Source: Alphaproteobacteria bacterium (GTDB lineage: Bacteria; Pseudomonadota; Alphaproteobacteria; Rs-D84). Taken from it: a DNA stretch of 64,000 nucleotides. The stretch spans positions 11,207 through 75,206 of the forward strand of contig JAFXUI010000001.1 of the NCBI GenBank assembly GCA_017535105.1, read 5' to 3'. The number at the start of each line of letters is the position of its first letter. The first letter of the stretch is position 1. Under the pieces are notes generated by a model. It saw nothing but the letters and a program-made list of their open reading frames with translations, ran no database searches and was not told the DNA's origin. This document shows, piece after piece, positions 1 to 64,000 of the stretch. A program made the position numbers and the translations under genes.

Positions 1-1132
1 TATAGAGATCGTGGAAATTTGCTGTTTTTTCTTTTACATTCCAAAAATAATCTGGATTTACAGAATCTAAAATCTTGTCGTGAACAATCAAGCGCGGTGT
101 TATTGACCCCGAAAAACTGACCGTTGTGTATATCGCGGTTATACGACCACCCGTCATATCCAAACTTTGGTTCACATCTAAAATCGCGCTTTTACTGCCA
201 CTGTTTATCGACAACCCCGACAAATTCAACGTATTTGTCCACAGGTCCGCAACAGTCACACTTGAAAACTTACCAACATCTGCCAACAACAATGTTCCAG
301 CAATTTCCATCGTTTTTGCGTCTGCTGACAAATTACCAATACACGTTGCGTTTTTCGTGTCCAGCACACTGTCAATCGTTGTACGATTTGCAAACACAAC
401 CTTATCTGCGGCAATACTGATTGATTTTAATATTTCATCAAAACCCGCCGCTGACGCATCAAAATATTTTACATTTGTTATGTCATGACCACCCAAATTT
501 AATGGTCCTAACATTTTTGCATCGTCTGAATTTTCCGATGGTTCGCGCCACAGGTATAACGCATTATCACGACTGACCGATGTTGTGGTAATGATTCCAT
601 CGGGCGCATTAATACCAATATCCATTGTGTCGGTGTGCCACGCACCAAATGTTCCATACGCATGCGTTCCATCAATAAAGCCCATCTTGTCGCCACCAAC
701 AGCCATTATTTGTTGGGTGCGCAATGGACTTATTGTTGAGTCCGTCATAACAACAACACCTTGTAATGTTGCTTGCCCAATTGCGTCCGAAGATTTCAAA
801 ACACGTAATTGGTATTTATCGGCGTTTTCTTCAACAATATTTTGTGGAATACCAAAGTCAACCAAATCTGCGATTTCAACACGCGCAATGTTTTTACCCG
901 CCACGGTCAACAATTCTTCACGATTGGCAACAATATATCTTTCAAGTGCGCCTTCGACATCTTGCATTTCGCGCGCAATCGCAATATTTTCCGCACGCAC
1001 CACAGAGTCCTGTTGATACTTGAACAAGAATGGCAACACAACCGCGACAATTGCCACACACATCAGCAATTCAATCAGCATGCCACCATGCTGTGATTTA
1101 TGATGCGAAAAAATTCTGCTTCTGTTTATCAT
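1..1132 (-). CDS. Large prepilin-type N-terminal domain protein (pilin-like or pseudopilin-like); 5' portion, C-terminus lies beyond the window start
   Basis: Reverse-strand frame is open from position 1 to an ATG at 1132..1130. Hand-translated N-terminus is MINRSRIFSHHKSQHGGMLIELLMCVAIVAVVLPFLF. It has a Gly-Gly then a hydrophobic stretch with Glu at +4/+5, i.e. a class-III (prepilin peptidase) signal. Its ATG overlaps the TGA of the upstream gene (ATGA overlap). It is not in the ORF track because its stop is outside the window. Confidence 0.5.
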   Translation of the reverse strand, partial: MINRSRIFSHHKSQHGGMLIELLMCVAIVAVVLPFLFKYQQDSVVRAENIAIAREMQDVEGALERYIVANREELLTVAGKNIARVEIADLVDFGIPQNIVEENADKYQLRVLKSSDAIGQATLQGVVVMTDSTISPLRTQQIMAVGGDKMGFIDGTHAYGTFGAWHTDTMDIGINAPDGIITTTSVSRDNALYLWREPSENSDDAKMLGPLNLGGHDITNVKYFDASAAGFDEILKSISIAADKVVFANRTTIDSVLDTKNATCIGNLSADAKTMEIAGTLLLADVGKFSSVTVADLWTNTLNLSGLSINSGSKSAILDVNQSLDMTGGRITAIYTTVSFSGSITPRLIVHDKILDSVNPDYFWNVKEKTANFHDLY

Positions 1133-2349
1133 TGTCCGCTTGTGTACCCCGTTGGAATATATTCTTGCCACCCGTCTGACATAATTGCGCCAAACTCTTC
1201 GGTCTTTGGTACGGTTGGCATTTTAGTACGCGTAATATTCAATTCTGTAAAACTTGGTGGGTTGGTTGATGGAAAATACCACGACCCCAATTTTATCGGC
1301 GAAGTTGTAGACATCATAAGTTCGCCCGAAACCGTCAACCCAAAGTTTTCAAAAAACATTATTTCGTCTGTATTCAAGTATGACGTATATACCGAACCAG
1401 CACTTATTCCCGCAAAACCACTTATTGTTTTGGAACTGCTGGATTTCAGATTTAAATTTTGTGCAACGTTTAACGAATTTGTGACAGTTGCTTTATCGGC
1501 AATGATGCGACCCGATGTCGAATAACCACGATTATTTAACTTGGCCGCGTAAATATTTCTGAACCCGATAACATCTTCGGTTACACGTAAAGAGCCAATC
1601 GAAACATTGTTACCCGTCATATTCGCACCATTGGAAAAATACACCGATTGCGCTGTCAAATCTTCGGATTCAACAAAGGTCGATGTAACATCACGCACAC
1701 GCAGTGCCGATGCAAACACACCACCAATATCGTACATGTTGTATCCGCCCATATTCAAATCACGATGCATAACATTCAAATCATCATCGCCCGATGTACC
1801 ACGATGTAAAAACTTTGTGTTATCTTCGTTTGTCACATTACGCGTAATACGATATATCAAATCACCCGCTGAAAAATCTGGGGCAACAACCGCCCACGTA
1901 CGACCATAGGCAACACCGTCCATACCAACAATTGCCGCGTCATCACCAATATGATGTGCAATATTCGCCGCACGCAAATTTGTTGAACCCATATCAAATG
2001 CTAAATATACATCTGTGACCGAAGTACCATTCACAACGTATTTATCAATAAAGCCCGCATTTGCACCACTGGCCAACATTTCCAAATCTTTTTCACTCAT
2101 TCTTATTTGTACGACATCGGGCCAAGTGTCTTGATTTAAACGGATAAAATTTAATATCTCTGGTCGCAAATCAATTATGTTATGCGCAATTGCCATATCG
2201 CGAATATTGTTGTTTGTTTCGGAAATTTGTGAATACACGAACGGCATGGCAATTGCAACAATTGCCATCGACATCAGCACTTCTAACATGCTGGCGCCAC
2301 GATTTTTACTGTCAAAAATCTTCGTTTTAAACACAGCCACCCTTACCAC
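1129..2349 (-). CDS. Large prepilin-type N-terminal domain protein (406 aa), Asn/Gly/Ser/Thr-rich and adhesin-like
   Basis: N-terminus is ...NRGASMLEVLMSMAIVAIAMPFVY, with G(-1) and Glu at +5 in a hydrophobic helix. The rest is rich in N, G, S and T. It overlaps both flanking pilin-like genes. Confidence 0.5.
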   Translation of the reverse strand: MVRVAVFKTKIFDSKNRGASMLEVLMSMAIVAIAMPFVYSQISETNNNIRDMAIAHNIIDLRPEILNFIRLNQDTWPDVVQIRMSEKDLEMLASGANAGFIDKYVVNGTSVTDVYLAFDMGSTNLRAANIAHHIGDDAAIVGMDGVAYGRTWAVVAPDFSAGDLIYRITRNVTNEDNTKFLHRGTSGDDDLNVMHRDLNMGGYNMYDIGGVFASALRVRDVTSTFVESEDLTAQSVYFSNGANMTGNNVSIGSLRVTEDVIGFRNIYAAKLNNRGYSTSGRIIADKATVTNSLNVAQNLNLKSSSSKTISGFAGISAGSVYTSYLNTDEIMFFENFGLTVSGELMMSTTSPIKLGSWYFPSTNPPSFTELNITRTKMPTVPKTEEFGAIMSDGWQEYIPTGYTSGQ

Positions 2350-3685
2350 TTAACAAACATTGTTTGATATCTATTCTTTTTTCCAACCTTTGCCAATATA
2401 CAAATTGGCATATTATGTATTGCGACAAAGATTGAGAATTATAAACACCGTCCAGTGATGTGATTATCGATTTACAATCAACCGTTGTACTGTCGTTCGC
2501 AGATGGATTCTTTAATATTCTAAATGCGGAATTATCAATTGTGCCAATACGCACGTCTGGTAAAATCGATGTTCCAGCGGGCCGTATATCCAACACCGCC
2601 ACACCACTGCCACCACGCGACAATGATTCAGACGTCTGGTCACGCAGCGTTATATTTGACGCGTGAATAATATCCGTATCAATACCACTGTTACTGCTGT
2701 ATTCCAGTGTGTCGGAATTAATATACACGTCTTGCCCACGCGCAACGTTTAAAAAAGAATCAACTTCTAACCGTTCTGTTGCAAAGTTTATTTTACTGGA
2801 CACCAGGTTGCCATGAATATTCCATTTTGCCGGTCCATAAAAACCCGTACGTCCCTCCGCCATTGAAAAATCATAAACACCCGCAGAATCAAGTGTTATG
2901 TTTCCTGTATCCCCATAACGAGAAACCGTCCGAAACGATGCGTTATCCACAATCATTGTTCCACGAACCAGTGACAATGCGCCCTCACCCGTTTTAGATT
3001 GAAAGATTGTTTTATCGGCGGCCATTGTCACAATTTTATTACGAACCTTGCGATCTGTTTCCAAACCGTTTATGTTTAACACCCCTATTTCTGAACCATC
3101 AAAATTACCACGCCGTGCAACCGCACGACCAACGTCTGAAATTGAATTGTCGTCCATATCCAAATCAACCAAGAAAGCACTGGAATCTATATCGGGTTCA
3201 TTTCTGCGCACAACATCAGAATACAACGTTTCCAACGGCACACCAACCTGGATTGAACCGTCACCCATATCTTTGGCATAAAAACCAATTCGGCGCACCA
3301 ATTCGGTACGCGACATAGTATTCAAATCACCACCCGTTAATTCAACATATGCGGATATTTCAACCGGGGTTTTATTTATTACCAAAATCATCTGTTGCCC
3401 CAGTGCTGTCTTCGGAACAAACCCCAGTGGCAAACCATAGGGTTCCAACATATCGGCAAAAGATTTTCCGGCAATCACAGTACGGTCATACGGCAACGCA
3501 GAAGCATTTTCCCGAATAAAAATTCGTGCCGCAGTTGTTGCATTATCTATTTTTTGCGTTGTCGCATACATGTGCGCATTGTTGTCGCGTTCCAGCAATT
3601 TTACGGCAAAAAACGGGATAAACATGAACAGCAGCGTCACCGCCAGCAATGCTTGCAGCAGAAAGTTTCCACGACTGTTATGCAA
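2327..3685 (-). CDS. Large exported or membrane-anchored protein (452 aa) with a degenerate pilin-like N-terminus; first gene of the three-gene minus-strand cluster
   Basis: N-terminus is MHNSRGNFLLQALLAVTLLFMFIPFF, a Gly then a hydrophobic helix with Gln instead of Glu at +5. It overlaps the downstream gene by 23 nt. I recognise no known domain. Confidence 0.35.
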   Translation of the reverse strand: MHNSRGNFLLQALLAVTLLFMFIPFFAVKLLERDNNAHMYATTQKIDNATTAARIFIRENASALPYDRTVIAGKSFADMLEPYGLPLGFVPKTALGQQMILVINKTPVEISAYVELTGGDLNTMSRTELVRRIGFYAKDMGDGSIQVGVPLETLYSDVVRRNEPDIDSSAFLVDLDMDDNSISDVGRAVARRGNFDGSEIGVLNINGLETDRKVRNKIVTMAADKTIFQSKTGEGALSLVRGTMIVDNASFRTVSRYGDTGNITLDSAGVYDFSMAEGRTGFYGPAKWNIHGNLVSSKINFATERLEVDSFLNVARGQDVYINSDTLEYSSNSGIDTDIIHASNITLRDQTSESLSRGGSGVAVLDIRPAGTSILPDVRIGTIDNSAFRILKNPSANDSTTVDCKSIITSLDGVYNSQSLSQYIICQFVYWQRLEKRIDIKQCLLSGKGGCV

Positions 3686-3841
3686 AATTTTATCCCTCCT
3701 ACATACATAAGATTAGCAATACAAAAAAAATATTGCAATTAGTTTTAAGATGCTTTATTATTGCGAATGTTGAAAGAACGTGGGTACGATAAACGTATAT
3801 TGTTGCCCATAAAAAATGTTTTCCTGATAAAAGAAAAAAAC

Positions 3842-4141
3842 ATGCAAAATAAAAAAAATCAAACGTCTAATGTCGGACAAATGATTCAACGCTGTCACAA
3901 ATGGCGTCAGAAAAGAAAACAATACATTGATTTGGCACGTCAAACGACTGATGAAATCGAACGCGAACGCTTGTTACAAGCGGCGGAACATTATGGTCGT
4001 ATTGTAAATGCCGAACAAGAAAAAATCGATTCTACGCGTGGGGCAACGGGCGAAAAAATACCAGATACAATTACCGATGTCGCTGAATCTGGGGACGAAG
4101 AAGAAATCCCATTACCCGACTTTATTGAAAACTTGAAATAA
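3842..4141 (+). CDS. DUF4167 family protein (conserved small alphaproteobacterial protein)
   Basis: The segment RQKRKQYIDLARQTTDEIERERLLQAAEHYGRIV matches the DUF4167 signature (...YLQLARDA...AENYLQHAEHYFRI). The start is ambiguous: the ORF track uses TTG at 3761, and ATGs occur at 3767 and 3842. Confidence 0.5.
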   Translation: MQNKKNQTSNVGQMIQRCHKWRQKRKQYIDLARQTTDEIERERLLQAAEHYGRIVNAEQEKIDSTRGATGEKIPDTITDVAESGDEEEIPLPDFIENLK

Positions 4142-4176
4142 TTGTTATTTCGGCGCACTTTTATTGTTGAAATTTG

Positions 4177-4210
4177 ACTTCCTTTTGCTATTCTGGACGC
4201 AAAAGGAAGT
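4177..4210 (+). promoter_or_regulatory. Perfect 12 bp hairpin followed by a T-tract that contains the dnaX Shine-Dalgarno; terminator of the upstream gene and/or a structure occluding the ribosome-binding site
   Basis: acttccttttgc (4177-4188), loop tattctggac, gcaaaaggaagt (4199-4210), then tttgat and ATG at 4217. The AAGGAAG Shine-Dalgarno lies in the 3' arm. Confidence 0.4.
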
Positions 4211-4216
4211 TTTGAT

Positions 4217-5740
4217 ATGGATAGTAACTACACCGTTTTAGCCCGTAAATACCGCAGTCAAGATTTTGCATCGCTTATTGGCCAAGATGTTTTGGTAAAA
4301 ACATTGACCACGGCGATAAACACTGGACGTATTGCACACGCATATATTTTCACCGGAATTCGTGGAACTGGTAAAACCAGTACGGCACGTATCTTGGCCA
4401 AGGCATTGAACTGTTTATCGTCAAACGGACCAACCGCAACACCGTGCGGGGTTTGTGAAAACTGCCGGGCAATTGCGGCGGGGCAACACATTGACGTAAT
4501 GGAAATTGACGCGGCGTCACATACCGGCGTTGATAATATGCGCGAAATATTGGACGCGGTCCAATACCGTCCGACAAATGGTCGTTATAAAATCTATATC
4601 ATTGACGAAGTCCACATGTTATCAATCAGTGCTTTTAACGCACTGCTTAAAACACTGGAAGAACCCCCTGCACACGTTGTGTTTATTTTGGCAACAACCG
4701 ATATACGCAAGGTACCAGTTACAATTTTATCACGTTGCCAGCGTTTTGATTTGGTGCGTGTACCAGTTGAAACATTGAAAAAACATTTCGCCAACATTGC
4801 TGAAAATGAAAAGATTGAATTGACCGATGCCGCAAATGAATTATTGGCACGTGCCGCCGATGGTTCGGTCCGTGACGGTTTGTCGTTACTTGACCAGGCA
4901 ATTGCCCAAACAGGTGGACACGTTGATGAAACAGCGGTCTTAAACATGCTTAAACGTGCCGATCGTAGTGTTGTTATGTCGGTTATGGAAACAATACTTT
5001 CGGGCGACACTGCAACCGCATTGGAACGCATTGATGAAATCTATAATAACGGCGCTGATTTATCTATGTTGCTTACCGATATGATGGAATGGACACATTG
5101 GGCAACACGTATGCACCCGGCACTTCACGCGGGCGATTGTGCATCGGCACCATATACACCGGACCAGCGCGCAAAAATTCGTGATATAAATTCACACACG
5201 TCATTAAACACCCTGTCCAGATTATGGCAGGTTATGGTTGCATCGGTCTCAGAGATGCAAGCCGCGGGCAATCAAAAACAATGTTTTGATATGTTGGTTG
5301 TGCGTATGATGCATATTGCGGAAATGCCATCTGTTGCTGAAATATTGAAAAAGCAACCAAGTGCGTCAGCTGCGCAACCAAAGGCACCAGCGACACCAGC
5401 CAAACCGAAAATCACATCGGCGACCGAATTGGCAAGTGCGCTTCAGGCTGATAAAGAAATTTTGATGTATTCGTATTATACTTCGAATATTGAGGTTTCT
5501 GAATTCACTGATGGTCACATTGTATATTTTGACCGTGGTAACGATGATGACTTTGCACAGAAATTAACCGCATGGTTGAACAAAAAGACAGACAAGATTT
5601 GGTCACTGGAACGTGTAACAAAATCTGAACACGCGCAAACCGTCACCGAACAGCGACATGATGAAATTGTATCGGACCCAATGGTCGCAGACGCAATGAG
5701 TTTGTTTGAAGATGCCGAAATTATCGATTCAACAAAATGA
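4217..5740 (+). CDS. dnaX: DNA polymerase III subunit gamma/tau
   Basis: The N-terminus YRSQDFASLIGQDV...HAYIFTGIRGTGKTSTARILAKALNC carries the Walker A motif, followed by a Cys zinc module and the DEVHML sensor motif. Confidence 0.95.
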   Translation: MDSNYTVLARKYRSQDFASLIGQDVLVKTLTTAINTGRIAHAYIFTGIRGTGKTSTARILAKALNCLSSNGPTATPCGVCENCRAIAAGQHIDVMEIDAASHTGVDNMREILDAVQYRPTNGRYKIYIIDEVHMLSISAFNALLKTLEEPPAHVVFILATTDIRKVPVTILSRCQRFDLVRVPVETLKKHFANIAENEKIELTDAANELLARAADGSVRDGLSLLDQAIAQTGGHVDETAVLNMLKRADRSVVMSVMETILSGDTATALERIDEIYNNGADLSMLLTDMMEWTHWATRMHPALHAGDCASAPYTPDQRAKIRDINSHTSLNTLSRLWQVMVASVSEMQAAGNQKQCFDMLVVRMMHIAEMPSVAEILKKQPSASAAQPKAPATPAKPKITSATELASALQADKEILMYSYYTSNIEVSEFTDGHIVYFDRGNDDDFAQKLTAWLNKKTDKIWSLERVTKSEHAQTVTEQRHDEIVSDPMVADAMSLFEDAEIIDSTK

Positions 5741-5752
5741 TGGGGGGATATT

Positions 5753-6211
5753 ATGAGACAAGAACACGGACGTTCACTGATTGAAATTATCGGGGTGTTG
5801 GCCATTGGTGCGGTTATGTCGGTCGCAACAATCGCGATGTACGGCCAGATTCGCACGACCCAAATTCGTACAGTTGCAACAGCGGAACTGGAACAGATTG
5901 TCAAAGACGTGAAATTACTTACTGGTGCACGTGGCACGTATGAGGGTGTTTCGGTTGAATACTTGGTCAAGGCGGGCGCATTAAAATCAACACGTTCACC
6001 ATTGGGTGGCGAAGACTGGTCTGTCAACCCCAGTTTTGATGGTGCATCTTTCTCAATCAACTTAACCGAACTTTCTGCCGATGAATGTGCTTACTTTTCA
6101 ACCAAGCAACCAACATGGGCGAATGCTATTTTAATAAACGGTTATGAGATTGACGAAAGCCAGCACTGTTTTTCAACAAACACCAATCAGATTTCTTTCA
6201 TAGTGGAATAA
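5753..6211 (+). CDS. Type IV pilin-like protein (152 aa) with an atypical +1 residue
   Basis: MRQEHG|RSLIEIIGVLAIGAVMSVATIAMYGQ matches the type IV pilin N-terminal helix consensus (xTLIELMIVVAIIGILAAIAIPQY), but has Arg at +1 instead of Phe or Met. There is Glu at +5 and a C-terminal Cys pair (ADEC...QHCF) like a D-region disulfide. Confidence 0.55.
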   Translation: MRQEHGRSLIEIIGVLAIGAVMSVATIAMYGQIRTTQIRTVATAELEQIVKDVKLLTGARGTYEGVSVEYLVKAGALKSTRSPLGGEDWSVNPSFDGASFSINLTELSADECAYFSTKQPTWANAILINGYEIDESQHCFSTNTNQISFIVE

Positions 6212-6212
6212 A

Positions 6213-6887
6213 TTGAAAATAAAAAATTTATTTTTGATATCTGTTTTACTTGTTGCGGGTTGCGTAACGTATCACAGTCCCGACCGTGACACGTGGGGAA
6301 CGTACCTGCGCGGTGCAAGTTTTGACAGTATGACCGAAACATCACGCACCGCAAAACGTCCGGTGTTTTTGGGTGCGGGCGGAAAAACCATCTCACAAAT
6401 TAAACACAGCGAAAAATACGAATATGGGGACAAGGCAACAAATGATACCGCGCTGGCGGTTGCCTATATGGCCGATTTAGAATTCGCACTGTATGATGCA
6501 TTACGCAAACCCGGCATATCGGTCCAGCGTGCCGGCACCGACGTCGTTGTAATTTTGGTGCGTGATGCGATAATGGAATTGGACGTTGCCGACATTTCCC
6601 GTGACGGCGCCGATACATTAAAAACCATTTCCAAGATATTAAATAAATACGATGCAACATTTATCGAAATTGCTGGATATACCGATGCAACACGTGACAC
6701 ACGTGCCGCCAATGCACTTTCCAGCGATATGGCATCACGTACCGCGGTATTTTTGGCACAACACGACATTATACCACAACGAATGTTCATTGTTGGCCGT
6801 GGTTCATCGCGCCCCATTGCCGCCCAGGACGATGTGGGACGCTTAACAAACCGGCGGGTTGAAATACGCATTTCGCCAGCGCGATAA
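6213..6887 (+). CDS. OmpA/MotB-family peptidoglycan-binding lipoprotein
   Basis: It has a lipoprotein signal (LLVAGC) and a C-terminal OmpA-like domain (IEIAGYTD...NRRVEIRI). It uses a TTG start and lies immediately downstream of the pilin-like gene. Confidence 0.7.
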   Translation: MKIKNLFLISVLLVAGCVTYHSPDRDTWGTYLRGASFDSMTETSRTAKRPVFLGAGGKTISQIKHSEKYEYGDKATNDTALAVAYMADLEFALYDALRKPGISVQRAGTDVVVILVRDAIMELDVADISRDGADTLKTISKILNKYDATFIEIAGYTDATRDTRAANALSSDMASRTAVFLAQHDIIPQRMFIVGRGSSRPIAAQDDVGRLTNRRVEIRISPAR

Positions 6888-6972
6888 AGGGGCAAAAACG
6901 GAATAACTTTCTCTTTTATTTTTGTTTTTTTATTGCTATACTGGCGACAACCAATAAACAAAGGAAGAAAAA

Positions 6973-7635
6973 ATGGTACAAAACAAAACTAAACAAGCAA
7001 AAACAAACTATGCAAAAATTGGTATCGTTGCGGCAATTGTCGTTGCGGTCGCGATTCTTGGTGTTGTCATTGTCAACGCGGTAAGTCATCACGGTGGTGT
7101 ATCCGTTGATCGTGCGGTTGAATCAATATCGTCCGATGCTGCAACTGGTGCAGATTTGCGTATCGCATTGGTTCGTATGGACGCAATTCAATCCGAAGCC
7201 AACGCATTACAAGATTTGCGTAAACAACGTGAATCGTATGAAAGCAAACTGCGTGATGAATTGACCGCCGAACAAAAGAAACTGGAAAAAGAAAAAGCAG
7301 AAATTGAAAAATCCCAAGACGTGTTGTCCCAGGACGCTTTGCAACGCCGTGTTGCCGACTATCAAAGACGCGTTACAAAATTGCAACGTGATTTGACAGA
7401 ACGTGCACAAAGCATTGAAACTTCTTATCAAAAGGCTTTACAAGATATCCAAGCAAAACATTTGGATCCGGTTATCGAAGGCATCATCGCGAAAAAGAAC
7501 TTGTCATTGGTAATTGACGGCCGTTTTGCACGTATGGGCGCAAATGCACAAAACTTGGACATCACAGATGACGTTGTTTCTGCGTTGAACAAGAAAGTGT
7601 CCAAGGTTAAAATGGAAAAACCAAAAGGTTTCTAA
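6973..7635 (+). CDS. skp: Periplasmic chaperone Skp (OmpH family)
   Basis: It has a signal or anchor helix and a coiled-coil OmpH-like body, and sits directly upstream of lpxD-fabZ, the conserved position. Confidence 0.8.
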   Translation: MVQNKTKQAKTNYAKIGIVAAIVVAVAILGVVIVNAVSHHGGVSVDRAVESISSDAATGADLRIALVRMDAIQSEANALQDLRKQRESYESKLRDELTAEQKKLEKEKAEIEKSQDVLSQDALQRRVADYQRRVTKLQRDLTERAQSIETSYQKALQDIQAKHLDPVIEGIIAKKNLSLVIDGRFARMGANAQNLDITDDVVSALNKKVSKVKMEKPKGF

Positions 7636-7736
7636 TCCTAAAACCTATAAACAACTTGAAAACGTCGCGATTGCGGCGTTTATCATTTGTGTAATATTTT
7701 CTTTTATTTTGATATTTCATCGTCTATAATTCCAGC

Positions 7737-8795
7737 ATGTTAAATATAATTAAATTTTTTATGGCACCCAAGGGGGCCAAGAAAACAGCCGGCCAATTGG
7801 CCGAGTTGTTTGGTTTGGAATTACGTGGCGATGCGAACGCAACCGTCAATGGTGTTGCGCCAATCGCAGATGCAAAACCGGGACAACTTGCGTTCTATTC
7901 CACTGAACAAAACAGTGCCGCGTTCAAGATATTACCACTATCGGTTTTGGAAAATACGCGCGCAACGGTGATTTTGGTTCAGCCGGAAATGGCGAAACAC
8001 GCTCCAAAGGGGGCGACACTGCTTATCACCGACACGCCACGCGGAAACATTGTAAAAATTTTGGGTGAAATATACCGTGAAAAACCACGCTTTGGCATCA
8101 GCAGTGATTCCCACGTTGAACGCGGTGTATTTTTCCGCAAAAAAAGCACCGTCTATGTTGGACACTTTGCGACAATTGAACGTGGCGCGGTTATTGAACC
8201 AGACGTCAAGATTTACCCAGGCGCATTTATCGGCCGCAACGTTACAATTGGACGCGGAACAATCGTCCAGACGGGCGCACATATTGAAAACGCAACAATT
8301 GGTGCCGATTGTGTAATTCACGCCGGCGCGGTTATTGGCAAGGACGGTTTTGGCTATACCCGCCAAGATGGTCATAACGTGTTTATTCCACACGTTGGTC
8401 GTGTTGTTTTGGGCGACCGCGTTTCTGTGGGCGCAAACACTTGTATCGACCGCGGTGTTATGACCGACACACGTGTTGGTGATGGAACAAAGATTGATAA
8501 CCTGTGCCAGATTGCACACGGTGTTGTAATCGGGTCCGAATGCTTCTTGGCATCGGGCGTGGGTCTGGCCGGCGGTACGGTAATTGGCGACCGCGCATTA
8601 TTGGGTGGCCACGTTGGCGTTGCAAATGGAATTCATATCGGTAATGATGCCGAAGTTGGCGCACAATCGGGCGTATTTCGTAATATCCCCGATGGCGATC
8701 GTCAAATGGGCTTTCCAGCGGTACCGGGGCTTGAATTCTGGCGTCAATATGCGTGGCTTAAAAACAATTCTAAAAAACCAGCAGGCAAAAAATGA
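7737..8795 (+). CDS. lpxD: UDP-3-O-acylglucosamine N-acyltransferase
   Basis: It has left-handed beta-helix hexapeptide repeats (GAFIGRNVTIGRGTIVQTGAHIENATIGADCVIHAGAVIG) and lies in the skp-lpxD-fabZ context. An alternative start is at 7761. Confidence 0.9.
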   Translation: MLNIIKFFMAPKGAKKTAGQLAELFGLELRGDANATVNGVAPIADAKPGQLAFYSTEQNSAAFKILPLSVLENTRATVILVQPEMAKHAPKGATLLITDTPRGNIVKILGEIYREKPRFGISSDSHVERGVFFRKKSTVYVGHFATIERGAVIEPDVKIYPGAFIGRNVTIGRGTIVQTGAHIENATIGADCVIHAGAVIGKDGFGYTRQDGHNVFIPHVGRVVLGDRVSVGANTCIDRGVMTDTRVGDGTKIDNLCQIAHGVVIGSECFLASGVGLAGGTVIGDRALLGGHVGVANGIHIGNDAEVGAQSGVFRNIPDGDRQMGFPAVPGLEFWRQYAWLKNNSKKPAGKK

Positions 8796-9229
8796 TTGGC
8801 GCAAAAGAAATAGAAGCGGTTATCCCACATCGTGGCAACATGCGTCTTATTGACGAAATACGCGAGTTTTCAGAAACCAGCGCAGTTGGCATAAAATACG
8901 TCCGCGATGACGAATTTTGGTGTGCGGGTCATTTCCCAGACAAACCGATTATGCCCGGCGTGCTTCAGGTCGAAGCCTTGGCGCAAACCGCATGCTTTAT
9001 CGCATTAAAGTCCGCACATATGGATAACGGCAAAACACTTGGCTATTTCACGACAATGGACCACATAAAGTTTTCGCATATGGTCGTACCGGGCGATGTG
9101 TTGGAATTACACGTCGAACTGATTACGTCAAAAATGCGTCTTTACAAATTTCACGGCACCGCCATTGTTGACGGCAAGAAAGTTGCCGAGGCCACATTCA
9201 GCGCGGTAATGGATTCAATTACCAAATAA
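8792..9229 (+). CDS. fabZ: 3-hydroxyacyl-ACP dehydratase
   Basis: It has the HFPDKPIMPGVLQVEALAQ hot-dog motif and a 4 nt ATGA overlap with lpxD. Confidence 0.92.
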   Translation: MIGAKEIEAVIPHRGNMRLIDEIREFSETSAVGIKYVRDDEFWCAGHFPDKPIMPGVLQVEALAQTACFIALKSAHMDNGKTLGYFTTMDHIKFSHMVVPGDVLELHVELITSKMRLYKFHGTAIVDGKKVAEATFSAVMDSITK

Positions 9230-9277
9230 AAAACTGGACAGCTTAAAAAAAATGCTTTAAGATTTGCGCACTGATAC

Positions 9278-9354
9278 GGATGTTTAGCTCAGTTGGCTAG
9301 AGCATCTGCTTTACACGCAGAGGGTCAGGGGTTCGAGTCCCTTAACATCCACCA
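9278..9354 (+). tRNA. tRNA-Val (anticodon UAC)
   Basis: The cloverleaf was read by hand: acceptor GGATGTT/AACATCC, anticodon stem TCTGC/GCAGA with loop TTTACAC, T-loop TTCGAGT, and an encoded CCA. Confidence 0.88.
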
Positions 9355-9498
9355 TAAAAATTAAGCCACGTTTATCGTGGTTTTATTTTTATGCCTTGTG
9401 ATGTTTGGACGAGAACCCCCGGGTTCGACAATGAGTAAGCAAGAACAAGCAACGCGCAGTTCGAGCGCTAACGAATGCCGCGCAGGCGTTTAGCCGAG

Positions 9499-9519
9499 CG
9501 AGTCCCTTAACATCCACCA
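9499..9519 (+). repeat. 21 nt exact direct repeat of the tRNA-Val 3' end (CGAGTCCCTTAACATCCACCA); possible relic attachment site
   Basis: It is identical to 9334-9354, the T-arm half plus acceptor plus CCA, and lies 144 bp downstream of the tRNA. Confidence 0.6.
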
Positions 9520-9550
9520 TGAATTTAAAAACCGGCAAATGCCGGCTTTT

Positions 9551-10297
9551 TTATTTCGTATGTTGTTTATACCAATCCAACGCATTTTTCAGATAATCGC
9601 GCGCCAAATCCAGATTCATTGACCCAGTCGCGTCGCGCAAGCGTCCCTCGGCATCTATCCATGTATCATAATCTGCCGGGACAACATTTGCGATCTTGCC
9701 CAACGTGTCGCTAACTTTTGTTGGTGATATTCCCCCCGCATATCCAAACTGAATATCCTTATACACTGGCGCAAGTCGCTTTTTTGGTGCGATGCCAGCA
9801 CCATATGATTCATCAAACAACAAAGTGAACTGGGCGCCAGTAATTTTCAATTCTTCTATTTGGGGTTTTGTAATACTGTTATACGCCAATATAACCTCAT
9901 ATTTTTTCCACTTTGATATCAGGTCAGCCAATTTTCGCGCGTTAAATTCGTGTGCATAATCGCCAATATTTAATTGGATTCTGGAAATCAACGGCTGATC
10001 AGTATAAGAATGTTTTTGTTTCAGAAAATGTTTTATTTCGCCCGGTATATTGCCAGTACAAATTTCATCACACCATTTATAATTCACGTGTAATGCAAAG
10101 TTTAGTGGTTCTTTTGACTCTTTGGCATATTCAATCACCTTGTTAAACCAAGTGTACATTTCTTTACCTTTGGACATAGTTGATGGGAACACTTGAATTC
10201 CTAATTCTGCTAATGGAAACGATTTTAACAAACCAACTACTTTTACCGGTTCCAGATTTTCACGCGGATCCGAACATGTTATATACCGAAGTCTCAT
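9551..10297 (-). CDS. Conserved hypothetical protein, paralog A of the MRLRYITCSDPRE family (248 aa)
   Basis: It shares N-terminal MRLRYITCSDPRE and multiple blocks (HVNxxWCxEIC, FxLLxDxSxGxGxxP, GYxGGxSPxxV, IWIDAEGxLx, LARxY) with the ORF at 11349..12101. The synonymous codons differ, so conservation is at the protein level. There is a weak resemblance to the phosphate-binding (beta-alpha)8 barrel motif xxGGxSPxNV of TrpF-like or CutC-like enzymes. Confidence 0.6.
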   Translation of the reverse strand: MRLRYITCSDPRENLEPVKVVGLLKSFPLAELGIQVFPSTMSKGKEMYTWFNKVIEYAKESKEPLNFALHVNYKWCDEICTGNIPGEIKHFLKQKHSYTDQPLISRIQLNIGDYAHEFNARKLADLISKWKKYEVILAYNSITKPQIEELKITGAQFTLLFDESYGAGIAPKKRLAPVYKDIQFGYAGGISPTKVSDTLGKIANVVPADYDTWIDAEGRLRDATGSMNLDLARDYLKNALDWYKQHTK

Positions 10298-10433
10298 ATA
10301 CTATCCTTTATAATGTGTGTAAATATATCTATACAATTTTTCGTATACAAGTCAAGGTATTCCCACGATTTTTTCATATTGTATTTTATGTTTTTTTGGG
10401 CTAATCTTTTGCGCATACAGAAAAGGAGAAAAA

Positions 10434-11081
10434 ATGAAGAAAGTATTACCATTGTTTATGGCCGGTGCGATACTGGCGGGTTGCACAACAACAAACCCAT
10501 ACACCGGCGAACAACAAACATCTAAATTGGTTTGGGGCACGGCGATTGGTACCGCGGCGGGCGCAGCAACCGGCGCAATTGTATCCAAGGATAAGGGCAA
10601 AGGCGCATTGATTGGTGCGGCGGCTGGTGCGGCACTGGGCGGTGGCGTTGGTTATTATATGGATACCCAAGAGGCCGAATTACGTAAAGAACTTGAATCA
10701 ACCGGTGTTCGCGTTGCACGTGACGGCGACAATATCCGTTTAATTATGCCGGGCAATATTACATTCCAAACAGATTCAGCAGATATCAATTCTGGATTCT
10801 ATGCAACATTGAATTCGGTTGCCAAAGTATTCAAGAAATACAGCGATACAACCGTTATGGTGTTGGGCTATACCGACAGCACTGGCAGCGTAGAATACAA
10901 CCAAACATTGTCGCAAAAACGCGCACAATCGGTTGCATCATACCTTATTGGCCAGGGTGTAAAATCATCACGATTTGAGGTTATGGGCATGGGCATATCA
11001 AATCCAATTGCATCAAACAGCACCGCGGCGGGTCGTCAGCAAAATCGCCGTGTTGAAATCAAAATTATTCCAAACAAATAA
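10434..11081 (+). CDS. OmpA-family lipoprotein with an N-terminal glycine-zipper domain (YiaD-like)
   Basis: It has a lipoprotein signal (ILAGC) and a Gly/Ala zipper (GTAIGTAAGAATGAIV...GAAAGAALGGGVGYY), followed by an OmpA C-terminal domain (VMVLGYTDSTGS...NRRVEIKI). Confidence 0.8.
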   Translation: MKKVLPLFMAGAILAGCTTTNPYTGEQQTSKLVWGTAIGTAAGAATGAIVSKDKGKGALIGAAAGAALGGGVGYYMDTQEAELRKELESTGVRVARDGDNIRLIMPGNITFQTDSADINSGFYATLNSVAKVFKKYSDTTVMVLGYTDSTGSVEYNQTLSQKRAQSVASYLIGQGVKSSRFEVMGMGISNPIASNSTAAGRQQNRRVEIKIIPNK

Positions 11082-11124
11082 TGATGATAAAGAACAAAAA
11101 AACACCGGCAAACGCCGGTGTTTT

Positions 11125-11370
11125 TTATCTCTGTTTTACAAAATCACGAAACATAATATTTTTTGTATTTGCTTTCGCATCAGCAAGCATATTGTTATTT
11201 TCTTTTTTCTCTATAATATCTGGTTCTGCTTTTGGTTTACGACGGTACAACAAACAACAACCCAACGCTATGGCCCCCAATGCCAACCCAGAGGCAATCA
11301 CTAATGTTCTTATAATTTCTTTGGAGTATTTATTCATTTTGTTTTCCTTTATCTTTGTCTGTTTATCCAT
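11125..11370 (-). CDS. Small hypothetical membrane protein (81 aa)
   Basis: It is a Lys-rich peptide with one predicted transmembrane helix (LVIASGLALGAIALGCCLLY). It may be spurious. Confidence 0.3.
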   Translation of the reverse strand: MDKQTKIKENKMNKYSKEIIRTLVIASGLALGAIALGCCLLYRRKPKAEPDIIEKKENNNMLADAKANTKNIMFRDFVKQR

Positions 11371-12101
11371 TTGTCTGCTTTCATAATATATTGACGTGCA
11401 AGTTCACAATCAAATTTGTCGTTGGTTTTCAATTTCCCTTCGGCATCAATCCAAATGTCTTCACGATTCTTTGGCACGACCGATGAAATCTTTCTTAAAT
11501 TTTTCACAACATTTTTCGGTGACATTCCGCCCGAATATCCCATCGGCACGCTGTCATATACTGGCTTGTTCCATGTGCCTGGTGTCAAACCACGTCCACC
11601 AGACGCATCATAAAGCAACGAAAACTTTGCGCCCATTTCATATAATACCCATGCGGCATTTTTTGTTCGGTCATTATACTGCAAAATAAATTCATGGTCG
11701 TCATTGTGCAGGAATAATTTTTTTACCGCATCATAATTTATATCACGAACGGCGGTGTTTGACATATTTAACTGCCAGCGTTTAACCAATGGTGAAAAGC
11801 CCAAGTTTTTACGATAAAGCCCAAAGAATTCCCGTAATTCCATTGGAATTTCACCGGTACGACAAATTTCTTCGCACCATTCTTGGTTTACGTGCACCGC
11901 CAAATTTATGTCATGGGCATCACGTACACAATAACGGCACAATTCATGAAACCATTCATTACGTGGCATACCCGGGGACGCCTTGGACGGATGCATTTGC
12001 ACCGCAATTTCTGCACGTGGCGAACTTTCTGCCAATTTTACAATATCATGAAAATCATTAAATTCACGCGGGTCAGAACAAGTGATGTATCTCAGTCGCA
12101 T
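11349..12101 (-). CDS. Conserved hypothetical protein, paralog B of the MRLRYITCSDPRE family (250 aa)
   Basis: The evidence is the same as for paralog A. Its start overlaps the 3' end of rlmN by 29 nt. Confidence 0.6.
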   Translation of the reverse strand: MRLRYITCSDPREFNDFHDIVKLAESSPRAEIAVQMHPSKASPGMPRNEWFHELCRYCVRDAHDINLAVHVNQEWCEEICRTGEIPMELREFFGLYRKNLGFSPLVKRWQLNMSNTAVRDINYDAVKKLFLHNDDHEFILQYNDRTKNAAWVLYEMGAKFSLLYDASGGRGLTPGTWNKPVYDSVPMGYSGGMSPKNVVKNLRKISSVVPKNREDIWIDAEGKLKTNDKFDCELARQYIMKADKWINRQR

Positions 12102-13203
12102 TTTTTTCTTCCTTTTTATGTTTTAAACGCAACTGTCCACATGCAGAACCGATGTCGGTTCCCCTCTCTCGCCGTATGCGTGTATGAATACCGTTTTTAA
12201 TCAAAATGTCTTGAAACCGATGAACCGCGTTGCCCGATATAGATGCAAAATCACGTTCATCAACCGTATTCCATGGGATTAAGTTTACCATACAATTTTT
12301 ACCATGCAATAACTTTGATAATTCTTCGGCATATTCGGGCGTCGCATTATAAAGCACCACGTCGCCATTTTCGTCTTTTTTGCCAAGAAGTATATATTCG
12401 ATCATCAACTGGCGATTATGTAGGTTTGTAAACTCGTCCGCCGTCGCCAACACCTCCGATAATTTATATTTATTATTTATCGGCATAATTTGGCTGCGTA
12501 ATTCGTCTGTTGGTGCGTGCAGAGATATTGCCAGATTTATCGGACGGCCCCACTCTATCAATCGTTTAATTCCCGGCACAATACCACATGTCGACAGTGT
12601 TAAGCGCCGCCAGCCAATACCCATATCAGTGTTTGCGCGTTCCATAAAACCGATTACGTTTTCGGTATTCTGTAATGGTTCACCCGTCCCCATAATTACA
12701 ATATGCGAAACATCACCATTATTTGCATCGCCATTTGGGTGAATAGATTTTTCATTTGTAGAATTGCGTAATGTCCATTGTGCAATTAAAATCTGGGCGA
12801 ACATTTCGTTCACGGTTAAATTACGTTTTAATCCCAACAGTGTACTTGCGCAAAATTTACACCCCATCGCACAGCCAGCCTGGGAACTGACACAGACACT
12901 GTTGCCATAACTGGTGCGCATTAAAACGCATTCTATTTGTTCCGCGTCATTTAATTCCAATAAAAATTTGGTTGTTTGACCGTCACTTGATTCCAGTTTT
13001 TTCGTAACACGTAATGGTAACGTTTGTGCCGTTTCGTCCAAGCGTTTACGCAACGCCGCCGGCAAATTTTTCATTGATTCAAAATCTGGTGCACCACGAT
13101 TTAACCAATCGCGAATTTGTTTTGCGCGAAAACGTGGTTCGCCCAAATCTACGACAAACTTTTCCAATTCAGAATCATTAAAATCAAACAGTATTGGTTT
13201 CAT
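12073..13203 (-). CDS. rlmN: 23S rRNA m2A2503 / tRNA m2A37 methyltransferase, radical SAM
   Basis: It has the CxxxCxxC radical-SAM cluster (GCAMGCKFCAS) and the conserved RlmN N-terminus (FRAKQIRDWL). Confidence 0.92.
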   Translation of the reverse strand: MKPILFDFNDSELEKFVVDLGEPRFRAKQIRDWLNRGAPDFESMKNLPAALRKRLDETAQTLPLRVTKKLESSDGQTTKFLLELNDAEQIECVLMRTSYGNSVCVSSQAGCAMGCKFCASTLLGLKRNLTVNEMFAQILIAQWTLRNSTNEKSIHPNGDANNGDVSHIVIMGTGEPLQNTENVIGFMERANTDMGIGWRRLTLSTCGIVPGIKRLIEWGRPINLAISLHAPTDELRSQIMPINNKYKLSEVLATADEFTNLHNRQLMIEYILLGKKDENGDVVLYNATPEYAEELSKLLHGKNCMVNLIPWNTVDERDFASISGNAVHRFQDILIKNGIHTRIRRERGTDIGSACGQLRLKHKKEEKNATEIHHLF

Positions 13204-14021
13204 AATTTATATCTGTCATCGTTTATAACAACAACCGCTTTGCGCCGTAATTGTTTTAATTGTTGTTCGGCAACAAACATCGCCTGTTTATACATCGCGT
13301 TTTGTTTTATAACTTCGTCCAGTTTTCCATATTCGGCTGTTTTTTTCGTACTGCATACCAACAGCACCGAATCATCAACACGTGGCGACCAGGTAAGATT
13401 TGGCAACCCCGTCACACGTTCACGAATATCACGCGACAATTCATATTGCGCCGCCGTAAACTTTTGTGGCGCGCCACCCAAATCTTCTGCCATTTTCATT
13501 GCAGCATCACAACTTTTTGGTTTGGTCAGTTTTGCCGCGACATCGGCCGGTATATCCAACAATCGCACAATTGTCATTTCAATTGGCAAACCCTGTTCAC
13601 GTGCCAAATCATTTTTCATATCGTTAATGTCGTCTTTGCTGACATCAATTGTCGGCATAATTGTTCGCGTGATTATAACCTGCCATGCGATTTCAGCACG
13701 AATTGCCGATATTGCCATTTCACGTTCCATCGCCGTCAAGTCCGACATATTCATACGCTTTAATTCACTTGCCGCATCCGCGTCTGTTGGTTTAACGCCA
13801 AAGTTTGCCGCATAGTCCAACTTTACCGTATCATCGATAATATTTTGCAACGCAATACGGCGATTGTCTGTTGATGTTTTTCCTTGGCGCGCCATAAGTT
13901 TTGTGCGTGCAGTAATATCAGCATCTGTGATTGGTTTGCCACCAACCGTTGCAACAACACTTGTCGCAAACGCGGGCGATGCAAACATACACAACAAAGC
14001 AACAACCTTTAACAACTTCAT
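13200..14021 (-). CDS. SurA N-terminal-domain periplasmic chaperone-like protein (no obvious parvulin domain)
   Basis: It has a signal peptide and sits immediately downstream of lptD, the conserved lptD-surA position. It is only 273 aa. Confidence 0.6.
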   Translation of the reverse strand: MKLLKVVALLCMFASPAFATSVVATVGGKPITDADITARTKLMARQGKTSTDNRRIALQNIIDDTVKLDYAANFGVKPTDADAASELKRMNMSDLTAMEREMAISAIRAEIAWQVIITRTIMPTIDVSKDDINDMKNDLAREQGLPIEMTIVRLLDIPADVAAKLTKPKSCDAAMKMAEDLGGAPQKFTAAQYELSRDIRERVTGLPNLTWSPRVDDSVLLVCSTKKTAEYGKLDEVIKQNAMYKQAMFVAEQQLKQLRRKAVVVINDDRYKL

Positions 14022-14042
14022 TTTTCCCTTCCCCTATTTCCT

Positions 14043-16058
14043 TTAATAGTGTTGACCTTCGATACTCATTCCAAAACGGAACTGGACCGAAGTATTACCA
14101 TGATAATCTTCGTACACCGCATTATCACGACGATAACCAAACGAAAAATAATAACACGGGTGATTATAGTACAACGTACCACTGTGGCGCAAAAACTTAT
14201 CGTCTGTCCAATTGTATATCGCGTCCATTCGCAATGACCAACGTTCAGACAGTTTTAATCCCACACTGGCAATCGTCTCGTTTGTATCATTTTCAGCAGA
14301 ACCAATGTTGGTAAGTTGGCGCGCCCAAATATGTCCAACCGTAAACGATGCATAATCACCATTGATTGTCGCCGATGTTTCCGCATGCCGTAAATCAAAA
14401 GAATCACGATCAAAGCGATAACGACTTGATAAATCAAGCCAACTTGAATTACTGAACCCGATGCGCCCGACATAGTCCGAAGCACCATCGTGAAAGCCAC
14501 TGTTTATATCTGTGGCACGTTTTGTAAAGTCATATGATTCACCCAAAAAGACTTCGACTTGGCGACCATCTGAATTGAATGCGGCCCAGCGCACACCATA
14601 ATCGGCAAATGTTCCGTTTTCCCACAAATCGTATCCGGCAAAACGATTGTCGGAAAACAACACTGTATCCGATAAAAACGCACCCGCAGAATCATTGTTT
14701 TGCGCAAATTGTTCATCATCAACACGATGCCGCATTGTTAAACGTGCGCGCGGTTCAATTGTCTGGGACCAAGATTCCGATGGGCGAACCAATGGCAAAC
14801 CCCATTCAACATAACCACTGGGCAAGAAACGATTTTTAAGGCCGGAAAATTCGCCCCCGTCCACCATAATCGTTTTATCAAAATTATACACATCATATCG
14901 TGCATCAATTGATGCTGTTAAACGATTACCACCCCACAGTGTCCACGGACTTGTTATACGGGCATCACCGATAAAACGCTGGGCCGATGTTCCGTCACCA
15001 ACAATACCCAACACATCGGTTGAAAATGTTGCATAGGTTTCACGGAATAATGGTTGCGTCTGATAAACACCACGAATATTTGGCAAAATATTTCCACTGG
15101 GGATAGTTGTTAACCCACGCCAATTTTCCCGTCTACGCAACTCTTGGAAACTGTGCGTATCTGCGACAACGTATCCAGTCTTTGCGAACAATTCCAGTTT
15201 TGCGCCCGAATCTAAATACGGTTGATCATTATAGAATCTGTATTTCTGTAAGTATGTTTTATCCGAAGTACGCGCAATATACACCGAACCACGTGCATGC
15301 TCCCCAAGGTCAAATTTATCATTGTTAAATATGTGCCAACGGTTTTTACCTTCGCGATTATGCGTATATGAACCATTTGTTCTGAATTCTGCATGTTCAA
15401 GGTTCAACCGGTGTTCCAATTGGAACAATGGGTTTTCTTTTGTTAAATATGACACAGTAAATGTTGCATCATGCGTATCTGAAAAAGCAATATACAATGG
15501 TACATTTATTTCCGTTCCCATTTGATTTGTCGAACCAAAACTTGGCATTAACAAACCGCTTTTATGTTTAACACCGGGGTCGGGCATACTATAATACGGA
15601 AACCACAATACTGGCACATCATATACCCACAAAACCATATTGTGAAAATACAGCATACGTTCGTCCAATTCGTGAATTATTTTTGATGCCCATATCGACC
15701 AAGCATTTCCATAATCATCACACCCATCACATGCGGTGAATAACGCGCCACGCGCCACCGTATCATCGCCACTGCGCGTAATACTGTCTGATTCAACATA
15801 CACATGTTGACCCAGCCATATCTTCACATCATCACCATGTAATTCTTCGCCCTTTTGTGAAAAGTAAGAATCTTTCAATGTCATACGTTGACCACTGGCG
15901 TTTGTGATTTCAGTGTTACCCGAAGTTTTAATTGAACCGCTTTTTATATCGTATTCTATTTTGTCTGACTTGATTGTTTTTGGCGAACTGGAATCAACCC
16001 CGATTGCGAACAGCGGCATCGGAACAAGAGACAACAAAAGAGCAATAAGTTTTTTCAT
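14043..16058 (-). CDS. lptD: LPS-assembly outer membrane protein LptD
   Basis: It is 671 aa with a signal peptide and an OstA-like N-terminal domain, followed by a large beta-barrel with aromatic-rich strands. Confidence 0.88.
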   Translation of the reverse strand: MKKLIALLLSLVPMPLFAIGVDSSSPKTIKSDKIEYDIKSGSIKTSGNTEITNASGQRMTLKDSYFSQKGEELHGDDVKIWLGQHVYVESDSITRSGDDTVARGALFTACDGCDDYGNAWSIWASKIIHELDERMLYFHNMVLWVYDVPVLWFPYYSMPDPGVKHKSGLLMPSFGSTNQMGTEINVPLYIAFSDTHDATFTVSYLTKENPLFQLEHRLNLEHAEFRTNGSYTHNREGKNRWHIFNNDKFDLGEHARGSVYIARTSDKTYLQKYRFYNDQPYLDSGAKLELFAKTGYVVADTHSFQELRRRENWRGLTTIPSGNILPNIRGVYQTQPLFRETYATFSTDVLGIVGDGTSAQRFIGDARITSPWTLWGGNRLTASIDARYDVYNFDKTIMVDGGEFSGLKNRFLPSGYVEWGLPLVRPSESWSQTIEPRARLTMRHRVDDEQFAQNNDSAGAFLSDTVLFSDNRFAGYDLWENGTFADYGVRWAAFNSDGRQVEVFLGESYDFTKRATDINSGFHDGASDYVGRIGFSNSSWLDLSSRYRFDRDSFDLRHAETSATINGDYASFTVGHIWARQLTNIGSAENDTNETIASVGLKLSERWSLRMDAIYNWTDDKFLRHSGTLYYNHPCYYFSFGYRRDNAVYEDYHGNTSVQFRFGMSIEGQHY

Positions 16059-17116
16059 TATTTTTTATACAACACGCCCAAAATTACTATCAACAGAACA
16101 AATTGTAAAAATGCCAACACAACAAAGTCTGTCACACTGTCAATCATATTGCTTGCAGACATAAATGTCGCCATAACCACCGCCATCGCAGCAACAGACA
16201 TTACTGGGGCGAAACTGGCACGCCGGCGTAACAATGATGAACGCAATAATATAGCCAGGCATAATGCCGCCAAAATAAGATTCATTATTGGGTTTAACAA
16301 GCGTGTTGACAATTCGTTCAATACCGCCCGATGACGTTTTGCGGTTGGCGAATCAAACACATCACGAATAAGCGCCAACGTTGAAACACTGCGCACACGA
16401 TACGATGACGAACCACCCTTGTCCGCAACATTCAAGTCCATATCAAACATATCAAAAGATCCCGTCACTGTGGCATCACCATTACCCTGAATCGAACCAT
16501 TTGTCATAACAATCGATAACCCGCGTGGTGTCGCAACCAATTTACCCTTTTCCGCAAAGATTGTCATTTCCGACCGCGCATCACGCATATCTGCCAACAT
16601 AACCTGGGACAAATCATGCCCCGACACTTTATCCACATAGACCACCAAACCAGACGACAATTCTGTAAAAGCCGACTCTTTCAATTTCAAATGCGCCAAA
16701 CCATAACGCAGATTCCATTGCATACTGTAAAACTCGGTCTGGCTGGCCGGCACAATAAATATATTCAAAACCAAGTGCGCCACCGTCAAAATTGCCGCCA
16801 AACGCAAAGCCGGACGCGCCAATCCCGCGGGTGACAGCCCAGACGCCGCCATTACCGTTACTTCGTTATCAGAAATAAGTTTGTTATACACAAATATAAT
16901 CGAAATAAAGGTAACAAACGGTATTATTATCGATATGATAAACGGTATCATAAGGGACGTTAAACCAACAAAACTGCCCATACTTACGCCATAATTCAAC
17001 AGAAATTTCATCATGGACATAATTTGAACCATCCACGCCAATCCCGTTAAAACCGCCAACAGCATAATAAACACCATTATCAATTGGCGTGAAAAATACC
17101 TATTTATTATAGTCAT
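16058..17116 (-). CDS. LPS export ABC transporter permease, LptF/LptG (YjgP/YjgQ) family
   Basis: The N-terminus MTIINRYFSRQL... and the overall transmembrane topology are typical of LptF/LptG. It lies adjacent to lptD. Confidence 0.82.
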   Translation of the reverse strand: MTIINRYFSRQLIMVFIMLLAVLTGLAWMVQIMSMMKFLLNYGVSMGSFVGLTSLMIPFIISIIIPFVTFISIIFVYNKLISDNEVTVMAASGLSPAGLARPALRLAAILTVAHLVLNIFIVPASQTEFYSMQWNLRYGLAHLKLKESAFTELSSGLVVYVDKVSGHDLSQVMLADMRDARSEMTIFAEKGKLVATPRGLSIVMTNGSIQGNGDATVTGSFDMFDMDLNVADKGGSSSYRVRSVSTLALIRDVFDSPTAKRHRAVLNELSTRLLNPIMNLILAALCLAILLRSSLLRRRASFAPVMSVAAMAVVMATFMSASNMIDSVTDFVVLAFLQFVLLIVILGVLYKK

Positions 17117-17228
17117 GAATTAAAGTATAGCCCCCAAAACCAGTGGTGTCAATTATATCAGTTTTTTCTTGCATATTTCCGATTCGCCGTTATAATAGGC
17201 ATTGTTCTTAAAAGTTAAAGTTTTAGGG

Positions 17229-17248
17229 GCGGGGTTGAAGAACCCCGC
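17229..17248 (+). promoter_or_regulatory. Perfect 8 bp GC-rich hairpin in the nusA leader, between divergent genes
   Basis: GCGGGGTT gaag AACCCCGC, then a T-rich tract, 42 nt upstream of the nusA ATG. It is not a terminator for any gene, because both flanking genes diverge from it. Confidence 0.3.
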
Positions 17249-17289
17249 TTCTTCAATAAAAAAGACAAATTACATAAGGAGATACGCAA

Positions 17290-18828
17290 ATGTCTTTTGA
17301 ATCTATGCCTCGTCAAGATTTGTTGTTGGCCATTGATTCCTTGGCCCAGGAAAAACAAATCGACCGTGAAATTGTTATTGAATCGCTGGAAGCGGCCATT
17401 GCAAAAATCGCCAAGCATAAATATGGCGAAGAATTTGATATTGTCGCAAACATTGACCGCAAAAATGGTGCTATTCACGTTAAACGTTTGTTCACCGTTA
17501 TTGAATCACCAGAAGCCGCTGGCGAAGAATATGACCCAAGTACAATGTTGACGGTTGCCCAGGCAAAAAAATATGCCAAAAACCCATCGGTCGGCGATGT
17601 TGTCGAAGACCAATTACCAGAACCAGAATTTGGACGTATGGCATTCCAGACGGCAAAACAAATTATGACTGCACGTGTTCGCGATGCTGAAAAAGGCCGT
17701 CAATACGAAGAATTCAAGGACAACATTGGCGACATTGTATCTGGTGTTGTAAAGCGTATCGAATTTGGAAATGTATTTGTTGATATCAATGGCAAAGCCG
17801 AAGGTTATATCAAAGGCAGTGAACTTATCCCTGGTGAACGTTTGGCGGTCGGTGATCGTGTACGTGCGTTGATTATGGACGTGGCACGTTCTAATTCGGG
17901 CCCACAAATCTTTTTGACCCGTACCCACCCATTGTTCATGGAAAAGTTATTTGTCCAAGAAGTACCAGAAATCTATGAAGGTCTTATTAAAATTAAATCT
18001 GTATCACGCGCACCAGGTTCACATGCGAAAATCGCGGTTGAAACATCTGACCCATCTATTGACGCGGTTGGTATGACTGTTGGTATCAAGGGTACACGTA
18101 TTCAACCAGTTATCAATGAATGCCATGGTGAAAAGATTGACGTTATTTTGTATTCCGAAGATCCTGCTGTGTTCATCGTGAACGCAATGCAACCGGCCAA
18201 GGTCGCAAAAATTATCGTCGACGAAGACACACACACTGCGGCGGTTGTTGTGAACGAAGATCAACAATCATTGGCGATTGGTCGTCGTGGTCAAAACGTC
18301 CGCTTGGCATCACAATTGACGGGCTGGAACATTGACGTTATGAACGAAGCCGAAGAACAAGAACGTCGTGCTAAAGAATTTAAAGAAAAGACGGAATTGT
18401 TCATTGGCGCACTGGACGTTGATGAAATGATTGCACACTTGTTGATTACAGAAGGTTTCCGTACCGTCGAAGAAGTCGCATTTGTGGACGCATCTGAATT
18501 AGAATCTATCGAAGGGTTCACACCAGAATTGGCGGCCGAATTACAGAAACGTGCGAAAGATTATTTGGACAAGGTTGAACAAGACTATATCGACAATGGT
18601 CACAAAATGGGCATGTCGGACGATTTGTTAAAATTCGACTTTATCAAACGTCCAATCATTATGAAGTTGGGTGAAAACGGCATTAAATCTGTCGCTGATT
18701 TGGCAGATTTGTCATCTGACGAATTGGTTGAAATCTTGGGCGAAGATACAATGAGTGAACGCCTTGCGGGTCGCGTGATTATGAAAGCGCGTGAAGAAGC
18801 ATACGGCATAACCCAGGACGAAGAATAA
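17290..18828 (+). CDS. nusA: Transcription termination/antitermination factor NusA
   Basis: It has the NusA N-terminal domain, S1 and KH domains, and acidic C-terminal repeats, and precedes infB. Confidence 0.93.
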   Translation: MSFESMPRQDLLLAIDSLAQEKQIDREIVIESLEAAIAKIAKHKYGEEFDIVANIDRKNGAIHVKRLFTVIESPEAAGEEYDPSTMLTVAQAKKYAKNPSVGDVVEDQLPEPEFGRMAFQTAKQIMTARVRDAEKGRQYEEFKDNIGDIVSGVVKRIEFGNVFVDINGKAEGYIKGSELIPGERLAVGDRVRALIMDVARSNSGPQIFLTRTHPLFMEKLFVQEVPEIYEGLIKIKSVSRAPGSHAKIAVETSDPSIDAVGMTVGIKGTRIQPVINECHGEKIDVILYSEDPAVFIVNAMQPAKVAKIIVDEDTHTAAVVVNEDQQSLAIGRRGQNVRLASQLTGWNIDVMNEAEEQERRAKEFKEKTELFIGALDVDEMIAHLLITEGFRTVEEVAFVDASELESIEGFTPELAAELQKRAKDYLDKVEQDYIDNGHKMGMSDDLLKFDFIKRPIIMKLGENGIKSVADLADLSSDELVEILGEDTMSERLAGRVIMKAREEAYGITQDEE

Positions 18829-18870
18829 AACAAGGGTAAACAAGTAAAACATTAAAATACGGAGTATTTA

Positions 18871-21243
18871 ATGGCAACACTGACACTTGGAAAATCTGTA
18901 ACATTGGACGCGGTGCACAGCAAAAAGGGTGATTCCGTTTTTGTTGAACGCCGCCGCCGCATTGTTGCCCCCGGCAGCAAGGAATTGCGCGAAGAACCAA
19001 CTGCACCGGCACAACCACACAGCGCGGCTGATGAAAAGTTGCGCGCAGTGTTGGAGGCTGCACGTGCCCGCGAAGAAGAACGCAAAGCCAGAGAGGCCGC
19101 CGAAGAAGCTGCACGTGCCGCACGTGAGGCTGAAATCGCGCGCGAAGCCGATGAATATGAACAGGTAAAATCCCAGTTGGCTGCACGTGAAAGCGCGGCT
19201 GCCGAAGTGCCAGAAATAGAAGAAAAGCCATTTGCTTCTAAAAAACAGGCGCAAAATAATGGCGCACGTAATCATAACTCACGCGAAATTGATGAAGATC
19301 GCCCCCAGAAAAACAATCACAATAAAAAAGACTTCAAGAAAACTGGTAAAATCTCTATTCACGACATTGTTATTGGTGGTGATGATGACGATGATGAAAT
19401 CGGTATTCGTGGTGCAAATCGCCGCCGCAGCGAAGCGTCATTAAAACGTTTTCGTGAAAAAGCGCGCGCGATGTTTAATGCACCGCAAAAGGTTGCACAC
19501 GAAGTCACACTGGGCGAAACAATTACCGTCAAAGATTTGGCCGCAGCTATGGCTGAAAAGGTTGGTAATGTTATCAAGAAATTAATGGAAATGGGTATGA
19601 TGGCATCGGTCAACCAATCTATTGATGCCGATACTGCGGAACTGATTGCGGGCGAATTTGGCGCAACTGTTAAACGTGTTGTTGTTAAGCCATATGCCGA
19701 ACAGTTGGAAAGATTGCCCGATCCAAACAAATTACAATCACGTCCACCAGTTGTGACGGTTGTGGGTCACGTTGACCACGGCAAAACATCACTTTTGGAC
19801 GCGTTCCGTAATGCAAATGTTGTTGCTGGCGAAGCGGGCGGAATTACCCAGCACGTTTCTGCGTATGAGGTTAAATCACAATCTGGCCAGATGATAACAT
19901 TTTTGGATACACCGGGTCACGAAACATTTACCGCTATGCGCGCACGTGGTGCACAAATGGCAGACATTGTTATTTTGGTTGTTGCCGCAAATGATTCTAT
20001 AATGCCCCAAACGATTGAAGCATTAAATCACATTCGCGCGGCGAACGTGCCATTTATCGTTGCGATAAATAAAATCGATTTACCCGAAGCCGACCCAATG
20101 CGTGTTAAAACCGACCTTTTACAACAGGAAGTCCAGGTCGAAGATATGGGTGGTGACGTTCAATGTGTTGAAGTATCGGCGAAACAAAAAATCGGTCTTG
20201 ATAAATTGGAAGAAGCAATTTTATTACAGGCCAGTGTTATGGATTTAAAGGCCGACCCAGAAATGCCGGCGGTCGCCCACGTGGTTGAGGCGAAAATGGA
20301 ACGTGGCTTGGGTGCGGTTGCAACCGTCTTGGTACGTCAAGGTACATTAAAGATTGGCGATGTGTTCGTTGTTGGCGAAACATTTGGTCGTGTTCGTGGT
20401 TTAATCAACTCAAACGGAGAACGTGTTAAATCTGTCCGTCCGGGCCAGCCAGTAATTGTTTTGGGGTTGGATTCGGTACCACAAGCGGGTGACGAATTAC
20501 ACGTTATGGAAACAGAGGCACAAACCAGGGAAGTTGCCGCATATCGTGCACAACAGGCACGTGACAAGGCAAACGCGGTTAAACGCACATCACTGCAAGA
20601 ATTGTTCGCAAAACGCGACAGCAATAAAAAACTTATATTGCCAATCGTATTGCGTGCCGATGTACAGGGCAGTGTCGAAGCCATCACCGATATGTTGAAA
20701 GAAATTAATACTGACAAGGTTGGTGTTGATATCTTGTCATCCGGCGTTGGTCAAATTACCGAAGGTGACATCAGATTGGCGGCGGCATCAAATGCGGTTA
20801 TCATTGCGTTTAATGTTCGTGCCGATGCGGGTGTACGTGATATGGCACGTAATGCGGGTGTTGATATTCGCTATCACAGTGTCGTCTATCGTATTACCGA
20901 TGAAATCAAAGAAATCTTGTCTGGTAAATTGGCCCCAGAAAGAAAAGAAAACTTTATCGGTTACGCCGATGTTATCGCACTGTTCACGGTTGGCAAGGGT
21001 GTCCGTGTTGCCGGTTGCCGTGTAAGCGAAGGCACAATTAAAAAAGATGCGTTCGTACGATTACTGCGCGACAATGTCGTTATTTACGATGGCAAAATTG
21101 GCGAATTACGTCGTGAAAAGAACGAAGTCAAAGAAGTATCCGGTGGCGTTGAATTCGGTATGAGTTTTGAAAAATATAATGACCTGAAGGAAGGCGACCG
21201 CGTTGAATGCTATGAAGTCCAAGAAGTAAAAACACAGTTGTAA
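18871..21243 (+). CDS. infB: Translation initiation factor IF-2
   Basis: It has the G domain motifs [23 protein letters not shown] and NKID, and an Ala/Glu/Arg-rich N-terminal region. Confidence 0.97.
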
Positions 21244-21272
21244 AAAAAACGCCCGTTTGGGCGTTTTTTTAA
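21244..21272. terminator. Bidirectional rho-independent terminator (A-tract, GC hairpin, T-tract)
   Basis: aaaaaaaacgcccgtttgggcgttttttt lies between convergent infB and the virD4-like gene. Confidence 0.7.
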
Positions 21273-23524
21273 TCTATAAATTCTTTCAATTCACCGGTGG
21301 CGGGGTTATATACACGTGGTTTTCCCTTGTACCCCATAATCGCGTGATGTGATGGAATTAAAAACTCTGGCAATGGTGACGATTCCCCCATTTGAACCTT
21401 TGCGTTTAATGCTTTCTGTACTGGTGTTTTATCCAAGAAATATCTTTCTTGGGACGCTTCAATCGGTCGATTGTAATACCCTTGGTATATAATTATTTGT
21501 TTACTATCTTCCAGTTTCATAATATCCATTGGCGAATACAATAATTCTGGTGATTTTTCTTCTTTATCTTTACCGTCTGCACCCTTAACCGTTTTAAGTT
21601 TTATTTTTTCGCCCATCATATCCGAAAAACGTTTTGCGGTATCTGGGTCGTTTTGACGCATAACAATTTTTGCCGCCGTTGTTGATATAATGGTATCGGC
21701 CGCATCTGCGCCATACTTTTCGCGAATCTGGTGGATATCTTGACCGATGATAAGGTATGAAATCTTTTGACCACGTCCAAGGTCCGGTCCCTGAATCACG
21801 GCTTGCAATTTCATCATCTTTGGCATTTCGTCCAAAACAAACAATACTGGGTATGGTCCCATTTTTTTACCGTCGTGTTCAGAATCTGGCGCATTTGCCA
21901 ACAAGAAATTCGACATCAATTCAATAAAGATACCAGTAATTGGGTTTAACGCCTCAGCATCAACCATGTTGATAGACAGGTACACCGAAACAGGTTTAAT
22001 TTTGCCATCGCGTGGGTCAACCATTCCACGCAGGTCGCTGAAATGAAAATCAGAATGACTTGTACGATTACGCACCGCGGCATTACGGAAAATCGACAAG
22101 CCCGCCATAATGGTTGATAAAATTGAACCACGTTCTTTATCTGGTGTATTCGCAAGTTGCGTCAGTTCCAAAATCGCACGATGCGAATATGCATATCGGC
22201 GTGCTTCATCAACCGCACCCATAAATACATCTTTTAATGGGTCCGCCATCATAACCATTTGGTCACCGGCACGGCGGCGTTCTTCGATATCTTGGGCAAC
22301 CGCCAATTCAGCCGCATTTAACCAGTCCAAAATCATTGACAATGATGCTTCTTTACCCACCCAAGCGTCTGGTATGTGTTCCCATGTACCAACATGAACA
22401 TAGTTTGATTCATTTAATTCGCCACGTTGTAACATTGCCACCGCCGCATATGCATTTGGATCTTCGGTCATAGACAGGTAATAATCGGTCAAAACAGCTG
22501 CATCATCTGAATTAAACTCACCTGATTTAAAACGTGCATAGAAATAATCATCGGCCTTGGCACGTTCAATCTTTGACACAATAAAACTGATAAAACCAGA
22601 CAGCCCCGCACGACCAGTAATTCCCCAGTGTGGATCCTTTGGCGTTTCTTGGACTAAAACATTACAAATCGTGTCTATATACAAATCGCGCTGTTCTGGA
22701 TTAAATGGTACGTGTTCTGGGGACAACGGATTCCAAGATGGATAGTAAATTCCGCGTTCAGGATCGTCTTGACCCGCCCAGTTCATAATAAACACCGGAC
22801 CAACAGTTGAACGATATGCTGATGTTTTTTGTTTCAATTCTGGTTTCGGGTCATTGATAATCATTGAAACATTGTCACATTCAACAATAGTCGGGACAAC
22901 AACACCCGCTGTTTTACCAGTTCCCGGGGGCGCAACGCATAACGCAGACAAAGATTCGTCAAACATCAACGGCATCATTTTGCCCTTGTTCTTGAAATAC
23001 CCCAAAACCATCATAAAGCCATTGAATAAGCCTTCTTTGTTTTTATGGTCTTGCGCCATTTCTCTGATATCTGCGGCGGTTGCCTTGCGCGAAGATTTTT
23101 CGTCCAACTTATCTTTTTCATTTGGGTTAAATTCGGAAACAAGCGTCTTGTCCGCCATAATGTAATACGCGATTATAGGAAGCAATGGCGCCATACACGC
23201 CATATCGGTGTACATAACACAGCGCACAACCCACGATGGAATTTCCGCAATTACTGACATACCAAGCGTTGATAACGCATTATGTAAATAAACACTTGTC
23301 CACACGGAACTTGCCGGTGACCAACCATACCGCCATACGTGTTCCAGTATGAACGACAGGCCAAACGCAAGCGCACAAACAACCCATACAGCCAAGACCC
23401 AGCGCAACTCCCAAAAAACACGCGCCATTGGGATACGTTGGTGTTCCTTGTAAGACGCCGAATTAAAAATATTCAGACCCTTACCTTTGCCACCTGCGGA
23501 TAAAATCTTGAACTGCCCTGCCAT
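21269..23524 (-). CDS. virD4: Type IV secretion/conjugation coupling protein (VirD4/TraG/TraD family ATPase)
   Basis: It is 751 aa with an N-terminal membrane region, a Walker A motif (VAPPGTGKTAG) and a Walker B-like motif (VLFVLDEMPKM), and has the overall length and architecture of a type IV coupling protein. Confidence 0.72.
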   Translation of the reverse strand: MAGQFKILSAGGKGKGLNIFNSASYKEHQRIPMARVFWELRWVLAVWVVCALAFGLSFILEHVWRYGWSPASSVWTSVYLHNALSTLGMSVIAEIPSWVVRCVMYTDMACMAPLLPIIAYYIMADKTLVSEFNPNEKDKLDEKSSRKATAADIREMAQDHKNKEGLFNGFMMVLGYFKNKGKMMPLMFDESLSALCVAPPGTGKTAGVVVPTIVECDNVSMIINDPKPELKQKTSAYRSTVGPVFIMNWAGQDDPERGIYYPSWNPLSPEHVPFNPEQRDLYIDTICNVLVQETPKDPHWGITGRAGLSGFISFIVSKIERAKADDYFYARFKSGEFNSDDAAVLTDYYLSMTEDPNAYAAVAMLQRGELNESNYVHVGTWEHIPDAWVGKEASLSMILDWLNAAELAVAQDIEERRRAGDQMVMMADPLKDVFMGAVDEARRYAYSHRAILELTQLANTPDKERGSILSTIMAGLSIFRNAAVRNRTSHSDFHFSDLRGMVDPRDGKIKPVSVYLSINMVDAEALNPITGIFIELMSNFLLANAPDSEHDGKKMGPYPVLFVLDEMPKMMKLQAVIQGPDLGRGQKISYLIIGQDIHQIREKYGADAADTIISTTAAKIVMRQNDPDTAKRFSDMMGEKIKLKTVKGADGKDKEEKSPELLYSPMDIMKLEDSKQIIIYQGYYNRPIEASQERYFLDKTPVQKALNAKVQMGESSPLPEFLIPSHHAIMGYKGKPRVYNPATGELKEFID

Positions 23525-23581
23525 TGTGTTATGATTATATCAGAAAAAAAGCATTTAATAAATCACAATCGCACAGAAAAG

Positions 23582-24235
23582 ATGAAAAACATACCAAGAA
23601 TTTTTGTCGGTGACAATGTAAAAAGCGGTATGATTATACCGCTTGGCCGTGACACCGCACACTATTTGACACGCGTTATGCGTACCGATGTCGCCATTGT
23701 TTTTGGTGGCGGAAACGAATTTAATGCGCGCGTTGATGCAACACAAAAAAATATTATTGTTGGCGAAAATACCAAACGCGCCGACCCATCGGGCGATATA
23801 ACACTTTACTTTACGCCAATAAAACGCACCGACGATTTGATAAATATGGCGACACAATTGGGTGTAAAAAAATTGGTTCCAGTTATAACCGAACACACAA
23901 CTGCCCAACACATAAATTGGGAACGCATGAAAAAAATTGCAACCGAGGCCGCCGAACAATCAAACCGCAACAGCGTGCCGGAAATTACCACACCAATAAA
24001 ATTTAGCGACATCGATTTATCAAAAATTGCATTTGCTGATGAACGCGCCGCTCATGGCGCAACACGCGAATCGCACACAAAAATAAATTCAATTTTAGTC
24101 GGACCCGAAGGGGGTTTTTCCGATTCTGAATTTGCGGCATTGGACGCGGCGGGTGCGGTTGGTATATCACTGGGTAAAACAATTTTACGTGCGGAATTGG
24201 CCGCCGCAATCGCAATTACAAAGATAACAAAATGA
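23582..24235 (+). CDS. rsmE: 16S rRNA (uracil1498-N3)-methyltransferase RsmE
   Basis: The N-terminus MKNIPRIFV matches the RsmE start (M.IPRIY), and the C-terminus GPEGGFSDSEF...GISLGKTILRAE is the SPOUT knot. The ORF track start at 23531 is probably too long. Confidence 0.8.
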   Translation: MKNIPRIFVGDNVKSGMIIPLGRDTAHYLTRVMRTDVAIVFGGGNEFNARVDATQKNIIVGENTKRADPSGDITLYFTPIKRTDDLINMATQLGVKKLVPVITEHTTAQHINWERMKKIATEAAEQSNRNSVPEITTPIKFSDIDLSKIAFADERAAHGATRESHTKINSILVGPEGGFSDSEFAALDAAGAVGISLGKTILRAELAAAIAITKITK

Positions 24236-24927
24236 AAACACGTATCGCAAAGTTTATCGCCGAATCTGGAATTGCTTCACGCCGTGCGGCCGAAGATTTA
24301 ATTGCACGTGGTGCAGTTTCTGTGAATGGTGTAAAAATCGATTCGCCAGTATTCTTTGTCGATTCGAATGATGTTGTTATTGTGAATGGAAAGAAAATAA
24401 ATACGGAAAAAGAAACAAAACTTTACGCGTTTCACAAACCGATAAACACAATGACAACACGCAGTGATCCCGCAAACCGTAAAACGATTTATGATTGTTT
24501 ACCTGACGCGTATAAACACCTTAAATACATCGGACGATTGGACTATAAAACGACGGGATTATTATTGCTTACCAACGATGGTGAATTTGCGCGTAAAATG
24601 ACATTGCCATCAACAAAAATTCCACGCGTGTATATCGCAACAATTTATGGCACTTTATCAAAAATCGATTCGGCGCGCCGTGGCATGACAGTACGTGGAA
24701 TAAAATATGCACCAATGAAAATTGATGTTATTGATGATAAAAATTTACGCATCGAAATTGTCGAAGGTAAAAAGAATGAAATCCGTATTGTGCTTGGCGC
24801 GTGCGGTGCAAACATAAAAAAATTACATCGCATTTCATATGGAAAAATTGAATTAGATAATTTGCCTGTTGGACAAATCCGTGAAATAAAACAGAAAACA
24901 ATTGACGTGATAAAAAAATCTTTCTAG
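24232..24927 (+). CDS. Pseudouridine synthase, RsuA/RluB family (S4 domain)
   Basis: It has an S4 RNA-binding N-terminus (IAKFIAESGIASRRAAEDLIARGAVSVNG) and the catalytic GRLDYKTTGLLLLTNDG motif. Confidence 0.85.
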   Translation: MKTRIAKFIAESGIASRRAAEDLIARGAVSVNGVKIDSPVFFVDSNDVVIVNGKKINTEKETKLYAFHKPINTMTTRSDPANRKTIYDCLPDAYKHLKYIGRLDYKTTGLLLLTNDGEFARKMTLPSTKIPRVYIATIYGTLSKIDSARRGMTVRGIKYAPMKIDVIDDKNLRIEIVEGKKNEIRIVLGACGANIKKLHRISYGKIELDNLPVGQIREIKQKTIDVIKKSF

Positions 24928-24955
24928 AATCTTGATATCAGGAAGGGAGAGATTT

Positions 24956-25948
24956 ATGAAAAAACAAACCTCTATCAAAAAGGTAAAACGCGCAAACACC
25001 AATGATTCTGTGGCTTTGCACGCGACACCAAAACAAAAAACATCGTACAATCCATGGTCGATGTCGATATATGTTTATTGGTTTATCATCTTGTTTTTCA
25101 TTGCTGCAACGTTCTATATCCTTGGACGCAGTCATGGTGTGTTGGATCATCGCGTTCCATTAAACGATAATGCCGTTGTCACAGAAGAAGTTTTAATGCA
25201 GGCCCCAGATTATTATGAAAGTGGCAAGGCAAAATTAATTGCTGGTGAAATCGAAGACGCAATTGTTGATTTAACGGCCGCAATTGATTCGGGTGAAGCA
25301 ACCGATGAATTGTTCATCTTGCGTGGTGAAGCATACATGCAATCCGCAAGTTTTGGTAATGCGTTAAATGATTTCAATATGGCAATTGATATGAACCCAT
25401 CAAGTTCTGTTGCATATTATGATCGTGCATTATTGAACACACGTCTTGATGATTACAATGCCGCACTGAACGATATAAATAATGCGTTGGCGGTACGTGC
25501 AACAAATGACCAAGATGTTTTACAATTGCGTGATTTGTACGCAAAACGTGGTCAGTTGAATTTGTGGTTAAAGAATTGGGAGGGCGCAATTGCCGACTAT
25601 ACCAATTCATTGGCCCGCCCAGACGGTGTTGTAAATCCATCTGTATATGCCGAACGTGCCGAAGCATACACCGCAATTGGTGATTACGCGGCCGCAATAA
25701 ATGATTATTCTGCGGCGGTACGTGTTATATCAGAACAAATCCAGGGCGCAGAAACATCAGCAGAACGTGAATTAATGTCATCAAACGCGATGTCATATTT
25801 CGAAAAGTCAGCAGCATTGAATTTGCAACTTGGAAATATGGAAGCGTCACGCAGTGATTTAGAATCTGCGTTAACAATCGCAGCGGCATTAAACGATTCT
25901 GAAAGTGTTGAACGCTTACAGGGTTTAATTGCTGATATGAACCAATAA
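24956..25948 (+). CDS. Membrane-anchored tetratricopeptide-repeat protein
   Basis: It has one transmembrane helix followed by multiple TPR-like repeats (AxxxYxxxG periodicity). The ATG at 24956 has a strong Shine-Dalgarno (GGAAGGGAGAG). Confidence 0.55.
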   Translation: MKKQTSIKKVKRANTNDSVALHATPKQKTSYNPWSMSIYVYWFIILFFIAATFYILGRSHGVLDHRVPLNDNAVVTEEVLMQAPDYYESGKAKLIAGEIEDAIVDLTAAIDSGEATDELFILRGEAYMQSASFGNALNDFNMAIDMNPSSSVAYYDRALLNTRLDDYNAALNDINNALAVRATNDQDVLQLRDLYAKRGQLNLWLKNWEGAIADYTNSLARPDGVVNPSVYAERAEAYTAIGDYAAAINDYSAAVRVISEQIQGAETSAERELMSSNAMSYFEKSAALNLQLGNMEASRSDLESALTIAAALNDSESVERLQGLIADMNQ

Positions 25949-25962
25949 ATGTTTATTGAATA

Positions 25963-25992
25963 AAAAACGCCGGCAGATGCCGGTGTTTTTTT
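25963..25992. terminator. Palindromic bidirectional terminator (ACCGGCA family)
   Basis: aaaaaacgccggcagatgccggtgttttttt lies between convergent genes. Confidence 0.7.
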
Positions 25993-25993
25993 A

Positions 25994-27019
25994 TTAGAAA
26001 GTGATTCGCATTCCTGCGGAAATAAATTCTGTTTTGGACGTTACCCCAAGCGATATCCAACCGTCAACATTTTCACTGTATTTATAGCGAAACGATGAAA
26101 CAACGGTATGATTTAAATAATCATCAACGTCTTTATCCCATATGCCCGTATCGGACAGCATATAAGACAACGAAACATTATATTTCAACAAATCATAACT
26201 GACCCCGGTGCCAAGAATAATTCCATCTGAAACAACGCCAATCGGATTTTCGTCATAAATTGCGCGACCCGTCAATGCGAACATAAAACTGTTATACTGA
26301 ACATTTACAGCCGCGGAAAATTGTGCGCGCCAATCGGCCGTAACATTTGGCGAAAATTGCGATTGCTGGAAATCATCGGGCTTATTCATAAATGAAAAAC
26401 CGATTGAATATGCAGTTTTCGTTTTACCATCGGGGCGTCTGATTTTTATACCGCCATCAATTGCGAACTTATAATCGTCCGAACCACCCGCAACCGAAAG
26501 ACCATATTGCACCCCATTGTGTTGCGTTGTCACAACATTTACACGTGGCGCACCGTCACCCGTATCCAGTATTGTATCCGCAATAACCGCGTGACGTGGT
26601 TTTATTTCTTTATAAAACATCGGGTTGTCGTTCAGGCGCAATCCACCAACATCGGGTAAACCCAAACCCAATTTTTCAGCAACCGAATCTGTAAGACCTA
26701 TTTCAAGACGACCAAGATTTTTTACCTGCCACAATGCGAACAAATCATTTATGTATTCGTCGTCGTCAATTGTTTGCTGGTTCAACGAATAAACCATACC
26801 CAACTTGTACGTTTCATTTACATCATACGACATTTGTCCACGTAACGACCAATCGCCCATAAACATGGAATTAGCCAACGCGAAATCTGGTTCAATCATA
26901 CCGAAATTGCCATATCCAGAAATGCGCGCAGAAAAACCATCTTTGCGATATTCAATCGGCTCCGCAAAAGATGCGGTTGTCGTAATAAAGGCCAACAAAG
27001 CAAAAATACTTACACGCAT
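25994..27019 (-). CDS. Outer membrane beta-barrel protein (porin-like), C-terminal Phe
   Basis: It has a signal peptide (FITTTASFA), alternating amphipathic strands, and an aromatic C-terminus (...AGMRITF). Confidence 0.55.
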   Translation of the reverse strand: MRVSIFALLAFITTTASFAEPIEYRKDGFSARISGYGNFGMIEPDFALANSMFMGDWSLRGQMSYDVNETYKLGMVYSLNQQTIDDDEYINDLFALWQVKNLGRLEIGLTDSVAEKLGLGLPDVGGLRLNDNPMFYKEIKPRHAVIADTILDTGDGAPRVNVVTTQHNGVQYGLSVAGGSDDYKFAIDGGIKIRRPDGKTKTAYSIGFSFMNKPDDFQQSQFSPNVTADWRAQFSAAVNVQYNSFMFALTGRAIYDENPIGVVSDGIILGTGVSYDLLKYNVSLSYMLSDTGIWDKDVDDYLNHTVVSSFRYKYSENVDGWISLGVTSKTEFISAGMRITF

Positions 27020-27022
27020 AGA

Positions 27023-27931
27023 TTATCCATTGCTTTCTTTCAATATCGCATCACGTAATTTTGCGAAAGCACGTTCTTCGATTTGGCGCACGCGTTCGCG
27101 TGAAATACCATATTTTTGTGCCAATGCTTCCAGTGTCCATGCGGGTTCGGTTAAACGGCGCGCACGTAAAATTTCGCGATCACGTTCCGGCAACGCCGCA
27201 AGGTGCTTTTTCAATAAATCATAACCACGGCGGTGTGCCTCAATCTTCTCTAAACTGTCCGCAACATTTTCACGATTGTCCGCCATATTAGACAAAATAT
27301 CTAACGAATCTTCATCGCCACGCATTGGCGCATTTAACGAAACATCACGCGCAGAAATACGTGTTGCCATACGTTTAACATCACCCTCTGGCACGTCCAG
27401 GTATTCCGCCACCTGTTTTGTCTGTTCATCGGACATGCTGTTATCCATTATGCCCAACGCACGTTTTGCACGTGCCAGGTTGAAAAATACGCGTTTTTGG
27501 TTTGCCGAAGTACCAATTTTCACAATAGACCAATTATTCAAAATTGTCTCATAAATCTCGGCCTTGATCCAAAACATCGCATATGTCGAAAAACGAAAAC
27601 CTTTTTCGGGGTCAAATTTCTGTAATGCCTGCATCAAACCCATATTACCACTGGCAATCAGTTCGCCCATTGGTACGCCATAATTCTTGAAATCATATGC
27701 CACCGACACAACAAGGCGCAAATGACTTGCCACCAATTTTTCCGCCGCAATATTATCGTGATTTTGGACCCAGGCATTTGCGTATTCATATTCCTGTTCC
27801 GCGGTCAAAATTGGTATTTTCTGGATTGTTTGGATATATTGCGCCAAGCCGGTTTCATCGCTGACCCCGCGGGCCGCAACCAAACTTGTATTTTGTGTTG
27901 CCGGTAAAGCGTTCTTGATTTGCTTTTTCAT
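27023..27931 (-). CDS. rpoH: RNA polymerase sigma-32 factor RpoH
   Basis: It has the RpoH box (QKRVFFNLARAK), region 2.4 (STYAMFWIKAEI) and a region 4 helix-turn-helix. Confidence 0.9.
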   Translation of the reverse strand: MKKQIKNALPATQNTSLVAARGVSDETGLAQYIQTIQKIPILTAEQEYEYANAWVQNHDNIAAEKLVASHLRLVVSVAYDFKNYGVPMGELIASGNMGLMQALQKFDPEKGFRFSTYAMFWIKAEIYETILNNWSIVKIGTSANQKRVFFNLARAKRALGIMDNSMSDEQTKQVAEYLDVPEGDVKRMATRISARDVSLNAPMRGDEDSLDILSNMADNRENVADSLEKIEAHRRGYDLLKKHLAALPERDREILRARRLTEPAWTLEALAQKYGISRERVRQIEERAFAKLRDAILKESNG

Positions 27932-27996
27932 AATAATTATAGTATAGCAATAAAATAAGATTTATCAAGGGGCACAAACCAACAGGAGATTTTTCA

Positions 27997-28650
27997 ATGG
28001 CCACGATATTACAAAGAAACAAAGACTTGAAACCAAAACCAAAAAAGACACGTGAAGAATACGCCCAAGACGCGCTGTATCGTGAGGTTTGGGAAGAAGT
28101 CAACAACGACAAAACCACCGCTTTTATTAAAAAATACTATCGTCAAATGTTGGCGGCGGCAATTGCCATTATGATTGCGGTGACGGGGGTCCAGATTGGT
28201 ATTCGTTCCTATCACGCGCGCCAAATTGCACGTGCGGTAAATTATGAAACCGCGGTTGAAAATGTTGATGCGGACGCATTGGCGGCAATTGGTCAAAATA
28301 CATCGGGCGCATTGGCTGACTTGGCCATGTTCCAGTCGTATGTTTTAACAAATGATGTCGCCAAAATTGAAAAGTTAGCACGCGATGGCGATACCCGTGA
28401 TTTTCGTGATTTGGCAAAACTGCACGTTATCGGAATTCGTGGCGATGATATGACCGGGGCAGAGGTTGAAAAATACCTGTCCGATTTAAATACAAAATCA
28501 TCACCATTTTACTACACCGCTTGTTTGACTATCGCGCAAAAGTATTTGTCCGAAGATAATGTCGAAGTTGCGAACAAATGGTTGGACAAAATTATCGACG
28601 ATGACGCGGCACCAGCATCTATATCGGCAACCGCGCAAATGTTAAAATAA
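27997..28650 (+). CDS. YfgM-like tetratricopeptide membrane protein (UPF0070)
   Basis: It has a single transmembrane helix, a TPR-like periplasmic domain, and the conserved position upstream of a bamB-like gene. Confidence 0.5.
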   Translation: MATILQRNKDLKPKPKKTREEYAQDALYREVWEEVNNDKTTAFIKKYYRQMLAAAIAIMIAVTGVQIGIRSYHARQIARAVNYETAVENVDADALAAIGQNTSGALADLAMFQSYVLTNDVAKIEKLARDGDTRDFRDLAKLHVIGIRGDDMTGAEVEKYLSDLNTKSSPFYYTACLTIAQKYLSEDNVEVANKWLDKIIDDDAAPASISATAQMLK

Positions 28651-28653
28651 CAA

Positions 28654-29388
28654 ATGCAATTAAACAAAATCGCATTTTTGATGGTGGGATTGGGGCTGCT
28701 TGCGGCATGCGACAGCCATGACCCTATTTTACCTGGGACACGTACTTCTATATTTGATACAAGCACCGTTCGCACCGCAGACACAGCGATAAAATCATTA
28801 CCCGATACCGCATATGAAATGGCGGAAGTAAATTGCCCATATACCCAAGATTCCACAAACACAATCTGGAACGGGGAACGGAAAATCTTTACAGGCTTTC
28901 CAACAACAAATTCGGTTAAAAACGATGCAAAACCCGTTTGCAGTGGCAAATTCGTTTATGCGGGACTAACAACAGGTGAACTTATTAAAATCAATCCAAA
29001 CAGCCGTCAAATCGTCTGGATTGCAGACATTTATCGCCCCAGCAATATGACCGGTGGCGCATCCGTCTTGGACATTGTTGCACCGATTGTAATACGGGGG
29101 TCGTATGTTTATGCTGGCGGTTTGGGTGATGCATTTTGCAAAATAAATGCGGGTACAGGCGCGAAAAAATGGTGCGTGGATATCGGTACCGCAAAACCAT
29201 TTATTATCGCTGGGGACGTGATTTTTGTGGTCGCAACCGACGGTAAATTATACGCCCTGCGCGACAGTGATGGTGCAGCATATTGGAGTGCGGAAATTGA
29301 AAAACAAAAAGCCCCAAAATACGAAAACGGAACAATTACCGTCGGCCACGAAAAGTTTGACGGTGTGTCAGGCAAAAAAATCAAATAA
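28654..29388 (+). CDS. bamB: PQQ-like beta-propeller lipoprotein, BamB-like (short, 244 aa)
   Basis: It has a lipoprotein signal (LLAAC) and PQQ-repeat-like blades (VYAGGL...GKLYALRDSDGAAYW), and follows the yfgM-like gene. It is about 60% of canonical BamB length. Confidence 0.55.
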   Translation: MQLNKIAFLMVGLGLLAACDSHDPILPGTRTSIFDTSTVRTADTAIKSLPDTAYEMAEVNCPYTQDSTNTIWNGERKIFTGFPTTNSVKNDAKPVCSGKFVYAGLTTGELIKINPNSRQIVWIADIYRPSNMTGGASVLDIVAPIVIRGSYVYAGGLGDAFCKINAGTGAKKWCVDIGTAKPFIIAGDVIFVVATDGKLYALRDSDGAAYWSAEIEKQKAPKYENGTITVGHEKFDGVSGKKIK

Positions 29389-29415
29389 AAACACCGGCAA
29401 ATGCCGGTATTTTTT
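29387..29415. terminator. Palindromic bidirectional terminator (ACCGGCA family)
   Basis: aaaaacaccggcaaatgccggtatttttt. Confidence 0.7.
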
Positions 29416-30649
29416 ATTCGTATCTTAAACTGTCAATCGGGTTTAATTTGGCGGCCTTGAATGCAGGCACAACCCCCGATGCCAATCCCACAACAATCGC
29501 AACCGCAACCGACAACACAATCGGCCACAACGAAAACGGCACATTATAATGCAATATAAGTCGCCCCACCCCCTGGGCCAGTCCTACGCCCAACGCCAAA
29601 CCAATCATTGAACCAATAAATGATATTAAAACAGATTCGGACAAAAACTGAATTATTATCTGTTTTTCTTTGGCGCCAATCGCTTTGCGGATTCCTATTT
29701 CACGTGTGCGTTCCGCAACAGATACCAACATCATATTCATAATACCAATTGCCCCAACCAAAAGCGACACCGCCGCAATCGCAATAAGCAACATTTTCAT
29801 ATATCCCGTCACCACCGACATTGTTTCCATTATTTGTTTCATATCCATAATTTGGAAATCGTCTTCATCATTGGGTTTAAGTCTGTGTCTGGTGCGCAAC
29901 AATAATCTTATTTCATCTATTACAAATTCATTGTCTGCGTCTGGATATAATTTCAGAACAATCATTTGCACCGAATTTGGAAAGCGACTGCCCTGGATAC
30001 GTTTTCGCAGTGTTGTTATCGGAATCAAAATCATATTATCCATTGACCCCATTGCAGAATCTCCCTTGGCACGCGTCACACCAATAACCGTCAGCGGTAT
30101 ATTTTGCACACGAATTATTTCACCAATCGGGTTTTCGGGCATTTCTAATTCTGTCAAAACTTCGGGACCAATTACTGCGTATGTTGATGCGTTGCGTACG
30201 GCAAACTGATTGAAAAACGTGCCCATATCTAATTCAACATTTTGCACAGTTGTATATTCGGGATACACCCCCATAAGTGATGTTGTATGATTTTTGTTTC
30301 CATATATCGCCTGGGCGCCGGTGGTTTGGACGGGGCTTGCCGCCATAACCCCCGGCAGTTGTGCAATTGTTTCTGCATCCATGGTGGTCAGTGTTTGCAG
30401 GTTTCCCGTACGCACACCGCCCATACGTGCAACACCAGCACGTATCATAATCGTACTTGTTCCCAGTGCTGAAAACTGATTGCTTATTTCGTTTTCAACT
30501 GTTTCACCAACGGCAACCATTATGACAACCGCCATAACACCAATGACGATACCCAGTACCGTTAAAAAAGAACGAATTTTATTTCCACTTATTGAAACCC
30601 AAGATTCTTTCAATATATCGCCAAATGTCATATTACCCACCCACAACAT
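29414..30649 (-). CDS. ABC transporter permease, FtsX/MacB family (permease only, no ATPase domain)
   Basis: It is 411 aa with an N-terminal transmembrane helix, a MacB-like periplasmic domain and a C-terminal FtsX three-helix bundle. It ends an operon with an MFP gene and tolC. Confidence 0.8.
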   Translation of the reverse strand: MLWVGNMTFGDILKESWVSISGNKIRSFLTVLGIVIGVMAVVIMVAVGETVENEISNQFSALGTSTIMIRAGVARMGGVRTGNLQTLTTMDAETIAQLPGVMAASPVQTTGAQAIYGNKNHTTSLMGVYPEYTTVQNVELDMGTFFNQFAVRNASTYAVIGPEVLTELEMPENPIGEIIRVQNIPLTVIGVTRAKGDSAMGSMDNMILIPITTLRKRIQGSRFPNSVQMIVLKLYPDADNEFVIDEIRLLLRTRHRLKPNDEDDFQIMDMKQIMETMSVVTGYMKMLLIAIAAVSLLVGAIGIMNMMLVSVAERTREIGIRKAIGAKEKQIIIQFLSESVLISFIGSMIGLALGVGLAQGVGRLILHYNVPFSLWPIVLSVAVAIVVGLASGVVPAFKAAKLNPIDSLRYE

Positions 30650-30699
30650 GACAATTTATAGCATAAAAAATCCCCACTTTCGTGGGGATTGAAATCTTA

Positions 30700-31926
30700 T
30701 TACCGCATTGGACCGCCGGGTCGTCCACCCATACCACCACGATTATTTACACTTGAACGATTTTGTGATTTTGCACCAATTTTACCGACAACAATTTTGT
30801 CGCCCGCCTGGATATCGTCTGAAATAATTTCTGTTTCGGTTGCGGTTACCAAACCCTTTGTATATGGGACAAAACTAACCTTGCCATCACGCAAAATCGC
30901 GACGTGTGTTGCCGGTGTTGCGCCATCTGTTTCCACCCCCAAATTATCAAACGAACGCACCAAGAACGCAGAGTTTTGCGTCTTATAAATATCAAACTTT
31001 TCATCAACAACAATTGTGACAAACGCGGTCATACCCGGCATCAAAGACAAATCGGCATTATTAACATCTATTACCACTGTGTACACAACAACATTTGATG
31101 TCGTTGTTGGCGAAAGACGAATTTGATGCACGCGCCCCTCAAAAGTTTTTGTTGGGTATGCATCAACGGTAAACGTGACCTTTTGCCCCTCTTTTATCAC
31201 ACCAATGTCGGCTTCGGATACCGATGTTTCAATTTGCATTTTGGTTAAATCTTCGGCAATTTCGAACAAGTCGGGTGTTTGGAAAGATGCCGCAACCGTT
31301 TGTCCAACATCAACCTTGCGCGAAATGACGGTACCGTCAACCGGCGATGTGATTGTCGCATAGCCCAAATTAGTCTTGGAACGTTCATATTGTGAATTCA
31401 TACGAACGACTTCTTGTTCTGCCTGTTCGTATGTAGTTTGTGATTGTTCCATTTCAGCGCGTGATATAAACCCTTCGTTATATAAAATCTTGTTGCGTTC
31501 ATATTCGCTTTTTGCGTAATTACGTTTTGATTGCGAACTGTTTAATGATGCTTCGGCTTCACGTACTTGGGCCTGTAAAACAGACGGTTCAATGGTCAGC
31601 AAAACATCACCCTTGTTCACGTGCGAATTATAATCAACATAAATGTTGTCGATTGTGCCGGACACCTGGGAACCGACGTTCACAGTATTTACCGGTTGAA
31701 TTTCACCGGTCGCACTTACAATCTGACGCAGATTGCCATAAGTAATTTCAACCGTAGAATACGATTCTTTTTGCGCCTTTTTCGCACCGCCCGAAAACAC
31801 GTTTATACCAACGGCGATAATCGCGATTAAAACAATCCACCATTTTTTGCGCCATATCCAGCGCAATGCGCGTCGCACAAAAGAAGGTCCAGATTCTTTA
31901 ACAATCGTTTTCTGTTGTTTTGCCAT
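30700..31926 (-). CDS. Periplasmic adaptor (membrane fusion protein), HlyD/MacA family
   Basis: It has an N-terminal anchor, a coiled-coil hairpin (QAQVREAEASLNSSQSKRNYAKSEYERNKILYNEG...) and biotinyl-lipoyl-like motifs, with a Gly-rich C-terminus. Confidence 0.85.
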   Translation of the reverse strand: MAKQQKTIVKESGPSFVRRALRWIWRKKWWIVLIAIIAVGINVFSGGAKKAQKESYSTVEITYGNLRQIVSATGEIQPVNTVNVGSQVSGTIDNIYVDYNSHVNKGDVLLTIEPSVLQAQVREAEASLNSSQSKRNYAKSEYERNKILYNEGFISRAEMEQSQTTYEQAEQEVVRMNSQYERSKTNLGYATITSPVDGTVISRKVDVGQTVAASFQTPDLFEIAEDLTKMQIETSVSEADIGVIKEGQKVTFTVDAYPTKTFEGRVHQIRLSPTTTSNVVVYTVVIDVNNADLSLMPGMTAFVTIVVDEKFDIYKTQNSAFLVRSFDNLGVETDGATPATHVAILRDGKVSFVPYTKGLVTATETEIISDDIQAGDKIVVGKIGAKSQNRSSVNNRGGMGGRPGGPMR

Positions 31927-33251
31927 TATTCATTCCCCTGCTTTTCAAGTCCAACACTTATATCACCAATTGCCAGCGCAACCGCCGCACGTTTGATATA
32001 CAAATCATATTTCGCCGCATTGTTTTGCTTTTGCGCAGTCAACAATTCCGATTGTGATGTTTGCCAATCAAGCATTGTTGCACGTCCAACCTTGTACATA
32101 CCACTTGTCACGCGCTCCGATTCGGTTGCGGACTTTAACAATGTTTCGGTTTGTTTCAACACCGTCTGGGCGGTTTTATAATTTTGATATGCGGTGAACA
32201 CGTCCATCATCGCTTCGTTTGTGGTATTCCGTTCTTGCTCTTTGGCGCGTTCATACGATGCCGATGCCGCACGCACACCATACATATTGGCAAAACCCGC
32301 AAATATTGGCATAGACGCCCGAATAGAAATATTACCGTCCACATTTTCGGATTTTGGGCTGTATGCATCAGCCAATTCATTACCACCCAAACCGATACCA
32401 GCAGATAATTTAATAGATGGCAGATTACTTAAAAACGAAGAATTACGTTTATGCCATGCTGCATCTTTGTTTGCCGTTGCGCGCAACAAATCTGGTCGCT
32501 TTTTTTGTGCGATTTCGATTAACTCATCTATGCTTTTCATTTCGGCATCACTGCCAAACTCGGATCCCATATCTGCGATTGTTATTTCCTGATTTGCTGG
32601 GAAAGACAGTTTGGTAAGTAATTTCCCCTTGGCTATTTCACGATTGTTTTTTGCACGCTCCAGGTCTAAATCACGACTTGCCAATGTGGTTTCCGCCTTT
32701 AACACATCAGCGCGTGCCACCGAGCCCGCCGAAAACTTCTTTTTCGCGGTATCGTGCGCGGTTTTCGCCACAGTCTGCGCAGAAATCGCCGTTTTAACAT
32801 CCGCGTCCGCGTTTAATAATTCATAGTATGCACCGACAACCGAATACACAAAGTTTTGGATTGTTTCATCATAGTCAAAACCCGCCGCACGATATGTCGC
32901 CAATGTTTCCGCCATATCCGATGTACGTTTACCAAAATCAAACAGCAAATAAGAAGCCGAAAGCGATGCGCTGTAATTCCAGTCTTTCCAATCTTTGTTT
33001 TCATAATTTTTGCCGACACCCGCAGAAAATTCGACATTTGGTAAATATGTGTGATATGCCGCATCTTTATTGAATTTCTGGGCGCGCAACGCCGCGTGTG
33101 CCGCCGCCGTTTGTGGATTGCGACAAAGCCCCAAATCAACCACATTTTGCAGGGATAAAACGCCGTCTGGAACAGCCTTTAATTCAGCACAATCATCGGC
33201 TGCAAAAGCCGCAATCGGTAAAAAAGCGCATAAAACGAGCAGGTTTTTCAT
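31926..33251 (-). CDS. tolC: Outer membrane efflux channel, TolC family
   Basis: It has a signal peptide and two repeated halves with long coiled-coil segments, and sits first in the operon with the MFP and permease genes. Confidence 0.8.
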   Translation of the reverse strand: MKNLLVLCAFLPIAAFAADDCAELKAVPDGVLSLQNVVDLGLCRNPQTAAAHAALRAQKFNKDAAYHTYLPNVEFSAGVGKNYENKDWKDWNYSASLSASYLLFDFGKRTSDMAETLATYRAAGFDYDETIQNFVYSVVGAYYELLNADADVKTAISAQTVAKTAHDTAKKKFSAGSVARADVLKAETTLASRDLDLERAKNNREIAKGKLLTKLSFPANQEITIADMGSEFGSDAEMKSIDELIEIAQKKRPDLLRATANKDAAWHKRNSSFLSNLPSIKLSAGIGLGGNELADAYSPKSENVDGNISIRASMPIFAGFANMYGVRAASASYERAKEQERNTTNEAMMDVFTAYQNYKTAQTVLKQTETLLKSATESERVTSGMYKVGRATMLDWQTSQSELLTAQKQNNAAKYDLYIKRAAVALAIGDISVGLEKQGNE

Positions 33252-33348
33252 AAAACTCTCTCTTTATCCCCTGTTATGAGAGTCAATATAGCAATTTTTA
33301 TGTTGAATTACAAATATTTTTTGTCTAGGATTCAAGGGCAAAATAAAT

Positions 33349-33422
33349 GGCCAGATGGCAGAGTGGTTATGCAGAGGACTGCAAATCCTTGTATGCCGGT
33401 TCGATTCCGACTCTGGCCTCCA
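33349..33422 (+). tRNA. tRNA-Cys (anticodon GCA)
   Basis: The cloverleaf was read by hand. The anticodon loop is CTGCAAA, it closely resembles bacterial tRNA-Cys, and the CCA is encoded. Confidence 0.88.
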
Positions 33423-33431
33423 AATTTTATT

Positions 33432-34517
33432 ATGATAAAGAAACTTTGCCTTACCGATTTTCGTAATCACACAATGTGTAAAATTGAAACACATGGTTGT
33501 AATAATGTGATTATCACGGGTCCCAACGGCGCCGGCAAAACAGCAATCTTGGAAGCATTATCAATTTTATCGGGCGACCGCGGAATGCGTGGTGCGCAAT
33601 ATGTTGATGTTGCGCGTTTTGATGGCAACGGTGGTTTTTCGGTATTTGCGGTATTGGACGATGACACCGAAATGTCTGTGGCATTTAATTCGGGCGACAC
33701 AAACCGTCATGGCAATATTGACGGCGACACCGCAACATTGGTTGAATTGTCATCGCGGTTGCCGATGGTTTGGATAACCCCGCGCGAAGACAGATTGTTT
33801 GTTGATGCCGCGTCCGAACGCCGTGCGTTTTTTGACCGCTTGGTTGCAAGTTTTGATTCAAACCATTCGGGGCGCGTTGCGCGATTTACAAAATTACTTT
33901 CCGAACGCGCAATCGCATTAAAGTCGGGGCGCGATATGCGTTGGGTTGACGCACTGGACGATCAAATCGCCGGCGTGGCAACCGCAATTGCAGCCGCCCG
34001 CATTCAATATGCCGGCGAATTAAATTATTTTTTACAAAACGCCGCAATTTCTGTGTCGGGAATGCTGGAACAAATGCTGATTGATGGACGTTCATCGGGC
34101 GATACCGAACGCGCCTATCGCGAATATTTGGGTGGCGCGCGTGAAATTGTTGCCGATAAAATGGTTGTTGATGGGGTCCATAAATCAGACTTTGGCGTGT
34201 TTAACAAACAATTAAACCTGCCCGCAAATTTAACCAGTACTGGCCAGCAAAAAACAATGCTTTTGGAAATAATATTGGCGCACGCAAAATTGTTACACGC
34301 ACGCACAAACAATCGCCCAATAATCTTGCTGGACGAAGCTGCCGCACACTTGGATAAATCCGCACGTGATAAATTGTTTGCGGAACTGGGCGAATCAGAA
34401 GCCCAGGTTTGGGCAACCGGAATTGATGTTGAAGTTTTTACCGATGTACCAAATGCCGTATTTGTTTCTTGCAAGGACGGCGAAATAAGTAATATAGTGG
34501 TAAACGGACAGGAATAA
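33432..34517 (+). CDS. recF: DNA replication and repair protein RecF
   Basis: It has the Walker A motif GPNGAGKTAILEALS near the N-terminus and an ABC signature/D-loop near the C-terminus. The start MIKKLCLTDFRNH is 10 nt after tRNA-Cys. Confidence 0.9.
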   Translation: MIKKLCLTDFRNHTMCKIETHGCNNVIITGPNGAGKTAILEALSILSGDRGMRGAQYVDVARFDGNGGFSVFAVLDDDTEMSVAFNSGDTNRHGNIDGDTATLVELSSRLPMVWITPREDRLFVDAASERRAFFDRLVASFDSNHSGRVARFTKLLSERAIALKSGRDMRWVDALDDQIAGVATAIAAARIQYAGELNYFLQNAAISVSGMLEQMLIDGRSSGDTERAYREYLGGAREIVADKMVVDGVHKSDFGVFNKQLNLPANLTSTGQQKTMLLEIILAHAKLLHARTNNRPIILLDEAAAHLDKSARDKLFAELGESEAQVWATGIDVEVFTDVPNAVFVSCKDGEISNIVVNGQE

Positions 34518-34519
34518 AA

Positions 34520-34987
34520 ATGGCAAAGATAAATTACCAGGAATTATTAGACAACGCATTAAAATCGGTCGTCAAAGACGCATTGGTGTATGCCCAGGTA
34601 AATGGGTTGGGCGATGGGACACACTTTTTTATAACATTCAAGACACGCGACCCAGGCGTTGTTTTACCAGACTTTTTGCGTATGCGCTATCCGGACGTAA
34701 TGACCATTGTTTTACAGTATTCGTATAACAACTTGAACGTATCGGACCGCGAATTTGGTGTACAATTGACATTTGACGGACGTCCGTTCTTTATCCGCGT
34801 ACCATTTTCCGCGTTGGTTGAGTTCAAAGATCCATCAACAGACTTTATGTTATCATTTCATCATAAATCTGCACCGGCGGCGGCCGATAACGATATGGAA
34901 TTACCGCTGGACGAAAAACCGGGCACGGTTCCAGACGACAAACGCATCGTATCCCTGGACGAATTTCGGAAAAAGAAAAACGTATAA
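34520..34987 (+). CDS. sspB: ClpXP adaptor SspB-like protein (alphaproteobacterial type)
   Basis: The GDGTHFFITFKTRDPGVVLPDFLRMRYPDVMTIVLQY core resembles the SspB substrate-binding domain. It has an acidic linker and a C-terminal basic ClpX-binding-like tail (SLDEFRKKKNV). Confidence 0.55.
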   Translation: MAKINYQELLDNALKSVVKDALVYAQVNGLGDGTHFFITFKTRDPGVVLPDFLRMRYPDVMTIVLQYSYNNLNVSDREFGVQLTFDGRPFFIRVPFSALVEFKDPSTDFMLSFHHKSAPAAADNDMELPLDEKPGTVPDDKRIVSLDEFRKKKNV

Positions 34988-35015
34988 AAAAACACTGGCA
35001 ATCGCCGGTATTTTT
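34986..35015. terminator. Palindromic bidirectional terminator (ACCGGCA family variant)
   Basis: aaaaaaacactggcaatcgccggtattttt. Confidence 0.65.
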
Positions 35016-35877
35016 ATAACTTCATTTTACTGCACATATCACGCAACACTGGCACATCAACACCGATGCGTGCGGCACGCGCGATTAAACCGCGTAATGC
35101 GGAAATCCCCTCAACCGTACCAATTGCTTCTTCGCCACGTGCGATTGCCATACCGCCGGAAAAATTGCGGCTTGTTTCCGATGTCGCAGACAGGAATAAA
35201 TCACCAATGCCGCACAGACCCAAAAACGTTTCAGATTTTGCGCCCGATGCACAACCCATTTTAACAATTTCGCCCCATGTGCGTGTGAATATCATTGCGC
35301 GTTCGTTTTCACCCGCCGCTGCAACCAAGTTATATCCACATATCAACGCAACCGCGTTTTTACCAACGCCACAATATTCGGCACCGATAACATCATCACT
35401 GTCATCAAGATATAATTTATTCAAGATTTCATGCCCCACCGCGCGCGCTTTTGCGTTCGCCGCCAATGTAGAGCCCGTTGGAACACCACGCGCAACTTCG
35501 GCCGCGAACTGCGGGCCCGACAGCACACCATAATCGCTACATGCCGGTATTACGTCTTGTAAAATCTCGGACATAAATGCACATGTTTCTGGTTCGGCAC
35601 CCTTGGTACAAATGATTATCGGCTGACCATTATAAAACGTACGCGCATTCGTCATTGTGTCACGGAAAAATGCCGCCGGTGTCACAACCAACCACGCGTC
35701 CATGTCAACCATTTCTGCCATATCACGCGTTATGCGCAAATTCCCCGGCATATCAACACCATCAAACGATTTATATTCACCATCAAAGGACCATAATACA
35801 ACGTCCGAACCGCCACGCGCGGCGACAATACCCAATGCGGTTCCCCATGCGCCCGCACCAATTACACCAACTTTCAT
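35014..35877 (-). CDS. gpsA: NAD(P)H-dependent glycerol-3-phosphate dehydrogenase
   Basis: It has the Rossmann N-terminus MKVGVIGAGAWGTALG and is conserved across its length. At 287 aa it is short. Confidence 0.9.
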   Translation of the reverse strand: MKVGVIGAGAWGTALGIVAARGGSDVVLWSFDGEYKSFDGVDMPGNLRITRDMAEMVDMDAWLVVTPAAFFRDTMTNARTFYNGQPIIICTKGAEPETCAFMSEILQDVIPACSDYGVLSGPQFAAEVARGVPTGSTLAANAKARAVGHEILNKLYLDDSDDVIGAEYCGVGKNAVALICGYNLVAAAGENERAMIFTRTWGEIVKMGCASGAKSETFLGLCGIGDLFLSATSETSRNFSGGMAIARGEEAIGTVEGISALRGLIARAARIGVDVPVLRDMCSKMKL

Positions 35878-37478
35878 TTCAACTTCCTTACCTTTTTTTC
35901 AATTTGCGGGACAATCACCAATCCATCTTCTGATAAATCAATCGCCCGCATATATGCATCGCGCGCCAATTTCGTATTTCCGCCACGCGAATACAAATCA
36001 CCCAAAAATTCAAACAACGATGAACATTCTTTGGCAACCTCCCCTACCCGTTCAACCAATTCCAGTGCTGCATCGTCACCTTCACGTACTGCAATCGCGC
36101 GCGCCAACACCTCCCACGCGCACACGTTTGACATATTAAGCCGAACCAACGTCATACCATAGTCGTAAGCCGTTTCTAATTCACGATTTTGTGCCGACCA
36201 TATTTTCGACTGGATCGACAAAATATCTTCATCTATGCCCAAAACATCAGATGCCGCGTGAATGTCCGATTGCGCCGCATTTAAATCACCAAAAACAAAA
36301 TTGATTTGCGCCCTATTCTTTAATAAAAATGCGTGCGATGCGTCGGACAGTTTCTCATTGTCCATTGCACGATTAACCGTCTTTAATGCCGAACTTTTAT
36401 CACCATGTGCAATATAGTACGCCAACACACGACTCATTGCTGGCACAAACGATGGGTGTGTATGTAAAATCTGGCGCAATTTTGTTATATCATTTGTCTT
36501 TTCAGAATCACGCAATGTCACAAATAAATAAAACGGGCTGTCTTTACTTATTTTATCGAAATATGGTTTATAGTCGCCATTATTGTTAAATAAAAACTGA
36601 CCAATATAATAATTTATCGCGTCCATATTACCAGTGTCACCACTTATAATCTGGGCAAAACGCAACAGCAATACCGACAAGTCAGAATACATCATAACTT
36701 GTGTGTGCGAAACATTCTGAATTAAACTGAACGCTAATGCGTTTTTATAGCCAGAAAACACGGACCAATCGGGGATATTATCATAGTCCAACATAAACAT
36801 TCCGCCCGGCCGTGCAGCAAAATCTTCACGTAAAATATCCGCATCTTCGATATAGTCGTAATGTAAATAGAAAGACATTAAATACAAGTAATCGTTTATG
36901 TTCATAAAATCGACATGAACATCGGCAAACTCTTTTTCAGCCTTTTCTATATCACCATTTTCAGCATATATCATGCCACGGGCAAAAGCCTTCCATGATT
37001 CATTTGTTGACAATGAATCGACAAATTTTATAGCCTCGGTCCGATGCTTTATCGCGGCCGATGAAATTATACGCAACGGCGCAATAAATGCAGAATCATC
37101 TTTCTTGTGTCGTGAATATATTTTTTCCCAATCACCCTGCTCTGCAAGATACGCGTCGTATATAAGGCGTGATGGTGTACCACTTTCTTTTTCAAGTTCT
37201 TTGACCCCATCGGGCAAACGACCACTTAAAAAATCGGCCATCATACGCGTGTTTTTTACAACCTTGGCATCAATATCCGCCAACGAAGCACTGTATGCCG
37301 AAGCAGCATCAAAATCATTTACATAAATTGCGTGTTGCGCCGCCAAAAACGCACCAGAATGCGTTTCCGGAATTGCTTTAAATTGTTCGGTCGCCGACAT
37401 CTTTAAACCAGACCGATAGCCAACGGCGAAACAAACAAGCGTTGCAAGACAAATAAATAAAGTTTCTGTTTTTTTCAT
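35874..37478 (-). CDS. Large exported TPR-like helical-repeat protein of unknown function (534 aa)
   Basis: It has a signal peptide or anchor and a Leu/Ala/Tyr-rich repetitive alpha-helical content. I recognise no specific family. Confidence 0.4.
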   Translation of the reverse strand: MKKTETLFICLATLVCFAVGYRSGLKMSATEQFKAIPETHSGAFLAAQHAIYVNDFDAASAYSASLADIDAKVVKNTRMMADFLSGRLPDGVKELEKESGTPSRLIYDAYLAEQGDWEKIYSRHKKDDSAFIAPLRIISSAAIKHRTEAIKFVDSLSTNESWKAFARGMIYAENGDIEKAEKEFADVHVDFMNINDYLYLMSFYLHYDYIEDADILREDFAARPGGMFMLDYDNIPDWSVFSGYKNALAFSLIQNVSHTQVMMYSDLSVLLLRFAQIISGDTGNMDAINYYIGQFLFNNNGDYKPYFDKISKDSPFYLFVTLRDSEKTNDITKLRQILHTHPSFVPAMSRVLAYYIAHGDKSSALKTVNRAMDNEKLSDASHAFLLKNRAQINFVFGDLNAAQSDIHAASDVLGIDEDILSIQSKIWSAQNRELETAYDYGMTLVRLNMSNVCAWEVLARAIAVREGDDAALELVERVGEVAKECSSLFEFLGDLYSRGGNTKLARDAYMRAIDLSEDGLVIVPQIEKKVRKLK

Positions 37479-37496
37479 AAAACCTATGGTACAATA

Positions 37497-38063
37497 ATGT
37501 TTATGAATAATAAAGCCAAATTTAATCGTTATGCCGAAATTTTGCGCGATTGGTCCACGCGCATAAATCTTGTCGCGCCCAGCACGTTATCGGACATCGA
37601 AACACGCCATTTTGCCGATTCGGCCCAACTTGCCGATGTATTACCAAAAAACGTCCAAATCGTTGACATGGGCAGTGGTGCCGGCTTTCCAGGCGTTGTA
37701 CTGGCAATTTTGGGTTGGAATGTCACATGTGTTGAATCAATTGGTAAAAAAGCATCGTTTCTGAACACAGTAAAAGAAGAATTGAACCTTGTAAACCTGA
37801 CGATATATCACGGTCGTTTGGAAGATTTTATAAAGCAAATGCCGGCCGATTCGTCAAACACCGTATTCACCGCACGTGCTTTTGCGCCATTAATTAAGAT
37901 TTTAGACTATACACGAACAAAAAATTGCCGGCTTTTTTTACTAAAAGGCCGGGAAATCGAATCGGAAATTACAACAGCAAAACAAAAATACAAATTCAAA
38001 TACGAACTTGTACCATCAAAAACCGGTGACGGATTTATAATTATTATTAAAAAAGACCGGTAA
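37497..38063 (+). CDS. rsmG: 16S rRNA m7G527 methyltransferase RsmG (GidB)
   Basis: It has the SAM-binding motif VDMGSGAGFPGVVLAI, is conserved along its length, and is followed by parA-parB. Confidence 0.88.
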   Translation: MFMNNKAKFNRYAEILRDWSTRINLVAPSTLSDIETRHFADSAQLADVLPKNVQIVDMGSGAGFPGVVLAILGWNVTCVESIGKKASFLNTVKEELNLVNLTIYHGRLEDFIKQMPADSSNTVFTARAFAPLIKILDYTRTKNCRLFLLKGREIESEITTAKQKYKFKYELVPSKTGDGFIIIIKKDR

Positions 38064-38077
38064 TTTCACATGAAATA
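38062..38077. promoter_or_regulatory. parS-like palindrome (1 mismatch to the TTTCACGTGAAA core)
   Basis: aaTTTCACATGAAAta lies 175 nt upstream of parA. Confidence 0.5.
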
Positions 38078-38122
38078 ACTTATAACAGTTTGATTTTACA
38101 TAATTTTCAATAAAAATATTTT

Positions 38123-38138
38123 TATTTCATATGAAATA
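38123..38138. promoter_or_regulatory. Second parS-like palindrome (TTTCATATGAAA)
   Basis: taTTTCATATGAAAta is perfectly palindromic, with 2 mismatches to the parS core. Confidence 0.4.
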
Positions 38139-38252
38139 AGAAACAGTATATTGTTTTTACGATATTTTTGTGTTTCATTTCACACTTTACTTTAATTATC
38201 TTGACCCAAAATGCCGTTTAAGATAATATGATGTAAAAATGGTGGAACAAAA

Positions 38253-39026
38253 ATGACACAAATAATCGCTTTTGCAAATCAAAAAGGCGGTGTTGGAAAA
38301 ACAACAACCGCTGTAAATATTGGTGCATCGCTTGCAACTATTGGTCGCCGTGTCTTATTGGTTGATCTGGATTCCCAGGGAAATGCTGGAACGGGACTTG
38401 GTTTTGTGCGTACCGCACATCGTCAAAGCATTTATGATGTATTAATGGGATTGTCGCCGGTTGCCGAAAACATTTTAACAACCGCCGTACCAAACATGCA
38501 TATCTTGCCATCATCAATGCAACTGGCCGATGCCGAAGTAGAATTGATAGACATGGAACGCCGCGAATATCGGTTACGTGACGCATTGGCACAAATTGCG
38601 CCATACTATGATTATATTTTGCTTGATTGTCCGCCGGCACTTGGGTTTATAACAATAAACGCACTTGTTGCGTCAAACTATGTAATTATACCAATGCAGT
38701 GCGAATTCTATGCGCTTGAAGGTATTACCCACATGATGAATTCAATTCGCGAAATCAACACAAAGTGGAATCCGGAATTGGAAATCTTGGGCATATTGCT
38801 TACTATGTACACCAAACAATATGGAATGACACATTCTGTTGAAGACGACGTCCGGAAAAAGTTTGGCGATTTAGTATTCAAGACCGTTGTTCCGCGTAAT
38901 GTTCGTGTATCAGAGGCACCAAGCCACGGAAAACCGGCATTGTTCTATGATTTCAATTCGTCCGGTGCCCAGGCATATTTACGTGTCGCAACCGAAGTAA
39001 TAACAAAAACAGAGCAGGGGGCATAA
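38253..39026 (+). CDS. parA: Chromosome partitioning ATPase ParA (Soj)
   Basis: It has the deviant Walker A motif KGGVGKTTTAVN and is conserved throughout. Confidence 0.93.
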   Translation: MTQIIAFANQKGGVGKTTTAVNIGASLATIGRRVLLVDLDSQGNAGTGLGFVRTAHRQSIYDVLMGLSPVAENILTTAVPNMHILPSSMQLADAEVELIDMERREYRLRDALAQIAPYYDYILLDCPPALGFITINALVASNYVIIPMQCEFYALEGITHMMNSIREINTKWNPELEILGILLTMYTKQYGMTHSVEDDVRKKFGDLVFKTVVPRNVRVSEAPSHGKPALFYDFNSSGAQAYLRVATEVITKTEQGA

Positions 39027-39027
39027 A

Positions 39028-39906
39028 ATGGCAAAATTTGGTCTTGGGCGTGGTCTTGACGATTTAGAAAAAGAAATTGGCGATGTGCCAAATATGTCTA
39101 TATTGACGGGCGCCGAACGTGTCGTTGTTCGTAAAATACCACTTTCACAAATTGGCGCGAACCCAAATCAGCCACGAAAAACTTTTTCAGATGATGAATT
39201 GTCTGATTTGGCGGCATCAATTCGCGAAAAGGGTGTGATTACACCAATTCTTTTGCGCAGTGTGGCCGGCAAGCCTTATATGTATGAAATTGTTGCTGGT
39301 GAACGCCGTTTTCGCGCAAGTAAATTAGCGGGCAAAACAGATATACCGGCAATAATAAAAACAATAACAAACGAAAACGCAATGGAAATTGCGTTGATTG
39401 AAAACGTTCAGCGCGAAAACCTGAATCCAATAGAAGAAGCAAACGCATATAAAAACCTTATGGAACAATGTCATTATGAATTGGCCGATGTTGTGCGTTT
39501 AATTGGTAAATCGGAAAGTTATATTCGTAATTCAATTCGTTTAACAGAATTACCAGCGTCTGTTCAAAAAATGGTCCAAGATGGCGATATCTCTGCTTCA
39601 CATGCGCGTACAATTGTTGTTGCCGATGATCCAGAAAAGTTGGCACACGAAATAAAAGATAAAAAGTTATCTGTGGCCGCAACAGATAAATTGGTACATA
39701 CAACCAAACGTTCTGCAAAAAGTCGGACATACGTGTCACACACAATCGATTCAAAAACATTGAAATCAATGGAGCAGGGCATATCCACCGCAATAGGTGC
39801 GCCCGTAAAAATTATCGAAAAGCGGGGTGGGGCGGGCCAGATAGTATTATCATTCGCATCGCGTAATGAACTGCATGAACTGGTTAAAAAACTTATCCAA
39901 AAGTAA
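39028..39906 (+). CDS. parB: Chromosome partitioning protein ParB (Spo0J)
   Basis: It has the ParB box (GERRFRAS) and a helix-turn-helix (IAxxxGKSESYIRNSIRL), and lies immediately downstream of parA. Confidence 0.93.
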   Translation: MAKFGLGRGLDDLEKEIGDVPNMSILTGAERVVVRKIPLSQIGANPNQPRKTFSDDELSDLAASIREKGVITPILLRSVAGKPYMYEIVAGERRFRASKLAGKTDIPAIIKTITNENAMEIALIENVQRENLNPIEEANAYKNLMEQCHYELADVVRLIGKSESYIRNSIRLTELPASVQKMVQDGDISASHARTIVVADDPEKLAHEIKDKKLSVAATDKLVHTTKRSAKSRTYVSHTIDSKTLKSMEQGISTAIGAPVKIIEKRGGAGQIVLSFASRNELHELVKKLIQK

Positions 39907-39920
39907 GCATAAAAAATACA

Positions 39921-39951
39921 AAAAAAACACCGGCAAAAGCCGGTGTTTTTA
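39921..39951. terminator. Palindromic bidirectional terminator (ACCGGCA family)
   Basis: aaaaaaaacaccggcaaaagccggtgttttt. Confidence 0.7.
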
Positions 39952-39964
39952 TACAATTAAATAA

Positions 39965-40384
39965 TTATTTAACTGTTGTTGTCGCGTTACGGTTCCATTT
40001 CCAAACTTTTTCGCCGGTACCTTGAACCAATGGACGTTCTTTACCATACGAAATTGTGGAAATACGTTTTCCGCTAACACCATCTTTGACGATGACGTTC
40101 TTGGCCGCGTTTGCACGACGTGCACCCAATGCCAAGTTGTATTCTGTTGAACCGCGTTCGTCGCAATTACCAGCAATCTGGATTTTGACGTTTTCGTGAT
40201 TCTTCATATACAAAGCCTGACCCAACAAGTTTGTGCGTGCTTCATCAGTGATTTCCGATGAATTGAACGCAAAGAACACGCGCTGATCATTCAAATCAGC
40301 AGGTTCTGTGATTTTTGATGAACCGCCGCAAGCCGCCAAGATAGCAGCAACGCCAGCCAACATAGCAAAGTTTTTGATTTTCAT
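39965..40384 (-). CDS. pal: Peptidoglycan-associated lipoprotein Pal (OmpA family)
   Basis: It has a lipoprotein signal (ILAACGG) and an OmpA-like domain (IQIAGNCDERGSTEYNLALGARRA...). No adjacent tolB is present in the window. Confidence 0.78.
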   Translation of the reverse strand: MKIKNFAMLAGVAAILAACGGSSKITEPADLNDQRVFFAFNSSEITDEARTNLLGQALYMKNHENVKIQIAGNCDERGSTEYNLALGARRANAAKNVIVKDGVSGKRISTISYGKERPLVQGTGEKVWKWNRNATTTVK

Positions 40385-40464
40385 GAAAATACTCCCTTGA
40401 GTTTTTGTTACTCGTGTTATACTTTATAACAACACAGCGTAAAAAGCAAGGAAAAACAAACAAA

Positions 40465-41217
40465 ATGGAACGCGAAGTACTGAAAGATTTAATATTGGCT
40501 GGGGTTCAATGGGAAATAAACGAAACGCCCAACATGCCAACATGCGCAAGTTTAACCCCCGTACAGACAAATCAAACCAAATCACACACCACAACAATTG
40601 TCCCACCGATTGCGCCAGTGCAAACAATTTCACAATCAACCGTTGTCGCGATGGCGGCGCGCCCAAATGATATTGATTCGTTGTGCCGTATGATTAGTGA
40701 ATTTAACCACCCTTTGCGCCGTGGTGCCACAAATGTCGTTTTGCCACATATTGCACCCAAACCAAATGGCGTTGTGATTATAACAGATATGCCTGGCGCG
40801 GACGATGATGCATCCGGTATCGTGCTTTCGGGGGCGGCGGGTGAAACAATTGATAAAATGTTGGCGGCAATTGAAATGTCGCGCAATTCGGTGTCTATTG
40901 TTCCAATGCTGTTTTGGCGCACCCCGGGTGGACGTACACCAACCGCCCAAGAATTAGAATTAGCGCGACCTTTTGTAAATCGAACACTGGAAATGCTGAA
41001 CCCGCGCGTGATATTAACACTTGGCACATTACCCGCAGATGCGTTTGGTAATGTCCAATTGGCCAAGGCTCACGGTGTGCCGGTGGATACATCATATGGC
41101 GCAAAACTTGTTCCGATATATCACCCAAATTATTTGGCATTAAAACCATCTGTGAAACGCGATGTATGGAACGCATTACAAAATATACAAAATTTGTTGA
41201 AAACAGTACAAAAATAA
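40465..41217 (+). CDS. Uracil-DNA glycosylase superfamily protein (family 4-like)
   Basis: It has conserved UDG-fold motifs (PGADDD...GETIDKML and HPNYL near the C-terminus). The ATG at 40465 has a Shine-Dalgarno (AAGGAAAAAC). The N-terminal 100 aa are of low complexity. Confidence 0.55.
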   Translation: MEREVLKDLILAGVQWEINETPNMPTCASLTPVQTNQTKSHTTTIVPPIAPVQTISQSTVVAMAARPNDIDSLCRMISEFNHPLRRGATNVVLPHIAPKPNGVVIITDMPGADDDASGIVLSGAAGETIDKMLAAIEMSRNSVSIVPMLFWRTPGGRTPTAQELELARPFVNRTLEMLNPRVILTLGTLPADAFGNVQLAKAHGVPVDTSYGAKLVPIYHPNYLALKPSVKRDVWNALQNIQNLLKTVQK

Positions 41218-41254
41218 TCAATAATCATATTCATAATAATAAAAGGAGCCTAAA

Positions 41255-41803
41255 ATTAAACCTGCTTTTAATCATGACAATCGTCGGGACATGGGTCCAC
41301 GTATGAATAACCGGATTTTTGCCAAATCTGTCCAGGTAATCACCGCTGACGGCAAAAACCTTGGGGTTATGCCAACCGAACAAGCATTACAAATCGCATC
41401 TGATGATGGCTTGGACTTGGTTGAAATCAATGCCACAAACGTTCCACCAATTGTAAAAATTATGGACTATGGCAAATTCAAGTATGATCAGAAAAAGCGC
41501 GCAAGCGAGGCTCGTAAAAATCAAAAAAATATCGAACTGAAAGAAGTATGGGTAAAACCATTTATCGAAGAAAACGATTTGAACATCAAAATGAAAAAGG
41601 TGTTTGAATTCTTGGATAATGGGAACAAGGTTAAAATCGCCGTTATGACCCATGGAAATAAAAAAGTTCTGGCGCGTGGCAAAGATGCAATTCCAGAATT
41701 ATTTGCACGTATTTTGGAAATCGTAAATGGACGTGCGACACTGGAATCAAAATCAAAGCCAGACGAACGTACAAAATCAATTATTATTGCGCCTGCAAAA
41801 TAA
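41255..41803 (+). CDS. infC: Translation initiation factor IF-3, probable AUU start codon
   Basis: It matches IF-3 along its length (KIMDYGKFKYDQKK..., the C-terminal domain). An in-frame ATT at 41255 lies 6 nt after AAGGAG (41243-41248) and immediately after an in-frame TAA, consistent with the conserved autoregulatory AUU start. The ORF track starts at an internal ATG (41291). Confidence 0.8.
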   Translation: MKPAFNHDNRRDMGPRMNNRIFAKSVQVITADGKNLGVMPTEQALQIASDDGLDLVEINATNVPPIVKIMDYGKFKYDQKKRASEARKNQKNIELKEVWVKPFIEENDLNIKMKKVFEFLDNGNKVKIAVMTHGNKKVLARGKDAIPELFARILEIVNGRATLESKSKPDERTKSIIIAPAK

Positions 41804-41806
41804 TGA

Positions 41807-41836
41807 AATAAACCGGACGAAATGTCCGGTTTTTTA
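41807..41836. terminator. Bidirectional terminator (variant palindrome)
   Basis: aataaaccggacgaaatgtccggtttttt lies between convergent infC and der. Confidence 0.65.
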
Positions 41837-43165
41837 ATCAAATGGATTTTCCGATTTTTTATATTCAATTATAATTGGCAATCTTTCCCATTTTAATGCG
41901 CCCGCAATTCCGCGCCGCAAATAGCGTGTATAAGATTCTGGAATATCAGACGCACCACCAACATTTATCGCGATTCGCATTGGGTGGTGCCCAACCTGGC
42001 GCGCAAACTTTATTTTCATTGGACGTTTCAAGCGCGACATTGGTGGCTGGCGTTCCGCAACCAATTTTTCAACGATGCGATTTAATAAACTTGTTGGCAC
42101 AGTGGCATTTGCCAAATCATATTGTTCATAAACGCGTTTGAACATATTTTGTACACCCGTACCCGTTTCCGCAGAAATTGCCAAAATTAGCGGTTTTATA
42201 ATCTGGTGGAAGGAGTTTGTAAATTGATGCTTTAACTTTAATAACTTGTCATCACGTAATTCTGGTTCGACCAAATCCCATTTATTCAACGCGACGCATA
42301 AAATTTTACCGGCATCATATACACGCCCTGCAATCCCTAGTGCCTGATTTTCAATATCACGTGTGGCATCAACCATTAAAATAACAACATCGGCCTTGTC
42401 AATTGCGTCCAGTGACTTCAATGCTGATAACGTTTCCACGTCGTCAGTCACCCCCGCTTTACGTCGCAAACCCGCCGTATCCATCAAAACAATATCGCGG
42501 CCATAAAATGTCGTTGGTATTTTGACCGTATCACGCGTAATACCAGGTGCATCTTCGACAATTTGCCGTTTTTCGCCCAGAACACGATTTACAAAAGTCG
42601 ACTTACCAACATTTGGTTGGCCCAAAACCGCGATTTTTATGCGTTCGGAATCACCGGTGTTTGCCGGCTTTTTTTCGTCTTTTTCGCCCGCAATTTTATC
42701 CATAAATTCATATATCGAATCGAAACCACGTTTATGTTCCGCAGAAACCAAAACCGGTTCACCAAACCCCAATTTATAAAAATCATTTATATCCGCCAGG
42801 CGTGCCGCCGATTCGGCCTTATTCACTAATAACAAAACAGGTGCCTTGGTTTTACGATGTACCGTACGCGACCAATCAAGGTCTTCATTTGTTATACCAA
42901 CGCGCCCATCAACGACAAATAATACAGCATCGGCCGTTGCAATCGCGCCAATTGCCATATCGGTCGAATCGTGCGCAATTCCGGTCTTGGCATTTTCAAG
43001 TCCCGCCGTATCAGTTATTTCATAATCACGATTTTGGACGATACCAGAAACACAGTCGCGCGTAACACCCGGCCGGTCGTGAACCAGCGCATCACGCGTA
43101 TTTGTCAGTCCATTAAACAAAGTCGACTTACCCGTATTGGGCCGTCCTGCTATTACTATTTTCAT
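41834..43165 (-). CDS. der: Ribosome-associated GTPase Der (EngA), double G-domain
   Basis: It has two GTPase domains (GRPNTGKSTLFN and GQPNVGKSTFVN) and a KH-like C-terminus. The real start is probably MKIVIAG at 43165; the ORF track extension to 43252 is unlikely. Confidence 0.9.
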   Translation of the reverse strand: MKIVIAGRPNTGKSTLFNGLTNTRDALVHDRPGVTRDCVSGIVQNRDYEITDTAGLENAKTGIAHDSTDMAIGAIATADAVLFVVDGRVGITNEDLDWSRTVHRKTKAPVLLLVNKAESAARLADINDFYKLGFGEPVLVSAEHKRGFDSIYEFMDKIAGEKDEKKPANTGDSERIKIAVLGQPNVGKSTFVNRVLGEKRQIVEDAPGITRDTVKIPTTFYGRDIVLMDTAGLRRKAGVTDDVETLSALKSLDAIDKADVVILMVDATRDIENQALGIAGRVYDAGKILCVALNKWDLVEPELRDDKLLKLKHQFTNSFHQIIKPLILAISAETGTGVQNMFKRVYEQYDLANATVPTSLLNRIVEKLVAERQPPMSRLKRPMKIKFARQVGHHPMRIAINVGGASDIPESYTRYLRRGIAGALKWERLPIIIEYKKSENPFD

Positions 43166-43235
43166 ATCATTTTCTCGTTGCTTTTTTGCAATTATAAAGC
43201 AAAAATATAAATAATCAAACAAAGGAAGCAACCAC

Positions 43236-43835
43236 ATGAAGAAAAAGACCACAACAACACGTCAAAATCACTTTTGGGACATCATCGTCAATCCAAAGCG
43301 TTACTTTACGAAAATCGTTGCGGACGGTAATTTGGACGAATCCATGTTCAAGGCGTTTATCTATGGCCTTATTGGTGGGTGTTTGGTGTTGGGTATTCGT
43401 TTGTTGGGTGGCGCAACAATAACGATTGGCGCGGTATTTACTGCAATTGTTATTATGCCGGTTTTGGCGGTTGCATTGCTGTTTGTTTGTGGTGGACTGC
43501 TTATGCTGGTATCTGAAATAACCGGTGGTGAACGTGATTGGGAAATCGCGATTAAGGGGTTGGCATCAATTATGTTCATTTATCCAACAATCTTGGTGTT
43601 AAACGCGTTGGCATTTAACTGCACGACTCTTTGGATAATCAGTATGCTGTGCGATACCTATTTAATGTTCCTTTTTTACAACATTGGCGTATATTGTATG
43701 CGTGGCAAAAAGTCCAATGTTATATTGGTTGTCGCGATGTTGGGACTGTTTATGGCAACGGTGTACATGACCAACTATCGTATCGGCTGGTTTATGCTTA
43801 AAAATGCCAGTGCAGCCTTGGCTTGTTTGATATAA
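43236..43835 (+). CDS. Polytopic membrane protein of unknown function (Yip1-like?)
   Basis: It has five or more predicted transmembrane helices and a good Shine-Dalgarno (AAAGGAAG) 8 nt upstream. Confidence 0.45.
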   Translation: MKKKTTTTRQNHFWDIIVNPKRYFTKIVADGNLDESMFKAFIYGLIGGCLVLGIRLLGGATITIGAVFTAIVIMPVLAVALLFVCGGLLMLVSEITGGERDWEIAIKGLASIMFIYPTILVLNALAFNCTTLWIISMLCDTYLMFLFYNIGVYCMRGKKSNVILVVAMLGLFMATVYMTNYRIGWFMLKNASAALACLI

Positions 43836-43852
43836 AAAACCAACGATTTTAT

Positions 43853-43880
43853 TTGCAAACATTGAAATATGCTTTATAAT
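43853..43880 (+). promoter_or_regulatory. Sigma-70-like promoter for pnp (TTGCAA-16-TATAAT)
   Basis: ttgcaa (43853-43858), a 16 nt spacer, then tataat (43875-43880). A leader of about 120 nt precedes the pnp ATG. Confidence 0.5.
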
Positions 43881-44006
43881 CGCTTTCGGCGGGGGGTAAA
43901 TTGTTCCTTTTTGTGCTTAGACCAGAGTACAAAAACGAATGATTTTTCTCCGTCACAAGAACTTACAAATAATGAATAAATTAACAAAAATACAGGAGTA
44001 AACGAT

Positions 44007-46169
44007 ATGTTATTCGGTTTATTAAATAAAGACGGAAAAACACATTTGAATAATCCAGTCGTGGTTGAGGTCCAATATGGTGACGAAACACTGCGTTTGG
44101 AAACAGGCCGTATGGCGAAACAGGCAAACGGCGCGGTTTTGGCAACAATGGGTGGAACAATGGTTTTGGCAACTGTGTGTGCCGAAAAGACCGCTGTTGA
44201 GGGCCAAGATTTCTTTCCATTGACCGTTGATTATCAAGAAAAATTTGCCTCTGCTGGACGTATTCCGGGTTCACGCGACAGACGCGAAGGCAAGGCATCA
44301 ACATCGGAAACATTGATTGCGCGTTTAATCGATCGTCCAATTCGTCCTTTGTTCCCAGAAACATTCAAGAACAAGGTTCAGATTATCGCACAAACATTTT
44401 CATACGATAAAAAGAATCAACCAGACATCGTTGCAATGATTGCGTCAAGCGCGGCATTGGCTTTGTCGGGCGTTCCATTTGCGGGCCCAATTGGTGCGGC
44501 ACGTGTTGGTTATGCTGATGGCAAATACATTTTGAACCCATCGAAAAAAGCAACCGAAGAATCTGAAATGGATTTGGTTGTTGCTGCAACCAAAGACGGT
44601 GTTTTGATGGTTGAATCTGAAATTGGTGAATTAGATGAAGCAACAACGTTGGGTGCGGTTAAATTTGGTTTTGACGCACAACAAACTGTTATTGCAGCAA
44701 TCAACGAATTGACCGAAAAGGCGGGTAAAGAACGCTGGGCAACACCTGAAAAGTCCGCAGAATATGTTGCAATGGAAAAAGATTTCGAACAATATGCGGG
44801 ACAAATCGAAGAAGCCTTGCAAATCAAAGAAAAATTGACTCGTTTGGAAACATTGGCGAATATTCATGCGTTGGCTAAAACACGTATCCCAGAATTGTTC
44901 CCAGAAACAACAACTGCAACATCAACATTGGAATCGGCCGCCGATGAAATTATCGAAGGTATTACTGCACGTATTATGCGTGGTAACATCTTGGCTGGCA
45001 AACCACGTATTGATGGACGTGATACAAAAACAGTTCGTCCAATTGAAATTGAATTGGGCGTTTTGCCACGCGCACACGGTTCTGCGTTGTTCACACGTGG
45101 TGAAACCCAGGCTTTGGTTTCATTGACATTGGGTGGCAGCAAAGATGCATTACCAATCGAAAGTTTGGACGGAACCGAAGAACGCGACTTTATTTTGAAC
45201 TATAACTTCCCAGGTTATTCTGTTGGTGAAGCCAAGGGTTTAAAATCGCCTGGTCGTCGTGAATTGGGTCATGGTAATTTGGCATGGCGTGCATTGCACC
45301 CAATGGTGCCAAGCCGTGAAAAGTTTGATTACGTTATCCGCGTTGTATCGGATATTTTGGAATCAAATGGTTCGTCATCAATGGCAACAACATGCGGTGC
45401 AACACTCGCTATGATGGACGGTGGCGTACCACTTACACGTCCGGTTGCTGGTATCGCAATGGGCCTTATCAAAGAAGGTGACGACTATGCGATTTTGACC
45501 GATATTTTGGGTGACGAAGATCACTTGGGCGACATGGATTTCAAGGTAACCGGTACCGATCGTGGTATTACCGCGTTACAGATGGATATTAAAATCACAT
45601 CCATTACATTTGAAATCATGGAACACGCTTTGGCCCAGGCAAAAGACGGACGTATGCACATCTTGGGTAAAATTGAAAAAGCGATTAAGGCACCACGTAA
45701 AAACGTGTCTGAATTCGCACCCCAGGCATACACAATGAAAATCAATCCAGACAAAGTCCGTGATGTTATCGGCAAGGGTGGCTCGGTTATCCAGGCATTG
45801 ACCCGCGATACAAACACAACAATTGATTTGGACGATGATGGCAATGTTAAAATCATGGCAACAACCCGTGAAGATGCTGATGCCGCAATCGCACGTATCA
45901 AAGACATTGTTGCAGAACCCGAAGTTGGTGAAATCTATGAAGGTGTCGTATCGGGCATCAAAGACTTTGGTTTGTTCGTGAAAATCTTGAACGGTTTTGA
46001 ATCAATGGTTCACATTTCGGAAATCACTGGTGAACGCATTGCAAAAATCGAAGATACCAAAATCAAAGAAGGCGACAAAGTATTTGTAAAATATCTTGGC
46101 GCTGACAAACGTGGCAAAACACGTATGTCGATGGTTGGTATCGATCAAAAGACCGGTAAAGAAAAATAA
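44007..46169 (+). CDS. pnp: Polyribonucleotide nucleotidyltransferase (PNPase)
   Basis: It has two RNase PH domains and KH and S1 C-terminal domains (720 aa), conserved throughout. Confidence 0.96.
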   Translation: MLFGLLNKDGKTHLNNPVVVEVQYGDETLRLETGRMAKQANGAVLATMGGTMVLATVCAEKTAVEGQDFFPLTVDYQEKFASAGRIPGSRDRREGKASTSETLIARLIDRPIRPLFPETFKNKVQIIAQTFSYDKKNQPDIVAMIASSAALALSGVPFAGPIGAARVGYADGKYILNPSKKATEESEMDLVVAATKDGVLMVESEIGELDEATTLGAVKFGFDAQQTVIAAINELTEKAGKERWATPEKSAEYVAMEKDFEQYAGQIEEALQIKEKLTRLETLANIHALAKTRIPELFPETTTATSTLESAADEIIEGITARIMRGNILAGKPRIDGRDTKTVRPIEIELGVLPRAHGSALFTRGETQALVSLTLGGSKDALPIESLDGTEERDFILNYNFPGYSVGEAKGLKSPGRRELGHGNLAWRALHPMVPSREKFDYVIRVVSDILESNGSSSMATTCGATLAMMDGGVPLTRPVAGIAMGLIKEGDDYAILTDILGDEDHLGDMDFKVTGTDRGITALQMDIKITSITFEIMEHALAQAKDGRMHILGKIEKAIKAPRKNVSEFAPQAYTMKINPDKVRDVIGKGGSVIQALTRDTNTTIDLDDDGNVKIMATTREDADAAIARIKDIVAEPEVGEIYEGVVSGIKDFGLFVKILNGFESMVHISEITGERIAKIEDTKIKEGDKVFVKYLGADKRGKTRMSMVGIDQKTGKEK

Positions 46170-46233
46170 GTAAATAAAATTGTGCCTTGGTTTTTATCAA
46201 GGCACAATTAAACTAAAAAAGCGGGGTATCAAA

Positions 46234-46587
46234 ATGGAAAATCGTATCAATTGGTCCGACCAAGATTGGGCAAAACACTTGGGTATCGAAGTCAAAGATT
46301 TGCCACGTGTGCGTAATTTTGTGAATGATAATTATGATGTGACAACTGTACGCAACCAAATAACAAACAAATATTCTGTTGCGTTGTATAAATATCATAA
46401 ATCACCATCTGGATTCAAAACATTGCAACTTATGGCGACAGCAAGCAAAGAATTCACAGAATCTGCCCAAGCGATAAAATTTGCAAACGAAAACTTTTTA
46501 TCCACACTGGAAATGGACGATAACTGGGCAAAATCGGTAAACATGCCAAAACGTGCGCTTCAATTGTTATCTATAAGGGAGAGATAA
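46234..46587 (+). CDS. Hypothetical protein (117 aa)
   Basis: It is an ORF between pnp and ybaB. I recognise no family. Its start is inferred (ATG at 46234; the track uses an upstream GTG). Confidence 0.35.
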   Translation: MENRINWSDQDWAKHLGIEVKDLPRVRNFVNDNYDVTTVRNQITNKYSVALYKYHKSPSGFKTLQLMATASKEFTESAQAIKFANENFLSTLEMDDNWAKSVNMPKRALQLLSIRER

Positions 46588-46589
46588 GA

Positions 46590-46889
46590 ATGGAAATGCA
46601 AGATTTAATGGTCCAGGCCCAGCAATTACAATCTAAGGTTGCCGCGGCCCAGGAACAATTGGCAAAAACGACTGTGCGTGGTATTGCATCGGGCGGTGCA
46701 TGCATTGTTGAAATGACGGGCAAATATGATTTTCTGTCGATTAAATTACGCGAAGATATATCGGCGCGCAATTCTGATGAAATCGCGGATATCGTTTTGG
46801 CCGCATTAAAAGATGCCAAGGCCAAGGCTGACGCGATTATCGATGATGTTATGGGCGCAGCAACCGCCGGCATGCCATTACCAGAATAA
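46590..46889 (+). CDS. ybaB: Nucleoid-associated protein YbaB/EbfC
   Basis: MQDLMVQAQQLQSKV...GGACIVEMTGKYDF...GMPLPE matches the YbaB family pattern. Confidence 0.85.
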   Translation: MEMQDLMVQAQQLQSKVAAAQEQLAKTTVRGIASGGACIVEMTGKYDFLSIKLREDISARNSDEIADIVLAALKDAKAKADAIIDDVMGAATAGMPLPE

Positions 46890-46910
46890 ATTTTATTTGT
46901 GGGGGATAAT

Positions 46911-47111
46911 ATGGAAGAAAATAAATTATCATTTGAAGAAGCATACAAACAACTTTCCGAACTTGTTAAAAAAATGGAATCGGGCGAATTGTCTTTGGCT
47001 GATTCTGTTGCCGCATATGAACAGGGAATTAAACTGAAAGCATATTGCGAACAAATGCTGAAAGAAGCAGAATTGAAAATAGAAACATTGAAAGTTTCAT
47101 CACAACAATAA
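46911..47111 (+). CDS. xseB: Exodeoxyribonuclease VII small subunit
   Basis: LSFEEAYKQLSELVKKMESGELSLADSVAAYEQGIKLKAYCEQML matches the XseB helical hairpin consensus. Confidence 0.72.
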   Translation: MEENKLSFEEAYKQLSELVKKMESGELSLADSVAAYEQGIKLKAYCEQMLKEAELKIETLKVSSQQ

Positions 47112-47123
47112 CGGAAAAATTCA

Positions 47124-49643
47124 GTGGCCGAAAAAAATAAATTATCGCCCGTAATGCAACAGTACGTTGACATGAAATCGGAAAATCCCGATGCTCTGTT
47201 GATGTTTCGCTTGGGCGATTTTTATGAGGCTTTTTTTGATGACGCCAAAACCGTCAGTGAAAAATTAGGACTTGTTTTAACATCGCGTGGCTCGGACGGT
47301 GATGGTGAAAATATCCCTATGTGCGGAATTCCGTGGCATGCCGCTGATAATTATTTTGGTCGTTTGGTTCGTGCTGGTTATAAACTTGCGCTTGTTGAAC
47401 AAATGGAAACCCCGGCCGAAGCAAAAGCACGTGGGCATAAATATATAGATCGTCGTGTTATACGCGTCCTTACCCCCGGCACACTTACAGACGAAAGTTT
47501 ATTAAATCCAAAAACATCTAATTTCTTGGTCGCTGTTGCACCAATGGATAACGGCGCGTTTGATATCGCGGGTTGTGATATTTCAACGGGCGAATTTTTC
47601 ATTGGAACATCGAACGATTTAATTGACGATATGGTGCGCGTTGCGCCCGCTGAAATAATTTACCCATATAATTCGGCGGAAAGCGATGTAATCATGCACA
47701 TACGCGACATTTTCAAGACAACACCAGTATATGAAAAAATGTATGTGCGTTCCGACATCGGTTTAATTGTATCGCGCGTATTTGGTGGCGCAATTGACAG
47801 TAACGCGAAAGATACCCATAACGCAATTTGTTTGTTGGCGGGTTATCTATTCAACACACAACGCGGTGCCGAAATCACATTCCGTGCACCACACGAATTT
47901 AATTCGGGTCGACAATTATTGATTGATTCTGCAACTTGGAAAAGTTTGGAAATTGATGCACCAATAAATGATGGTGGTATATGTTTGCTGGACGTAATCG
48001 ACAAAACAAAAACCGCCGCTGGTGCGCGTAAATTGCGCGGATACCTGCGTTCACTTTCCGCAGATATAAATGTTATTCATGCGCGCCAAGAACACATTTC
48101 ACATTTGGTTATAAATCAAAATGTTTCTGGCTTGGTTGCGGCAACATTGGAATCATTGCCCGATGTTGGACGTTCTTTATCGCGCTTGTTGTCGGGTCGT
48201 GGTACACCACGCGATATGAAACACATTTGCGACTTTTTAACAGAATTACCAAACGCAAAAATGTTGGCAACAAAACTTGATGCGGGAATGTCGCAACGTT
48301 TTGCCGAAATAAATACACATGATGATTTGGCGTTGGAATTGCGTTCCGCATTGGCGGACGAATTACCAACTTTCTTTCGTGACGGCGGTGTAATTCGTGA
48401 CGGGTTTAATCTGGCATTGGATAATATGCGCGGACTTTCACATGGGGCGCGTGAAACTATTGCGGGGCTACAGGCAAAATACGCCACCGACACCGGCATA
48501 CATACATTGAAAATAAAATATAACAATATACTTGGGTATTTTATTGAGGTTCCGTCCGCCCGGGCCGATGTTATGATGGCGGCTGATTCTGGCTTTATAC
48601 ATCGTCAGACAATGGCGGGCAATGTGCGCTTTACAACCGAACAACTTATCAATCTTGATAACGATGTTCGCAACGCCGCGGAAAAAGCGTCCGGCATTGA
48701 ATCTGAAATCGTCACAGATTTAATTGATAAAATCCGTGATATCGCAGACAGTATCCTTGCCACCGCCGACTTGTTGGCAGAATTGGACACATGGTATGCG
48801 TTGTCGCGTTGCGCCGCCGAATATAATTGGGTTTGCCCCGATATAACAAACGATAATGCGTTTGATGTTATTGGTGGTCGTCACCCGGTTATCGAATATG
48901 CACTTCGTAAAAATGGTGACGCATTTGTTAAAAACGATTGTAATTTAAATGTTCACCCGATTGCGTTATTAACCGGTCCAAATATGGCGGGTAAATCAAC
49001 ATACCTGCGCCAGAACGCACTGATTGTTGTATTGGCTCATCTTGGGTCTTTTGTGCCGGCAACGCGTGCCACGATCGGTATTTGTGACCAGTTATTCAGT
49101 CGTGTTGGTGCGTCCGATAACTTGGCTGCGGGCCAATCAACATTTATGGTTGAAATGCAGGAAACCGCGAACATCTTGCGCCGCGCAACCACCGCATCAT
49201 TTATCATATTCGACGAAATAGGGCGCGGAACTGCGACATTTGACGGTATGGCAATTGCCCAGGCGGTGTTGGAATATATGAATACAATGCGCGCACGCAC
49301 ACTTTTCGCGACACACTATCACGAATTGACGGCATTGGTTGGTGATGACAAATTACAAAACGTTGCGTGTTTAACAATTGATGTGCGCGAACACAACAAC
49401 GAAATTATCTTTATGCATAAAATCATAAATGGCGTGGCAAGTCGTTCATACGGTATTCACGTTGCACGCATGGCGGGCATGCCGGACGCGGTTGTAAAAC
49501 GCGCAGACGCGGTACTCTCGGAACTTGAATCACGCGAACCAACAACCGCCGTTGTTGCACCTGCGCCAACAACACAACCAAAAAAGCAAACAAACGTTTC
49601 ATCACCAAACGCAAACACAACCCAATTAAATTTGTTTGGATAG
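47124..49643 (+). CDS. mutS: DNA mismatch repair protein MutS
   Basis: It has the N-terminal mismatch-binding motif (TPVMQQY...FYEAFFDDA), the Walker A motif GPNMAGKSTYLRQ, and conserved domains throughout. Confidence 0.96.
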   Translation: MAEKNKLSPVMQQYVDMKSENPDALLMFRLGDFYEAFFDDAKTVSEKLGLVLTSRGSDGDGENIPMCGIPWHAADNYFGRLVRAGYKLALVEQMETPAEAKARGHKYIDRRVIRVLTPGTLTDESLLNPKTSNFLVAVAPMDNGAFDIAGCDISTGEFFIGTSNDLIDDMVRVAPAEIIYPYNSAESDVIMHIRDIFKTTPVYEKMYVRSDIGLIVSRVFGGAIDSNAKDTHNAICLLAGYLFNTQRGAEITFRAPHEFNSGRQLLIDSATWKSLEIDAPINDGGICLLDVIDKTKTAAGARKLRGYLRSLSADINVIHARQEHISHLVINQNVSGLVAATLESLPDVGRSLSRLLSGRGTPRDMKHICDFLTELPNAKMLATKLDAGMSQRFAEINTHDDLALELRSALADELPTFFRDGGVIRDGFNLALDNMRGLSHGARETIAGLQAKYATDTGIHTLKIKYNNILGYFIEVPSARADVMMAADSGFIHRQTMAGNVRFTTEQLINLDNDVRNAAEKASGIESEIVTDLIDKIRDIADSILATADLLAELDTWYALSRCAAEYNWVCPDITNDNAFDVIGGRHPVIEYALRKNGDAFVKNDCNLNVHPIALLTGPNMAGKSTYLRQNALIVVLAHLGSFVPATRATIGICDQLFSRVGASDNLAAGQSTFMVEMQETANILRRATTASFIIFDEIGRGTATFDGMAIAQAVLEYMNTMRARTLFATHYHELTALVGDDKLQNVACLTIDVREHNNEIIFMHKIINGVASRSYGIHVARMAGMPDAVVKRADAVLSELESREPTTAVVAPAPTTQPKKQTNVSSPNANTTQLNLFG

Positions 49644-49646
49644 AAT

Positions 49647-50516
49647 ATGGACGGGTGGATAATTCTTGATAAAGATAGTGGTATTTTTTCACGCACTGCG
49701 GGTGGGCGCGTGGCGCGTATGTTTCAAAATAAAAAGTTCGGACATATCGGCACACTGGACCCAATGGCATCGGGGGTGCTTGCTATCGCAATTGGCAACG
49801 CCACAAAAATGATTCCATTTGTCGAAGAATTAAATGAAGCGAGTAAGGAATATTTGTTCGGTGTGCGTTTTGGTTATGAAACCGATACACTGGACATAAC
49901 CGGCACTACAATTAAGACGGGTGGGCGCGTACCAAACGAATCGGAAATTGAAAAAATATTGCCGTCTTTTATCGGCGATACTATGCAAACACCACCGGCA
50001 TATTCCGCCGTACACGTTGACGGTGTACGCGCATATAAAATGGCGCGGGGCGGGGCAAATATAGAAATTCCAGCACGCAAAATTCACATTTCCGAATTGG
50101 AATATACGGGTAAAAACGGCGATTCATATGGCTTTCGCGTGGTGTGTTCACGTGGTACATACGTCCGCGCAATCGCACGCGACATTGCCGAAAAATTGAA
50201 TACGATTGCGACTGTGGATATGATACGGCGTACAAAATCGGGGTGCTTTGACATAAAAAACGCGCAAAAACTTGATTTTCTGGAAAATCTGGTGAATAAT
50301 AGCGCAGACATCAAAAAATATTTGATGCCGGTGGATTTTGGACTGGGGGGCATTCCAGTTCTGAATCTGAACGATATTGACGCCGAACTTTATGTTCATG
50401 GTGGCTTTATCAAAGTGGCGCAAACGAATGGTTTGGTACGCGTGTACAACAACGATAGATTTATTGGTGTTGGCGATGTACAGAATCACGAATTACGTCC
50501 AAAACGAACAATATAA
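49647..50516 (+). CDS. truB: tRNA pseudouridine55 synthase TruB
   Basis: It has the catalytic motif GHIGTLDPMASGVL and a PUA-like C-terminus. Confidence 0.92.
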   Translation: MDGWIILDKDSGIFSRTAGGRVARMFQNKKFGHIGTLDPMASGVLAIAIGNATKMIPFVEELNEASKEYLFGVRFGYETDTLDITGTTIKTGGRVPNESEIEKILPSFIGDTMQTPPAYSAVHVDGVRAYKMARGGANIEIPARKIHISELEYTGKNGDSYGFRVVCSRGTYVRAIARDIAEKLNTIATVDMIRRTKSGCFDIKNAQKLDFLENLVNNSADIKKYLMPVDFGLGGIPVLNLNDIDAELYVHGGFIKVAQTNGLVRVYNNDRFIGVGDVQNHELRPKRTI

Positions 50517-50532
50517 ACAAAAGGAAACATAA

Positions 50533-50805
50533 ATGTCCGTTACAAAAGAAAAAAAAGCAGAATTGGTTGCTGCATATAAAACAACAGACAAAGACAACGG
50601 GGGCAGTGCTGCCTCTCAGGTTGCTGTTCTGACCGAACGCATTCGCAACTTGACCGAACATATGAAGGCAAATCACAAAGACGAACATTCAAAACGTGGT
50701 TTGTTGTTGATGGTCAATCGTCGTAAAAAACTGTTGGCTTATATTAAAAAGAACAACGTTTCTGAATACGAAGAACTGATTAAAAAATTAGGTCTGCGTA
50801 AATAA
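50533..50805 (+). CDS. rpsO: 30S ribosomal protein S15
   Basis: It is 90 aa and matches S15 throughout ([35 protein letters not shown]). Confidence 0.95.
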
Positions 50806-50830
50806 AAATTCCGCCACTTCGGCGGATTTT
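50798..50830. terminator. Bidirectional terminator
   Basis: aaaaattccgccacttcggcggatttttt lies between convergent rpsO and accC. Confidence 0.65.
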
Positions 50831-50833
50831 TTA

Positions 50834-52228
50834 TTATTCTTCTTCGCTTATTTCTTCGTCTGATTCGGTTGGTTCTTCGTCGTGTTTCTCAGACAGATAT
50901 TTTTCCAACCAATGATTATCAAACTTTAATTTACGGACATCTTCATTTTTAAGCAAACGCTGTTGTAATGGAATTGTCGTTTTAATTCCTTCAATCACAA
51001 ATTCGTCCAGCGCACGTGTCGCACGCATTATACACGCGGAACGGCTTTGTGCATGAACAATAAGTTTTGCGATCATTGAATCGTATGTTGGTGGAATTGT
51101 GTATCCGGTGTAAACCGCGCTGTCCACACGCACGCCCAGTCCACCCGACGGTGCATACATTGTGATTGTTCCCGGACACGGTGTAAAGTTTTCTGGATCT
51201 TCGGCGTTTATACGAAACTCCATCGCATGACCATGTGCAACAACGTTTGATTGGGTGTATCCCAACTTTTCGCCCGCCGCAATACGAATCTGTTCGCGCA
51301 CCAAGTCAACACCATAAACCATTTCGGTGACGGGGTGTTCCACTTGTAATCTGGTATTCATTTCCAAGAAATAGAACTTGCCGTCTTGGAACATAAATTC
51401 AAACGTTCCGGCATTGGAATATTTCATTTTCTTGGCGGCTTTCTTACAAACCTCTATCATATCATCGCGCTGTTTCTGGGTCAGTGCCGCCGCCGGACAT
51501 TCTTCCATAACCTTTTGATTTTTACGTTGCAACGAGCAATCGCGTTCACCAAAGACAACCACATTACCGTGTTTATCGCCCAAGATTTGGAATTCAATAT
51601 GACGTGGGTGCAACAACAACTTTTCCATATACAGTGTATCGTCACCGAAACCAGACTTGGCCTCTTGCTTGGTCACATTAAATGCCTCAGCCATTTCTTC
51701 GGCGCTCATCACCGCACGCATACCGCGACCGCCACCACCGGCCGCCGCTTTCAGCATAACCGGATAGCCAATTTTTTCCGCCCATTTAAGTGCGTCTTCG
51801 ACACTTTTAATTGCACCATCAGAACCCGGAACAACCGGCAGGCCACATTTAATCGCGGTTTGTTTGGCGTTGACCTTGTCCCCCATCATTTCAATCATAT
51901 CGGGTTCTGGGCCAATCCAAATCATACCGTGTTGTTCAACCTTTTGCGCAAAGTCAGCACGTTCCGATAAAAAGCCGTATCCAGGGTGAATTGCGTCTGA
52001 ATTAGTCAATAATGCCGCCGTTAAAATTGCGGATTCGTTTAAATAAGAATCACGCGCCGGCGCGGGTCCAATACAAACCGATTCATCCGCCAATTGTACG
52101 TGCATCGCGTTTTTATCCGCAGTTGAATACACCGCAACGGTACGAATACCCATATCGCGACAGGCGCGAATTATACGCAGTGCTATTTCACCACGATTTG
52201 CAATTAAAACTTTTTTTATTTTTGGCAT
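50834..52228 (-). CDS. accC: Acetyl-CoA carboxylase biotin carboxylase subunit
   Basis: MPKIKKVLIANRGEIALRIIRAC... with the ATP-grasp domain, conserved throughout. Confidence 0.96.
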   Translation of the reverse strand: MPKIKKVLIANRGEIALRIIRACRDMGIRTVAVYSTADKNAMHVQLADESVCIGPAPARDSYLNESAILTAALLTNSDAIHPGYGFLSERADFAQKVEQHGMIWIGPEPDMIEMMGDKVNAKQTAIKCGLPVVPGSDGAIKSVEDALKWAEKIGYPVMLKAAAGGGGRGMRAVMSAEEMAEAFNVTKQEAKSGFGDDTLYMEKLLLHPRHIEFQILGDKHGNVVVFGERDCSLQRKNQKVMEECPAAALTQKQRDDMIEVCKKAAKKMKYSNAGTFEFMFQDGKFYFLEMNTRLQVEHPVTEMVYGVDLVREQIRIAAGEKLGYTQSNVVAHGHAMEFRINAEDPENFTPCPGTITMYAPSGGLGVRVDSAVYTGYTIPPTYDSMIAKLIVHAQSRSACIMRATRALDEFVIEGIKTTIPLQQRLLKNEDVRKLKFDNHWLEKYLSEKHDEEPTESDEEISEEE

Positions 52229-52231
52229 GGC

Positions 52232-52669
52232 TTATTCAATAACAATCAATGGCTGGTCAAATTCAACCGCAGCGGCATCCGCCACCAACACTTCTTTGAC
52301 GACACCATCGACATCAGATTTAATTGGGTTAAATGTTTTCATCGCCTCAACCAGCGCAACTGTATCACCGGCGTGAACCGTTGCACCAACCTTTACAAAT
52401 GGTTTTGCGCCCGGCTCTGGTGCCAAATATGCGACACCAACCATTGGCGATTTTAATACATGACCCGTAATAACCTCATGCGTTTCTTCATTTATAACGG
52501 GGGCAGCCGCTTCAACCGCATCACCAGATACCGCGACCACCGATTGTTTTGATAAATGAATACGACGATTAAACAACCCGAACAAATAATTACGTTCGAA
52601 ATCTATTTCTGTTATGCCCATATCATCCATTGTTTTTGACAAGGATTCAATGGTGCTACGAAAAGACAT
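52232..52669 (-). CDS. accB: Acetyl-CoA carboxylase biotin carboxyl carrier protein
   Basis: It has the C-terminal biotinyl domain with EAMK (the biotin-attachment Lys) and lies adjacent to accC. Confidence 0.9.
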   Translation of the reverse strand: MSFRSTIESLSKTMDDMGITEIDFERNYLFGLFNRRIHLSKQSVVAVSGDAVEAAAPVINEETHEVITGHVLKSPMVGVAYLAPEPGAKPFVKVGATVHAGDTVALVEAMKTFNPIKSDVDGVVKEVLVADAAAVEFDQPLIVIE

Positions 52670-52743
52670 TTTTTATCCCTTTTTGTTTATAAATAAATAT
52701 TTATGTCTTGTGAATATTGATTCTAGCACATAAACAACCAATG

Positions 52744-52983
52744 TCAAGGCACCGGATCATATCCACAGCCACCCCCCGGCCGACACCGTAAAATCCGGCG
52801 GATTCCCATATACACCCCACGAAACGCGCCATACTTGGTAATGGCGGTTGCCGTATATTCGCTGCAACTGGGGGTAAAGCGACAGGCATTTTTCCCACCG
52901 ATCACACCGGAAATATTCCGCTGGTAAAACCGCACAGCGCATAAAGCACCGCGCGCAAGAAAAGACGGTTTTTTATTCTGCAT
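52744..52983 (-). CDS. yidD: Membrane protein insertion efficiency factor YidD
   Basis: It has the [10 protein letters not shown]...[14 protein letters not shown] signature and lies downstream of rnpA. Confidence 0.85.
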
Positions 52984-53323
52984 CGCTGGAATTTTTGCTT
53001 TGTTTCAGGTGATTTAACGCCTGCGCCATTGCCGCACGGCCATCATCACGCGTGGCGGTTAAAATAGACTGGCGTGCCACAACGACATAGTCCATGTCCG
53101 GCAACATATATTCTTCGTTAAAGCGCACCCAATCGCGCATCAATCGCTTTGCGCGATTACGCTGGGTCGCCAATTTGAACGTCTTTTTGGTCGCAATAAC
53201 CCCATATCGCGCCTTGTCCGGAATGGTACATGGCTTCATACGCACGTAAAAGAATGACGATTTCGCCACTGGGTTATCGTCAGTCATTAAAAAATCTTTA
53301 TGATTCTTTATCGTATCTCGCAT
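52973..53323 (-). CDS. rnpA: Ribonuclease P protein component
   Basis: It has the RNR motif region ([15 protein letters not shown]), is 116 aa, and lies upstream of yidD. No rpmH is present upstream. Confidence 0.82.
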
Positions 53324-53407
53324 ATCCCTATGATATCACAATATATAAATAATCAAATTTTTTTATTGTCCGTGCCTTGATTTTTGGCAATCTGCGTTTT
53401 ATAGTGA

Positions 53408-54484
<1,077 letters not shown>

Positions 54485-54490
54485 TAAATA

Positions 54491-54518
54491 TTGCAATCTG
54501 AAATTTGTCTGTTATAAT
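54491..54518 (+). promoter_or_regulatory. Sigma-70-like promoter for tRNA-Val (TTGCAA-16-TATAAT)
   Basis: ttgcaa (54491-54496), a 16 nt spacer, then tataat (54513-54518), about 12 nt before the tRNA. Confidence 0.5.
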
Positions 54519-54530
54519 CAGGTTCGCTTT

Positions 54531-54607
54531 GGGTGGTTAGCTCAGTTGGCTAGAGCGTCACGTTGACATCGTGGAGGTCGTTGGTTCGAGCCCAATACCA
54601 CCCACCA
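54531..54607 (+). tRNA. tRNA-Val (anticodon GAC)
   Basis: The cloverleaf was read by hand: acceptor GGGTGGT/ACCACCC, anticodon loop TTGACAT, and an encoded CCA. Confidence 0.88.
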
Positions 54608-54615
54608 GATTTTAT

Positions 54616-54646
54616 AAAAAAACACCGGCATTTGCCGGCATTTTTT
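54616..54646. terminator. Palindromic bidirectional terminator (ACCGGCA family)
   Basis: aaaaaaacaccggcatttgccggcatttttt. Confidence 0.7.
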
Positions 54647-54661
54647 ATTTATATTTTTATA

Positions 54662-55156
54662 TTATCTTGATTTGCCCTTTTCACCCTTGCGCACTGCAAA
54701 ACGAGTTGCCGGCTTAAACCATGCAATCGCCGCTGCAAAAGCGCTTTTATTTTTCAAAGTAATCATTTTGTTCAGCGATATAATCTGATTCAGACGTTCA
54801 TTTTTGGTATAAGTATCCCATTCTGGTGCCTGGTAATAATCAGATGCGCACAGCATAAGCGAATCCAGCAAACGTGTACCTTGGATATTTGCCGGTGAAT
54901 AATATGACGACAAAATACTTAAATCTAAGAATTTGCCTAACACGTTGTACACATCATTTTTATCTTTGACTGTGAAAAAAGCCTTTGGATTTTCGGAAAT
55001 ACCACGTAATTCCGACAAATCGTTTCTCCTTTTTTCATATTCTTCTTCGGTAATTTTCTTTTTTTCGTATTCCAAACGTGCCGAAATCAGTTTAACAACC
55101 GACTTGAAAGTCGATTTGATTGTGGCATTTGCATCAATTGGTCCCTTGTTTGCCAT
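54662..55156 (-). CDS. Hypothetical protein (164 aa), no recognisable family
   Basis: It is a clean ORF between the tRNA-Val terminator and metG, with a Lys/Glu-rich N-terminal half. Confidence 0.4.
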   Translation of the reverse strand: MANKGPIDANATIKSTFKSVVKLISARLEYEKKKITEEEYEKRRNDLSELRGISENPKAFFTVKDKNDVYNVLGKFLDLSILSSYYSPANIQGTRLLDSLMLCASDYYQAPEWDTYTKNERLNQIISLNKMITLKNKSAFAAAIAWFKPATRFAVRKGEKGKSR

Positions 55157-55290
55157 ATAAATCCCCTTTGTTTTGTTGTTATCGTACGTATTTTACCACA
55201 TTTTTCTGAATTTGCTATATTTTTATGTCGTTTCTTGATTTATGGCTTTTTTATTCTATAATTGGCGTAAATTCGATAATGAGGTAAAAA

Positions 55291-57276
55291 ATGGCTAAAA
55301 AATATTTGATTACATCGGCATTGCCATATGTTAACGGTGAATTACACCTTGGGCATTTGGTTGGTTGTTGGTTGCCGTCTGATGTATACGCGCGGTTTTG
55401 TCGTGCGATGGGTCGTGACGTTTTGTTTGTTTGTGGCGCAGACGAACATGGAACACCCGCTGTTGTTGGTGCGGCAAAAGAAAATATGCCAATTATCGAA
55501 TACAATAATAAATATTATGAAAAACATTTGCGTGCCGTACGCGACTTTAATTTGTCGTTTGACTTGTACGGTCGTACGCATACCGAATTACAAGAAAATC
55601 TTATTCACGATTTGTTCACACGCCTTGATTCCCAGGGTTTAATCGAAGAACGCGAAACAATTCAACCATACAGCGTTGATGATGGAATGTTTTTGGCGGA
55701 CCGTCAACTTGTCGGCACATGTCCGAAATGTGGCTATGAAAATGCGCGTGGCGATCAATGTGATAAATGCAGTTCCACCTATGAGGCCACAGAACTCTTG
55801 AACCCACGTTCAACGATATCGGGTTCAACAAATATTGAAATGCGCCCGACCAAAAACTTGTTCTTTTTGGCGTCTAAATTACAGAACGAATGGCACGAAT
55901 GGCTGAAAACACACGCACCAAAATGGTCCAAAACCGCATCTGCAATTGCAAACGGCTGGGCGAATGAGGGTCTGCGCGATACGTCTATTACCCGTGACTT
56001 ACCATGGGGAATTTCTGTGAACAAACCGGGTTACGAAAATAAAGTTTTCTATGTTTGGTTTGATGCCCCATGGGGCTATGTTTCTATTTCAATGGCCGCA
56101 AATCCAGATTGGGCATCTTGGTGGAAAAACGAAGATACACATTATGCACAATTTATGGGCAAAGATAATGTAAAGTTCCATGCGGTGTTTTTCCCAGAAC
56201 AGCAATTGGCGATGCATGACGGTTGGAAAACTGTTGATATGTTAAAATCTATGAACTTTTTGAACTTTGAAGGCGGCAAGTTTTCCAAATCACAAAAACG
56301 CGGTGTGTTCTTGGACGATGCTCTTTCAATTGCACCAAGCGACGCATGGCGTTATGCGTTGATGGCATCTGCTCCAGAAACAGATGATAATGATTTCACA
56401 TTTGTGCGTTTTGCAGACATTGTGAACAAAGACTTGAATGGTATGTTGGGCAACTTTGTTTCGCGTGTTTGTAAATTGACGGCCAAAAACTTTGGTGAAA
56501 AAGTACCAGAATCAGCGGGCACAGATGATGCTTTGACAAAACAAATAAATGAAAAAATCGCCGAATTGACCGCGGCTTTGGACGCGTGTGAATTCCGCGC
56601 AGCAATTGTGGCGTTGCGTTCACTGTACGCAATTGGTAACGAATATATGACCGTCAAAGAACCTTGGACGCTTGTTAAAAACGGCGACATGACGGCGGCT
56701 GGCGCAGTATTGAATACTTGTTTCCAACTGATTGATTTGTATGCGCGTGTGTCTGCACCGTTTATTCCAGACGTGGCCGAAAAGATACAAAACATATTCG
56801 CAGACAAACACGATTTATCGTGGCCAGAAAAATTTGAATCACGCATTGCGAATGGTGAAGTGTTCACGATTCCAGAAAATTTGTTCAACCGCATTGATGA
56901 TGAAACTGTTGCGGCACTCGCCCAAAAATATGCGCCGAAAACAGAAAACAAAATCGTTCCCATTGTTGCCAAGGTTGTTGATGTCAAAGAACACCCGACA
57001 AAAGAAAATTTACATATACTGACGGTAAATGACGGTTCACACGATTTACAAATTGTATGTGGTGCACCGAATGTACATACTGGTTTGATTGGTGTTTTGG
57101 CACCAATTGGTTGCGTGTTACCAGGCGCAAAAAAACCAATTTCACAACGTACTGTTGCCAGTGTTGAATCATACGGCATGATGTGCAGTGCGGCGGAATT
57201 AGGCATTGGAACAAACGCGGACGAAATTGTCGAATTAGACGCAGACGCAAAAATTGGTGAAGAATATAAGGGGTAA
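55291..57276 (+). CDS. metG: Methionyl-tRNA synthetase with C-terminal tRNA-binding (EMAP/Trbp111) domain
   Basis: It has the HIGH motif (PYVNGELHLGH), KMSKS (KFSKS), a Cys4 zinc knuckle (CPKCGYENARGDQCDKC), and a C-terminal OB-fold domain. Confidence 0.96.
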   Translation: MAKKYLITSALPYVNGELHLGHLVGCWLPSDVYARFCRAMGRDVLFVCGADEHGTPAVVGAAKENMPIIEYNNKYYEKHLRAVRDFNLSFDLYGRTHTELQENLIHDLFTRLDSQGLIEERETIQPYSVDDGMFLADRQLVGTCPKCGYENARGDQCDKCSSTYEATELLNPRSTISGSTNIEMRPTKNLFFLASKLQNEWHEWLKTHAPKWSKTASAIANGWANEGLRDTSITRDLPWGISVNKPGYENKVFYVWFDAPWGYVSISMAANPDWASWWKNEDTHYAQFMGKDNVKFHAVFFPEQQLAMHDGWKTVDMLKSMNFLNFEGGKFSKSQKRGVFLDDALSIAPSDAWRYALMASAPETDDNDFTFVRFADIVNKDLNGMLGNFVSRVCKLTAKNFGEKVPESAGTDDALTKQINEKIAELTAALDACEFRAAIVALRSLYAIGNEYMTVKEPWTLVKNGDMTAAGAVLNTCFQLIDLYARVSAPFIPDVAEKIQNIFADKHDLSWPEKFESRIANGEVFTIPENLFNRIDDETVAALAQKYAPKTENKIVPIVAKVVDVKEHPTKENLHILTVNDGSHDLQIVCGAPNVHTGLIGVLAPIGCVLPGAKKPISQRTVASVESYGMMCSAAELGIGTNADEIVELDADAKIGEEYKG

Positions 57277-57407
57277 GTTATGAAAGAAAATGGCAGAATA
57301 GAAAGCGTTCTTGATACGTGTGTTGATTTGTTAAATAAAACATTCGAAGAATCACGCGAAGAAGTTTTTACACGGCTTTATATTTTTAACCAACAAAAAA
57401 CGAAATA

Positions 57408-58004
57408 ATGCCCGATAACGTTAAACTTGTTTTATTATCTTGTTGTGCGCCATGTAGTGCGGGCGCAATAAAGCAACTTGCCGACGGCGGAATTTCCGGT
57501 GTTGATGATTTTGTCGTTTTGTTTTACAACCCAAATATTTTTCCAAACGAAGAATACACAAAACGTATGAACGAACAAATCAAATATTGTGAAGAATTGG
57601 GTGTGAAATATGCTGTTGGCGATTGGGACCATGATAAATGGAAAAACGCGGTGCGCGGTTTGGAAAACGAACCAGAACGCGGAAAACGTTGTGATGTATG
57701 TTTTGCATATCGTTTTGCCTATGCGCGTAATTTCGCGATAAAAAATGGATATAATGCGATCGCATCTGTCTTGGGCGTATCAAAGCACAAGGACCAATCG
57801 CAAGTGGACGCGGCGGCAAAACGTGAATTGGTCGATATTGGGTATATTCCAATCCGTTGGGACGAAAATCTGCGCCAGGCAATAAACCGTGTATCAAACT
57901 TTTATCGTCAAAATTATTGCGGTTGCGAATTCAGTTTTCGTAAAAAACCACAACCCGCGATTCTTGGCATAAACGGTTGCGAAACGGGGAACGGCACACT
58001 ATAA
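57408..58004 (+). CDS. queH: Epoxyqueuosine reductase QueH (DUF208)
   Basis: LVLLSCCAPCS...FYNPNIFPNEEY...EPERGKRCDVCF matches the QueH Cys-ligand pattern. Confidence 0.78.
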   Translation: MPDNVKLVLLSCCAPCSAGAIKQLADGGISGVDDFVVLFYNPNIFPNEEYTKRMNEQIKYCEELGVKYAVGDWDHDKWKNAVRGLENEPERGKRCDVCFAYRFAYARNFAIKNGYNAIASVLGVSKHKDQSQVDAAAKRELVDIGYIPIRWDENLRQAINRVSNFYRQNYCGCEFSFRKKPQPAILGINGCETGNGTL

Positions 58005-58026
58005 TTTATGTATAAAGGGTTTATAA

Positions 58027-58623
58027 ATGCATTTAGTATCAAAGGTTGTTTTTGATTACAATATTGTCAATGGTGATTTTGTTGATGGCAAAAACCTTTC
58101 TAGTCTTGCAGATTTGCAAAGTGCCATAAAGAAAAACACAACCTATGAAAAACCGTTTCTTGTGCGTATTAACAGAATTGTTAAGATTATGGATACAGAT
58201 TCACCAATACTGCATGACGGCAATCCATTTTGTGTTATGAATAAAGATAAATTCAAAACTGTCCAATTTGATGACGAACACTTTGATTTTATTGTTATGG
58301 ACAAATTAATGTACCAACCATATGTACAGAAAATGCTTATAAAAAAATATGGCAGTTCACTTAATTTAGAAAACAAAAAACTTGTTGATAATATACCTGT
58401 GTTGTTGTTTGGGGTTATTGAAGACACGCATTATGGATTAAAGGACAAAGATGGCAACCCAACAACGCAAACTATCCGTTATGTAAATTGTCGCAGTTTA
58501 ACACCTAAAGATATTGTCTTGAATAAAGATTTTTGCCAGATTTGGCCGATTAAATCAAAAAGACCTTTGCTTGCATTGGAAAAATTTTTGCACAAGACAA
58601 AAGAAAACATTCATCAAAAATAA
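58027..58623 (+). CDS. Hypothetical protein (198 aa), no recognisable family
   Basis: It is a clean AT-rich ORF between queH and fabD. Confidence 0.4.
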   Translation: MHLVSKVVFDYNIVNGDFVDGKNLSSLADLQSAIKKNTTYEKPFLVRINRIVKIMDTDSPILHDGNPFCVMNKDKFKTVQFDDEHFDFIVMDKLMYQPYVQKMLIKKYGSSLNLENKKLVDNIPVLLFGVIEDTHYGLKDKDGNPTTQTIRYVNCRSLTPKDIVLNKDFCQIWPIKSKRPLLALEKFLHKTKENIHQK

Positions 58624-58634
58624 AAGGAAATAAA

Positions 58635-59510
58635 ATGTCATCAATATTTGTTTTTCCGGGTCAGGGCGCACAAGTCGTTGGAATGGGGCGCGAACTGTAT
58701 GAATCAAATGCGGCAGCCAAAGCCGTGTTTGATGAGGTTGATGATGCGTTAAACCAAAAATTGTCAGACATCATTTTCAACGGTCCAATGGAAGAATTAA
58801 CATTGACCGCAAATGTTCAGCCGGCAATTATGGCAACATCTATCGCTATGTTGCGCGCGTCAAATGAAAGCGTACCCGAATTTGTCGCGGGACATTCTTT
58901 GGGTGAATACACCGCGCTTTGTGCCGCGGGCGCAATCAGTTTGGCCGACACCGCAAAACTTTTGCGTGTACGTGGAAACGCAATGCAAACCGCTGTTCCG
59001 GTGGGTCACGGTCTTACCGCTGTTATTTTGGGATTGGACATTGATGTTGTGCGTGATATTTGCGCAAAAACAGATTGCGATGTTGCAAACGACAATTGCC
59101 CGGGTCAAGTTGTTATTTCCGGTGCGAAAGAGGTTGTTGAAGCAACAATGGAAAAGTTGAAAGAAGCAGGCGCAAGACGCGCAATGCCACTCGCACTGTC
59201 TGCGCCGGTTCATTGTCGTATGCAGGCACCTGCGGCGGACACAATGCGCGCAGCACTGGAAAATGTGGAAATCAAAACACCAAATGCGAAATTCATATCA
59301 AATAAGACTGCCGATGTGATGATGGACACAAACGACATCAAAGAAGAATTGGTATATCAAATGACACATGGTGTTCGTTGGCGCGAAAGCGTTCTTAAAA
59401 TGCACGAGCTGGGCATTACCGACATGATTGAAATAGGGCCGGGCAATGTTTTAACTGGACTTGCCGGTCGCATTTGTCCCGAAATTAACGCAAAGAAAAT
59501 GGAGATATAA
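58635..59510 (+). CDS. fabD: Malonyl-CoA:ACP transacylase
   Basis: FVFPGQGAQVVGMG...GHSLGEYTALCAAGAI carries the active-site Ser in the GHSLG motif. Confidence 0.93.
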   Translation: MSSIFVFPGQGAQVVGMGRELYESNAAAKAVFDEVDDALNQKLSDIIFNGPMEELTLTANVQPAIMATSIAMLRASNESVPEFVAGHSLGEYTALCAAGAISLADTAKLLRVRGNAMQTAVPVGHGLTAVILGLDIDVVRDICAKTDCDVANDNCPGQVVISGAKEVVEATMEKLKEAGARRAMPLALSAPVHCRMQAPAADTMRAALENVEIKTPNAKFISNKTADVMMDTNDIKEELVYQMTHGVRWRESVLKMHELGITDMIEIGPGNVLTGLAGRICPEINAKKMEI

Positions 59511-59511
59511 A

Positions 59512-60240
59512 ATGTTTGAATTAAATGGACGTGTCGCTTTAATTACTGGTGCAACCGGTGGAATCGGTGGCGAAATTGCACGCAAGATGCGTGCCGCAGG
59601 CGCAACTGTTGTTGTGTCGGGTCGCAGCATTGAAAAATTAAATGCGGAATTTGATGATTCTTATATCAAAATCGCATGTGATTTGGCCGAAGATAGCGCA
59701 GCCGAAGAACTTATGATGAACACAATTGACGCGGCGGGCAAAATCGACATTTTAGTGAACAATGCCGGCATTACCAAAGACACGCTGATTATGCGTATGT
59801 CTGACGAACAATTTGATGATGTGTTGAATACAAATCTGAAATCTTGTTTTAAATTGTGCCGTGCGGCCGTTATGCCAATGATGAAAAATCGTTATGGTCG
59901 TATTATCAACATGGCGTCCATTATCGGTGTTATCGGTGGTGCCGGACAGGCGAATTATGCGGCATCAAAGGGCGGTATGATTGCGATGACAAAATCAATC
60001 GCCGCAGAGGTTGCATCACGCGGTATCACCGCAAACTGTATTGCGCCGGGATTTATCAAAAGTCCAATGACCGATGTTTTGCCGGACGAATTAAAAGAAA
60101 CATACCTTAAACAAATTCCAGCGGGTCGCTTTGGCGAACCAACCGACATTGCGAATTTGTGTGTATTCTTGGCAAGTGAAGAAGCATCATACATCAACGG
60201 ACAAACAATCAACATCAATGGTGGTATGGGACGGTTTTAG
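59512..60240 (+). CDS. fabG: 3-oxoacyl-ACP reductase
   Basis: It has the SDR Rossmann motif (ALITGATGGIGGEIA), NNAGI, and the YAASKGG catalytic triad region. The start is MFELNGRVA at 59512; the track extension back to 59461 overlaps fabD. Confidence 0.92.
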   Translation: MFELNGRVALITGATGGIGGEIARKMRAAGATVVVSGRSIEKLNAEFDDSYIKIACDLAEDSAAEELMMNTIDAAGKIDILVNNAGITKDTLIMRMSDEQFDDVLNTNLKSCFKLCRAAVMPMMKNRYGRIINMASIIGVIGGAGQANYAASKGGMIAMTKSIAAEVASRGITANCIAPGFIKSPMTDVLPDELKETYLKQIPAGRFGEPTDIANLCVFLASEEASYINGQTININGGMGRF

Positions 60241-60243
60241 TAT

Positions 60244-61896
60244 ATGACAGCATACGATGTAATCATTGTTGGTGGGGGGCATGCCGGGGTTGAAGCCGCC
60301 GCGGCCTCTGCGCGTCGTGGTGCAAAAACATTGCTTTTAACTATGCGCGAAAGTGATATTGGTGCAATGAGTTGTAATCCATCAATGGGGGGGCCCGGTA
60401 AATCACAAATGATTGCGGAACTTGATGCACTGGGTGGTGTAATGCCACGCGGTGCGGATGCCGCCGGCATTCATTTTAGAACATTAAATGCATCACACGG
60501 CGCGGCGACACGCGCACTGCGCGCACAAATTGATCGCAACCTTTATCACAACGCCGTTCAAAAAATACTTAGCGAATATAAAACGCTTGATATCGTGTAT
60601 GCGCCGGTGGAAACCATTGATATTAAAAACAGAACTGTAAATAACGAATATCAATTTGGTGCGATTGTTTTTACAACTGGAACTTTTTTACACGGACTTG
60701 TCACACGTGGCGCAGAAAAAACACCATCGGGTCGTATAATGGACAACGGCGAATACCAATCGCCCGACACTCATATTTCCGATGTATTGCGCAATGCTGG
60801 ATTCCGCCTTATGCGATTAAAGACTGGAACACCGGCGCGTATTTATCGCGACAGTATAAACTTTGCGGTTTGTGAATTACAGCCGGGCGACCAACCGCAC
60901 GATTGGTTCAGCGAACCAAATGCGAAAAACAATTTCGATGCTGTTTGCTATATCACACACACGACCGAACAGACCCACAAAATAATTCGTGAAAATATTT
61001 CGGGCGCCCCAATGTATAATGGTGATATTGAGGGCATCGGTCCGCGTTATTGCCCAAGTCTGGAAGACAAGGTTATGCGTTTTCCATCACACACTTCACA
61101 CCATGTGTTTTTAGAACCCGAAGGACTGGACAGCGATTTAATTTATCCAAATGGAATTTCAACAAGTTTTGGTGCCGATATCCAAGACAAATGGATTCGC
61201 ACAATTCCGGGTTTGGAAAATGCGCGTATTGCGCGATATGGCTATGCGATTGAATATGATGCGATTGATGCGCGCGCACTGAATGATAAATTACAAAGTA
61301 AAGACATTCCATATCTGTTCTTTGCGGGACAAATTAATGGCACATCTGGGTACGAAGAAGCCGCCGCCCAGGGTATCGTTGCGGGCGCAAATGCCGCCGC
61401 ATACGCATTGGACGCGACATATTTAGAATTAGATAGAACCAACTCTATGATTGGTGTTTTGATTGACGACATAACAACACTTGGTGTGGACGAACCATAT
61501 CGTATGTTCACATCACGCGCAGAATATCGATTGAATTTGCGTGCCGATAACGCAATCGCGCGCCTTGGTACAATGGGTGTGAAATGTGGTTTAATTACGG
61601 AAAAGCAATTTGATAAAAAATATAAACTGCACGAAAAAGAAATAAAAGAAAATGATAAGTTCTATGCTGGCTATATCCAGCGCAACGAACGGGAAATCGC
61701 CGCATACAAGCGGGACGCGAACCTGAAAATTCCGACCGATTTTGATTATTCTGGAATGCCGGGACTGACCAATGAACTGATCGAAAAATTGAACATGACC
61801 AGACCCGAAAATATTGCCGACATGTCGCGCATACCGGGTATGACCCCGGCGGGAATTATGGTCGTGTTAAGAAAGATTAAAAACGGAAATAATTAG
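60244..61896 (+). CDS. mnmG: tRNA uridine 5-carboxymethylaminomethyl modification enzyme MnmG (GidA), compact 550 aa form
   Basis: It has the FAD-binding N-terminus DVIIVGGGHAGVEAA, GIEGIGPRYCPSLEDKVMRF, YPNGISTS, FFAGQINGTSGYEEAAAQG, and the C-terminal SRIPGMTPAG. Confidence 0.9.
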   Translation: MTAYDVIIVGGGHAGVEAAAASARRGAKTLLLTMRESDIGAMSCNPSMGGPGKSQMIAELDALGGVMPRGADAAGIHFRTLNASHGAATRALRAQIDRNLYHNAVQKILSEYKTLDIVYAPVETIDIKNRTVNNEYQFGAIVFTTGTFLHGLVTRGAEKTPSGRIMDNGEYQSPDTHISDVLRNAGFRLMRLKTGTPARIYRDSINFAVCELQPGDQPHDWFSEPNAKNNFDAVCYITHTTEQTHKIIRENISGAPMYNGDIEGIGPRYCPSLEDKVMRFPSHTSHHVFLEPEGLDSDLIYPNGISTSFGADIQDKWIRTIPGLENARIARYGYAIEYDAIDARALNDKLQSKDIPYLFFAGQINGTSGYEEAAAQGIVAGANAAAYALDATYLELDRTNSMIGVLIDDITTLGVDEPYRMFTSRAEYRLNLRADNAIARLGTMGVKCGLITEKQFDKKYKLHEKEIKENDKFYAGYIQRNEREIAAYKRDANLKIPTDFDYSGMPGLTNELIEKLNMTRPENIADMSRIPGMTPAGIMVVLRKIKNGNN

Positions 61897-61922
61897 AGAG
61901 AATAACTCACAAGGAAAACATA

Positions 61923-62411
61923 ATGAAAGAAAATTTGAAAGAAGGTCTTAAAAGAAACATCTATCACGAATTGGCTACACATGATGTCGTAAAAAAAGAA
62001 GAGAAAGACAGATTTACCGGTTCTTTTAGCCACATGAGTTACACATTTGGAAAATATCGCATAGAAAAACATTGGGATTATATAAGCATGTCTAAGTTCA
62101 ACCCAGATAATAATCACTTTGTTTATATGAATAACGCGGGTTGGGACGATGATTACCCAACAAACACAACATATGAAATATATATTGCGGCCATGAATAA
62201 AGCCGAGGGTAAAAAATATAAAGACCCATATAAAATACCAGCGAAAGAAACCATAAAAGATTCACAAAAACGTTTTAAACAAGAAATGTTGGAAAACGCT
62301 GCGGACTTTTTGCCATATGACATGCCAAAGCAACTGGCATTACGTACAATCGCTGAAATGAAACAGGTTTTAACAAACAACCTGAAAAAACATTATACAA
62401 AACAGAAATAA
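61923..62411 (+). CDS. Hypothetical protein, tandem paralog 1 (162 aa)
   Basis: Its C-terminal half shares the pattern NKAxGK..PY......T......F...M..NA...FPYD.......IAEMK with the next ORF. Confidence 0.45.
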   Translation: MKENLKEGLKRNIYHELATHDVVKKEEKDRFTGSFSHMSYTFGKYRIEKHWDYISMSKFNPDNNHFVYMNNAGWDDDYPTNTTYEIYIAAMNKAEGKKYKDPYKIPAKETIKDSQKRFKQEMLENAADFLPYDMPKQLALRTIAEMKQVLTNNLKKHYTKQK

Positions 62412-62457
62412 AAAAACGGGGGACCGAAGAGAGAATAAAACCCAAAAGGAACCCACT

Positions 62458-62901
62458 ATGCAACTAACAATCGCCGATATAAAAGACATTTGGTATAACA
62501 TCTCAACTCAGAAAATACAAATAGACTCTATTTTTGGAGTCAAAGAATATTCTTTTGGTCCTTTTGCTATTCTTCCAAGTGAAACACATATATCTGTTTG
62601 TAAAAATGGCAAGGTAATAGACGAATGGAAATCAGCATATAATTCCAAAGATGACCCCATTTATCAAATGTCTGTTGCAGTTAAAAACAAAGCGAACGGC
62701 AAGCCTTTTATAAACCCATATGAAAATATGTCTGTGGATACAACCGTCCAAAAGTGTGCAAACACTTTTGAAAAAGTAATGATCAAAAACGCCGGTGCTG
62801 TATTTCCATATGATTATCGCAAGGATAAAGAGAAATACACACAAGTTATCGCTGAAATGAAAACCATTTTCGCCGACAAAATCCGCCAAAAAATCAAATA
62901 A
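62458..62901 (+). CDS. Hypothetical protein, tandem paralog 2 (147 aa)
   Basis: It is a paralog of 61923..62411 with a good Shine-Dalgarno (AAAAGGAACCC). Confidence 0.45.
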   Translation: MQLTIADIKDIWYNISTQKIQIDSIFGVKEYSFGPFAILPSETHISVCKNGKVIDEWKSAYNSKDDPIYQMSVAVKNKANGKPFINPYENMSVDTTVQKCANTFEKVMIKNAGAVFPYDYRKDKEKYTQVIAEMKTIFADKIRQKIK

Positions 62902-62948
62902 TAAAAACCTTGAAATTCGGGGTTTTGTCGTCTATGATAGCAACCGTT

Positions 62949-63024
62949 GCCGGTGTAGCTCAGCTGGTAGAGCATCTCATTCGTAATGAGGGGGTCGTAG
63001 GTTCAAGTCCTATCACCGGCACCA
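62949..63024 (+). tRNA. tRNA-Thr (anticodon CGU)
   Basis: The cloverleaf was read by hand: acceptor GCCGGTG/CACCGGC, anticodon loop TTCGTAA, and an encoded CCA. Confidence 0.85.
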
Positions 63025-63089
63025 CATAAAGAAACAAAATGAACACAAAAACGATAATTATTATTAAATAAACTCGGCGCTGCGCTTTG

Positions 63090-63112
63090 GCGGTGGCTGG
63101 GGCGCATGTGGC
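63090..63112 (+). terminator. GC-rich hairpin plus T-tract downstream of tRNA-Thr
   Basis: gggcgc atgtg gcgccc gttttt. Confidence 0.5.
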
Positions 63113-63143
63113 GCCCGTTTTTAATAAATAAAAAGGATAAAAC

Positions 63144-64000
63144 ATGGCATATCCAAAAACAGAAGCACGTGCAAACTTTCCAGAACTGGAACATCAAATA
63201 ATTCAATTCTGGCGCGATGACAATACATTTCATAAATCGTTAAATCGTACGAAATTGGGACATCCATTTTCGTTCTATGACGGTCCACCGTTTGGAAACG
63301 GTCTGCCACACTGGGGACATTTGGGCGTGTCGTCTATTAAAGATATGGTTTCGCGTTATAAAACAATGCGCGGTTATCACGTGATGCGTGAACTGGGGTG
63401 GGATTGCCATGGTCTGCCCGCAGAAAACAGCGTTGAAAAAAAGCAGGGAAAGTCCGCCAAAGATATTGTTGCGGAATCTGGTATTGCCGCATTTTGTGAC
63501 ATGTGCCGCACAGACGTTATGACATATACAAACGAATGGTTGCAATACATTGAACGCATTGGTCGTTGGGTTGACGGTGGTGATAACTATGGTTATCGCA
63601 CCATGGATAAAAACTATATGGAATCTGTAATCTGGGCATTGAAACAGTTGTATGACAAGGGTTTGCTCTATAAAGATTTCAAGGTCAATCCATACGACTG
63701 GAAATTAGGAACGGTTTTATCAAACAGTGAAGCGTCCAGCGAATATCAAGACGTTGTTGACGATACTGTGACTGTTTGGTTTGAACTGGAAAATGGTGAC
63801 CGCGTTATAGCGTGGACCACAACACCGTGGACATTGCCGGCAAACTCTGCATTGGCGGTGAACCCCAATATGAAATATGTTCGTATGAAGCATAATGACG
63901 GCCACGTGTATATCTTGGCGGAATCACGTTTGTCCGCATACGAAAAGATTTTTGCTGAATCTGAAAACTTGGGTACGGTAATGGGGGCCGATTTAATCGG
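63144..64000 (+). CDS. ileS: Isoleucyl-tRNA synthetase (type 2, eukaryote-like), N-terminal part; continues past the window end
   Basis: FSFYDGPPFGNGLPHWGHL is the HIGH-type motif. TTTPWTLPAN is the conserved WTTTPWT element. There is no stop before position 64000. Confidence 0.88.
   Translation, partial: MAYPKTEARANFPELEHQIIQFWRDDNTFHKSLNRTKLGHPFSFYDGPPFGNGLPHWGHLGVSSIKDMVSRYKTMRGYHVMRELGWDCHGLPAENSVEKKQGKSAKDIVAESGIAAFCDMCRTDVMTYTNEWLQYIERIGRWVDGGDNYGYRTMDKNYMESVIWALKQLYDKGLLYKDFKVNPYDWKLGTVLSNSEASSEYQDVVDDTVTVWFELENGDRVIAWTTTPWTLPANSALAVNPNMKYVRMKHNDGHVYILAESRLSAYEKIFAESENLGTVMGADLI

Follow-up and report, generated by a model that had tools for sequence, protein, structure and literature searches.

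Three overlapping genes of Candidatus Enterousia, a gut alphaproteobacterium of the order Rs-D84, encode ancient paralogs that sequence comparison places within one superfamily of modular type IV pilins. By profile comparison, the closest characterised relative of this superfamily is PilV, which IncI/K/Z plasmids encode as both the tip adhesin and a minor pilin of their type IVb thin pilus. We consider it reasonably probable that the three products, designated A, B, and C, form a hard-wired heterotrimeric complex at the tip of a pilus or at its initiation.

Gene organization and conservation of the cluster

The window, the whole 64-kb stretch of DNA that was analysed, holds the cluster at one end. 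Gene A (2327-3685, minus strand) encodes a 452-aa modular prepilin of the PilV superfamily. Its TTG start codon lies 8 nt past a GGAGGG ribosome-binding site in the non-coding stretch upstream of the A-B-C unit (3686-3760, minus strand), where a consensus scan for a promoter scored no better than shuffles. Gene B (1129 to approximately 2340, minus strand) encodes a PilV-like modular prepilin of 401-406 aa, depending on the choice of start. The longest ORF (1129-2349; 406 aa from the start option at 2349) overlaps A by 23 nt, as reported in an earlier note on this DNA. Gene callers place the start at GTG 2334 (401 aa, 8-nt overlap), and the GTG at 2340 (403 aa, 14-nt overlap) matches the ortholog consensus MxVxKTxIF. 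Gene C (1-1132, minus strand), a paralog of B, starts at ATG 1132 in an ATGA overlap with B and is cut by the window edge, which leaves the first 377 of its 437 codons. The earlier note had correctly read three overlapping minus-strand genes, the last of which runs off the window; all three ORFs are present, and C is complete in the sequence-identical contig L001 (12554-13867, 437 aa). A, B, and C are translationally coupled.

The gene order A-B-C is intact in 78 of 80 species genomes, and the overlap or abutment of start and stop codons is conserved. The conserved genes amount to approximately 4.4 kb, at 52-77% identity across the 80 species. The three-gene arrangement also recurs in two distant lineages (L092 and L094) amid other neighbours. 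The genomes of Rs-D84 are reported to be smaller than 1 Mb and to lack most biosynthesis, and a partner-dependent lifestyle has been proposed; Ca. Enterousia/Rs-D84 is widespread in the guts of ruminants, horses, chickens, and humans (PMC12306168). This lineage context was absent from the earlier note.

Prepilin-type N-termini

The three products carry class III (prepilin-type) signals, as the earlier note had proposed with correctly quoted N-termini. A, B, C, and a neighbouring 152-aa ORF (described below) each have a short basic leader ending in Gly, followed by approximately 20 hydrophobic residues. The leader of A is MHNSRG and its mature N-terminus is NFLLQ, with Gln at +5. The leader of B ends in SKNRG and is followed by ASMLE, and that of C is MINRSRIFSHHKSQHG and is followed by GMLIE, both with Glu at +5. 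The Glu at +5 that serves as a criterion for type IV pilins is present in B, C, and the 152-aa ORF, and A is the exception. GspK, a subunit of the type II secretion pseudopilus, also lacks this residue. A regular-expression search of the window in six frames (G-x4-[E/Q] plus 14 hydrophobic residues) returned four ORFs only, namely A, B, C, and the ORF at 5753-6211. A, B, and C have one hydrophobic segment each, at the N-terminus.

The signal is strongly conserved. Glu occupies +5 of B in 80 of 80 genomes and of C in 77 of 78, and Gln occupies +5 of A in 77 of 77. Gly(-1) is invariant in all three alignments that we prepared (A1, B/C; A2, A; A3, superfamily). Across 83 superfamily representatives that share 15-41% identity, Gly(-1) never varies and the conservation of Glu(+5) reaches 90% or more. 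To our knowledge, these two residues matter solely for peptidase cleavage and filament packing. The N-terminus of A had been described as more degenerate, which does not hold: throughout the A family, Gly(-1), Asn(+1), and Gln(+5) do not vary. The A product also has four invariant Cys residues within its C-terminal ~50 residues. The Asn/Gly/Ser/Thr richness seen earlier is borne out, with 28-33% of these residues in A, B, and C compared with 23% in 22 housekeeping proteins of the window.

Homology to PilV and domain architecture

B and C share 24% identity over 273 aa (E 9e-10), and beyond about residue 250 no sequence relationship links the C-terminal modules of the three proteins. With hhalign, the B/C alignment matched PilV at 96.3% (E 1.7e-9), the alignment of the superfamily matched PilV at 98.7% (E 2.8e-16), and A matched the superfamily at 99.3% (E 1.6e-20). 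A direct hhalign comparison of A with PilV was not significant (8.7%). A phmmer search with PilV as the query matched 138 ORFs in related loci, and the best eight ORFs listed were all at the gene C position (best E 2.5e-10). In a tblastn search among 72,556 plasmids, the sole match was pilV. Three distant superfamily members pass the threshold of the Pfam Shufflon_N model (PF04917; best E 2.8e-11). The paralogy of the three genes had not been remarked on in the earlier note.

In the HMM searches, which that note had suggested, A, B, and C stay below the curated thresholds of Pfam N_methyl, Shufflon_N, and all NCBIfam pilin models. B scored 18.1 bits against PF07963 (cut-off 21.2) and 14.9 bits against TIGR02532 (cut-off 16.3), and A and C had no match to either N_methyl model. 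Because a genuine plasmid PilV also falls below the N_methyl threshold (14.2 bits), this criterion is a weak test. Since the Shufflon_N model misses A, B, and C despite their homology to PilV by profile comparison, we assign them, on sequence grounds, to a separate subfamily of remote PilV homologs. Most members are labelled 'hypothetical protein' in databases and at least one (a C ortholog in NCBI) 'type II secretion system protein', labels that can now be corrected.

The proteins share a domain order of prepilin leader, hydrophobic alpha1 helix, type IVb-like globular domain, PilV constant-region motif (YLxR...LNxM...LxMGGxxIxN in the A/B/C superfamily), and C-terminal module. The N-domains of A, B, and C are type IVb pilin-like, and their fold is that of a pilin, in which an antiparallel beta-sheet packs against a long alpha1 helix. 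In the structure prediction proposed earlier, the C-terminal 55-60% of the AF2 models is poor (pLDDT <50). The C-terminal modules are lineage-specific, beta-rich, and N/G/S/T-rich, and matched no known domain in Pfam and NCBIfam scans. A Foldseek search of the B model against the PDB returned nothing at E <= 0.001; kinases and allergens in its list are artefacts of the low-confidence C-terminal part. We regard weak matches to LrgB, Phage_spike (E 0.33), FemX, and lmo0937 as noise. In sequence-profile searches of the PDB, the matches were confined to Geobacter pilins and to their N-terminal helix (E 0.004-0.1).

Comparison with known pilin systems

The earlier note regarded proteins of 400 aa or more with a pilin signal as unusual. 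They are not: the PilV of an E. coli plasmid (L008) has 457 aa, the solved chains of TcpB and CofB have 390 and 496 residues, respectively, and a survey of modular pilins lists more than 1,200 proteins in 264 architectures (PMC8179133). Large modular pilins are already known, and the trio adds a variant.

PilV of IncI1/IncK/IncZ plasmids (R64 type) resembles the trio in its prepilin leader and Glu at +5, in a homologous constant region that includes the motif YRFxxxGxPxLNxMHTxIxMGGxxINN, and in being accompanied by a PilS-like short pilin; its 457 aa compare with 401-452 aa in the trio. However, identity to PilV is only ~21-23%, with A, B, and C under the Pfam threshold, and a phage tail collar domain is absent. 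The trio consists of three fixed paralogs, unlike the one switchable gene of the plasmids, and is chromosomal, amid housekeeping genes and not linked to pilN-U. Positions 1-4200 contain no shufflon repeat family (multiple inverted sfx repeats), and no recombinase (Rci-type) gene is found among the called genes next to the cluster.

TcpB of Vibrio cholerae and CofB/LngB of ETEC are close known systems, being large type IVb minor pilins that trimerise at the tip and initiate assembly. CofB and TcpB form tip trimers and GspK-I-J a heterotrimer, and the tip complexes of GspK-I-J and PilX-V-W are thought to prime filament assembly (PMC8179133). Like the trio, the GspK-GspI-GspJ (T2SS) and PilX-PilV-PilW (T4aP) sets comprise three distinct pilin-like subunits with neighbouring genes, and in each set a large subunit lacks Glu at +5, as A does in the trio. 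In contrast to these sets, with which there is no significant sequence match, all three trio subunits are large and mutually homologous, and neither a cognate major pseudopilin nor a machinery operon lies next to them. Modular pilins such as S. sanguinis PilB and T. thermophilus ComZ likewise carry a functional module grafted onto a pilin module, whereas the grafted modules of the trio match no known domain and have no confident AF2 fold.

Neighbouring genes and the search for assembly machinery

The 152-aa ORF (5753-6211, plus strand), located 2 kb from the trio between dnaX and an OmpA-family lipoprotein gene, is a pilin candidate and a possible major subunit. It has the leader MRQEHG, the mature N-terminus RSLIE with Glu at +5, and a conserved Cys112/Cys139 pair. 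It is present in 73 of 80 genomes, and +5 is Glu in 71 of 71. Its matches to Pfam PilS_N (E 0.0014) and N_methyl (E 0.016) are both sub-threshold. A phmmer search with plasmid PilS matched 29 of its orthologs (best E 5e-7), and the link to PilS rests on these matches because direct BLASTP of the ORF against plasmid PilS gave no match. In hhalign it matched PilS at 37% only, and its profile matched TcpA with E 0.1 (residues 8-115). Its resemblance to PilS and TcpA is weak, which counts against the heterotrimeric pilus tip favoured here.

Directly downstream of C, 77 of 80 genomes have a ZitP-like gene, which encodes a Zn-ribbon/TM/DUF3426 protein. ZitP is required for Tad pilus biogenesis in Caulobacter (PMC5182063). 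Neither the 152-aa pilin candidate nor the ZitP-like gene appears in the earlier note.

The statement in that note that no assembly genes lie nearby holds beyond the window. Neither the window nor the 10 kb on either side of the cluster in 80 genomes yielded a prepilin peptidase, an assembly ATPase, a platform protein, or a secretin. We applied Pfam to about 40 genes of the window, scanned for a GxGD motif, and ran phmmer with R64-type PilN/O/P/Q/R/T/U on 6,659 ORFs from the window and 88 loci, all with negative results. The pilI-pilV type IVb operon of the L008 plasmid locus was used as the reference, and phmmer with its proteins from TcpQ to PilU found only PilS- and PilV-like ORFs nearby. 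Of the operon components that surround PilV (the secretin PilN, the ATPase PilQ, the platform protein PilR, the pilin PilS, and the peptidase PilU), only a PilS-like gene is found near the trio, with no PilN/Q/R/U homologs in the window or the 80 loci. In other alphaproteobacterial lineages, the PilV-like family is likewise not beside machinery genes.

Proposed function and alternative explanations

In the heterotrimer that we favour, a prepilin peptidase encoded elsewhere in the genome would cleave A, B, and C, which translational coupling would supply in equal amounts. Their alpha1 helices would bundle into a heterotrimeric initiation and tip complex, in which A, with Gln instead of Glu at +5, would be the top-most subunit, as GspK is in GspK-I-J. 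Capping a filament made of the 152-aa PilS-like pilin, this complex would expose the three C-terminal modules, and the adhesive surface so formed would let Ca. Enterousia cling to a partner or host cell. By analogy with ZitP and the Caulobacter Tad pilus, the ZitP-like protein may help to position the machine or may assist it. The earlier guess of a pilus-tip adhesin fits the remote PilV homology and the type IVb pilin-like N-domains; we infer the tip position and adhesion, as well as cleavage, filament, and heterotrimer. Because the trio is kept across the sampled genomes of a gut lineage with tiny genomes, it is probably the cell-attachment device of this lineage.

An alternative that we think unlikely is that any given pilus carries a single one of the three products as its tip adhesin, each with its own receptor specificity, in a hard-wired substitute for the shufflon switching of the PilV C-terminus in IncI plasmids. 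PilV variants determine recipient specificity in R64. This, the C-terminal modules with unrelated sequences, and the missing shufflon would suit such a role, but the tight coupling and the strict 1:1:1 gene set in 78 of 80 genomes and in distant lineages would not. Moreover, Gln at +5 is peculiar to A and recurs in every genome, so that a structural position of its own seems likelier for A than an interchangeable role.

The missing machinery, in the window and in the flanking 10 kb on either side in 80 genomes, counts against a pilus tip and is in favour of a different explanation. If the reduced genome has lost its pilus machine, the products would be neither processed nor polymerised, and A, B, and C would be relic pilin-like proteins that the N-terminal helix keeps in the inner membrane and that serve, perhaps as scaffolds, in the periplasm or the envelope. 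The position of the family away from machinery genes in other alphaproteobacterial lineages agrees with this, as does the genome survey of Rs-D84, which mentions type IV pili for another lineage only and thereby also counts against a pilus (PMC12306168). We nevertheless consider a relic improbable, since Gly(-1) and Glu(+5) are strictly kept over very wide divergence, a conserved short pilin close by shares this signal, and genomes of less than 1 Mb rarely retain ~4.4 kb of useless genes at 52-77% identity in 80 species. The database label of the C ortholog, the missing Glu at +5 in A as in GspK, weak matches of B to NCBIfam GspI (E 0.011) and XpsI (E 0.19), and a Foldseek match to a chain of the XcpGHIJK pseudopilus (probability 0.75) point to type II secretion pseudopilins (A as GspK; B and C as GspI/J) at the tip of a secretion piston. 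This identification is very improbable and was rejected, as the GspI match reaches 16.2 bits against a cut-off of 44.35 and no gsp genes were found in the window and related loci searched.

Returning to the heterotrimeric tip, we tentatively extend it to a broader picture. The trio might form the central part of the organelle on which the Rs-D84/Enterousia lineage chiefly relies for cell contact, and with which an obligate, metabolically dependent gut alphaproteobacterium would attach itself to a partner or host cell. Its three-headed tip would be the first heteromeric counterpart of the CofB/TcpB homotrimers, maybe built by a Tad-like or non-canonical machine that the ZitP-like protein positions. 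If this is true, the trio module stands for a broader class of 'orphan' PilV-like tips that has gone unrecognised in Alphaproteobacteria (776 representative clusters at E <= 0.001). Pilus research would gain in the trio a type IVb tip trimer that is heteromeric by nature, and the PilV family now extends well beyond conjugative plasmids. The trio, the short pilin, and the ZitP-like factor are the first concrete candidate for the device by which Rs-D84 cells make contact with other cells, and three defined proteins are now available for localisation, partner identification, and structural work.

Gene organization and prepilin-type signals

Genes A, B, and C overlap consecutively on the minus strand at window positions 1-3685. 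Gene A (2327-3685, minus strand) has a TTG start codon 8 nt downstream of GGAGGG and a product of 452 residues. Gene B (minus strand) ends at 1129, and its longest ORF, from GTG 2349, gives the 23-nt overlap with A described in the earlier note. The gene callers placed the start of B at GTG 2334 (401 aa), and the ortholog consensus MxVxKTxIF suits GTG 2340 (403 aa), with a 14-nt overlap as in the related locus L005. Gene C (minus strand) begins at ATG 1132 in an ATGA overlap with B and is truncated at the edge of the window, as the note had stated. Its full length is 437 aa in L001, one of the contigs found by exact-protein look-up with A, in which positions 10001-13685 are the exact reverse complement of window 1-3685.

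A prepilin pattern (Gly-x4-[Glu/Gln] followed by 14 hydrophobic residues), sought in six frames of the 64-kb window, matched only four ORFs: A, B, C, and a 152-aa ORF at 5753-6211. A, B, and C each have a single hydrophobic segment, which is N-terminal, and their Asn/Gly/Ser/Thr content is 28–33%, compared with 23% in 22 housekeeping proteins. The three-gene observation is therefore real and specific, and both the class-III (prepilin-type) signals and the biased composition that it included are borne out. The size of the proteins, which had been considered unusual, is not: plasmid PilV has 457 aa, TcpB and CofB have chains of 390 and 496 residues in their solved structures, and more than 1,200 modular pilins have been catalogued (PMC8179133).

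Relationship to PilV

The pilin-family HMM comparison suggested in the earlier note gave sub-threshold matches of gene B to N_methyl (E = 0.002), TIGR02532, and GspI, and the curated domain libraries contained no above-threshold match for A, B, or C. Alignment shows a paralogous relationship between B and C (24% identity across 273 aa, E = 9e-10), and A is similar to both across its N-terminal 60–140 residues. Full-length homologs number in the hundreds (628, 786, and 957 matches for the three proteins). Among the best 120 homologs listed per protein, the source-named entries are all uncultured ‘Alphaproteobacteria bacterium’ MAGs, and none of the 120 carries a Pfam domain.

A B+C profile searched against 1.84 billion representatives matched 776 clusters at E ≤ 0.001. 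Complete members of this family are up to ~1,140 aa long, with the N-terminal ~250 residues as the conserved part. Across 83 representatives (15–41% identity), Gly(-1) and Pro(+18), numbered from the predicted cleavage site, are invariant, and Glu(+5) occurs in at least 90%. Because three distant members pass the threshold of Pfam Shufflon_N, the PilV family (best E = 2.8e-11), we compared our proteins with PilV, the tip adhesin/minor pilin of the type IVb thin pilus. The sole tblastn match of B among 72,556 plasmids was pilV from an IncK2/Z plasmid of E. coli, which covered 88% of B at a weak E of 0.2. The B/C profile matched this PilV (457 aa) with a probability of 96.3% (E = 1.7e-9, 321 columns), with YLHRGTSGDDDLNVMHRDLNMGGYNMYDIGG aligned to a 30-residue PilV stretch, and the broader superfamily profile did so with 98.7% (E = 2.8e-16). 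Family A showed no significant match when compared directly with PilV; it matched the broader superfamily with 99.3% (E = 1.6e-20) and B/C with 96.3%. A phmmer search with PilV matched 138 ORFs of related loci (best E = 2.5e-10), and sequence search found no solved structure in the A/B/C family. The data show A, B, and C to be modular prepilins of the PilV superfamily with type IVb-like pilin modules, and we consider it very likely that they are PilV-like pilin-family proteins. The pilus-tip adhesin role guessed earlier is likely right in view of the PilV homology found by profile comparison.

Conservation of the trio

A search of one genome per species found a relative of A encoded in 175 genomes. 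Among their titles are Candidatus Enterousia sp. and ‘uncultured Rickettsiales’, along with many MAGs from ruminant and human guts. For Rs-D84, the order that contains Enterousia, genomes are reported to be ~0.75–1.0 Mb in size and to lack amino acid, nucleotide, and lipid biosynthesis, respiration, and flagella; an obligate symbiont or parasite lifestyle has been proposed, and type IV pili are mentioned for another lineage only, not for Rs-D84 (PMC12306168).

Over 80 loci, one per species genome, A and B are present in all 80 and C in 79, and the order A-B-C on one strand is kept in 78. The +5 residue is Gln in A (77/77) and Glu in B (80/80) and C (77/78). Start/stop overlaps or direct abutment are seen again in other species. 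A-like, B-like, and C-like members also occur in this order in two unrelated-looking lineages, adjoining lepA in L094 (GC 49%) and recO and parC in L092 (GC 35%); the trio is thus, as judged from its arrangement, an old, self-contained module. A flagellated alphaproteobacterium (L098) has a single family member of ~1,000 aa. In a lineage that discards most genes, strong purifying selection acts on both the prepilin signal and the trio.

Genes surrounding the trio

Four more gene items 3′ of C lie outside the window and were read in related loci. A gene downstream of C, kept in 77/80 genomes, has a 169-aa product in which a Zn-ribbon at the N-terminus (PF13717, E = 6.7e-6) is combined with a transmembrane segment and with DUF3426 (E = 0.002). 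Caulobacter ZitP has this architecture too, and its periplasmic DUF3426 is needed to build the Tad pilus (PMC5182063). A gene for a secreted 157-aa protein lacking any known domain (L001 14400-14873, to the left of the window; also kept in 77 of the 80 genomes) overlaps the stop of the ZitP-like gene and may be part of the same unit as A-B-C and the ZitP-like gene. An RluD-type pseudouridine synthase gene also lies downstream of C, and the first convincing terminator-like hairpin is at L001 15831-15856. Beyond the hairpin, still left of the window, are genes for two very large Cys-rich secreted proteins (L001 15915-19085 and 19356-21188; 1,056 and 610–625 aa). They carry signal peptides and a stretch that is poly-Thr or rich in Gln/Ala, and match no Pfam domain. 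The pair is conserved in L005 and L007, another related locus, and the first is found in 64/80 genomes; both could be additional factors acting at the surface or in host interaction.

Divergent from A is a small gene (3761-4141, plus strand) with a sub-threshold DUF4167 match (E = 3.5e-4); related genomes keep a 98–124-aa gene at this position between A and dnaX. Two paralogous minus-strand ORFs (9551-10297 and 11349-12101; 248 and 250 aa, 41% identity, E = 9e-59), both beginning with MRLRYITCSDPRE and belonging to no Pfam family, flank a Gly-zipper/OmpA lipoprotein gene. The longest recF ORF (33276-34517) contains in its 5′ portion a tRNA-Cys called by ARAGORN (33349-33422, plus strand), so translation of recF probably begins 3′ of the listed ATG. 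A low-complexity, Ser/Ala/Cys-rich 200-aa ORF (46571-47173, minus strand) that overlaps the mutS start and matches no family is probably a spurious shadow ORF.

Assembly machinery and a candidate major pilin

Pfam scans of ~40 window genes, which include LptD, LptF/G, NusA, IF2, RecF, Der, PNPase, MutS, AccC, MreB, MetRS, MnmG, ParAB, a MacB/HlyD/TolC set, and a lone VirD4/TraG-type coupling protein, detected no prepilin peptidase, ATPase, platform protein, or secretin. A GxGD motif scan found no prepilin peptidase, and phmmer with R64-type PilN/O/P/Q/R/T/U against all loci found no pilus machinery, in agreement with the earlier reading that assembly genes are absent nearby. No shufflon was found in window 1-4200. 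To our knowledge, peptidase cleavage and subunit packing are the only roles of Gly(-1) and Glu(+5), and a pilus machine is therefore probably encoded elsewhere in the genome. The T4SS coupling protein gene (21269-23524, minus strand; T4SS-DNA_transf, E = 4e-51) has infB and rsmE as its neighbors and no further vir/tra genes beside it, and a gene of this type is likewise near the A-B-C cluster in L007.

The 152-aa ORF is located 2 kb away from A, flanked by dnaX and a gene for an OmpA-type lipoprotein, and has a leader (MRQEHG), Glu(+5), and a conserved Cys pair. Its Pfam PilS_N match is below threshold (E = 0.0014), a phmmer search with PilS, the pilin of plasmid thin pili, matched 29 of its orthologs (best E = 5e-7), and its profile reaches TcpA at E = 0.1. 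It is a plausible major subunit, with a weaker case than that for the PilV link of A, B, and C.

A proposed model of a pilus tip

A heterotrimeric tip complex fits best because the trio is coupled 1:1:1, Gln(+5) is unique to A, which in this respect is comparable to GspK, and the CofB/TcpB tip trimers and the GspK-I-J heterotrimer provide precedents (PMC8179133). A, B, and C would together initiate and cap a filament built from the 152-aa pilin, and their three different C-terminal modules would be displayed at the tip for adhesion. We favor this full model, with some reservation.

PilV itself is the product of one switchable gene, and three alternative single adhesins would keep each protein in that role; given the coupled, fixed trio, we regard this as unlikely. 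Unprocessed membrane-anchored relics, with which the lack of a nearby peptidase would agree, are less likely still in the face of the conserved cleavage-site residues. The proteins are quite improbable as T2SS pseudopilins, a reading for which the sub-threshold GspI match of B and the GspK-like Gln(+5) of A would speak.

New with respect to the plasmid system is the fixed set of three large pilins, all homologous to one another, in place of the single switchable pilV. Also new are its chromosomal site amid housekeeping genes with machinery absent nearby, the association of a ZitP-like gene with the trio, and the universal conservation of the trio in a reduced-genome gut lineage together with its recurrence in other Alphaproteobacteria.

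What the first reader, a model, noticed from the sequence alone, without database searches (positions are those of the whole stretch)
5753..6887. Stand-alone type IV pilin-like gene with Arg at +1, paired with an OmpA-family lipoprotein directly after dnaX
The 152 aa product matches the type IV pilin N-terminal alpha-helix consensus almost residue for residue (LIEIIGVLAIGAV...IAMYGQ) and has a C-terminal Cys pair like the D-region. The residue after the putative cleavage Gly is Arg, not the near-universal Phe or Met. That would prevent canonical N-methylation, so it may mark a diverged processing system or a non-pilus use of the pilin fold. It occupies the locus where ybaB-recR normally follow dnaX; ybaB is relocated next to pnp here. 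It is translationally coupled to an OmpA-like peptidoglycan-binding lipoprotein. Together with the left-edge trio, this suggests a dispersed pilin-like repertoire.
Basis: partly seen in the sequence, partly recalled or inferred. Interest (0 to 1): 0.6.

Follow-up and report, generated by a model that had tools for sequence, protein, structure and literature searches.

The report
Arginine-first type IVb pilin, Enterousia
This gene most likely encodes the main building block of a hair-like surface filament (a type IVb pilus) in Candidatus Enterousia, a tiny-genome gut bacterium; it is a real but unannotated variant whose first mature residue is always arginine, and it belongs to a pilus system scattered around the chromosome.

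Summary
ORF 5753-6211 (+) encodes a 152 aa protein starting MRQEHG|RSLIEIIGVLAIGAV. An OmpA-type lipoprotein gene (6213-6887) starts one base after its stop codon.

- **Conservation:** G-1, R+1, S+2 and E+5 are invariant in 120/120 close homologues. R+1 is also present in 131/137 distant relatives.
- **Fold:** the AlphaFold model best matches the type IVb pilins TcpA, CofA and PilS.
- **Lineage:** Candidatus Enterousia (order Rs-D84, genomes under 1 Mb).
- **Not an orphan:** distant "GRS" pilins sit inside complete R64-like type IVb pilus clusters. Enterousia itself carries a conserved PilO-PilP-ATPase-platform module. In two species this module lies directly downstream of pilin-OmpA-skp.
- **Minor pilins:** the three large pilin-like genes at the left edge are conserved candidates, and one has Gln at +5.

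Best reading: this is the major pilin of a dispersed, R64-like type IVb pilus.

Unresolved:
- No prepilin peptidase was found.
- A secretin was seen in only one relative.
- The OmpA partner's role is inferred from tight coupling alone.
- The claim that Arg+1 blocks N-methylation is not supported.

I rate it a new variant of a known kind, of moderate interest.

The parts
5753..6211 (+). Candidate major type IVb pilin, 152 aa. It has a 6-residue leader (MRQEHG), a predicted cleavage site G6|R7, Glu at +5, and two invariant Cys residues (C112, C139).
   Evidence: The ORF and motif are, and the invariant columns. Pfam PilS scores 19.1 bits and N_methyl 15.2 bits, both below threshold. The AF2 model has pLDDT 78.8. 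The top Foldseek hits are TcpA (TMq 0.64-0.74), CofA and PilS. Pairwise alignment to a plasmid pilin (RG|FSLLE) places R7 on Phe+1.
6213..6887 (+). OmpA_C-type peptidoglycan-binding lipoprotein, 224 aa, with a TTG start 1 nt after the pilin stop. It is a possible anchor or partner of the pilus system, but that role is inferred only.
   Evidence: Pfam OmpA scores E 1.7e-10. The profile matches YiaD (2k1s, E 1.5e-20) and PA0833. The gene is adjacent to the pilin in 80/80 genomes. In 70 of 75 measured genomes the gap is between -4 and +1 nt. The pairing is kept in a relative with about 40% pilin identity.
2327..3685 (-). Large pilin-like protein, 452 aa, with the conserved N-terminus G|[NS]FLxQ and Gln at +5. 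It is a candidate tip minor pilin.
   Evidence: In alignment A2, G6, N7, F8 and Q11 are invariant. It is present in 75/80 loci. It has no Pfam, NCBIfam or PDB sequence match.
1129..2349 (-). Large pilin-like protein, 406 aa, with the N-terminus G|ASMLEV. It is a candidate minor pilin or adhesin.
   Evidence: N_methyl scores 18.1 bits and TIGR02532 14.9 bits, both below threshold. In alignment A3, G18, A19, S20 and E23 are invariant. It is present in 70/80 loci. The single-sequence AF2 model was unusable, with pLDDT 31.
1..1132 (-). Third large pilin-like protein, cut by the window edge; its orthologues are 437-450 aa. The N-terminus is HG|GMLIELLM. It is a candidate minor pilin.
   Evidence: The translation is, and its ATG overlaps the upstream stop codon. 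The orthologue alignment A4 has G, L and E invariant. The profile touches the geopilin N-terminal helix at E 0.033. It is present in 69/80 loci.

Best explanation
The 152 aa protein is the major subunit of a type IVb pilus related to the R64/IncI 'thin pilus' (PilS family). Its genes are scattered over the reduced chromosome of Candidatus Enterousia.

**Inferred mechanism.**
1. The prepilin inserts into the inner membrane through its hydrophobic N-terminal helix.
2. A prepilin peptidase, not yet identified, cuts after Gly6 and leaves Arg as residue 1.
3. A PilQ-like ATPase and a PilR-like platform protein, together with PilO- and PilP-like proteins, extract the subunits and stack them into a filament whose core is made of the N-terminal helices.
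4. Glu5 neutralises the N-terminus of the neighbouring subunit, and Ser2 hydrogen-bonds to it, as in TCP.
5. The three 400-450 aa pilin-like proteins encoded divergently upstream of dnaX prime or tip the filament and probably carry adhesin domains. The one with Gln at +5 is the likely tip subunit.
6. The co-translated OmpA-type lipoprotein probably ties part of the apparatus to peptidoglycan and the outer membrane. This step is the weakest.

The likely use is attachment to partner or host cells, or cell-cell contact for the co-resident VirB/VirD4 system.

**Shown:** the gene, its motif, the fold, the homology, the conservation, and the presence and occasional adjacency of the machinery.

**Inferred:** cleavage, assembly, the roles of the minor pilins and OmpA, and the biological use.
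For: **Motif and conservation.** GRSLIE is present in 120/120 close homologues. G6, R7, S8, L9, E11, Y30, C112 and C139 are invariant in alignment A1. R is at +1 in 131/137 distant representatives.

**Fold.** The AF2 model has pLDDT 78.8 with a 50-residue N-terminal helix plus a beta-sheet. The top PDB matches are all type IVb pilins: TcpA 8uhf (E 4e-5, TMq 0.64-0.74), CofA and PilS. The profile against PDB sequences touches TcpA across residues 8-118, including the first Cys.

**Homology to PilS.**
- Distant GRS pilins carry precomputed Pfam Bundlin and PilS hits.
- The L091 GRS pilin matches IncI plasmid 'type 4 pilus major pilin' in 1366 plasmid records.
- The window pilin aligns with a plasmid pilin so that R7 falls on Phe+1.

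**Machinery.**
- L091 and L092 carry TcpQ-like, secretin, PilO, a coiled-coil protein, a 560 aa ATPase, T2SSF, a GRS pilin and a PilT-like ATPase.
- Enterousia MAGs L048 and L076 carry dnaX-pilin-OmpA-skp-PilO-PilP-ATPase-T2SSF.
- L093 and L094 carry the same four-gene module.
- The ATPase is 85-100% identical across at least 120 clusters.
- The ATPase and the pilin lie on one 134.8 kb contig.
- PilO matches plasmid 'pilO2 type 4b pilus protein'.
- The PilP-like protein matches TIGR03021 at 27 bits.
- The ATPase is 33-37% identical over its full length to IncI and Bosea type IVb cluster ATPases.

**Minor pilins.** They are conserved, with class-III-like N-termini, and one has Gln at +5.

**Evolutionary rates.** The pilin and the minor pilins evolve fastest (54-59% identity to the window). 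The neighbours are at 69-75%, and the ATPase at 85% or more against the L048 ATPase, as expected for exposed filament proteins.
Against: - No A24 prepilin peptidase was found. The G.GD.K. motif is absent from all 178 held loci, 2.77 Mb in total, although these are redundant around two neighbourhoods. Pfam scans of about 55 window ORFs were also negative.
- A secretin was seen only in one lower-GC relative, L154, and not in Enterousia proper.
- The window itself holds no assembly genes, so their presence in this exact genome is inferred from relatives.
- The Pfam and NCBIfam hits of the window pilin are below the curated cut-offs.
- A charged +1 residue, a 6-residue leader and a 146 aa mature size are all atypical for type IVb pilins.
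- OmpA adjacency lies within a block whose whole order is conserved, so it is weak evidence of function.
- There are no expression or protein data.
Confidence: 0.7

Rival explanations
1. The pilin fold is used without a surface filament. The protein stays anchored in the inner membrane by its uncleaved N-terminal helix and works with the co-translated OmpA lipoprotein as an envelope tether or structural protein.
For: - The pilin and OmpA genes are tightly coupled in 80/80 genomes.
- The locus sits among envelope-biogenesis genes: skp, lpxD, fabZ, lptD.
- No peptidase was found, and no secretin in Enterousia proper.
- Arg at +1 is unprecedented.
Against: - Gly-1, Ser2 and Glu5 are invariant. 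These residues matter for cleavage and for filament packing, not for a simple signal anchor.
- Homologous GRS pilins lie inside complete type IVb clusters.
- Enterousia keeps a highly conserved assembly ATPase and platform, which would otherwise have no substrate.
- Outside Rs-D84, GRS pilins have no OmpA neighbour.
Confidence: 0.1
2. The filament is real, but it acts as a short periplasmic endopilus or an uptake machine rather than an adhesive surface pilus. It would resemble a type II secretion piston or a competence-type DNA or nutrient uptake pilus, feeding a bacterium that cannot make nucleotides or amino acids.
For: - The lineage lacks many biosynthetic pathways and standard transporters (PMC12306168).
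- The ATPase scores best against the GspE model.
- No secretin has been found so far in Enterousia proper.
- The pilin is small, with a short leader, like type IVa and pseudopilins.
Against: - The accessory proteins are of the PilO2/PilP (R64/PAPI-1) type, not GspC/L/M.
- The fold matches TcpA, CofA and PilS, not GspG.
- GspG and GspJ models score no more than 14 bits.
- Three 400-450 aa minor pilins resemble the adhesin-bearing PilV, TcpB and CofB in size and not in sequence.
- A relative does carry a PilN-type secretin near the module.
Confidence: 0.15
3. The OmpA lipoprotein is only a neighbour. It would be a general YiaD/Pal-like envelope protein, co-transcribed with the pilin because of operon compaction in a shrinking genome, with no role in the pilus.
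For: - The whole roughly 10-gene block, including dnaX and skp, is equally conserved.
- Its C-terminal domain is a generic YiaD/PA0833-type OmpA_C domain.
- The window has two further OmpA-family genes.
- GRS pilins in other lineages lack such a neighbour.
Against: - The spacing of 0 to -4 nt is kept even where pilin identity has fallen to about 40%.
- The N-terminal 70 residues are unique and highly conserved.
- Peptidoglycan-binding OmpA-like lipoproteins are known parts of other envelope machines, such as DotK/IcmN, which it matches at 31.9 bits.
Confidence: 0.45

Closest known systems
PilS, the major pilin of the R64/IncI (and IncI2 TP114, PAPI-1 PilS2) conjugative type IVb 'thin pilus'
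   Same: - It shares the Pfam PilS/Bundlin-type fold family.
- The same accessory set occurs in the lineage: PilO/PilO2, PilP, a PilQ-type ATPase, a PilR-type platform and large PilV-sized minor pilins.
- In relatives there is also a TcpQ/PilL-like lipoprotein and a PilN-type secretin.
- A VirB/VirD4 system co-occurs with it.
   Different: - Arg at +1; to my recollection R64 PilS has Trp there, and the plasmid pilins seen here have Phe.
- The leader is 6 residues rather than about 20.
- The mature protein is 146 aa rather than roughly 180-200.
- The genes are chromosomal and split into at least three or four loci among housekeeping genes.
- There are three large minor pilins and no shufflon.
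- No pilT, pilU or pilN was found next to the module.
- It is paired with an OmpA lipoprotein.
TcpA (Vibrio cholerae toxin-coregulated pilus) and CofA (ETEC CFA/III), which are type IVb major pilins
   Same: - These are the best structural matches (TMq 0.57-0.74).
- Ser/Thr2 and Glu5 are present, there is no Pro22, and glycines occur in the N-terminal helix.
- There is a C-terminal Cys pair.
- The profile alignment reaches the first D-region Cys of TcpA.
   Different: - Only 12-18% identity.
- About 50 residues shorter.
- A short leader.
- Arg instead of Met at +1.
- The machinery is of the R64 type, not the Tcp or Cof type.
Type IVa pilins (PilA/PilE)
   Same: Short leader, a size of about 150 aa, and the G|xxxxE motif with Tyr24.
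   Different: - No Phe1 and no Pro22.
- The fold is closest to type IVb.
- No PilM, PilN or PilY1-type genes were seen. The PilO- and PilP-like proteins present are of the R64 type, not type IVa PilO/PilP.
Type II secretion major pseudopilin GspG
   Same: A class III signal peptide, small size, and a GspE/GspF-family ATPase and platform.
   Different: - No GspG model hit.
- No GspC, GspL, GspM or GspK.
- Its globular domain is TcpA-like, with a disulfide pair, rather than the calcium-binding GspG fold.
YiaD / PA0833 / Pal-type OmpA_C lipoproteins (for the partner gene)
   Same: A lipobox, and a C-terminal OmpA_C domain with the conserved TD...LS...R peptidoglycan-binding motif.
   Different: - It has a unique, conserved 70-residue N-terminal region.
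- It lacks the glycine-zipper of YiaD.
- It is fixed immediately downstream of a pilin gene.

Membership tests
Type IV pilin superfamily (class III signal peptide proteins) | Gly at -1, Glu at +5 and about 20 hydrophobic residues forming the N-terminal half of a long alpha-helix | tested here: met
   The sequence is MRQEHG|RSLIE IIGVLAIGAVMSVATIAMY. G6 and E11 are invariant. The AF2 model has a helix over residues 9-58.
Type IV pilin superfamily (class III signal peptide proteins) | Match to the curated N-terminal methylation-site models (Pfam N_methyl PF07963, TIGR02532) | tested here: inconclusive
   PF07963 scores 15.2 bits against a cut-off of 21.2, with E 0.016. TIGR02532 is not listed. 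The Arg at +1 departs from the model consensus.
Type IV pilin superfamily (class III signal peptide proteins) | Hydrophobic residue (Phe, Met, Leu, Val) at +1 | tested here: not met
   Arg at +1 in 120/120 close and 131/137 distant relatives. It aligns with Phe+1 of a plasmid pilin.
Type IV pilin superfamily (class III signal peptide proteins) | Cleavage and N-methylation by an A24 prepilin peptidase | not testable with these tools
   No peptidase gene was found in the window or in 2.77 Mb of related loci, by motif scan only. Whole genomes could not be scanned, and there are no protein data.
Type IVb pilins (PilS / bundlin / TcpA class) | Type IVb globular-domain topology | tested here: met
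   Foldseek ranks 1-14 are all TcpA or CofA, and PilS is at rank 16. E-values reach 4e-5 and TMq 0.74.
Type IVb pilins (PilS / bundlin / TcpA class) | Pfam PilS (PF08805) or Bundlin (PF05307) above the gathering score | tested here: inconclusive
   For the window protein, PF08805 scores 19.1 bits against a cut-off of 22, with E 0.0014. Distant GRS relatives carry precomputed Bundlin and PilS hits.
Type IVb pilins (PilS / bundlin / TcpA class) | Long leader (about 15-30 residues) and a mature length of about 190-200 residues | tested here: not met
   The leader is 6 residues and the mature protein 146 residues. In distant relatives the median leader is 10 residues. The reference feature is from PMC10710030.
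Type IVb pilins (PilS / bundlin / TcpA class) | No Pro22, glycines in the N-terminal helix, and Ser/Thr2 | tested here: met
   Ala is at +22, Gly at +8 and +13, and Ser2 is invariant. The features are as described in PMC10710030.
Type IVb pilins (PilS / bundlin / TcpA class) | C-terminal disulfide-bonded region | tested here: inconclusive
   Two invariant Cys residues, C112 and C139. C112 aligns with the first D-region Cys of TcpA. The bond itself was not tested.
R64-type type IVb pilus system | Linked PilO, PilP, PilQ (ATPase) and PilR (platform) genes | tested here: met
   They are adjacent to the pilin in L048 and L076. The conserved module is in L093 and L094 and in 80 metagenome loci. Supporting hits are Pfam PAP_PilO, TIGR03021 at 27 bits, T2SSE and T2SSF, and plasmid pilO2 matches. 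The module was not found in the window itself.
R64-type type IVb pilus system | PilN-type secretin with a PilL/TcpQ-type lipoprotein | tested here: inconclusive
   Both are present in the L091 cluster. A secretin C-terminus appears in one relative, L154. There were no hits in 80 Enterousia pilin loci or in the other 79 ATPase loci.
R64-type type IVb pilus system | Dedicated prepilin peptidase (PilU) and a PilV adhesin with a shufflon | tested here: not met
   There is no A24 hit in any cluster or neighbourhood seen. Three large minor-pilin-like genes are present instead of one PilV, they show no detectable similarity to Bosea PilV, and no shufflon was seen.
Type II secretion pseudopilin (GspG) | Match to GspG or other pseudopilin models, plus GspC/L/M/D partners | tested here: not met
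   The only hits are gspJ at 11.4 bits and PRK10557 at 13.8 bits. No Gsp-specific partners appear in any locus.
Tad/Flp pilins | A 40-60 residue mature pilin with the Flp motif (G|xxxxEY) | tested here: not met
   The mature protein is 146 residues with a globular domain, and position +6 is Ile or Val, not Tyr.
OmpA_C-like peptidoglycan-binding lipoproteins (partner gene) | A lipobox plus an OmpA_C domain with conserved peptidoglycan-binding residues | tested here: met
   The lipobox Cys17 is invariant. Y156, T157, D158, L169, S170 and R176 are invariant. Pfam OmpA scores 41.6 bits, above the cut-off of 27.2. The profile matches YiaD 2k1s at E 1.5e-20. It falls below the equivalog cut-offs of every named NCBIfam family.

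The most novel reading that the evidence does not exclude
The invariant Arg1 may mark a distinct class of type IVb pilins ('GRS pilins') with its own processing and packing logic. The Arg1 guanidinium lies one helical turn from Glu5 (i, i+4). It could neutralise the buried Glu5 charge in the membrane and in the filament core, making N-methylation dispensable. It might also require a peptidase of altered specificity, or a non-A24 protease. In Enterousia this would be combined with a stripped-down apparatus, possibly without a secretin, tied to the wall by a dedicated OmpA lipoprotein and used for episymbiotic attachment by a bacterium of under 1 Mb.
Probability: 0.12. Interest if true: 0.75.

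Novelty: new variant of a known kind. Interest (0 to 1): 0.5.

Why it matters
1. **An unannotated pilin family.** It defines a large subfamily of type IV pilins: 593 representatives at 50% clustering, all from uncultured gut and Rickettsiales-like Alphaproteobacteria. Its first mature residue is a conserved arginine. This tests assumptions about prepilin-peptidase specificity and about the Glu5 to N-terminus contact in the filament core.

2. **A link to lifestyle.** Candidatus Enterousia, whose published description reports no flagellar machinery and no pili (PMC12306168), retains a type IVb pilus system under strong purifying selection in a genome of under 1 Mb. That makes its proposed partner-dependent lifestyle directly testable, for example through attachment, cell-cell contact with its VirB/VirD4 system, or uptake.

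3. **A lesson for annotation.** Pilus genes dispersed among housekeeping operons escape cluster-based detection.

Tried and rejected
- **Assembly genes in the window.** Pfam scans of about 55 window ORFs found none, only housekeeping genes plus VirD4.
- **Motif scans.** Scans for T2SSE Walker A and the A24 GxGDxK motif over all loci found no peptidase.
- **Stand-alone GRS pilin contexts.** L006, L008, L089 and L090 showed only housekeeping neighbours.
- **Linking pilin and T2SSF to one MAG.** GenBank accession proximity showed no shared MAG among those named.
- **Profiles of the three large pilin-like proteins against PDB sequences.** Nothing matched beyond the N-terminal helix.
- **Structure prediction for the large pilin-like proteins.** The single-sequence model had pLDDT 31 and was unusable.
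- **Promoter and terminator scan.** Results were no better than shuffles, apart from a terminator-like hairpin after skp.
- **Rfam on 3500-8000.** No hits.
- **Literature.** Nothing on pili in Rs-D84 or Enterousia, and the 2023 Enterousia paper is not held.
- **Extending the window's right edge.** This gave no new sequence of use.

**Rejected readings:** T2SS pseudopilin, Flp pilin, and plain signal anchor. The reasons are in the membership table.
Full report
**Observation.** The ORF at 5753-6211 (+) is real. It has an ATG start 12 nt after the dnaX stop, preceded by a GGGGGA run, and encodes 152 aa. The product starts MRQEHG-RSLIE-IIGVLAIGAVMSVATIAMY. That is the class III (prepilin) pattern, with Gly at -1 and Glu at +5, but with Arg where Phe or Met is usual. 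Two Cys residues lie in the C-terminal third.

One base after its stop codon, a TTG opens a 224 aa ORF (6213-6887). That product has a lipobox (LLVAG|C) and a Pfam OmpA domain at E 1.7e-10. dnaX is upstream. ybaB is at 46590-46889, one ORF after pnp. At the left edge there are three large ORFs on the minus strand with pilin-like N-termini: G|NFLLQ, G|ASMLE and G|GMLIE.

**Is it a pilin?** The curated models only graze it: Pfam PilS scores 19.1 bits (cut-off 22) and N_methyl 15.2 bits (cut-off 21.2). The evidence from conservation and structure is stronger.
- There are 453 homologues, and all 120 listed carry GRSLIE.
- In a 28-sequence alignment spanning 58-88% identity, G6, R7, S8, L9, E11, Y30, C112 and C139 are invariant.
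- An AlphaFold2 model built on that alignment (pLDDT 78.8) has a 50-residue N-terminal helix packed on a beta-sheet.
- Its best matches among solved structures are exclusively type IVb pilins: TcpA (E 4e-5, TM 0.64-0.74), CofA, then PilS.
- A profile search of PDB sequences touches the geopilin N-terminal helix. It also aligns with TcpA over residues 8-118, up to the first D-region cysteine.
- A pairwise alignment with an enterobacterial plasmid pilin (MIKIKNNRG|FSLLE...) runs through the globular domain and puts R7 exactly on Phe+1.

**Lineage and family.** A scan of species-representative genomes found the gene in 223 genomes. These are labelled Candidatus Enterousia or "Alphaproteobacteria bacterium" from ruminant, horse and human guts. 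Enterousia (order Rs-D84) has genomes of 0.75-1.0 Mb, lacks most biosynthetic pathways and is thought to depend on partner cells. Its published description reports no flagellar machinery and reports type IV pilus genes only for another lineage (PMC12306168).

An exhaustive profile search found 593 cluster representatives. The distant ones carry GRSM[IV]EMLGVLAI[IV]GVLS, and R is at +1 in 131 of 137. Where they are named, they come from Alphaproteobacteria or Rickettsiales MAGs and are annotated as hypothetical, PulG or PilE.

**Machinery.** The window has no assembly genes, but the family does.
- A distant GRS pilin lies between a T2SSF gene and a PilT-like ATPase gene.
- Following the T2SSF protein led to L091 and L092, which hold a complete R64-like cluster. 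Its order is TcpQ/PilL-like lipoprotein, secretin, PAP_PilO, a coiled-coil protein, a 560 aa ATPase, T2SSF, a PilS-like protein, a 216 aa GRS pilin (Bundlin and PilS hits) and a 321 aa ATPase.
- Searching those proteins against all held loci hit two Enterousia MAGs, L048 and L076. There the order is dnaX, pilin, OmpA, skp, PilO (422 aa), PilP-like (233 aa), ATPase (542 aa, 52% identity), T2SSF (356 aa, 41-44% identity).
- The ATPase is 85-100% identical in at least 120 clusters.
- In other Enterousia the same four-gene module follows lpxK, lpxC and a 138 aa lipoprotein, near virB3 and virB4.
- In one MAG the module lies on the same 134.8 kb contig as the pilin.
- PilO matches plasmid "pilO2 type 4b pilus protein".
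- The PilP-like protein matches TIGR03021.
- The ATPase matches IncI and Bosea type IVb cluster ATPases at 33-37% over its full length.
- The L091 pilin matches IncI "type 4 pilus major pilin" in 1366 plasmids.

**Surroundings.** In 80/80 genomes the order is dnaX, pilin, OmpA. Wherever the flank is long enough, the divergent block rluD, 157 aa secreted protein, Zn-ribbon/TM/DUF3426-like protein and three large pilin-like genes is also present.

The three large proteins keep their N-terminal motifs across species: G|[NS]FLxQ, G|[AS]SxxE and G|[GSN]MLxE. One of them consistently lacks Glu5. From my knowledge of GspK-type tip subunits, that is typical of the subunit that caps a filament. They are PilV/TcpB-sized but have no detectable sequence relatives with solved structures.

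The pilin and these proteins evolve faster (54-59% identity) than their neighbours (69-75%). The ATPase is 85% or more identical to the L048 ATPase across its top 120 clusters.

**The OmpA partner.**
- The pilin stop to OmpA start distance is 0 nt in 49, -1 in 11, -4 in 5 and +1 in 5 of 75 genomes.
- The pairing persists in a relative whose pilin is only about 40% identical.
- The C-terminal domain is of the YiaD/PA0833 type, with the peptidoglycan-binding residues invariant. The N-terminal 70 residues are unique and conserved.
- GRS pilins outside Rs-D84 have no such neighbour, and the whole block is syntenic. A pilus-related role, such as a wall anchor, therefore remains plausible but unproven.

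**Mechanism.** The best-supported reading is that this is the major pilin of a dispersed R64-like type IVb pilus.
- Shown: gene, motif, fold, homology, conservation, and the presence and occasional adjacency of the machinery.
- Inferred: cleavage after Gly6, assembly by the PilQ/PilR/PilO/PilP module, priming or tipping by the three minor pilins, and a role in adhesion or cell-cell contact.

The invariant Ser2 and Glu5 fit the contacts seen in TCP, namely the Glu5 to N-terminal amine salt bridge and the Thr/Ser2 hydrogen bond.

Type IVb pilins have a variable residue 1. From my own knowledge of Strom and Lory (1991), PilD tolerates many +1 substitutions.

**Gaps.**
- No A24 peptidase was found in the window or in 2.77 Mb of related loci, which are redundant around two neighbourhoods.
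- A PilN-type secretin appeared only in one lower-GC relative, about 7 kb upstream of its PilO gene.
- Whole genomes could not be scanned with these tools.

**Novelty.** This is not a new kind of system. It is a new, unannotated variant of type IVb pilin: invariant Arg1, a 6-residue leader, 146 mature residues and an OmpA-coupled gene. It belongs to a fragmented pilus system in a lineage not previously credited with pili.

Noticed in passing
window 21269-23524 (-): A VirD4/TraG-type type IV secretion coupling protein (T4SS-DNA_transf, E 4e-51) sits alone among housekeeping genes. In relatives, virB3 and virB4 lie next to the PilO-PilR module (L093, L094), and TrbC genes flank the L091 cluster. 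A dispersed Rickettsiales-style T4SS may therefore co-operate with the pilus.
   Followed up: partly
window 9551-10297 (-) and 11349-12101 (-): Two paralogous proteins of 248 and 250 aa (41% identity) both start MRLRYITCSDPRE and have no Pfam match. They flank a glycine-zipper/OmpA lipoprotein (10434-11081). The arrangement is conserved in L001 and L002.
   Followed up: partly
window 6213-6887, 10434-11081, 39965-40384: The window holds three separate OmpA-family genes within 64 kb of a genome under 1 Mb. The third, 139 aa on the minus strand, looks Pal-like.
   Followed up: no
window 2327-3685 (-) and orthologues (A2): The 452 aa pilin-like protein has Gln instead of Glu at +5 in every species, and four invariant Cys residues near its C-terminus. 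This is the pattern expected for a filament-capping subunit.
   Followed up: partly
L008 8407-11175: Another gut alphaproteobacterial MAG (GC 37%) carries five tandem GRS-type pilin paralogues, all starting QQSG|RSMIEM. They lie between uvrC and rluD with no assembly genes nearby, which may represent a pilin-variation array.
   Followed up: no
L091 11127-11720: Inside the complete type IVb cluster, a 197 aa protein with a weak PilS hit lacks any G-x-x-x-x-E signal. It sits just upstream of the true GRS pilin.
   Followed up: no
window 33349-33422 vs ORF 33276-34517: A tRNA-Cys gene falls inside the longest ORF call of the recF-like (SMC_N) gene. The Pfam match starts at residue 53, so the real start codon must lie downstream of the tRNA.
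   Followed up: no
window 46590-46889 and 46899-47111: ybaB (99 aa) and an xseB-like 70 aa ORF lie on the plus strand. They overlap a spurious 200 aa minus-strand ORF (46571-47173). A 135 aa protein with no Pfam match separates them from pnp.
   Followed up: partly
L093 7517-7933, L094 6437-6853, L154 7579-7896: A conserved small lipoprotein of 105-138 aa always precedes PilO in the Enterousia module. It has no family match and could be a PilM-like pilotin.
   Followed up: no
window 29414-33251 (-): A MacB-type permease, a membrane-fusion protein and a TolC-like OEP form an efflux operon. The same trio sits next to a stand-alone GRS pilin in a Rickettsiales MAG (L089).
   Followed up: no

Follow-up and report, generated by a model that had tools for sequence, protein, structure and literature searches.

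Two paralogs in an Rs-D84/Candidatus Enterousia symbiont from an unnamed TrpF-like barrel protein family also common in large phages

The window analysed here is a stretch of 64,000 nt from an Alphaproteobacteria bacterium of Rs-D84 (assembly GCA_017535105.1, contig JAFXUI010000001.1, positions 11,207-75,206 of the forward strand). The host clade, Rs-D84/Candidatus Enterousia, comprises gut symbionts with genomes smaller than 1 Mbp, from which amino-acid biosynthesis is missing (PMC12306168). Ruminant and human guts frequently harbour these bacteria. A first-pass annotation had singled out two same-strand ORFs of 248 and 250 aa flanking an OmpA lipoprotein gene, with a tiny membrane ORF and a tRNA-Val repeat nearby. 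All of these features are present, both ORFs (pA and pB) lying on the minus strand, and the locus is organised as follows in window coordinates.

9278..9354, tRNA-Val(tac), whose 3' half recurs in degenerate form at 9481-9523
9532..9545, GC-rich hairpin directly 3' of pA, candidate terminator, detected by the scan on the plus strand only, with a T tail
9551..10297, minus strand, pA, 248 aa, monocistronic, predicted TrpF-like barrel paralog of pB, pA-type clade
10434..11081, plus strand, yiaD-type glycine-zipper/OmpA lipoprotein (NF053611, E 6.8e-82)
11097..11126, both strands, bidirectional intrinsic terminator with a 13-bp stem (terminator scan)
11125..11370, minus strand, small single-TM ORF between pB and the terminator, 81 aa from its first start
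11349..12101, minus strand, pB, predicted TrpF-like (βα)8-barrel protein of 250 aa, last enzyme gene of the lptFG-lptD-273aa-rlmN operon
12073..13203, minus strand, rlmN, radical-SAM rRNA/tRNA methyltransferase (PF21016, E 1.6e-14; PF04055), upstream operon partner
12108..12113, minus strand, Shine-Dalgarno sequence AGGAAG for pB, read from the sequence within the rlmN coding region and separated by 6 nt from the ATG at 12101

The last 29 nt of rlmN overlap pB, an overlap already noticed in the first-pass annotation, and in one relative the rlmN stop and the barrel-gene start overlap by 4 nt. The bidirectional terminator ends yiaD in one direction and, in the other, the unit made up of rlmN, pB and the small ORF; its hairpin and that at 9532-9545 belong to one repeated hairpin family. 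Since the latter is palindromic and preceded by a run of A on the plus strand, it is also a candidate for minus-strand use by pA. The small ORF is called as a 70-aa gene in the public assemblies L001-L004, is 62% identical in the nearest species representative (L013) and occurs only among close relatives; family searches returned no match for it. An island integrated at tRNA-Val and carrying pA was rejected because the two tRNA-derived repeats, 165 nt apart, do not enclose pA. ORF 53731..54477, next to the second tRNA-Val, was likewise discarded as a third paralog, being a low-complexity antisense ORF within 53423..54484. The idea that the shared C-terminal '[KR]QR' tail is a secretion signal was dropped because a QR end occurs in just 1 of the 67 likely genes of the window.

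pA and pB are old paralogs, both under strong purifying selection (dN/dS ~0.1). Their paralogy was recognised from the start, at an identity put at 35-40%; the exact figure is slightly higher, 41% (100/246 residues, E 9e-59, BLASTP). The N-terminal 13 residues, MRLRYITCSDPRE, are identical in both, yet 8 of the 13 codons differ, by 9 nucleotides in all and always synonymously, which excludes recent gene conversion. The conserved blocks reported for the pair correspond to invariant columns of a 47-sequence alignment. Using the Nei-Gojobori method, dN/dS was 0.096 for pA against a 91% identical orthologue, and 0.077 and 0.131 for pB against orthologues of 88% and 87% identity, compared with 0.05-0.14 for nearby housekeeping genes. 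Each paralog forms a separate orthologue group, and none of the relatives appears pseudogenised. The age first proposed for the copies is supported. The two types also differ by fixed residues, namely P/A141, Y168 and M/R225 in the pA type and Q141, G168 and K225 in the pB type.

Comparison of 80 species-representative genomes revealed a conserved unit, lptFG-lptD-273aa-rlmN-barrel gene, in at least 77 of them, and the barrel gene directly follows rlmN in at least 77 as well. The same genomes carry 1, 2 or 3 barrel copies, in tandem or split. It is this rlmN-barrel unit, and not the initially proposed module with the OmpA lipoprotein, that is conserved. The lipoprotein YiaD is an incidental bystander and no functional partner of the barrel genes, because its gene adjoins even single-copy barrel genes in many relatives and is absent from the site in others; in L013 the site lacks both pA and yiaD. 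No rlmN was found near pA, near the L014 copy or near any distant family member. The barrel gene is the most diverged member of the operon in 69 of 73 Enterousia loci. One allele replacement, with 53% identity in the barrel gene versus 88-98% between near-identical backbones, and one relocated copy were also detected in the clade.

AF2 predicts confident (βα)8 barrels for both proteins (pLDDT 94-95.5; for pA, pLDDT 95.5 and pTM 0.92), which agrees with the barrel suggested by the first-pass annotation. Neither protein matches any Pfam, NCBIfam, PHROG or PADLOC family, and PADLOC and PHROGs gave zero matches for pA, pB and ten distant members, unrelated C-terminal extensions aside; the earlier failure to place the pair in a known family thus holds. 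Their own family, which is unnamed, comprises 3,425 clusters at 50% identity. Neither pA alone nor the A1 profile retrieved sequence relatives in the PDB, and the BFVD viral structures yielded nothing close. Foldseek on pA ranked the generic barrels of pyruvate kinase, TenI and TPI above TrpF, with TM ~0.5. At the fold level, nearest structural neighbours from the ribulose-phosphate-binding barrel superfamily and the predicted C-terminal phosphate motif place the family in that group. CutC, to which a likeness had also been suspected, was neither a sequence match nor the nearest structure. The PRAI profile gave no match to pA or pB at E up to 1. Sub-threshold scores were restricted to distant relatives, at 14.8-21.6 bits against Pfam PF00697 (cut-off 22.7) and at most 29.4 bits against the NCBIfam PRAI models, PRK01222 models included (cut-offs 172-259), while hhalign of the family with TrpF reached a probability of only 12-29%. 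A confident match to PRA isomerase or CutC, which could have made the pair ordinary metabolic genes, is therefore absent. KDPG/KHG aldolase (PF01081) scored 16.4 bits against a cut-off of 27.8, over residues 159-202 only. TrpF is the sole detectable relative of the family, at scores that always lie far below family cut-offs. We found no description of a phage or orphan TrpF-like protein in the literature, and the family is without name, structure or published description.

In the family alignment each of the eight strands has invariant polar residues at its C-terminal end; their putative placement in the pocket follows from strand positions. The β7 block GY(S/A)GG-SP-N, in which a TrpF-type phosphate-binding motif had been perceived, does align with LSGGLNPEN of tmTrpF, and the β8 block WID-E aligns with VDVSS. 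The family-invariant D165 falls opposite Asp126 of tmTrpF in weak alignments (hhalign/hmmsearch: E 6e-4, probability 29%; E 0.26). Cys8 hardly varies within the Enterousia-type and intermediate clades, and the phage-type branch has I, F, L or V at this position. It is a possible counterpart of the TrpF base Cys7, β1 lying outside the TrpF alignments obtained. The strands carry no family-wide invariant lysine, a point against a class I aldolase or transaldolase.

The family is mostly phage-borne, which the first-pass annotation had not foreseen any more than its large size; a divergent branch is abundant in phages, including genomes of 635-735 kb. Scanning with the A3 alignment detected 100 relatives in IMG/VR, many on contigs of 50-500 kb. 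Three phage genomes of 635-735 kb and one isolated cyanophage carry the gene, and some family members reside in prophage or jumbo-phage contexts. Microcystis phage Mwe-JY13 is a culturable carrier. Phage neighbours are heterogeneous replication and recombination genes; no dominant conserved neighbour emerged from 80 viral loci, the largest neighbour cluster covering 6 of them. Some phage and other contexts include tRNA-related genes (PolyA_pol/CCA-type enzyme, TyrRS, Sua5). Operon partners that hint at a function are confined to subgroups sharing 25-30% identity with pA/pB, where distant members cluster with a URC1-like cyclohydrolase and a UPRTase, or with Nampt. Nampt, NMNAT-Nudix and Acb2/Tad1-hairpin genes occur together as neighbours, one member shows a weak C-terminal Acb2/Tad1-hairpin match (22 bits versus the Pfam cut-off of 27), and NADAR is also found nearby. 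Nampt adjacency concerns 2 of ~81 viral loci, L133 being the one further case. None of URC1, UPRTase, Nampt, NMNAT and NADAR is encoded in the window or in the 80 Enterousia-type loci. A general association with these genes was rejected, a single extra Nampt (L133) having turned up in the 80 viral loci and none of these genes in the Enterousia loci or the window. The phage NAD+ pathway NARP3, which consists of PnuC and NadR, is unrelated to the barrel family.

We give about an even chance to the proposal that pA and pB work in the cytoplasm as acid/base enzymes on a salvaged phosphorylated metabolite, probably of the 5-phosphoribosyl type, and differ in specificity. A terminal phosphate ester would be held by the β7 GY-GG-SP-N and β8 W-D-E blocks, while Asp165 on β6 (aligned with the TrpF general acid), the acidic E13 after β1 and His70 could provide acid/base chemistry. 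The reaction would be an isomerisation or a cleavage at C1/C2 of the phosphorylated sugar moiety. In a host of less than 1 Mbp devoid of amino-acid and nucleotide biosynthesis, the salvaged metabolite that they process would most likely be of the 5-phosphoribosyl type or a related sugar phosphate, and the differences fixed at positions 141, 168, 225 and 37 suggest that the two specificities are related yet distinct. More speculatively, and with a rather low probability, the family may represent an unrecognised but widespread enzyme of phages and symbionts whose target is an N-ribosyl-5-phosphate or an ADP-ribose/NAD-derived metabolite and which exploits or subverts the partner's nucleotide pool. 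Such an enzyme could be, for instance, an Amadori-type isomerase or lyase that degrades or recycles a nucleotide-derived compound of the host and whose 1-3 diverged, exchangeable copies serve different target metabolites, and its users would be parasites of cells, i.e., large phages and obligate Rs-D84 symbionts.

The abundance in IMG/VR, in the 635-735 kb phages, in the cyanophage and in prophage or jumbo-phage contexts also suits a conflict-type enzyme. This would be a phage accessory gene altering NAD+, ADP-ribose or UMP-type metabolites during infection, e.g., to counter host immunity or re-route salvage, and its Enterousia copies would have been domesticated and used against or on the partner cell. 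The Nampt, NMNAT-Nudix, Acb2/Tad1 and NADAR neighbourhoods, the marked divergence of the barrel gene within its operon, its variable copy number, the allele replacement and the relocation are consistent with such a role, which we nevertheless regard as rather unlikely. The close pairs bear no sign of diversifying selection at dN/dS ~0.1, the gene keeps a stable place in a housekeeping envelope/rRNA operon, PADLOC and PHROG yielded no match, Nampt adjacency is rare among the viral loci and the Acb2/Tad1 match remains under its cut-off. It is unlikely, too, that the barrels are sugar-phosphate isomerases, epimerases or aldolases that replace a missing glycolysis or pentose-phosphate step of Rs-D84, such as the absent transaldolase: besides the missing strand lysine, no RPE-type or metal-ligand motif was recognised, and such a role leaves both the carriage by large phages and the 1-3 diverged copies in a genome below 1 Mbp unexplained.

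The adjacency to rlmN, with its overlap of 4-29 nt and an internal Shine-Dalgarno sequence, together with the tRNA-related genes of some phage and other contexts, could make the barrel a helper of RlmN in RNA modification, with rRNA/tRNA or a modified-nucleotide by-product as its target; such a role would account for the translational coupling of rlmN and pB. We consider this very unlikely, as the adjacency is limited to this clade and does not extend to pA, the L014 copy or distant members, and a polynucleotide would be a less fitting ligand for the β7/β8 block than a small phosphate ester. Moreover, the operon of this compact genome includes the unrelated envelope genes lptFG and lptD, so that co-transcription of rlmN and pB says little about a common function. 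Some automatic JGI annotations name PRA isomerase, yet an ordinary divergent TrpF of tryptophan biosynthesis is extremely improbable. Besides the low profile scores, the host clade lacks amino-acid biosynthesis, which speaks against TrpF, no trp gene lies beside any of ~170 loci, and 1-3 paralogs per genome and abundance in phages do not fit a role in the tryptophan pathway.

The family matters beyond this locus. It is large and unnamed and recurs in jumbo phages and megaphages, and bacteria stripped of nearly all biosynthesis still maintain one to three copies of it under selection; a gene that persists in such circumstances is usually indispensable for living in dependence on a host. Knowing the substrate would close a gap in what is reconstructed of Rs-D84/Enterousia metabolism and explain what a common 'hypothetical protein' of large phages does, and it might extend the short list of reactions catalysed by TrpF/HisA-like barrels. 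Should the proteins prove to be plain sugar-phosphate isomerases, the annotation would be useful yet modest.

Among known systems, the likeness to TrpF/PRAI (PF00697; PDB 1lbm/1nsj, 1v5x, 4wui, 4aaj) consists of the barrel and the predicted phosphate site to which the β7 GG block and the β8 loop contribute. The pA/pB family nonetheless differs from TrpF by being ~45 residues longer, by an identity of 10-14% to TrpF structures, by a possible counterpart of the catalytic β1 Cys that is not conserved across the family and by the extra invariant polar residues E31, H70, R108/Q110/N112, Y189, W217 and E221. It also differs in context, being common in phages and found outside trp operons in a host without a Trp pathway. 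The ProFAR isomerases HisA/PriA possess two phosphate sites and an internal two-fold symmetry, and show no sequence match to pA/pB. RPE, HPS/KGPDC, OMPDC, IGPS, TrpA, TenI/ThiE and KDPG aldolase gave no significant sequence score, and the Schiff-base Lys, the DxKxxD motif and the RPE metal ligands of ribulose-phosphate barrels are absent from pA/pB. URC clusters (URC1, GTP-cyclohydrolase-II-like, and URC6, a UPRTase) host a distant subgroup of the family (P0365 and P0366, on two rearranged contigs), only 25-29% identical to pA/pB. To our knowledge the barrel is no known URC component, URC4 being another protein. The URC pathway yields an N-ribosyl compound, ribosylurea, via uncharacterised steps (PMC7530994), and this product is chemically analogous to the substrate class of TrpF.

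pA and pB, the two barrel genes of the window, lie on the same strand on either side of a lipoprotein gene and close to a tRNA gene. The first-pass annotation had described this layout, including the small membrane ORF, the tRNA-Val repeat and the overlap of pB with rlmN, and all of its elements were recovered; the list below adds a hairpin and a terminator:

9278..9354: tRNA-Val(tac)
9532-9545: GC-rich hairpin, directly 3' of pA
9551..10297 (-): pA, ORF of 248 aa
10434..11081 (+): yiaD, YiaD-family glycine-zipper/OmpA lipoprotein (NF053611, E 7e-82), between pA and pB
between pA and pB: small ORF with a single TM segment
11097-11126 (both strands): strong bidirectional terminator, closing the rlmN-pB-small ORF unit
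11349..12101 (-): pB, ORF of 250 aa

The last 29 nt of rlmN are shared with the 5' end of pB, whose Shine-Dalgarno sequence (AGGAAG, 6 nt upstream of the ATG) also lies within rlmN. The two proteins align over their full length with 41% identity (E 9e-59). Their first 13 residues, MRLRYITCSDPRE, are the same, as had been claimed, and carry nine synonymous differences across eight codons, which rules out a recent duplication or gene conversion. Purifying selection on both copies was likewise confirmed by Nei-Gojobori dN/dS ratios of 0.096 for pA (against its 91% identical orthologue in L174, the closest genome) and of 0.077 and 0.131 for pB (against orthologues in the relatives L013, 88%, and L014, 87%); rlmN, lptD, yiaD and the 273-aa gene have values of 0.05-0.14 in the same comparisons.

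A near-identical terminator hairpin, AAAAACACCGGCAAAnGCCGGTGTTTTT, recurs in the window, where it closes seven or more transcription units, frequently in both directions (9522-9564, 11076-11137, 25941-25990, 29365-29426, 34966-35027, 39901-39962 and 54596-54657); one sequence family seems common to the terminators of this small genome. The two tRNA-Val repeats are 165 nt apart, with pA outside them, the second being a degenerate copy of the tRNA 3' half (9481-9523, 43 nt, 79% identity). An element of about 127 nt beside the tRNA (9397-9523) starts with GATGTTTGG and finishes with GAGTCCCTTAACATCCACCA, the acceptor-stem/T-arm ends of the neighbouring tRNA-Val, around unrelated sequence. Neither ARAGORN nor Rfam made a call on it, and it may represent either a duplicate of the tRNA that has decayed or an integration scar at tRNA-Val. 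An ORF beside the window's other tRNA-Val gene (53731-54477, -, 248 aa), considered as a third paralog for its size and position, was rejected as a low-complexity frame antisense inside 53423..54484 (+).

A scan of species-representative genomes identified 139 relatives. The best 80 of these are all alphaproteobacterial MAGs from gut or rumen; many bear the name Candidatus Enterousia, and one is a closed chromosome of 958,618 bp. In at least 77 of these 80 loci the barrel gene or genes stand directly behind rlmN, in the array lptF/G-lptD-273aa-rlmN-barrel; two of the three apparent exceptions are cut by contig ends. Of the five operon genes, the barrel gene has diverged most in 69 of 73 loci, its median identity to the window being 48% versus 61% for lptD, 66% for lptFG, 67% for the 273-aa gene and 80% for rlmN. 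The 273-aa gene (13200-14021, -) has no Pfam match and keeps its position between lptD and rlmN throughout the clade; other Proteobacteria have surA at this position, in an lptD-surA operon.

Barrel copies vary in number, and most of the 80 loci hold a single one. Tandem rlmN-pA-type-pB-type arrangements occur in six loci (L024, L028, L030, L035, L040, L042), rlmN-pB-pA in two (L061, L085) and rlmN-pB-pA followed by an oppositely oriented yiaD and a third type in four (L054, L062, L068, L074), while L034 has three barrel genes in tandem. In a neighbour-joining tree, 67 copies form a pB-type supergroup, 33 a pA-type supergroup and 4 the divergent third type. Since the types are split and the sole copy behind rlmN may belong to either the pA or the pB type, an old duplication followed by differential loss is implied. 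The proposal of a conserved module with the OmpA lipoprotein did not hold: yiaD frequently adjoins single-copy loci, and both pA and yiaD are missing at this site in L013, the nearest species representative, so the bracketing layout is one local variant. In L174, whose flanking genes are 88-98% identical to those of the window, the pB slot (6898-7644) is occupied by a gene of another subclade with 53% identity to pB, whereas the more distant L013 retains 88%; this indicates at least one allele replacement, by recombination or transfer within Enterousia. In the L014 lineage a pB-type gene (7989-8741, 87% identical) has been relocated away from rlmN, among genes for a peroxiredoxin, an AccD/AccA fusion and an AddA-like helicase.

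AlphaFold2 models of pA (pLDDT 95.5, pTM 0.92) and pB (pLDDT 94.3, pTM 0.91) each alternate eight β-strands with helices and show a barrel fold with high confidence. The invariant residues, retained in pA-type and pB-type proteins alike, form a polar constellation at or just past the C-terminal end of each of the eight strands, the usual active-site position of TIM barrels: T7-C8-S9-D10..R12-E13, E31..Q35, H70.N72, R108.Q110.N112, Y142-N143, D165.S167.G169.G171, G188-Y189.G191-G192.S194 and W217.D219.E221. Elsewhere the types differ by fixed substitutions, with position 141 Q in 67/67 pB-type and P in 30/33 pA-type copies, 168 G versus Y, 225 K versus M/R, and 37 H in the pB type and variable in the pA type, a pattern that fits two related but distinct specificities. 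Window pA departs from two nearly invariant sites, by W177R (common to 2/33 pA-type copies) and N197K (in no other of the 33).

Neither protein has an above-threshold match in Pfam, NCBIfam, PHROGs or PADLOC, nor a sequence relative in the PDB. Below threshold, pA matches KDPG aldolase over β6-β7 (16 bits) and the remaining traces are noise. Close homologues (378 for pB, 127 for pA) are all annotated as hypothetical except for a few automatic JGI labels of phosphoribosylanthranilate isomerase (PRAI, TrpF). An exhaustive profile search over 1.84 billion cluster representatives returned 3,425 matches at E <= 1e-3, 2,045 at E <= 1e-10 and only 69 at E <= 1e-30, so that the window proteins make up just a small clade within a family that is very large and has no name. 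More distant members bear the β1 motif VTITGADD versus ITCSDPRE in the window type, with TCSGANE and SCAGADD as intermediates, and profiles of the two branches are unambiguously homologous by hhalign (probability 100%, E 2e-43). Family-wide, E31, H70, R108, Q110, N112, D165, S167, G169, G171, G188-Y189, G191-G192, N197 and D219 are conserved in at least 91%, E221 in 84% and W217 in 76%. About 6 of 150 listed representatives have C-terminal extensions of 60-90 residues.

The TGADD branch is abundant on viral contigs (100 IMG/VR relatives, many on contigs of 50-500 kb). Members occur unannotated in three uncultured phages of 635-735 kb (LR745206.1, LR756501.1, LR756503.1) and, as a hypothetical protein within a YqaJ/RecT/ParB module, in the isolated Microcystis phage Mwe-JY13. 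Bacterial members lie in prophage-like or jumbo-phage-like regions or alone in chromosomes. Minimal symbionts and giant phages both keep the family. Viral neighbourhoods are heterogeneous, and two contexts are suggestive of function:

L008 977-3575 and L177 4155-8504: URC1-like/barrel/UPRTase clusters
L012 4213-7717, phage-like contig: co-directional NMNAT-Nudix fusion, Acb2/Tad1-hairpin protein, Nampt and barrel

The barrel proteins of the former (P0366, P0365; 25-29% identical to pA/pB) are clustered with a URC1-type GTP-cyclohydrolase-II-like gene and UPRTase. The three shared genes are 79%, 72% and 59% identical in rearranged order, and one cluster also holds Nudix and His_Phos_1 phosphatase genes. 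URC1 and URC6 take uracil through uncharacterised steps to ribosylurea and 3-hydroxypropionate (PMC7530994). The present clusters may serve bacterial uracil/UMP degradation, with the barrel acting on a phosphoribosyl-urea-like intermediate. In the latter, the barrel gene (P0175) overlaps the Nampt 3' end by 4 nt, next to the NMNAT-Nudix fusion and the Acb2/Tad1-hairpin protein; another member, P0210, joins a barrel to a weak Acb2/Tad1-hairpin-like C-terminus. Nampt adjacency has only one further case among 80 viral loci. Partners in both contexts use PRPP or process ribosyl-phosphate compounds; none of these partner types was found in the window or near the barrel genes of the 80 Enterousia loci.

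Rs-D84/Enterousia genomes are mostly below 1 Mbp, lack amino-acid, nucleotide and lipid synthesis pathways, and probably belong to obligate symbionts or parasites (PMC12306168). A 751-aa VirD4/TraG-type type IV secretion coupling protein is encoded at 21269-23524 (-), with T4SS-DNA_transf, TrwB_AAD_bind and TraG-D_C domains from the annotation of an identical gene in L002; it bears on the proposed cell-associated lifestyle.

We propose, at roughly even odds, that the barrel proteins are acid/base enzymes acting on a phosphorylated, salvaged metabolite. A phosphate monoester would dock at β7/β8. D165, which would correspond to the general acid of TrpF, would cooperate with H70 and with the acidic residue that follows β1 (E13, replaced by D in phage-type proteins). 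The chemistry would take place on the sugar part of a metabolite drawn from the partner cell, either of 5-phosphoribosyl type or a related sugar phosphate, and pA and pB would each have a substrate of their own. A conflict enzyme derived from phages, where relatives abound, is an unlikely alternative. In this clade glycolysis is incomplete and the non-oxidative pentose-phosphate pathway lacks transaldolase (PMC12306168), and we hold a filler of such a sugar-phosphate gap to be quite improbable. An RNA-modification helper linked to RlmN, behind whose gene most Enterousia copies stand, is very doubtful.

That these are true TrpF enzymes is scarcely credible, given a clade devoid of amino-acid synthesis and no trp gene next to the barrel gene in any locus examined. 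PRAI is the sole named family matched by distant members, always in register on β6-β8, with scores of at most 29 bits versus cut-offs of 172-259. The phage-type profile aligned weakly by hhalign (E 6e-4, probability 29%) with T. maritima TrpF, in a sequence identical to that of PDB entries 1lbm/1nsj; D-x-S-G-G-x-G...W falls opposite D126...GGSGKTFDW, GYAGGLSPEN opposite LSGGLNPEN and WIDxE opposite VDVSS. Among PDB sequences, this profile matches P. furiosus TrpF best (E 0.26). A Foldseek search with the model of pA found nothing close (TM ~0.5, generic barrels on top, TrpF at rank 44). The earlier view of an undescribed, TrpF-like family stands; only at the family level is it new, fold and superfamily both being well known. 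Its β7/β8 block shares sequence homology with the phosphate site of TrpF, and it constitutes a separate family within or beside the ribulose-phosphate-binding barrels, of which TrpF is the nearest named relative.
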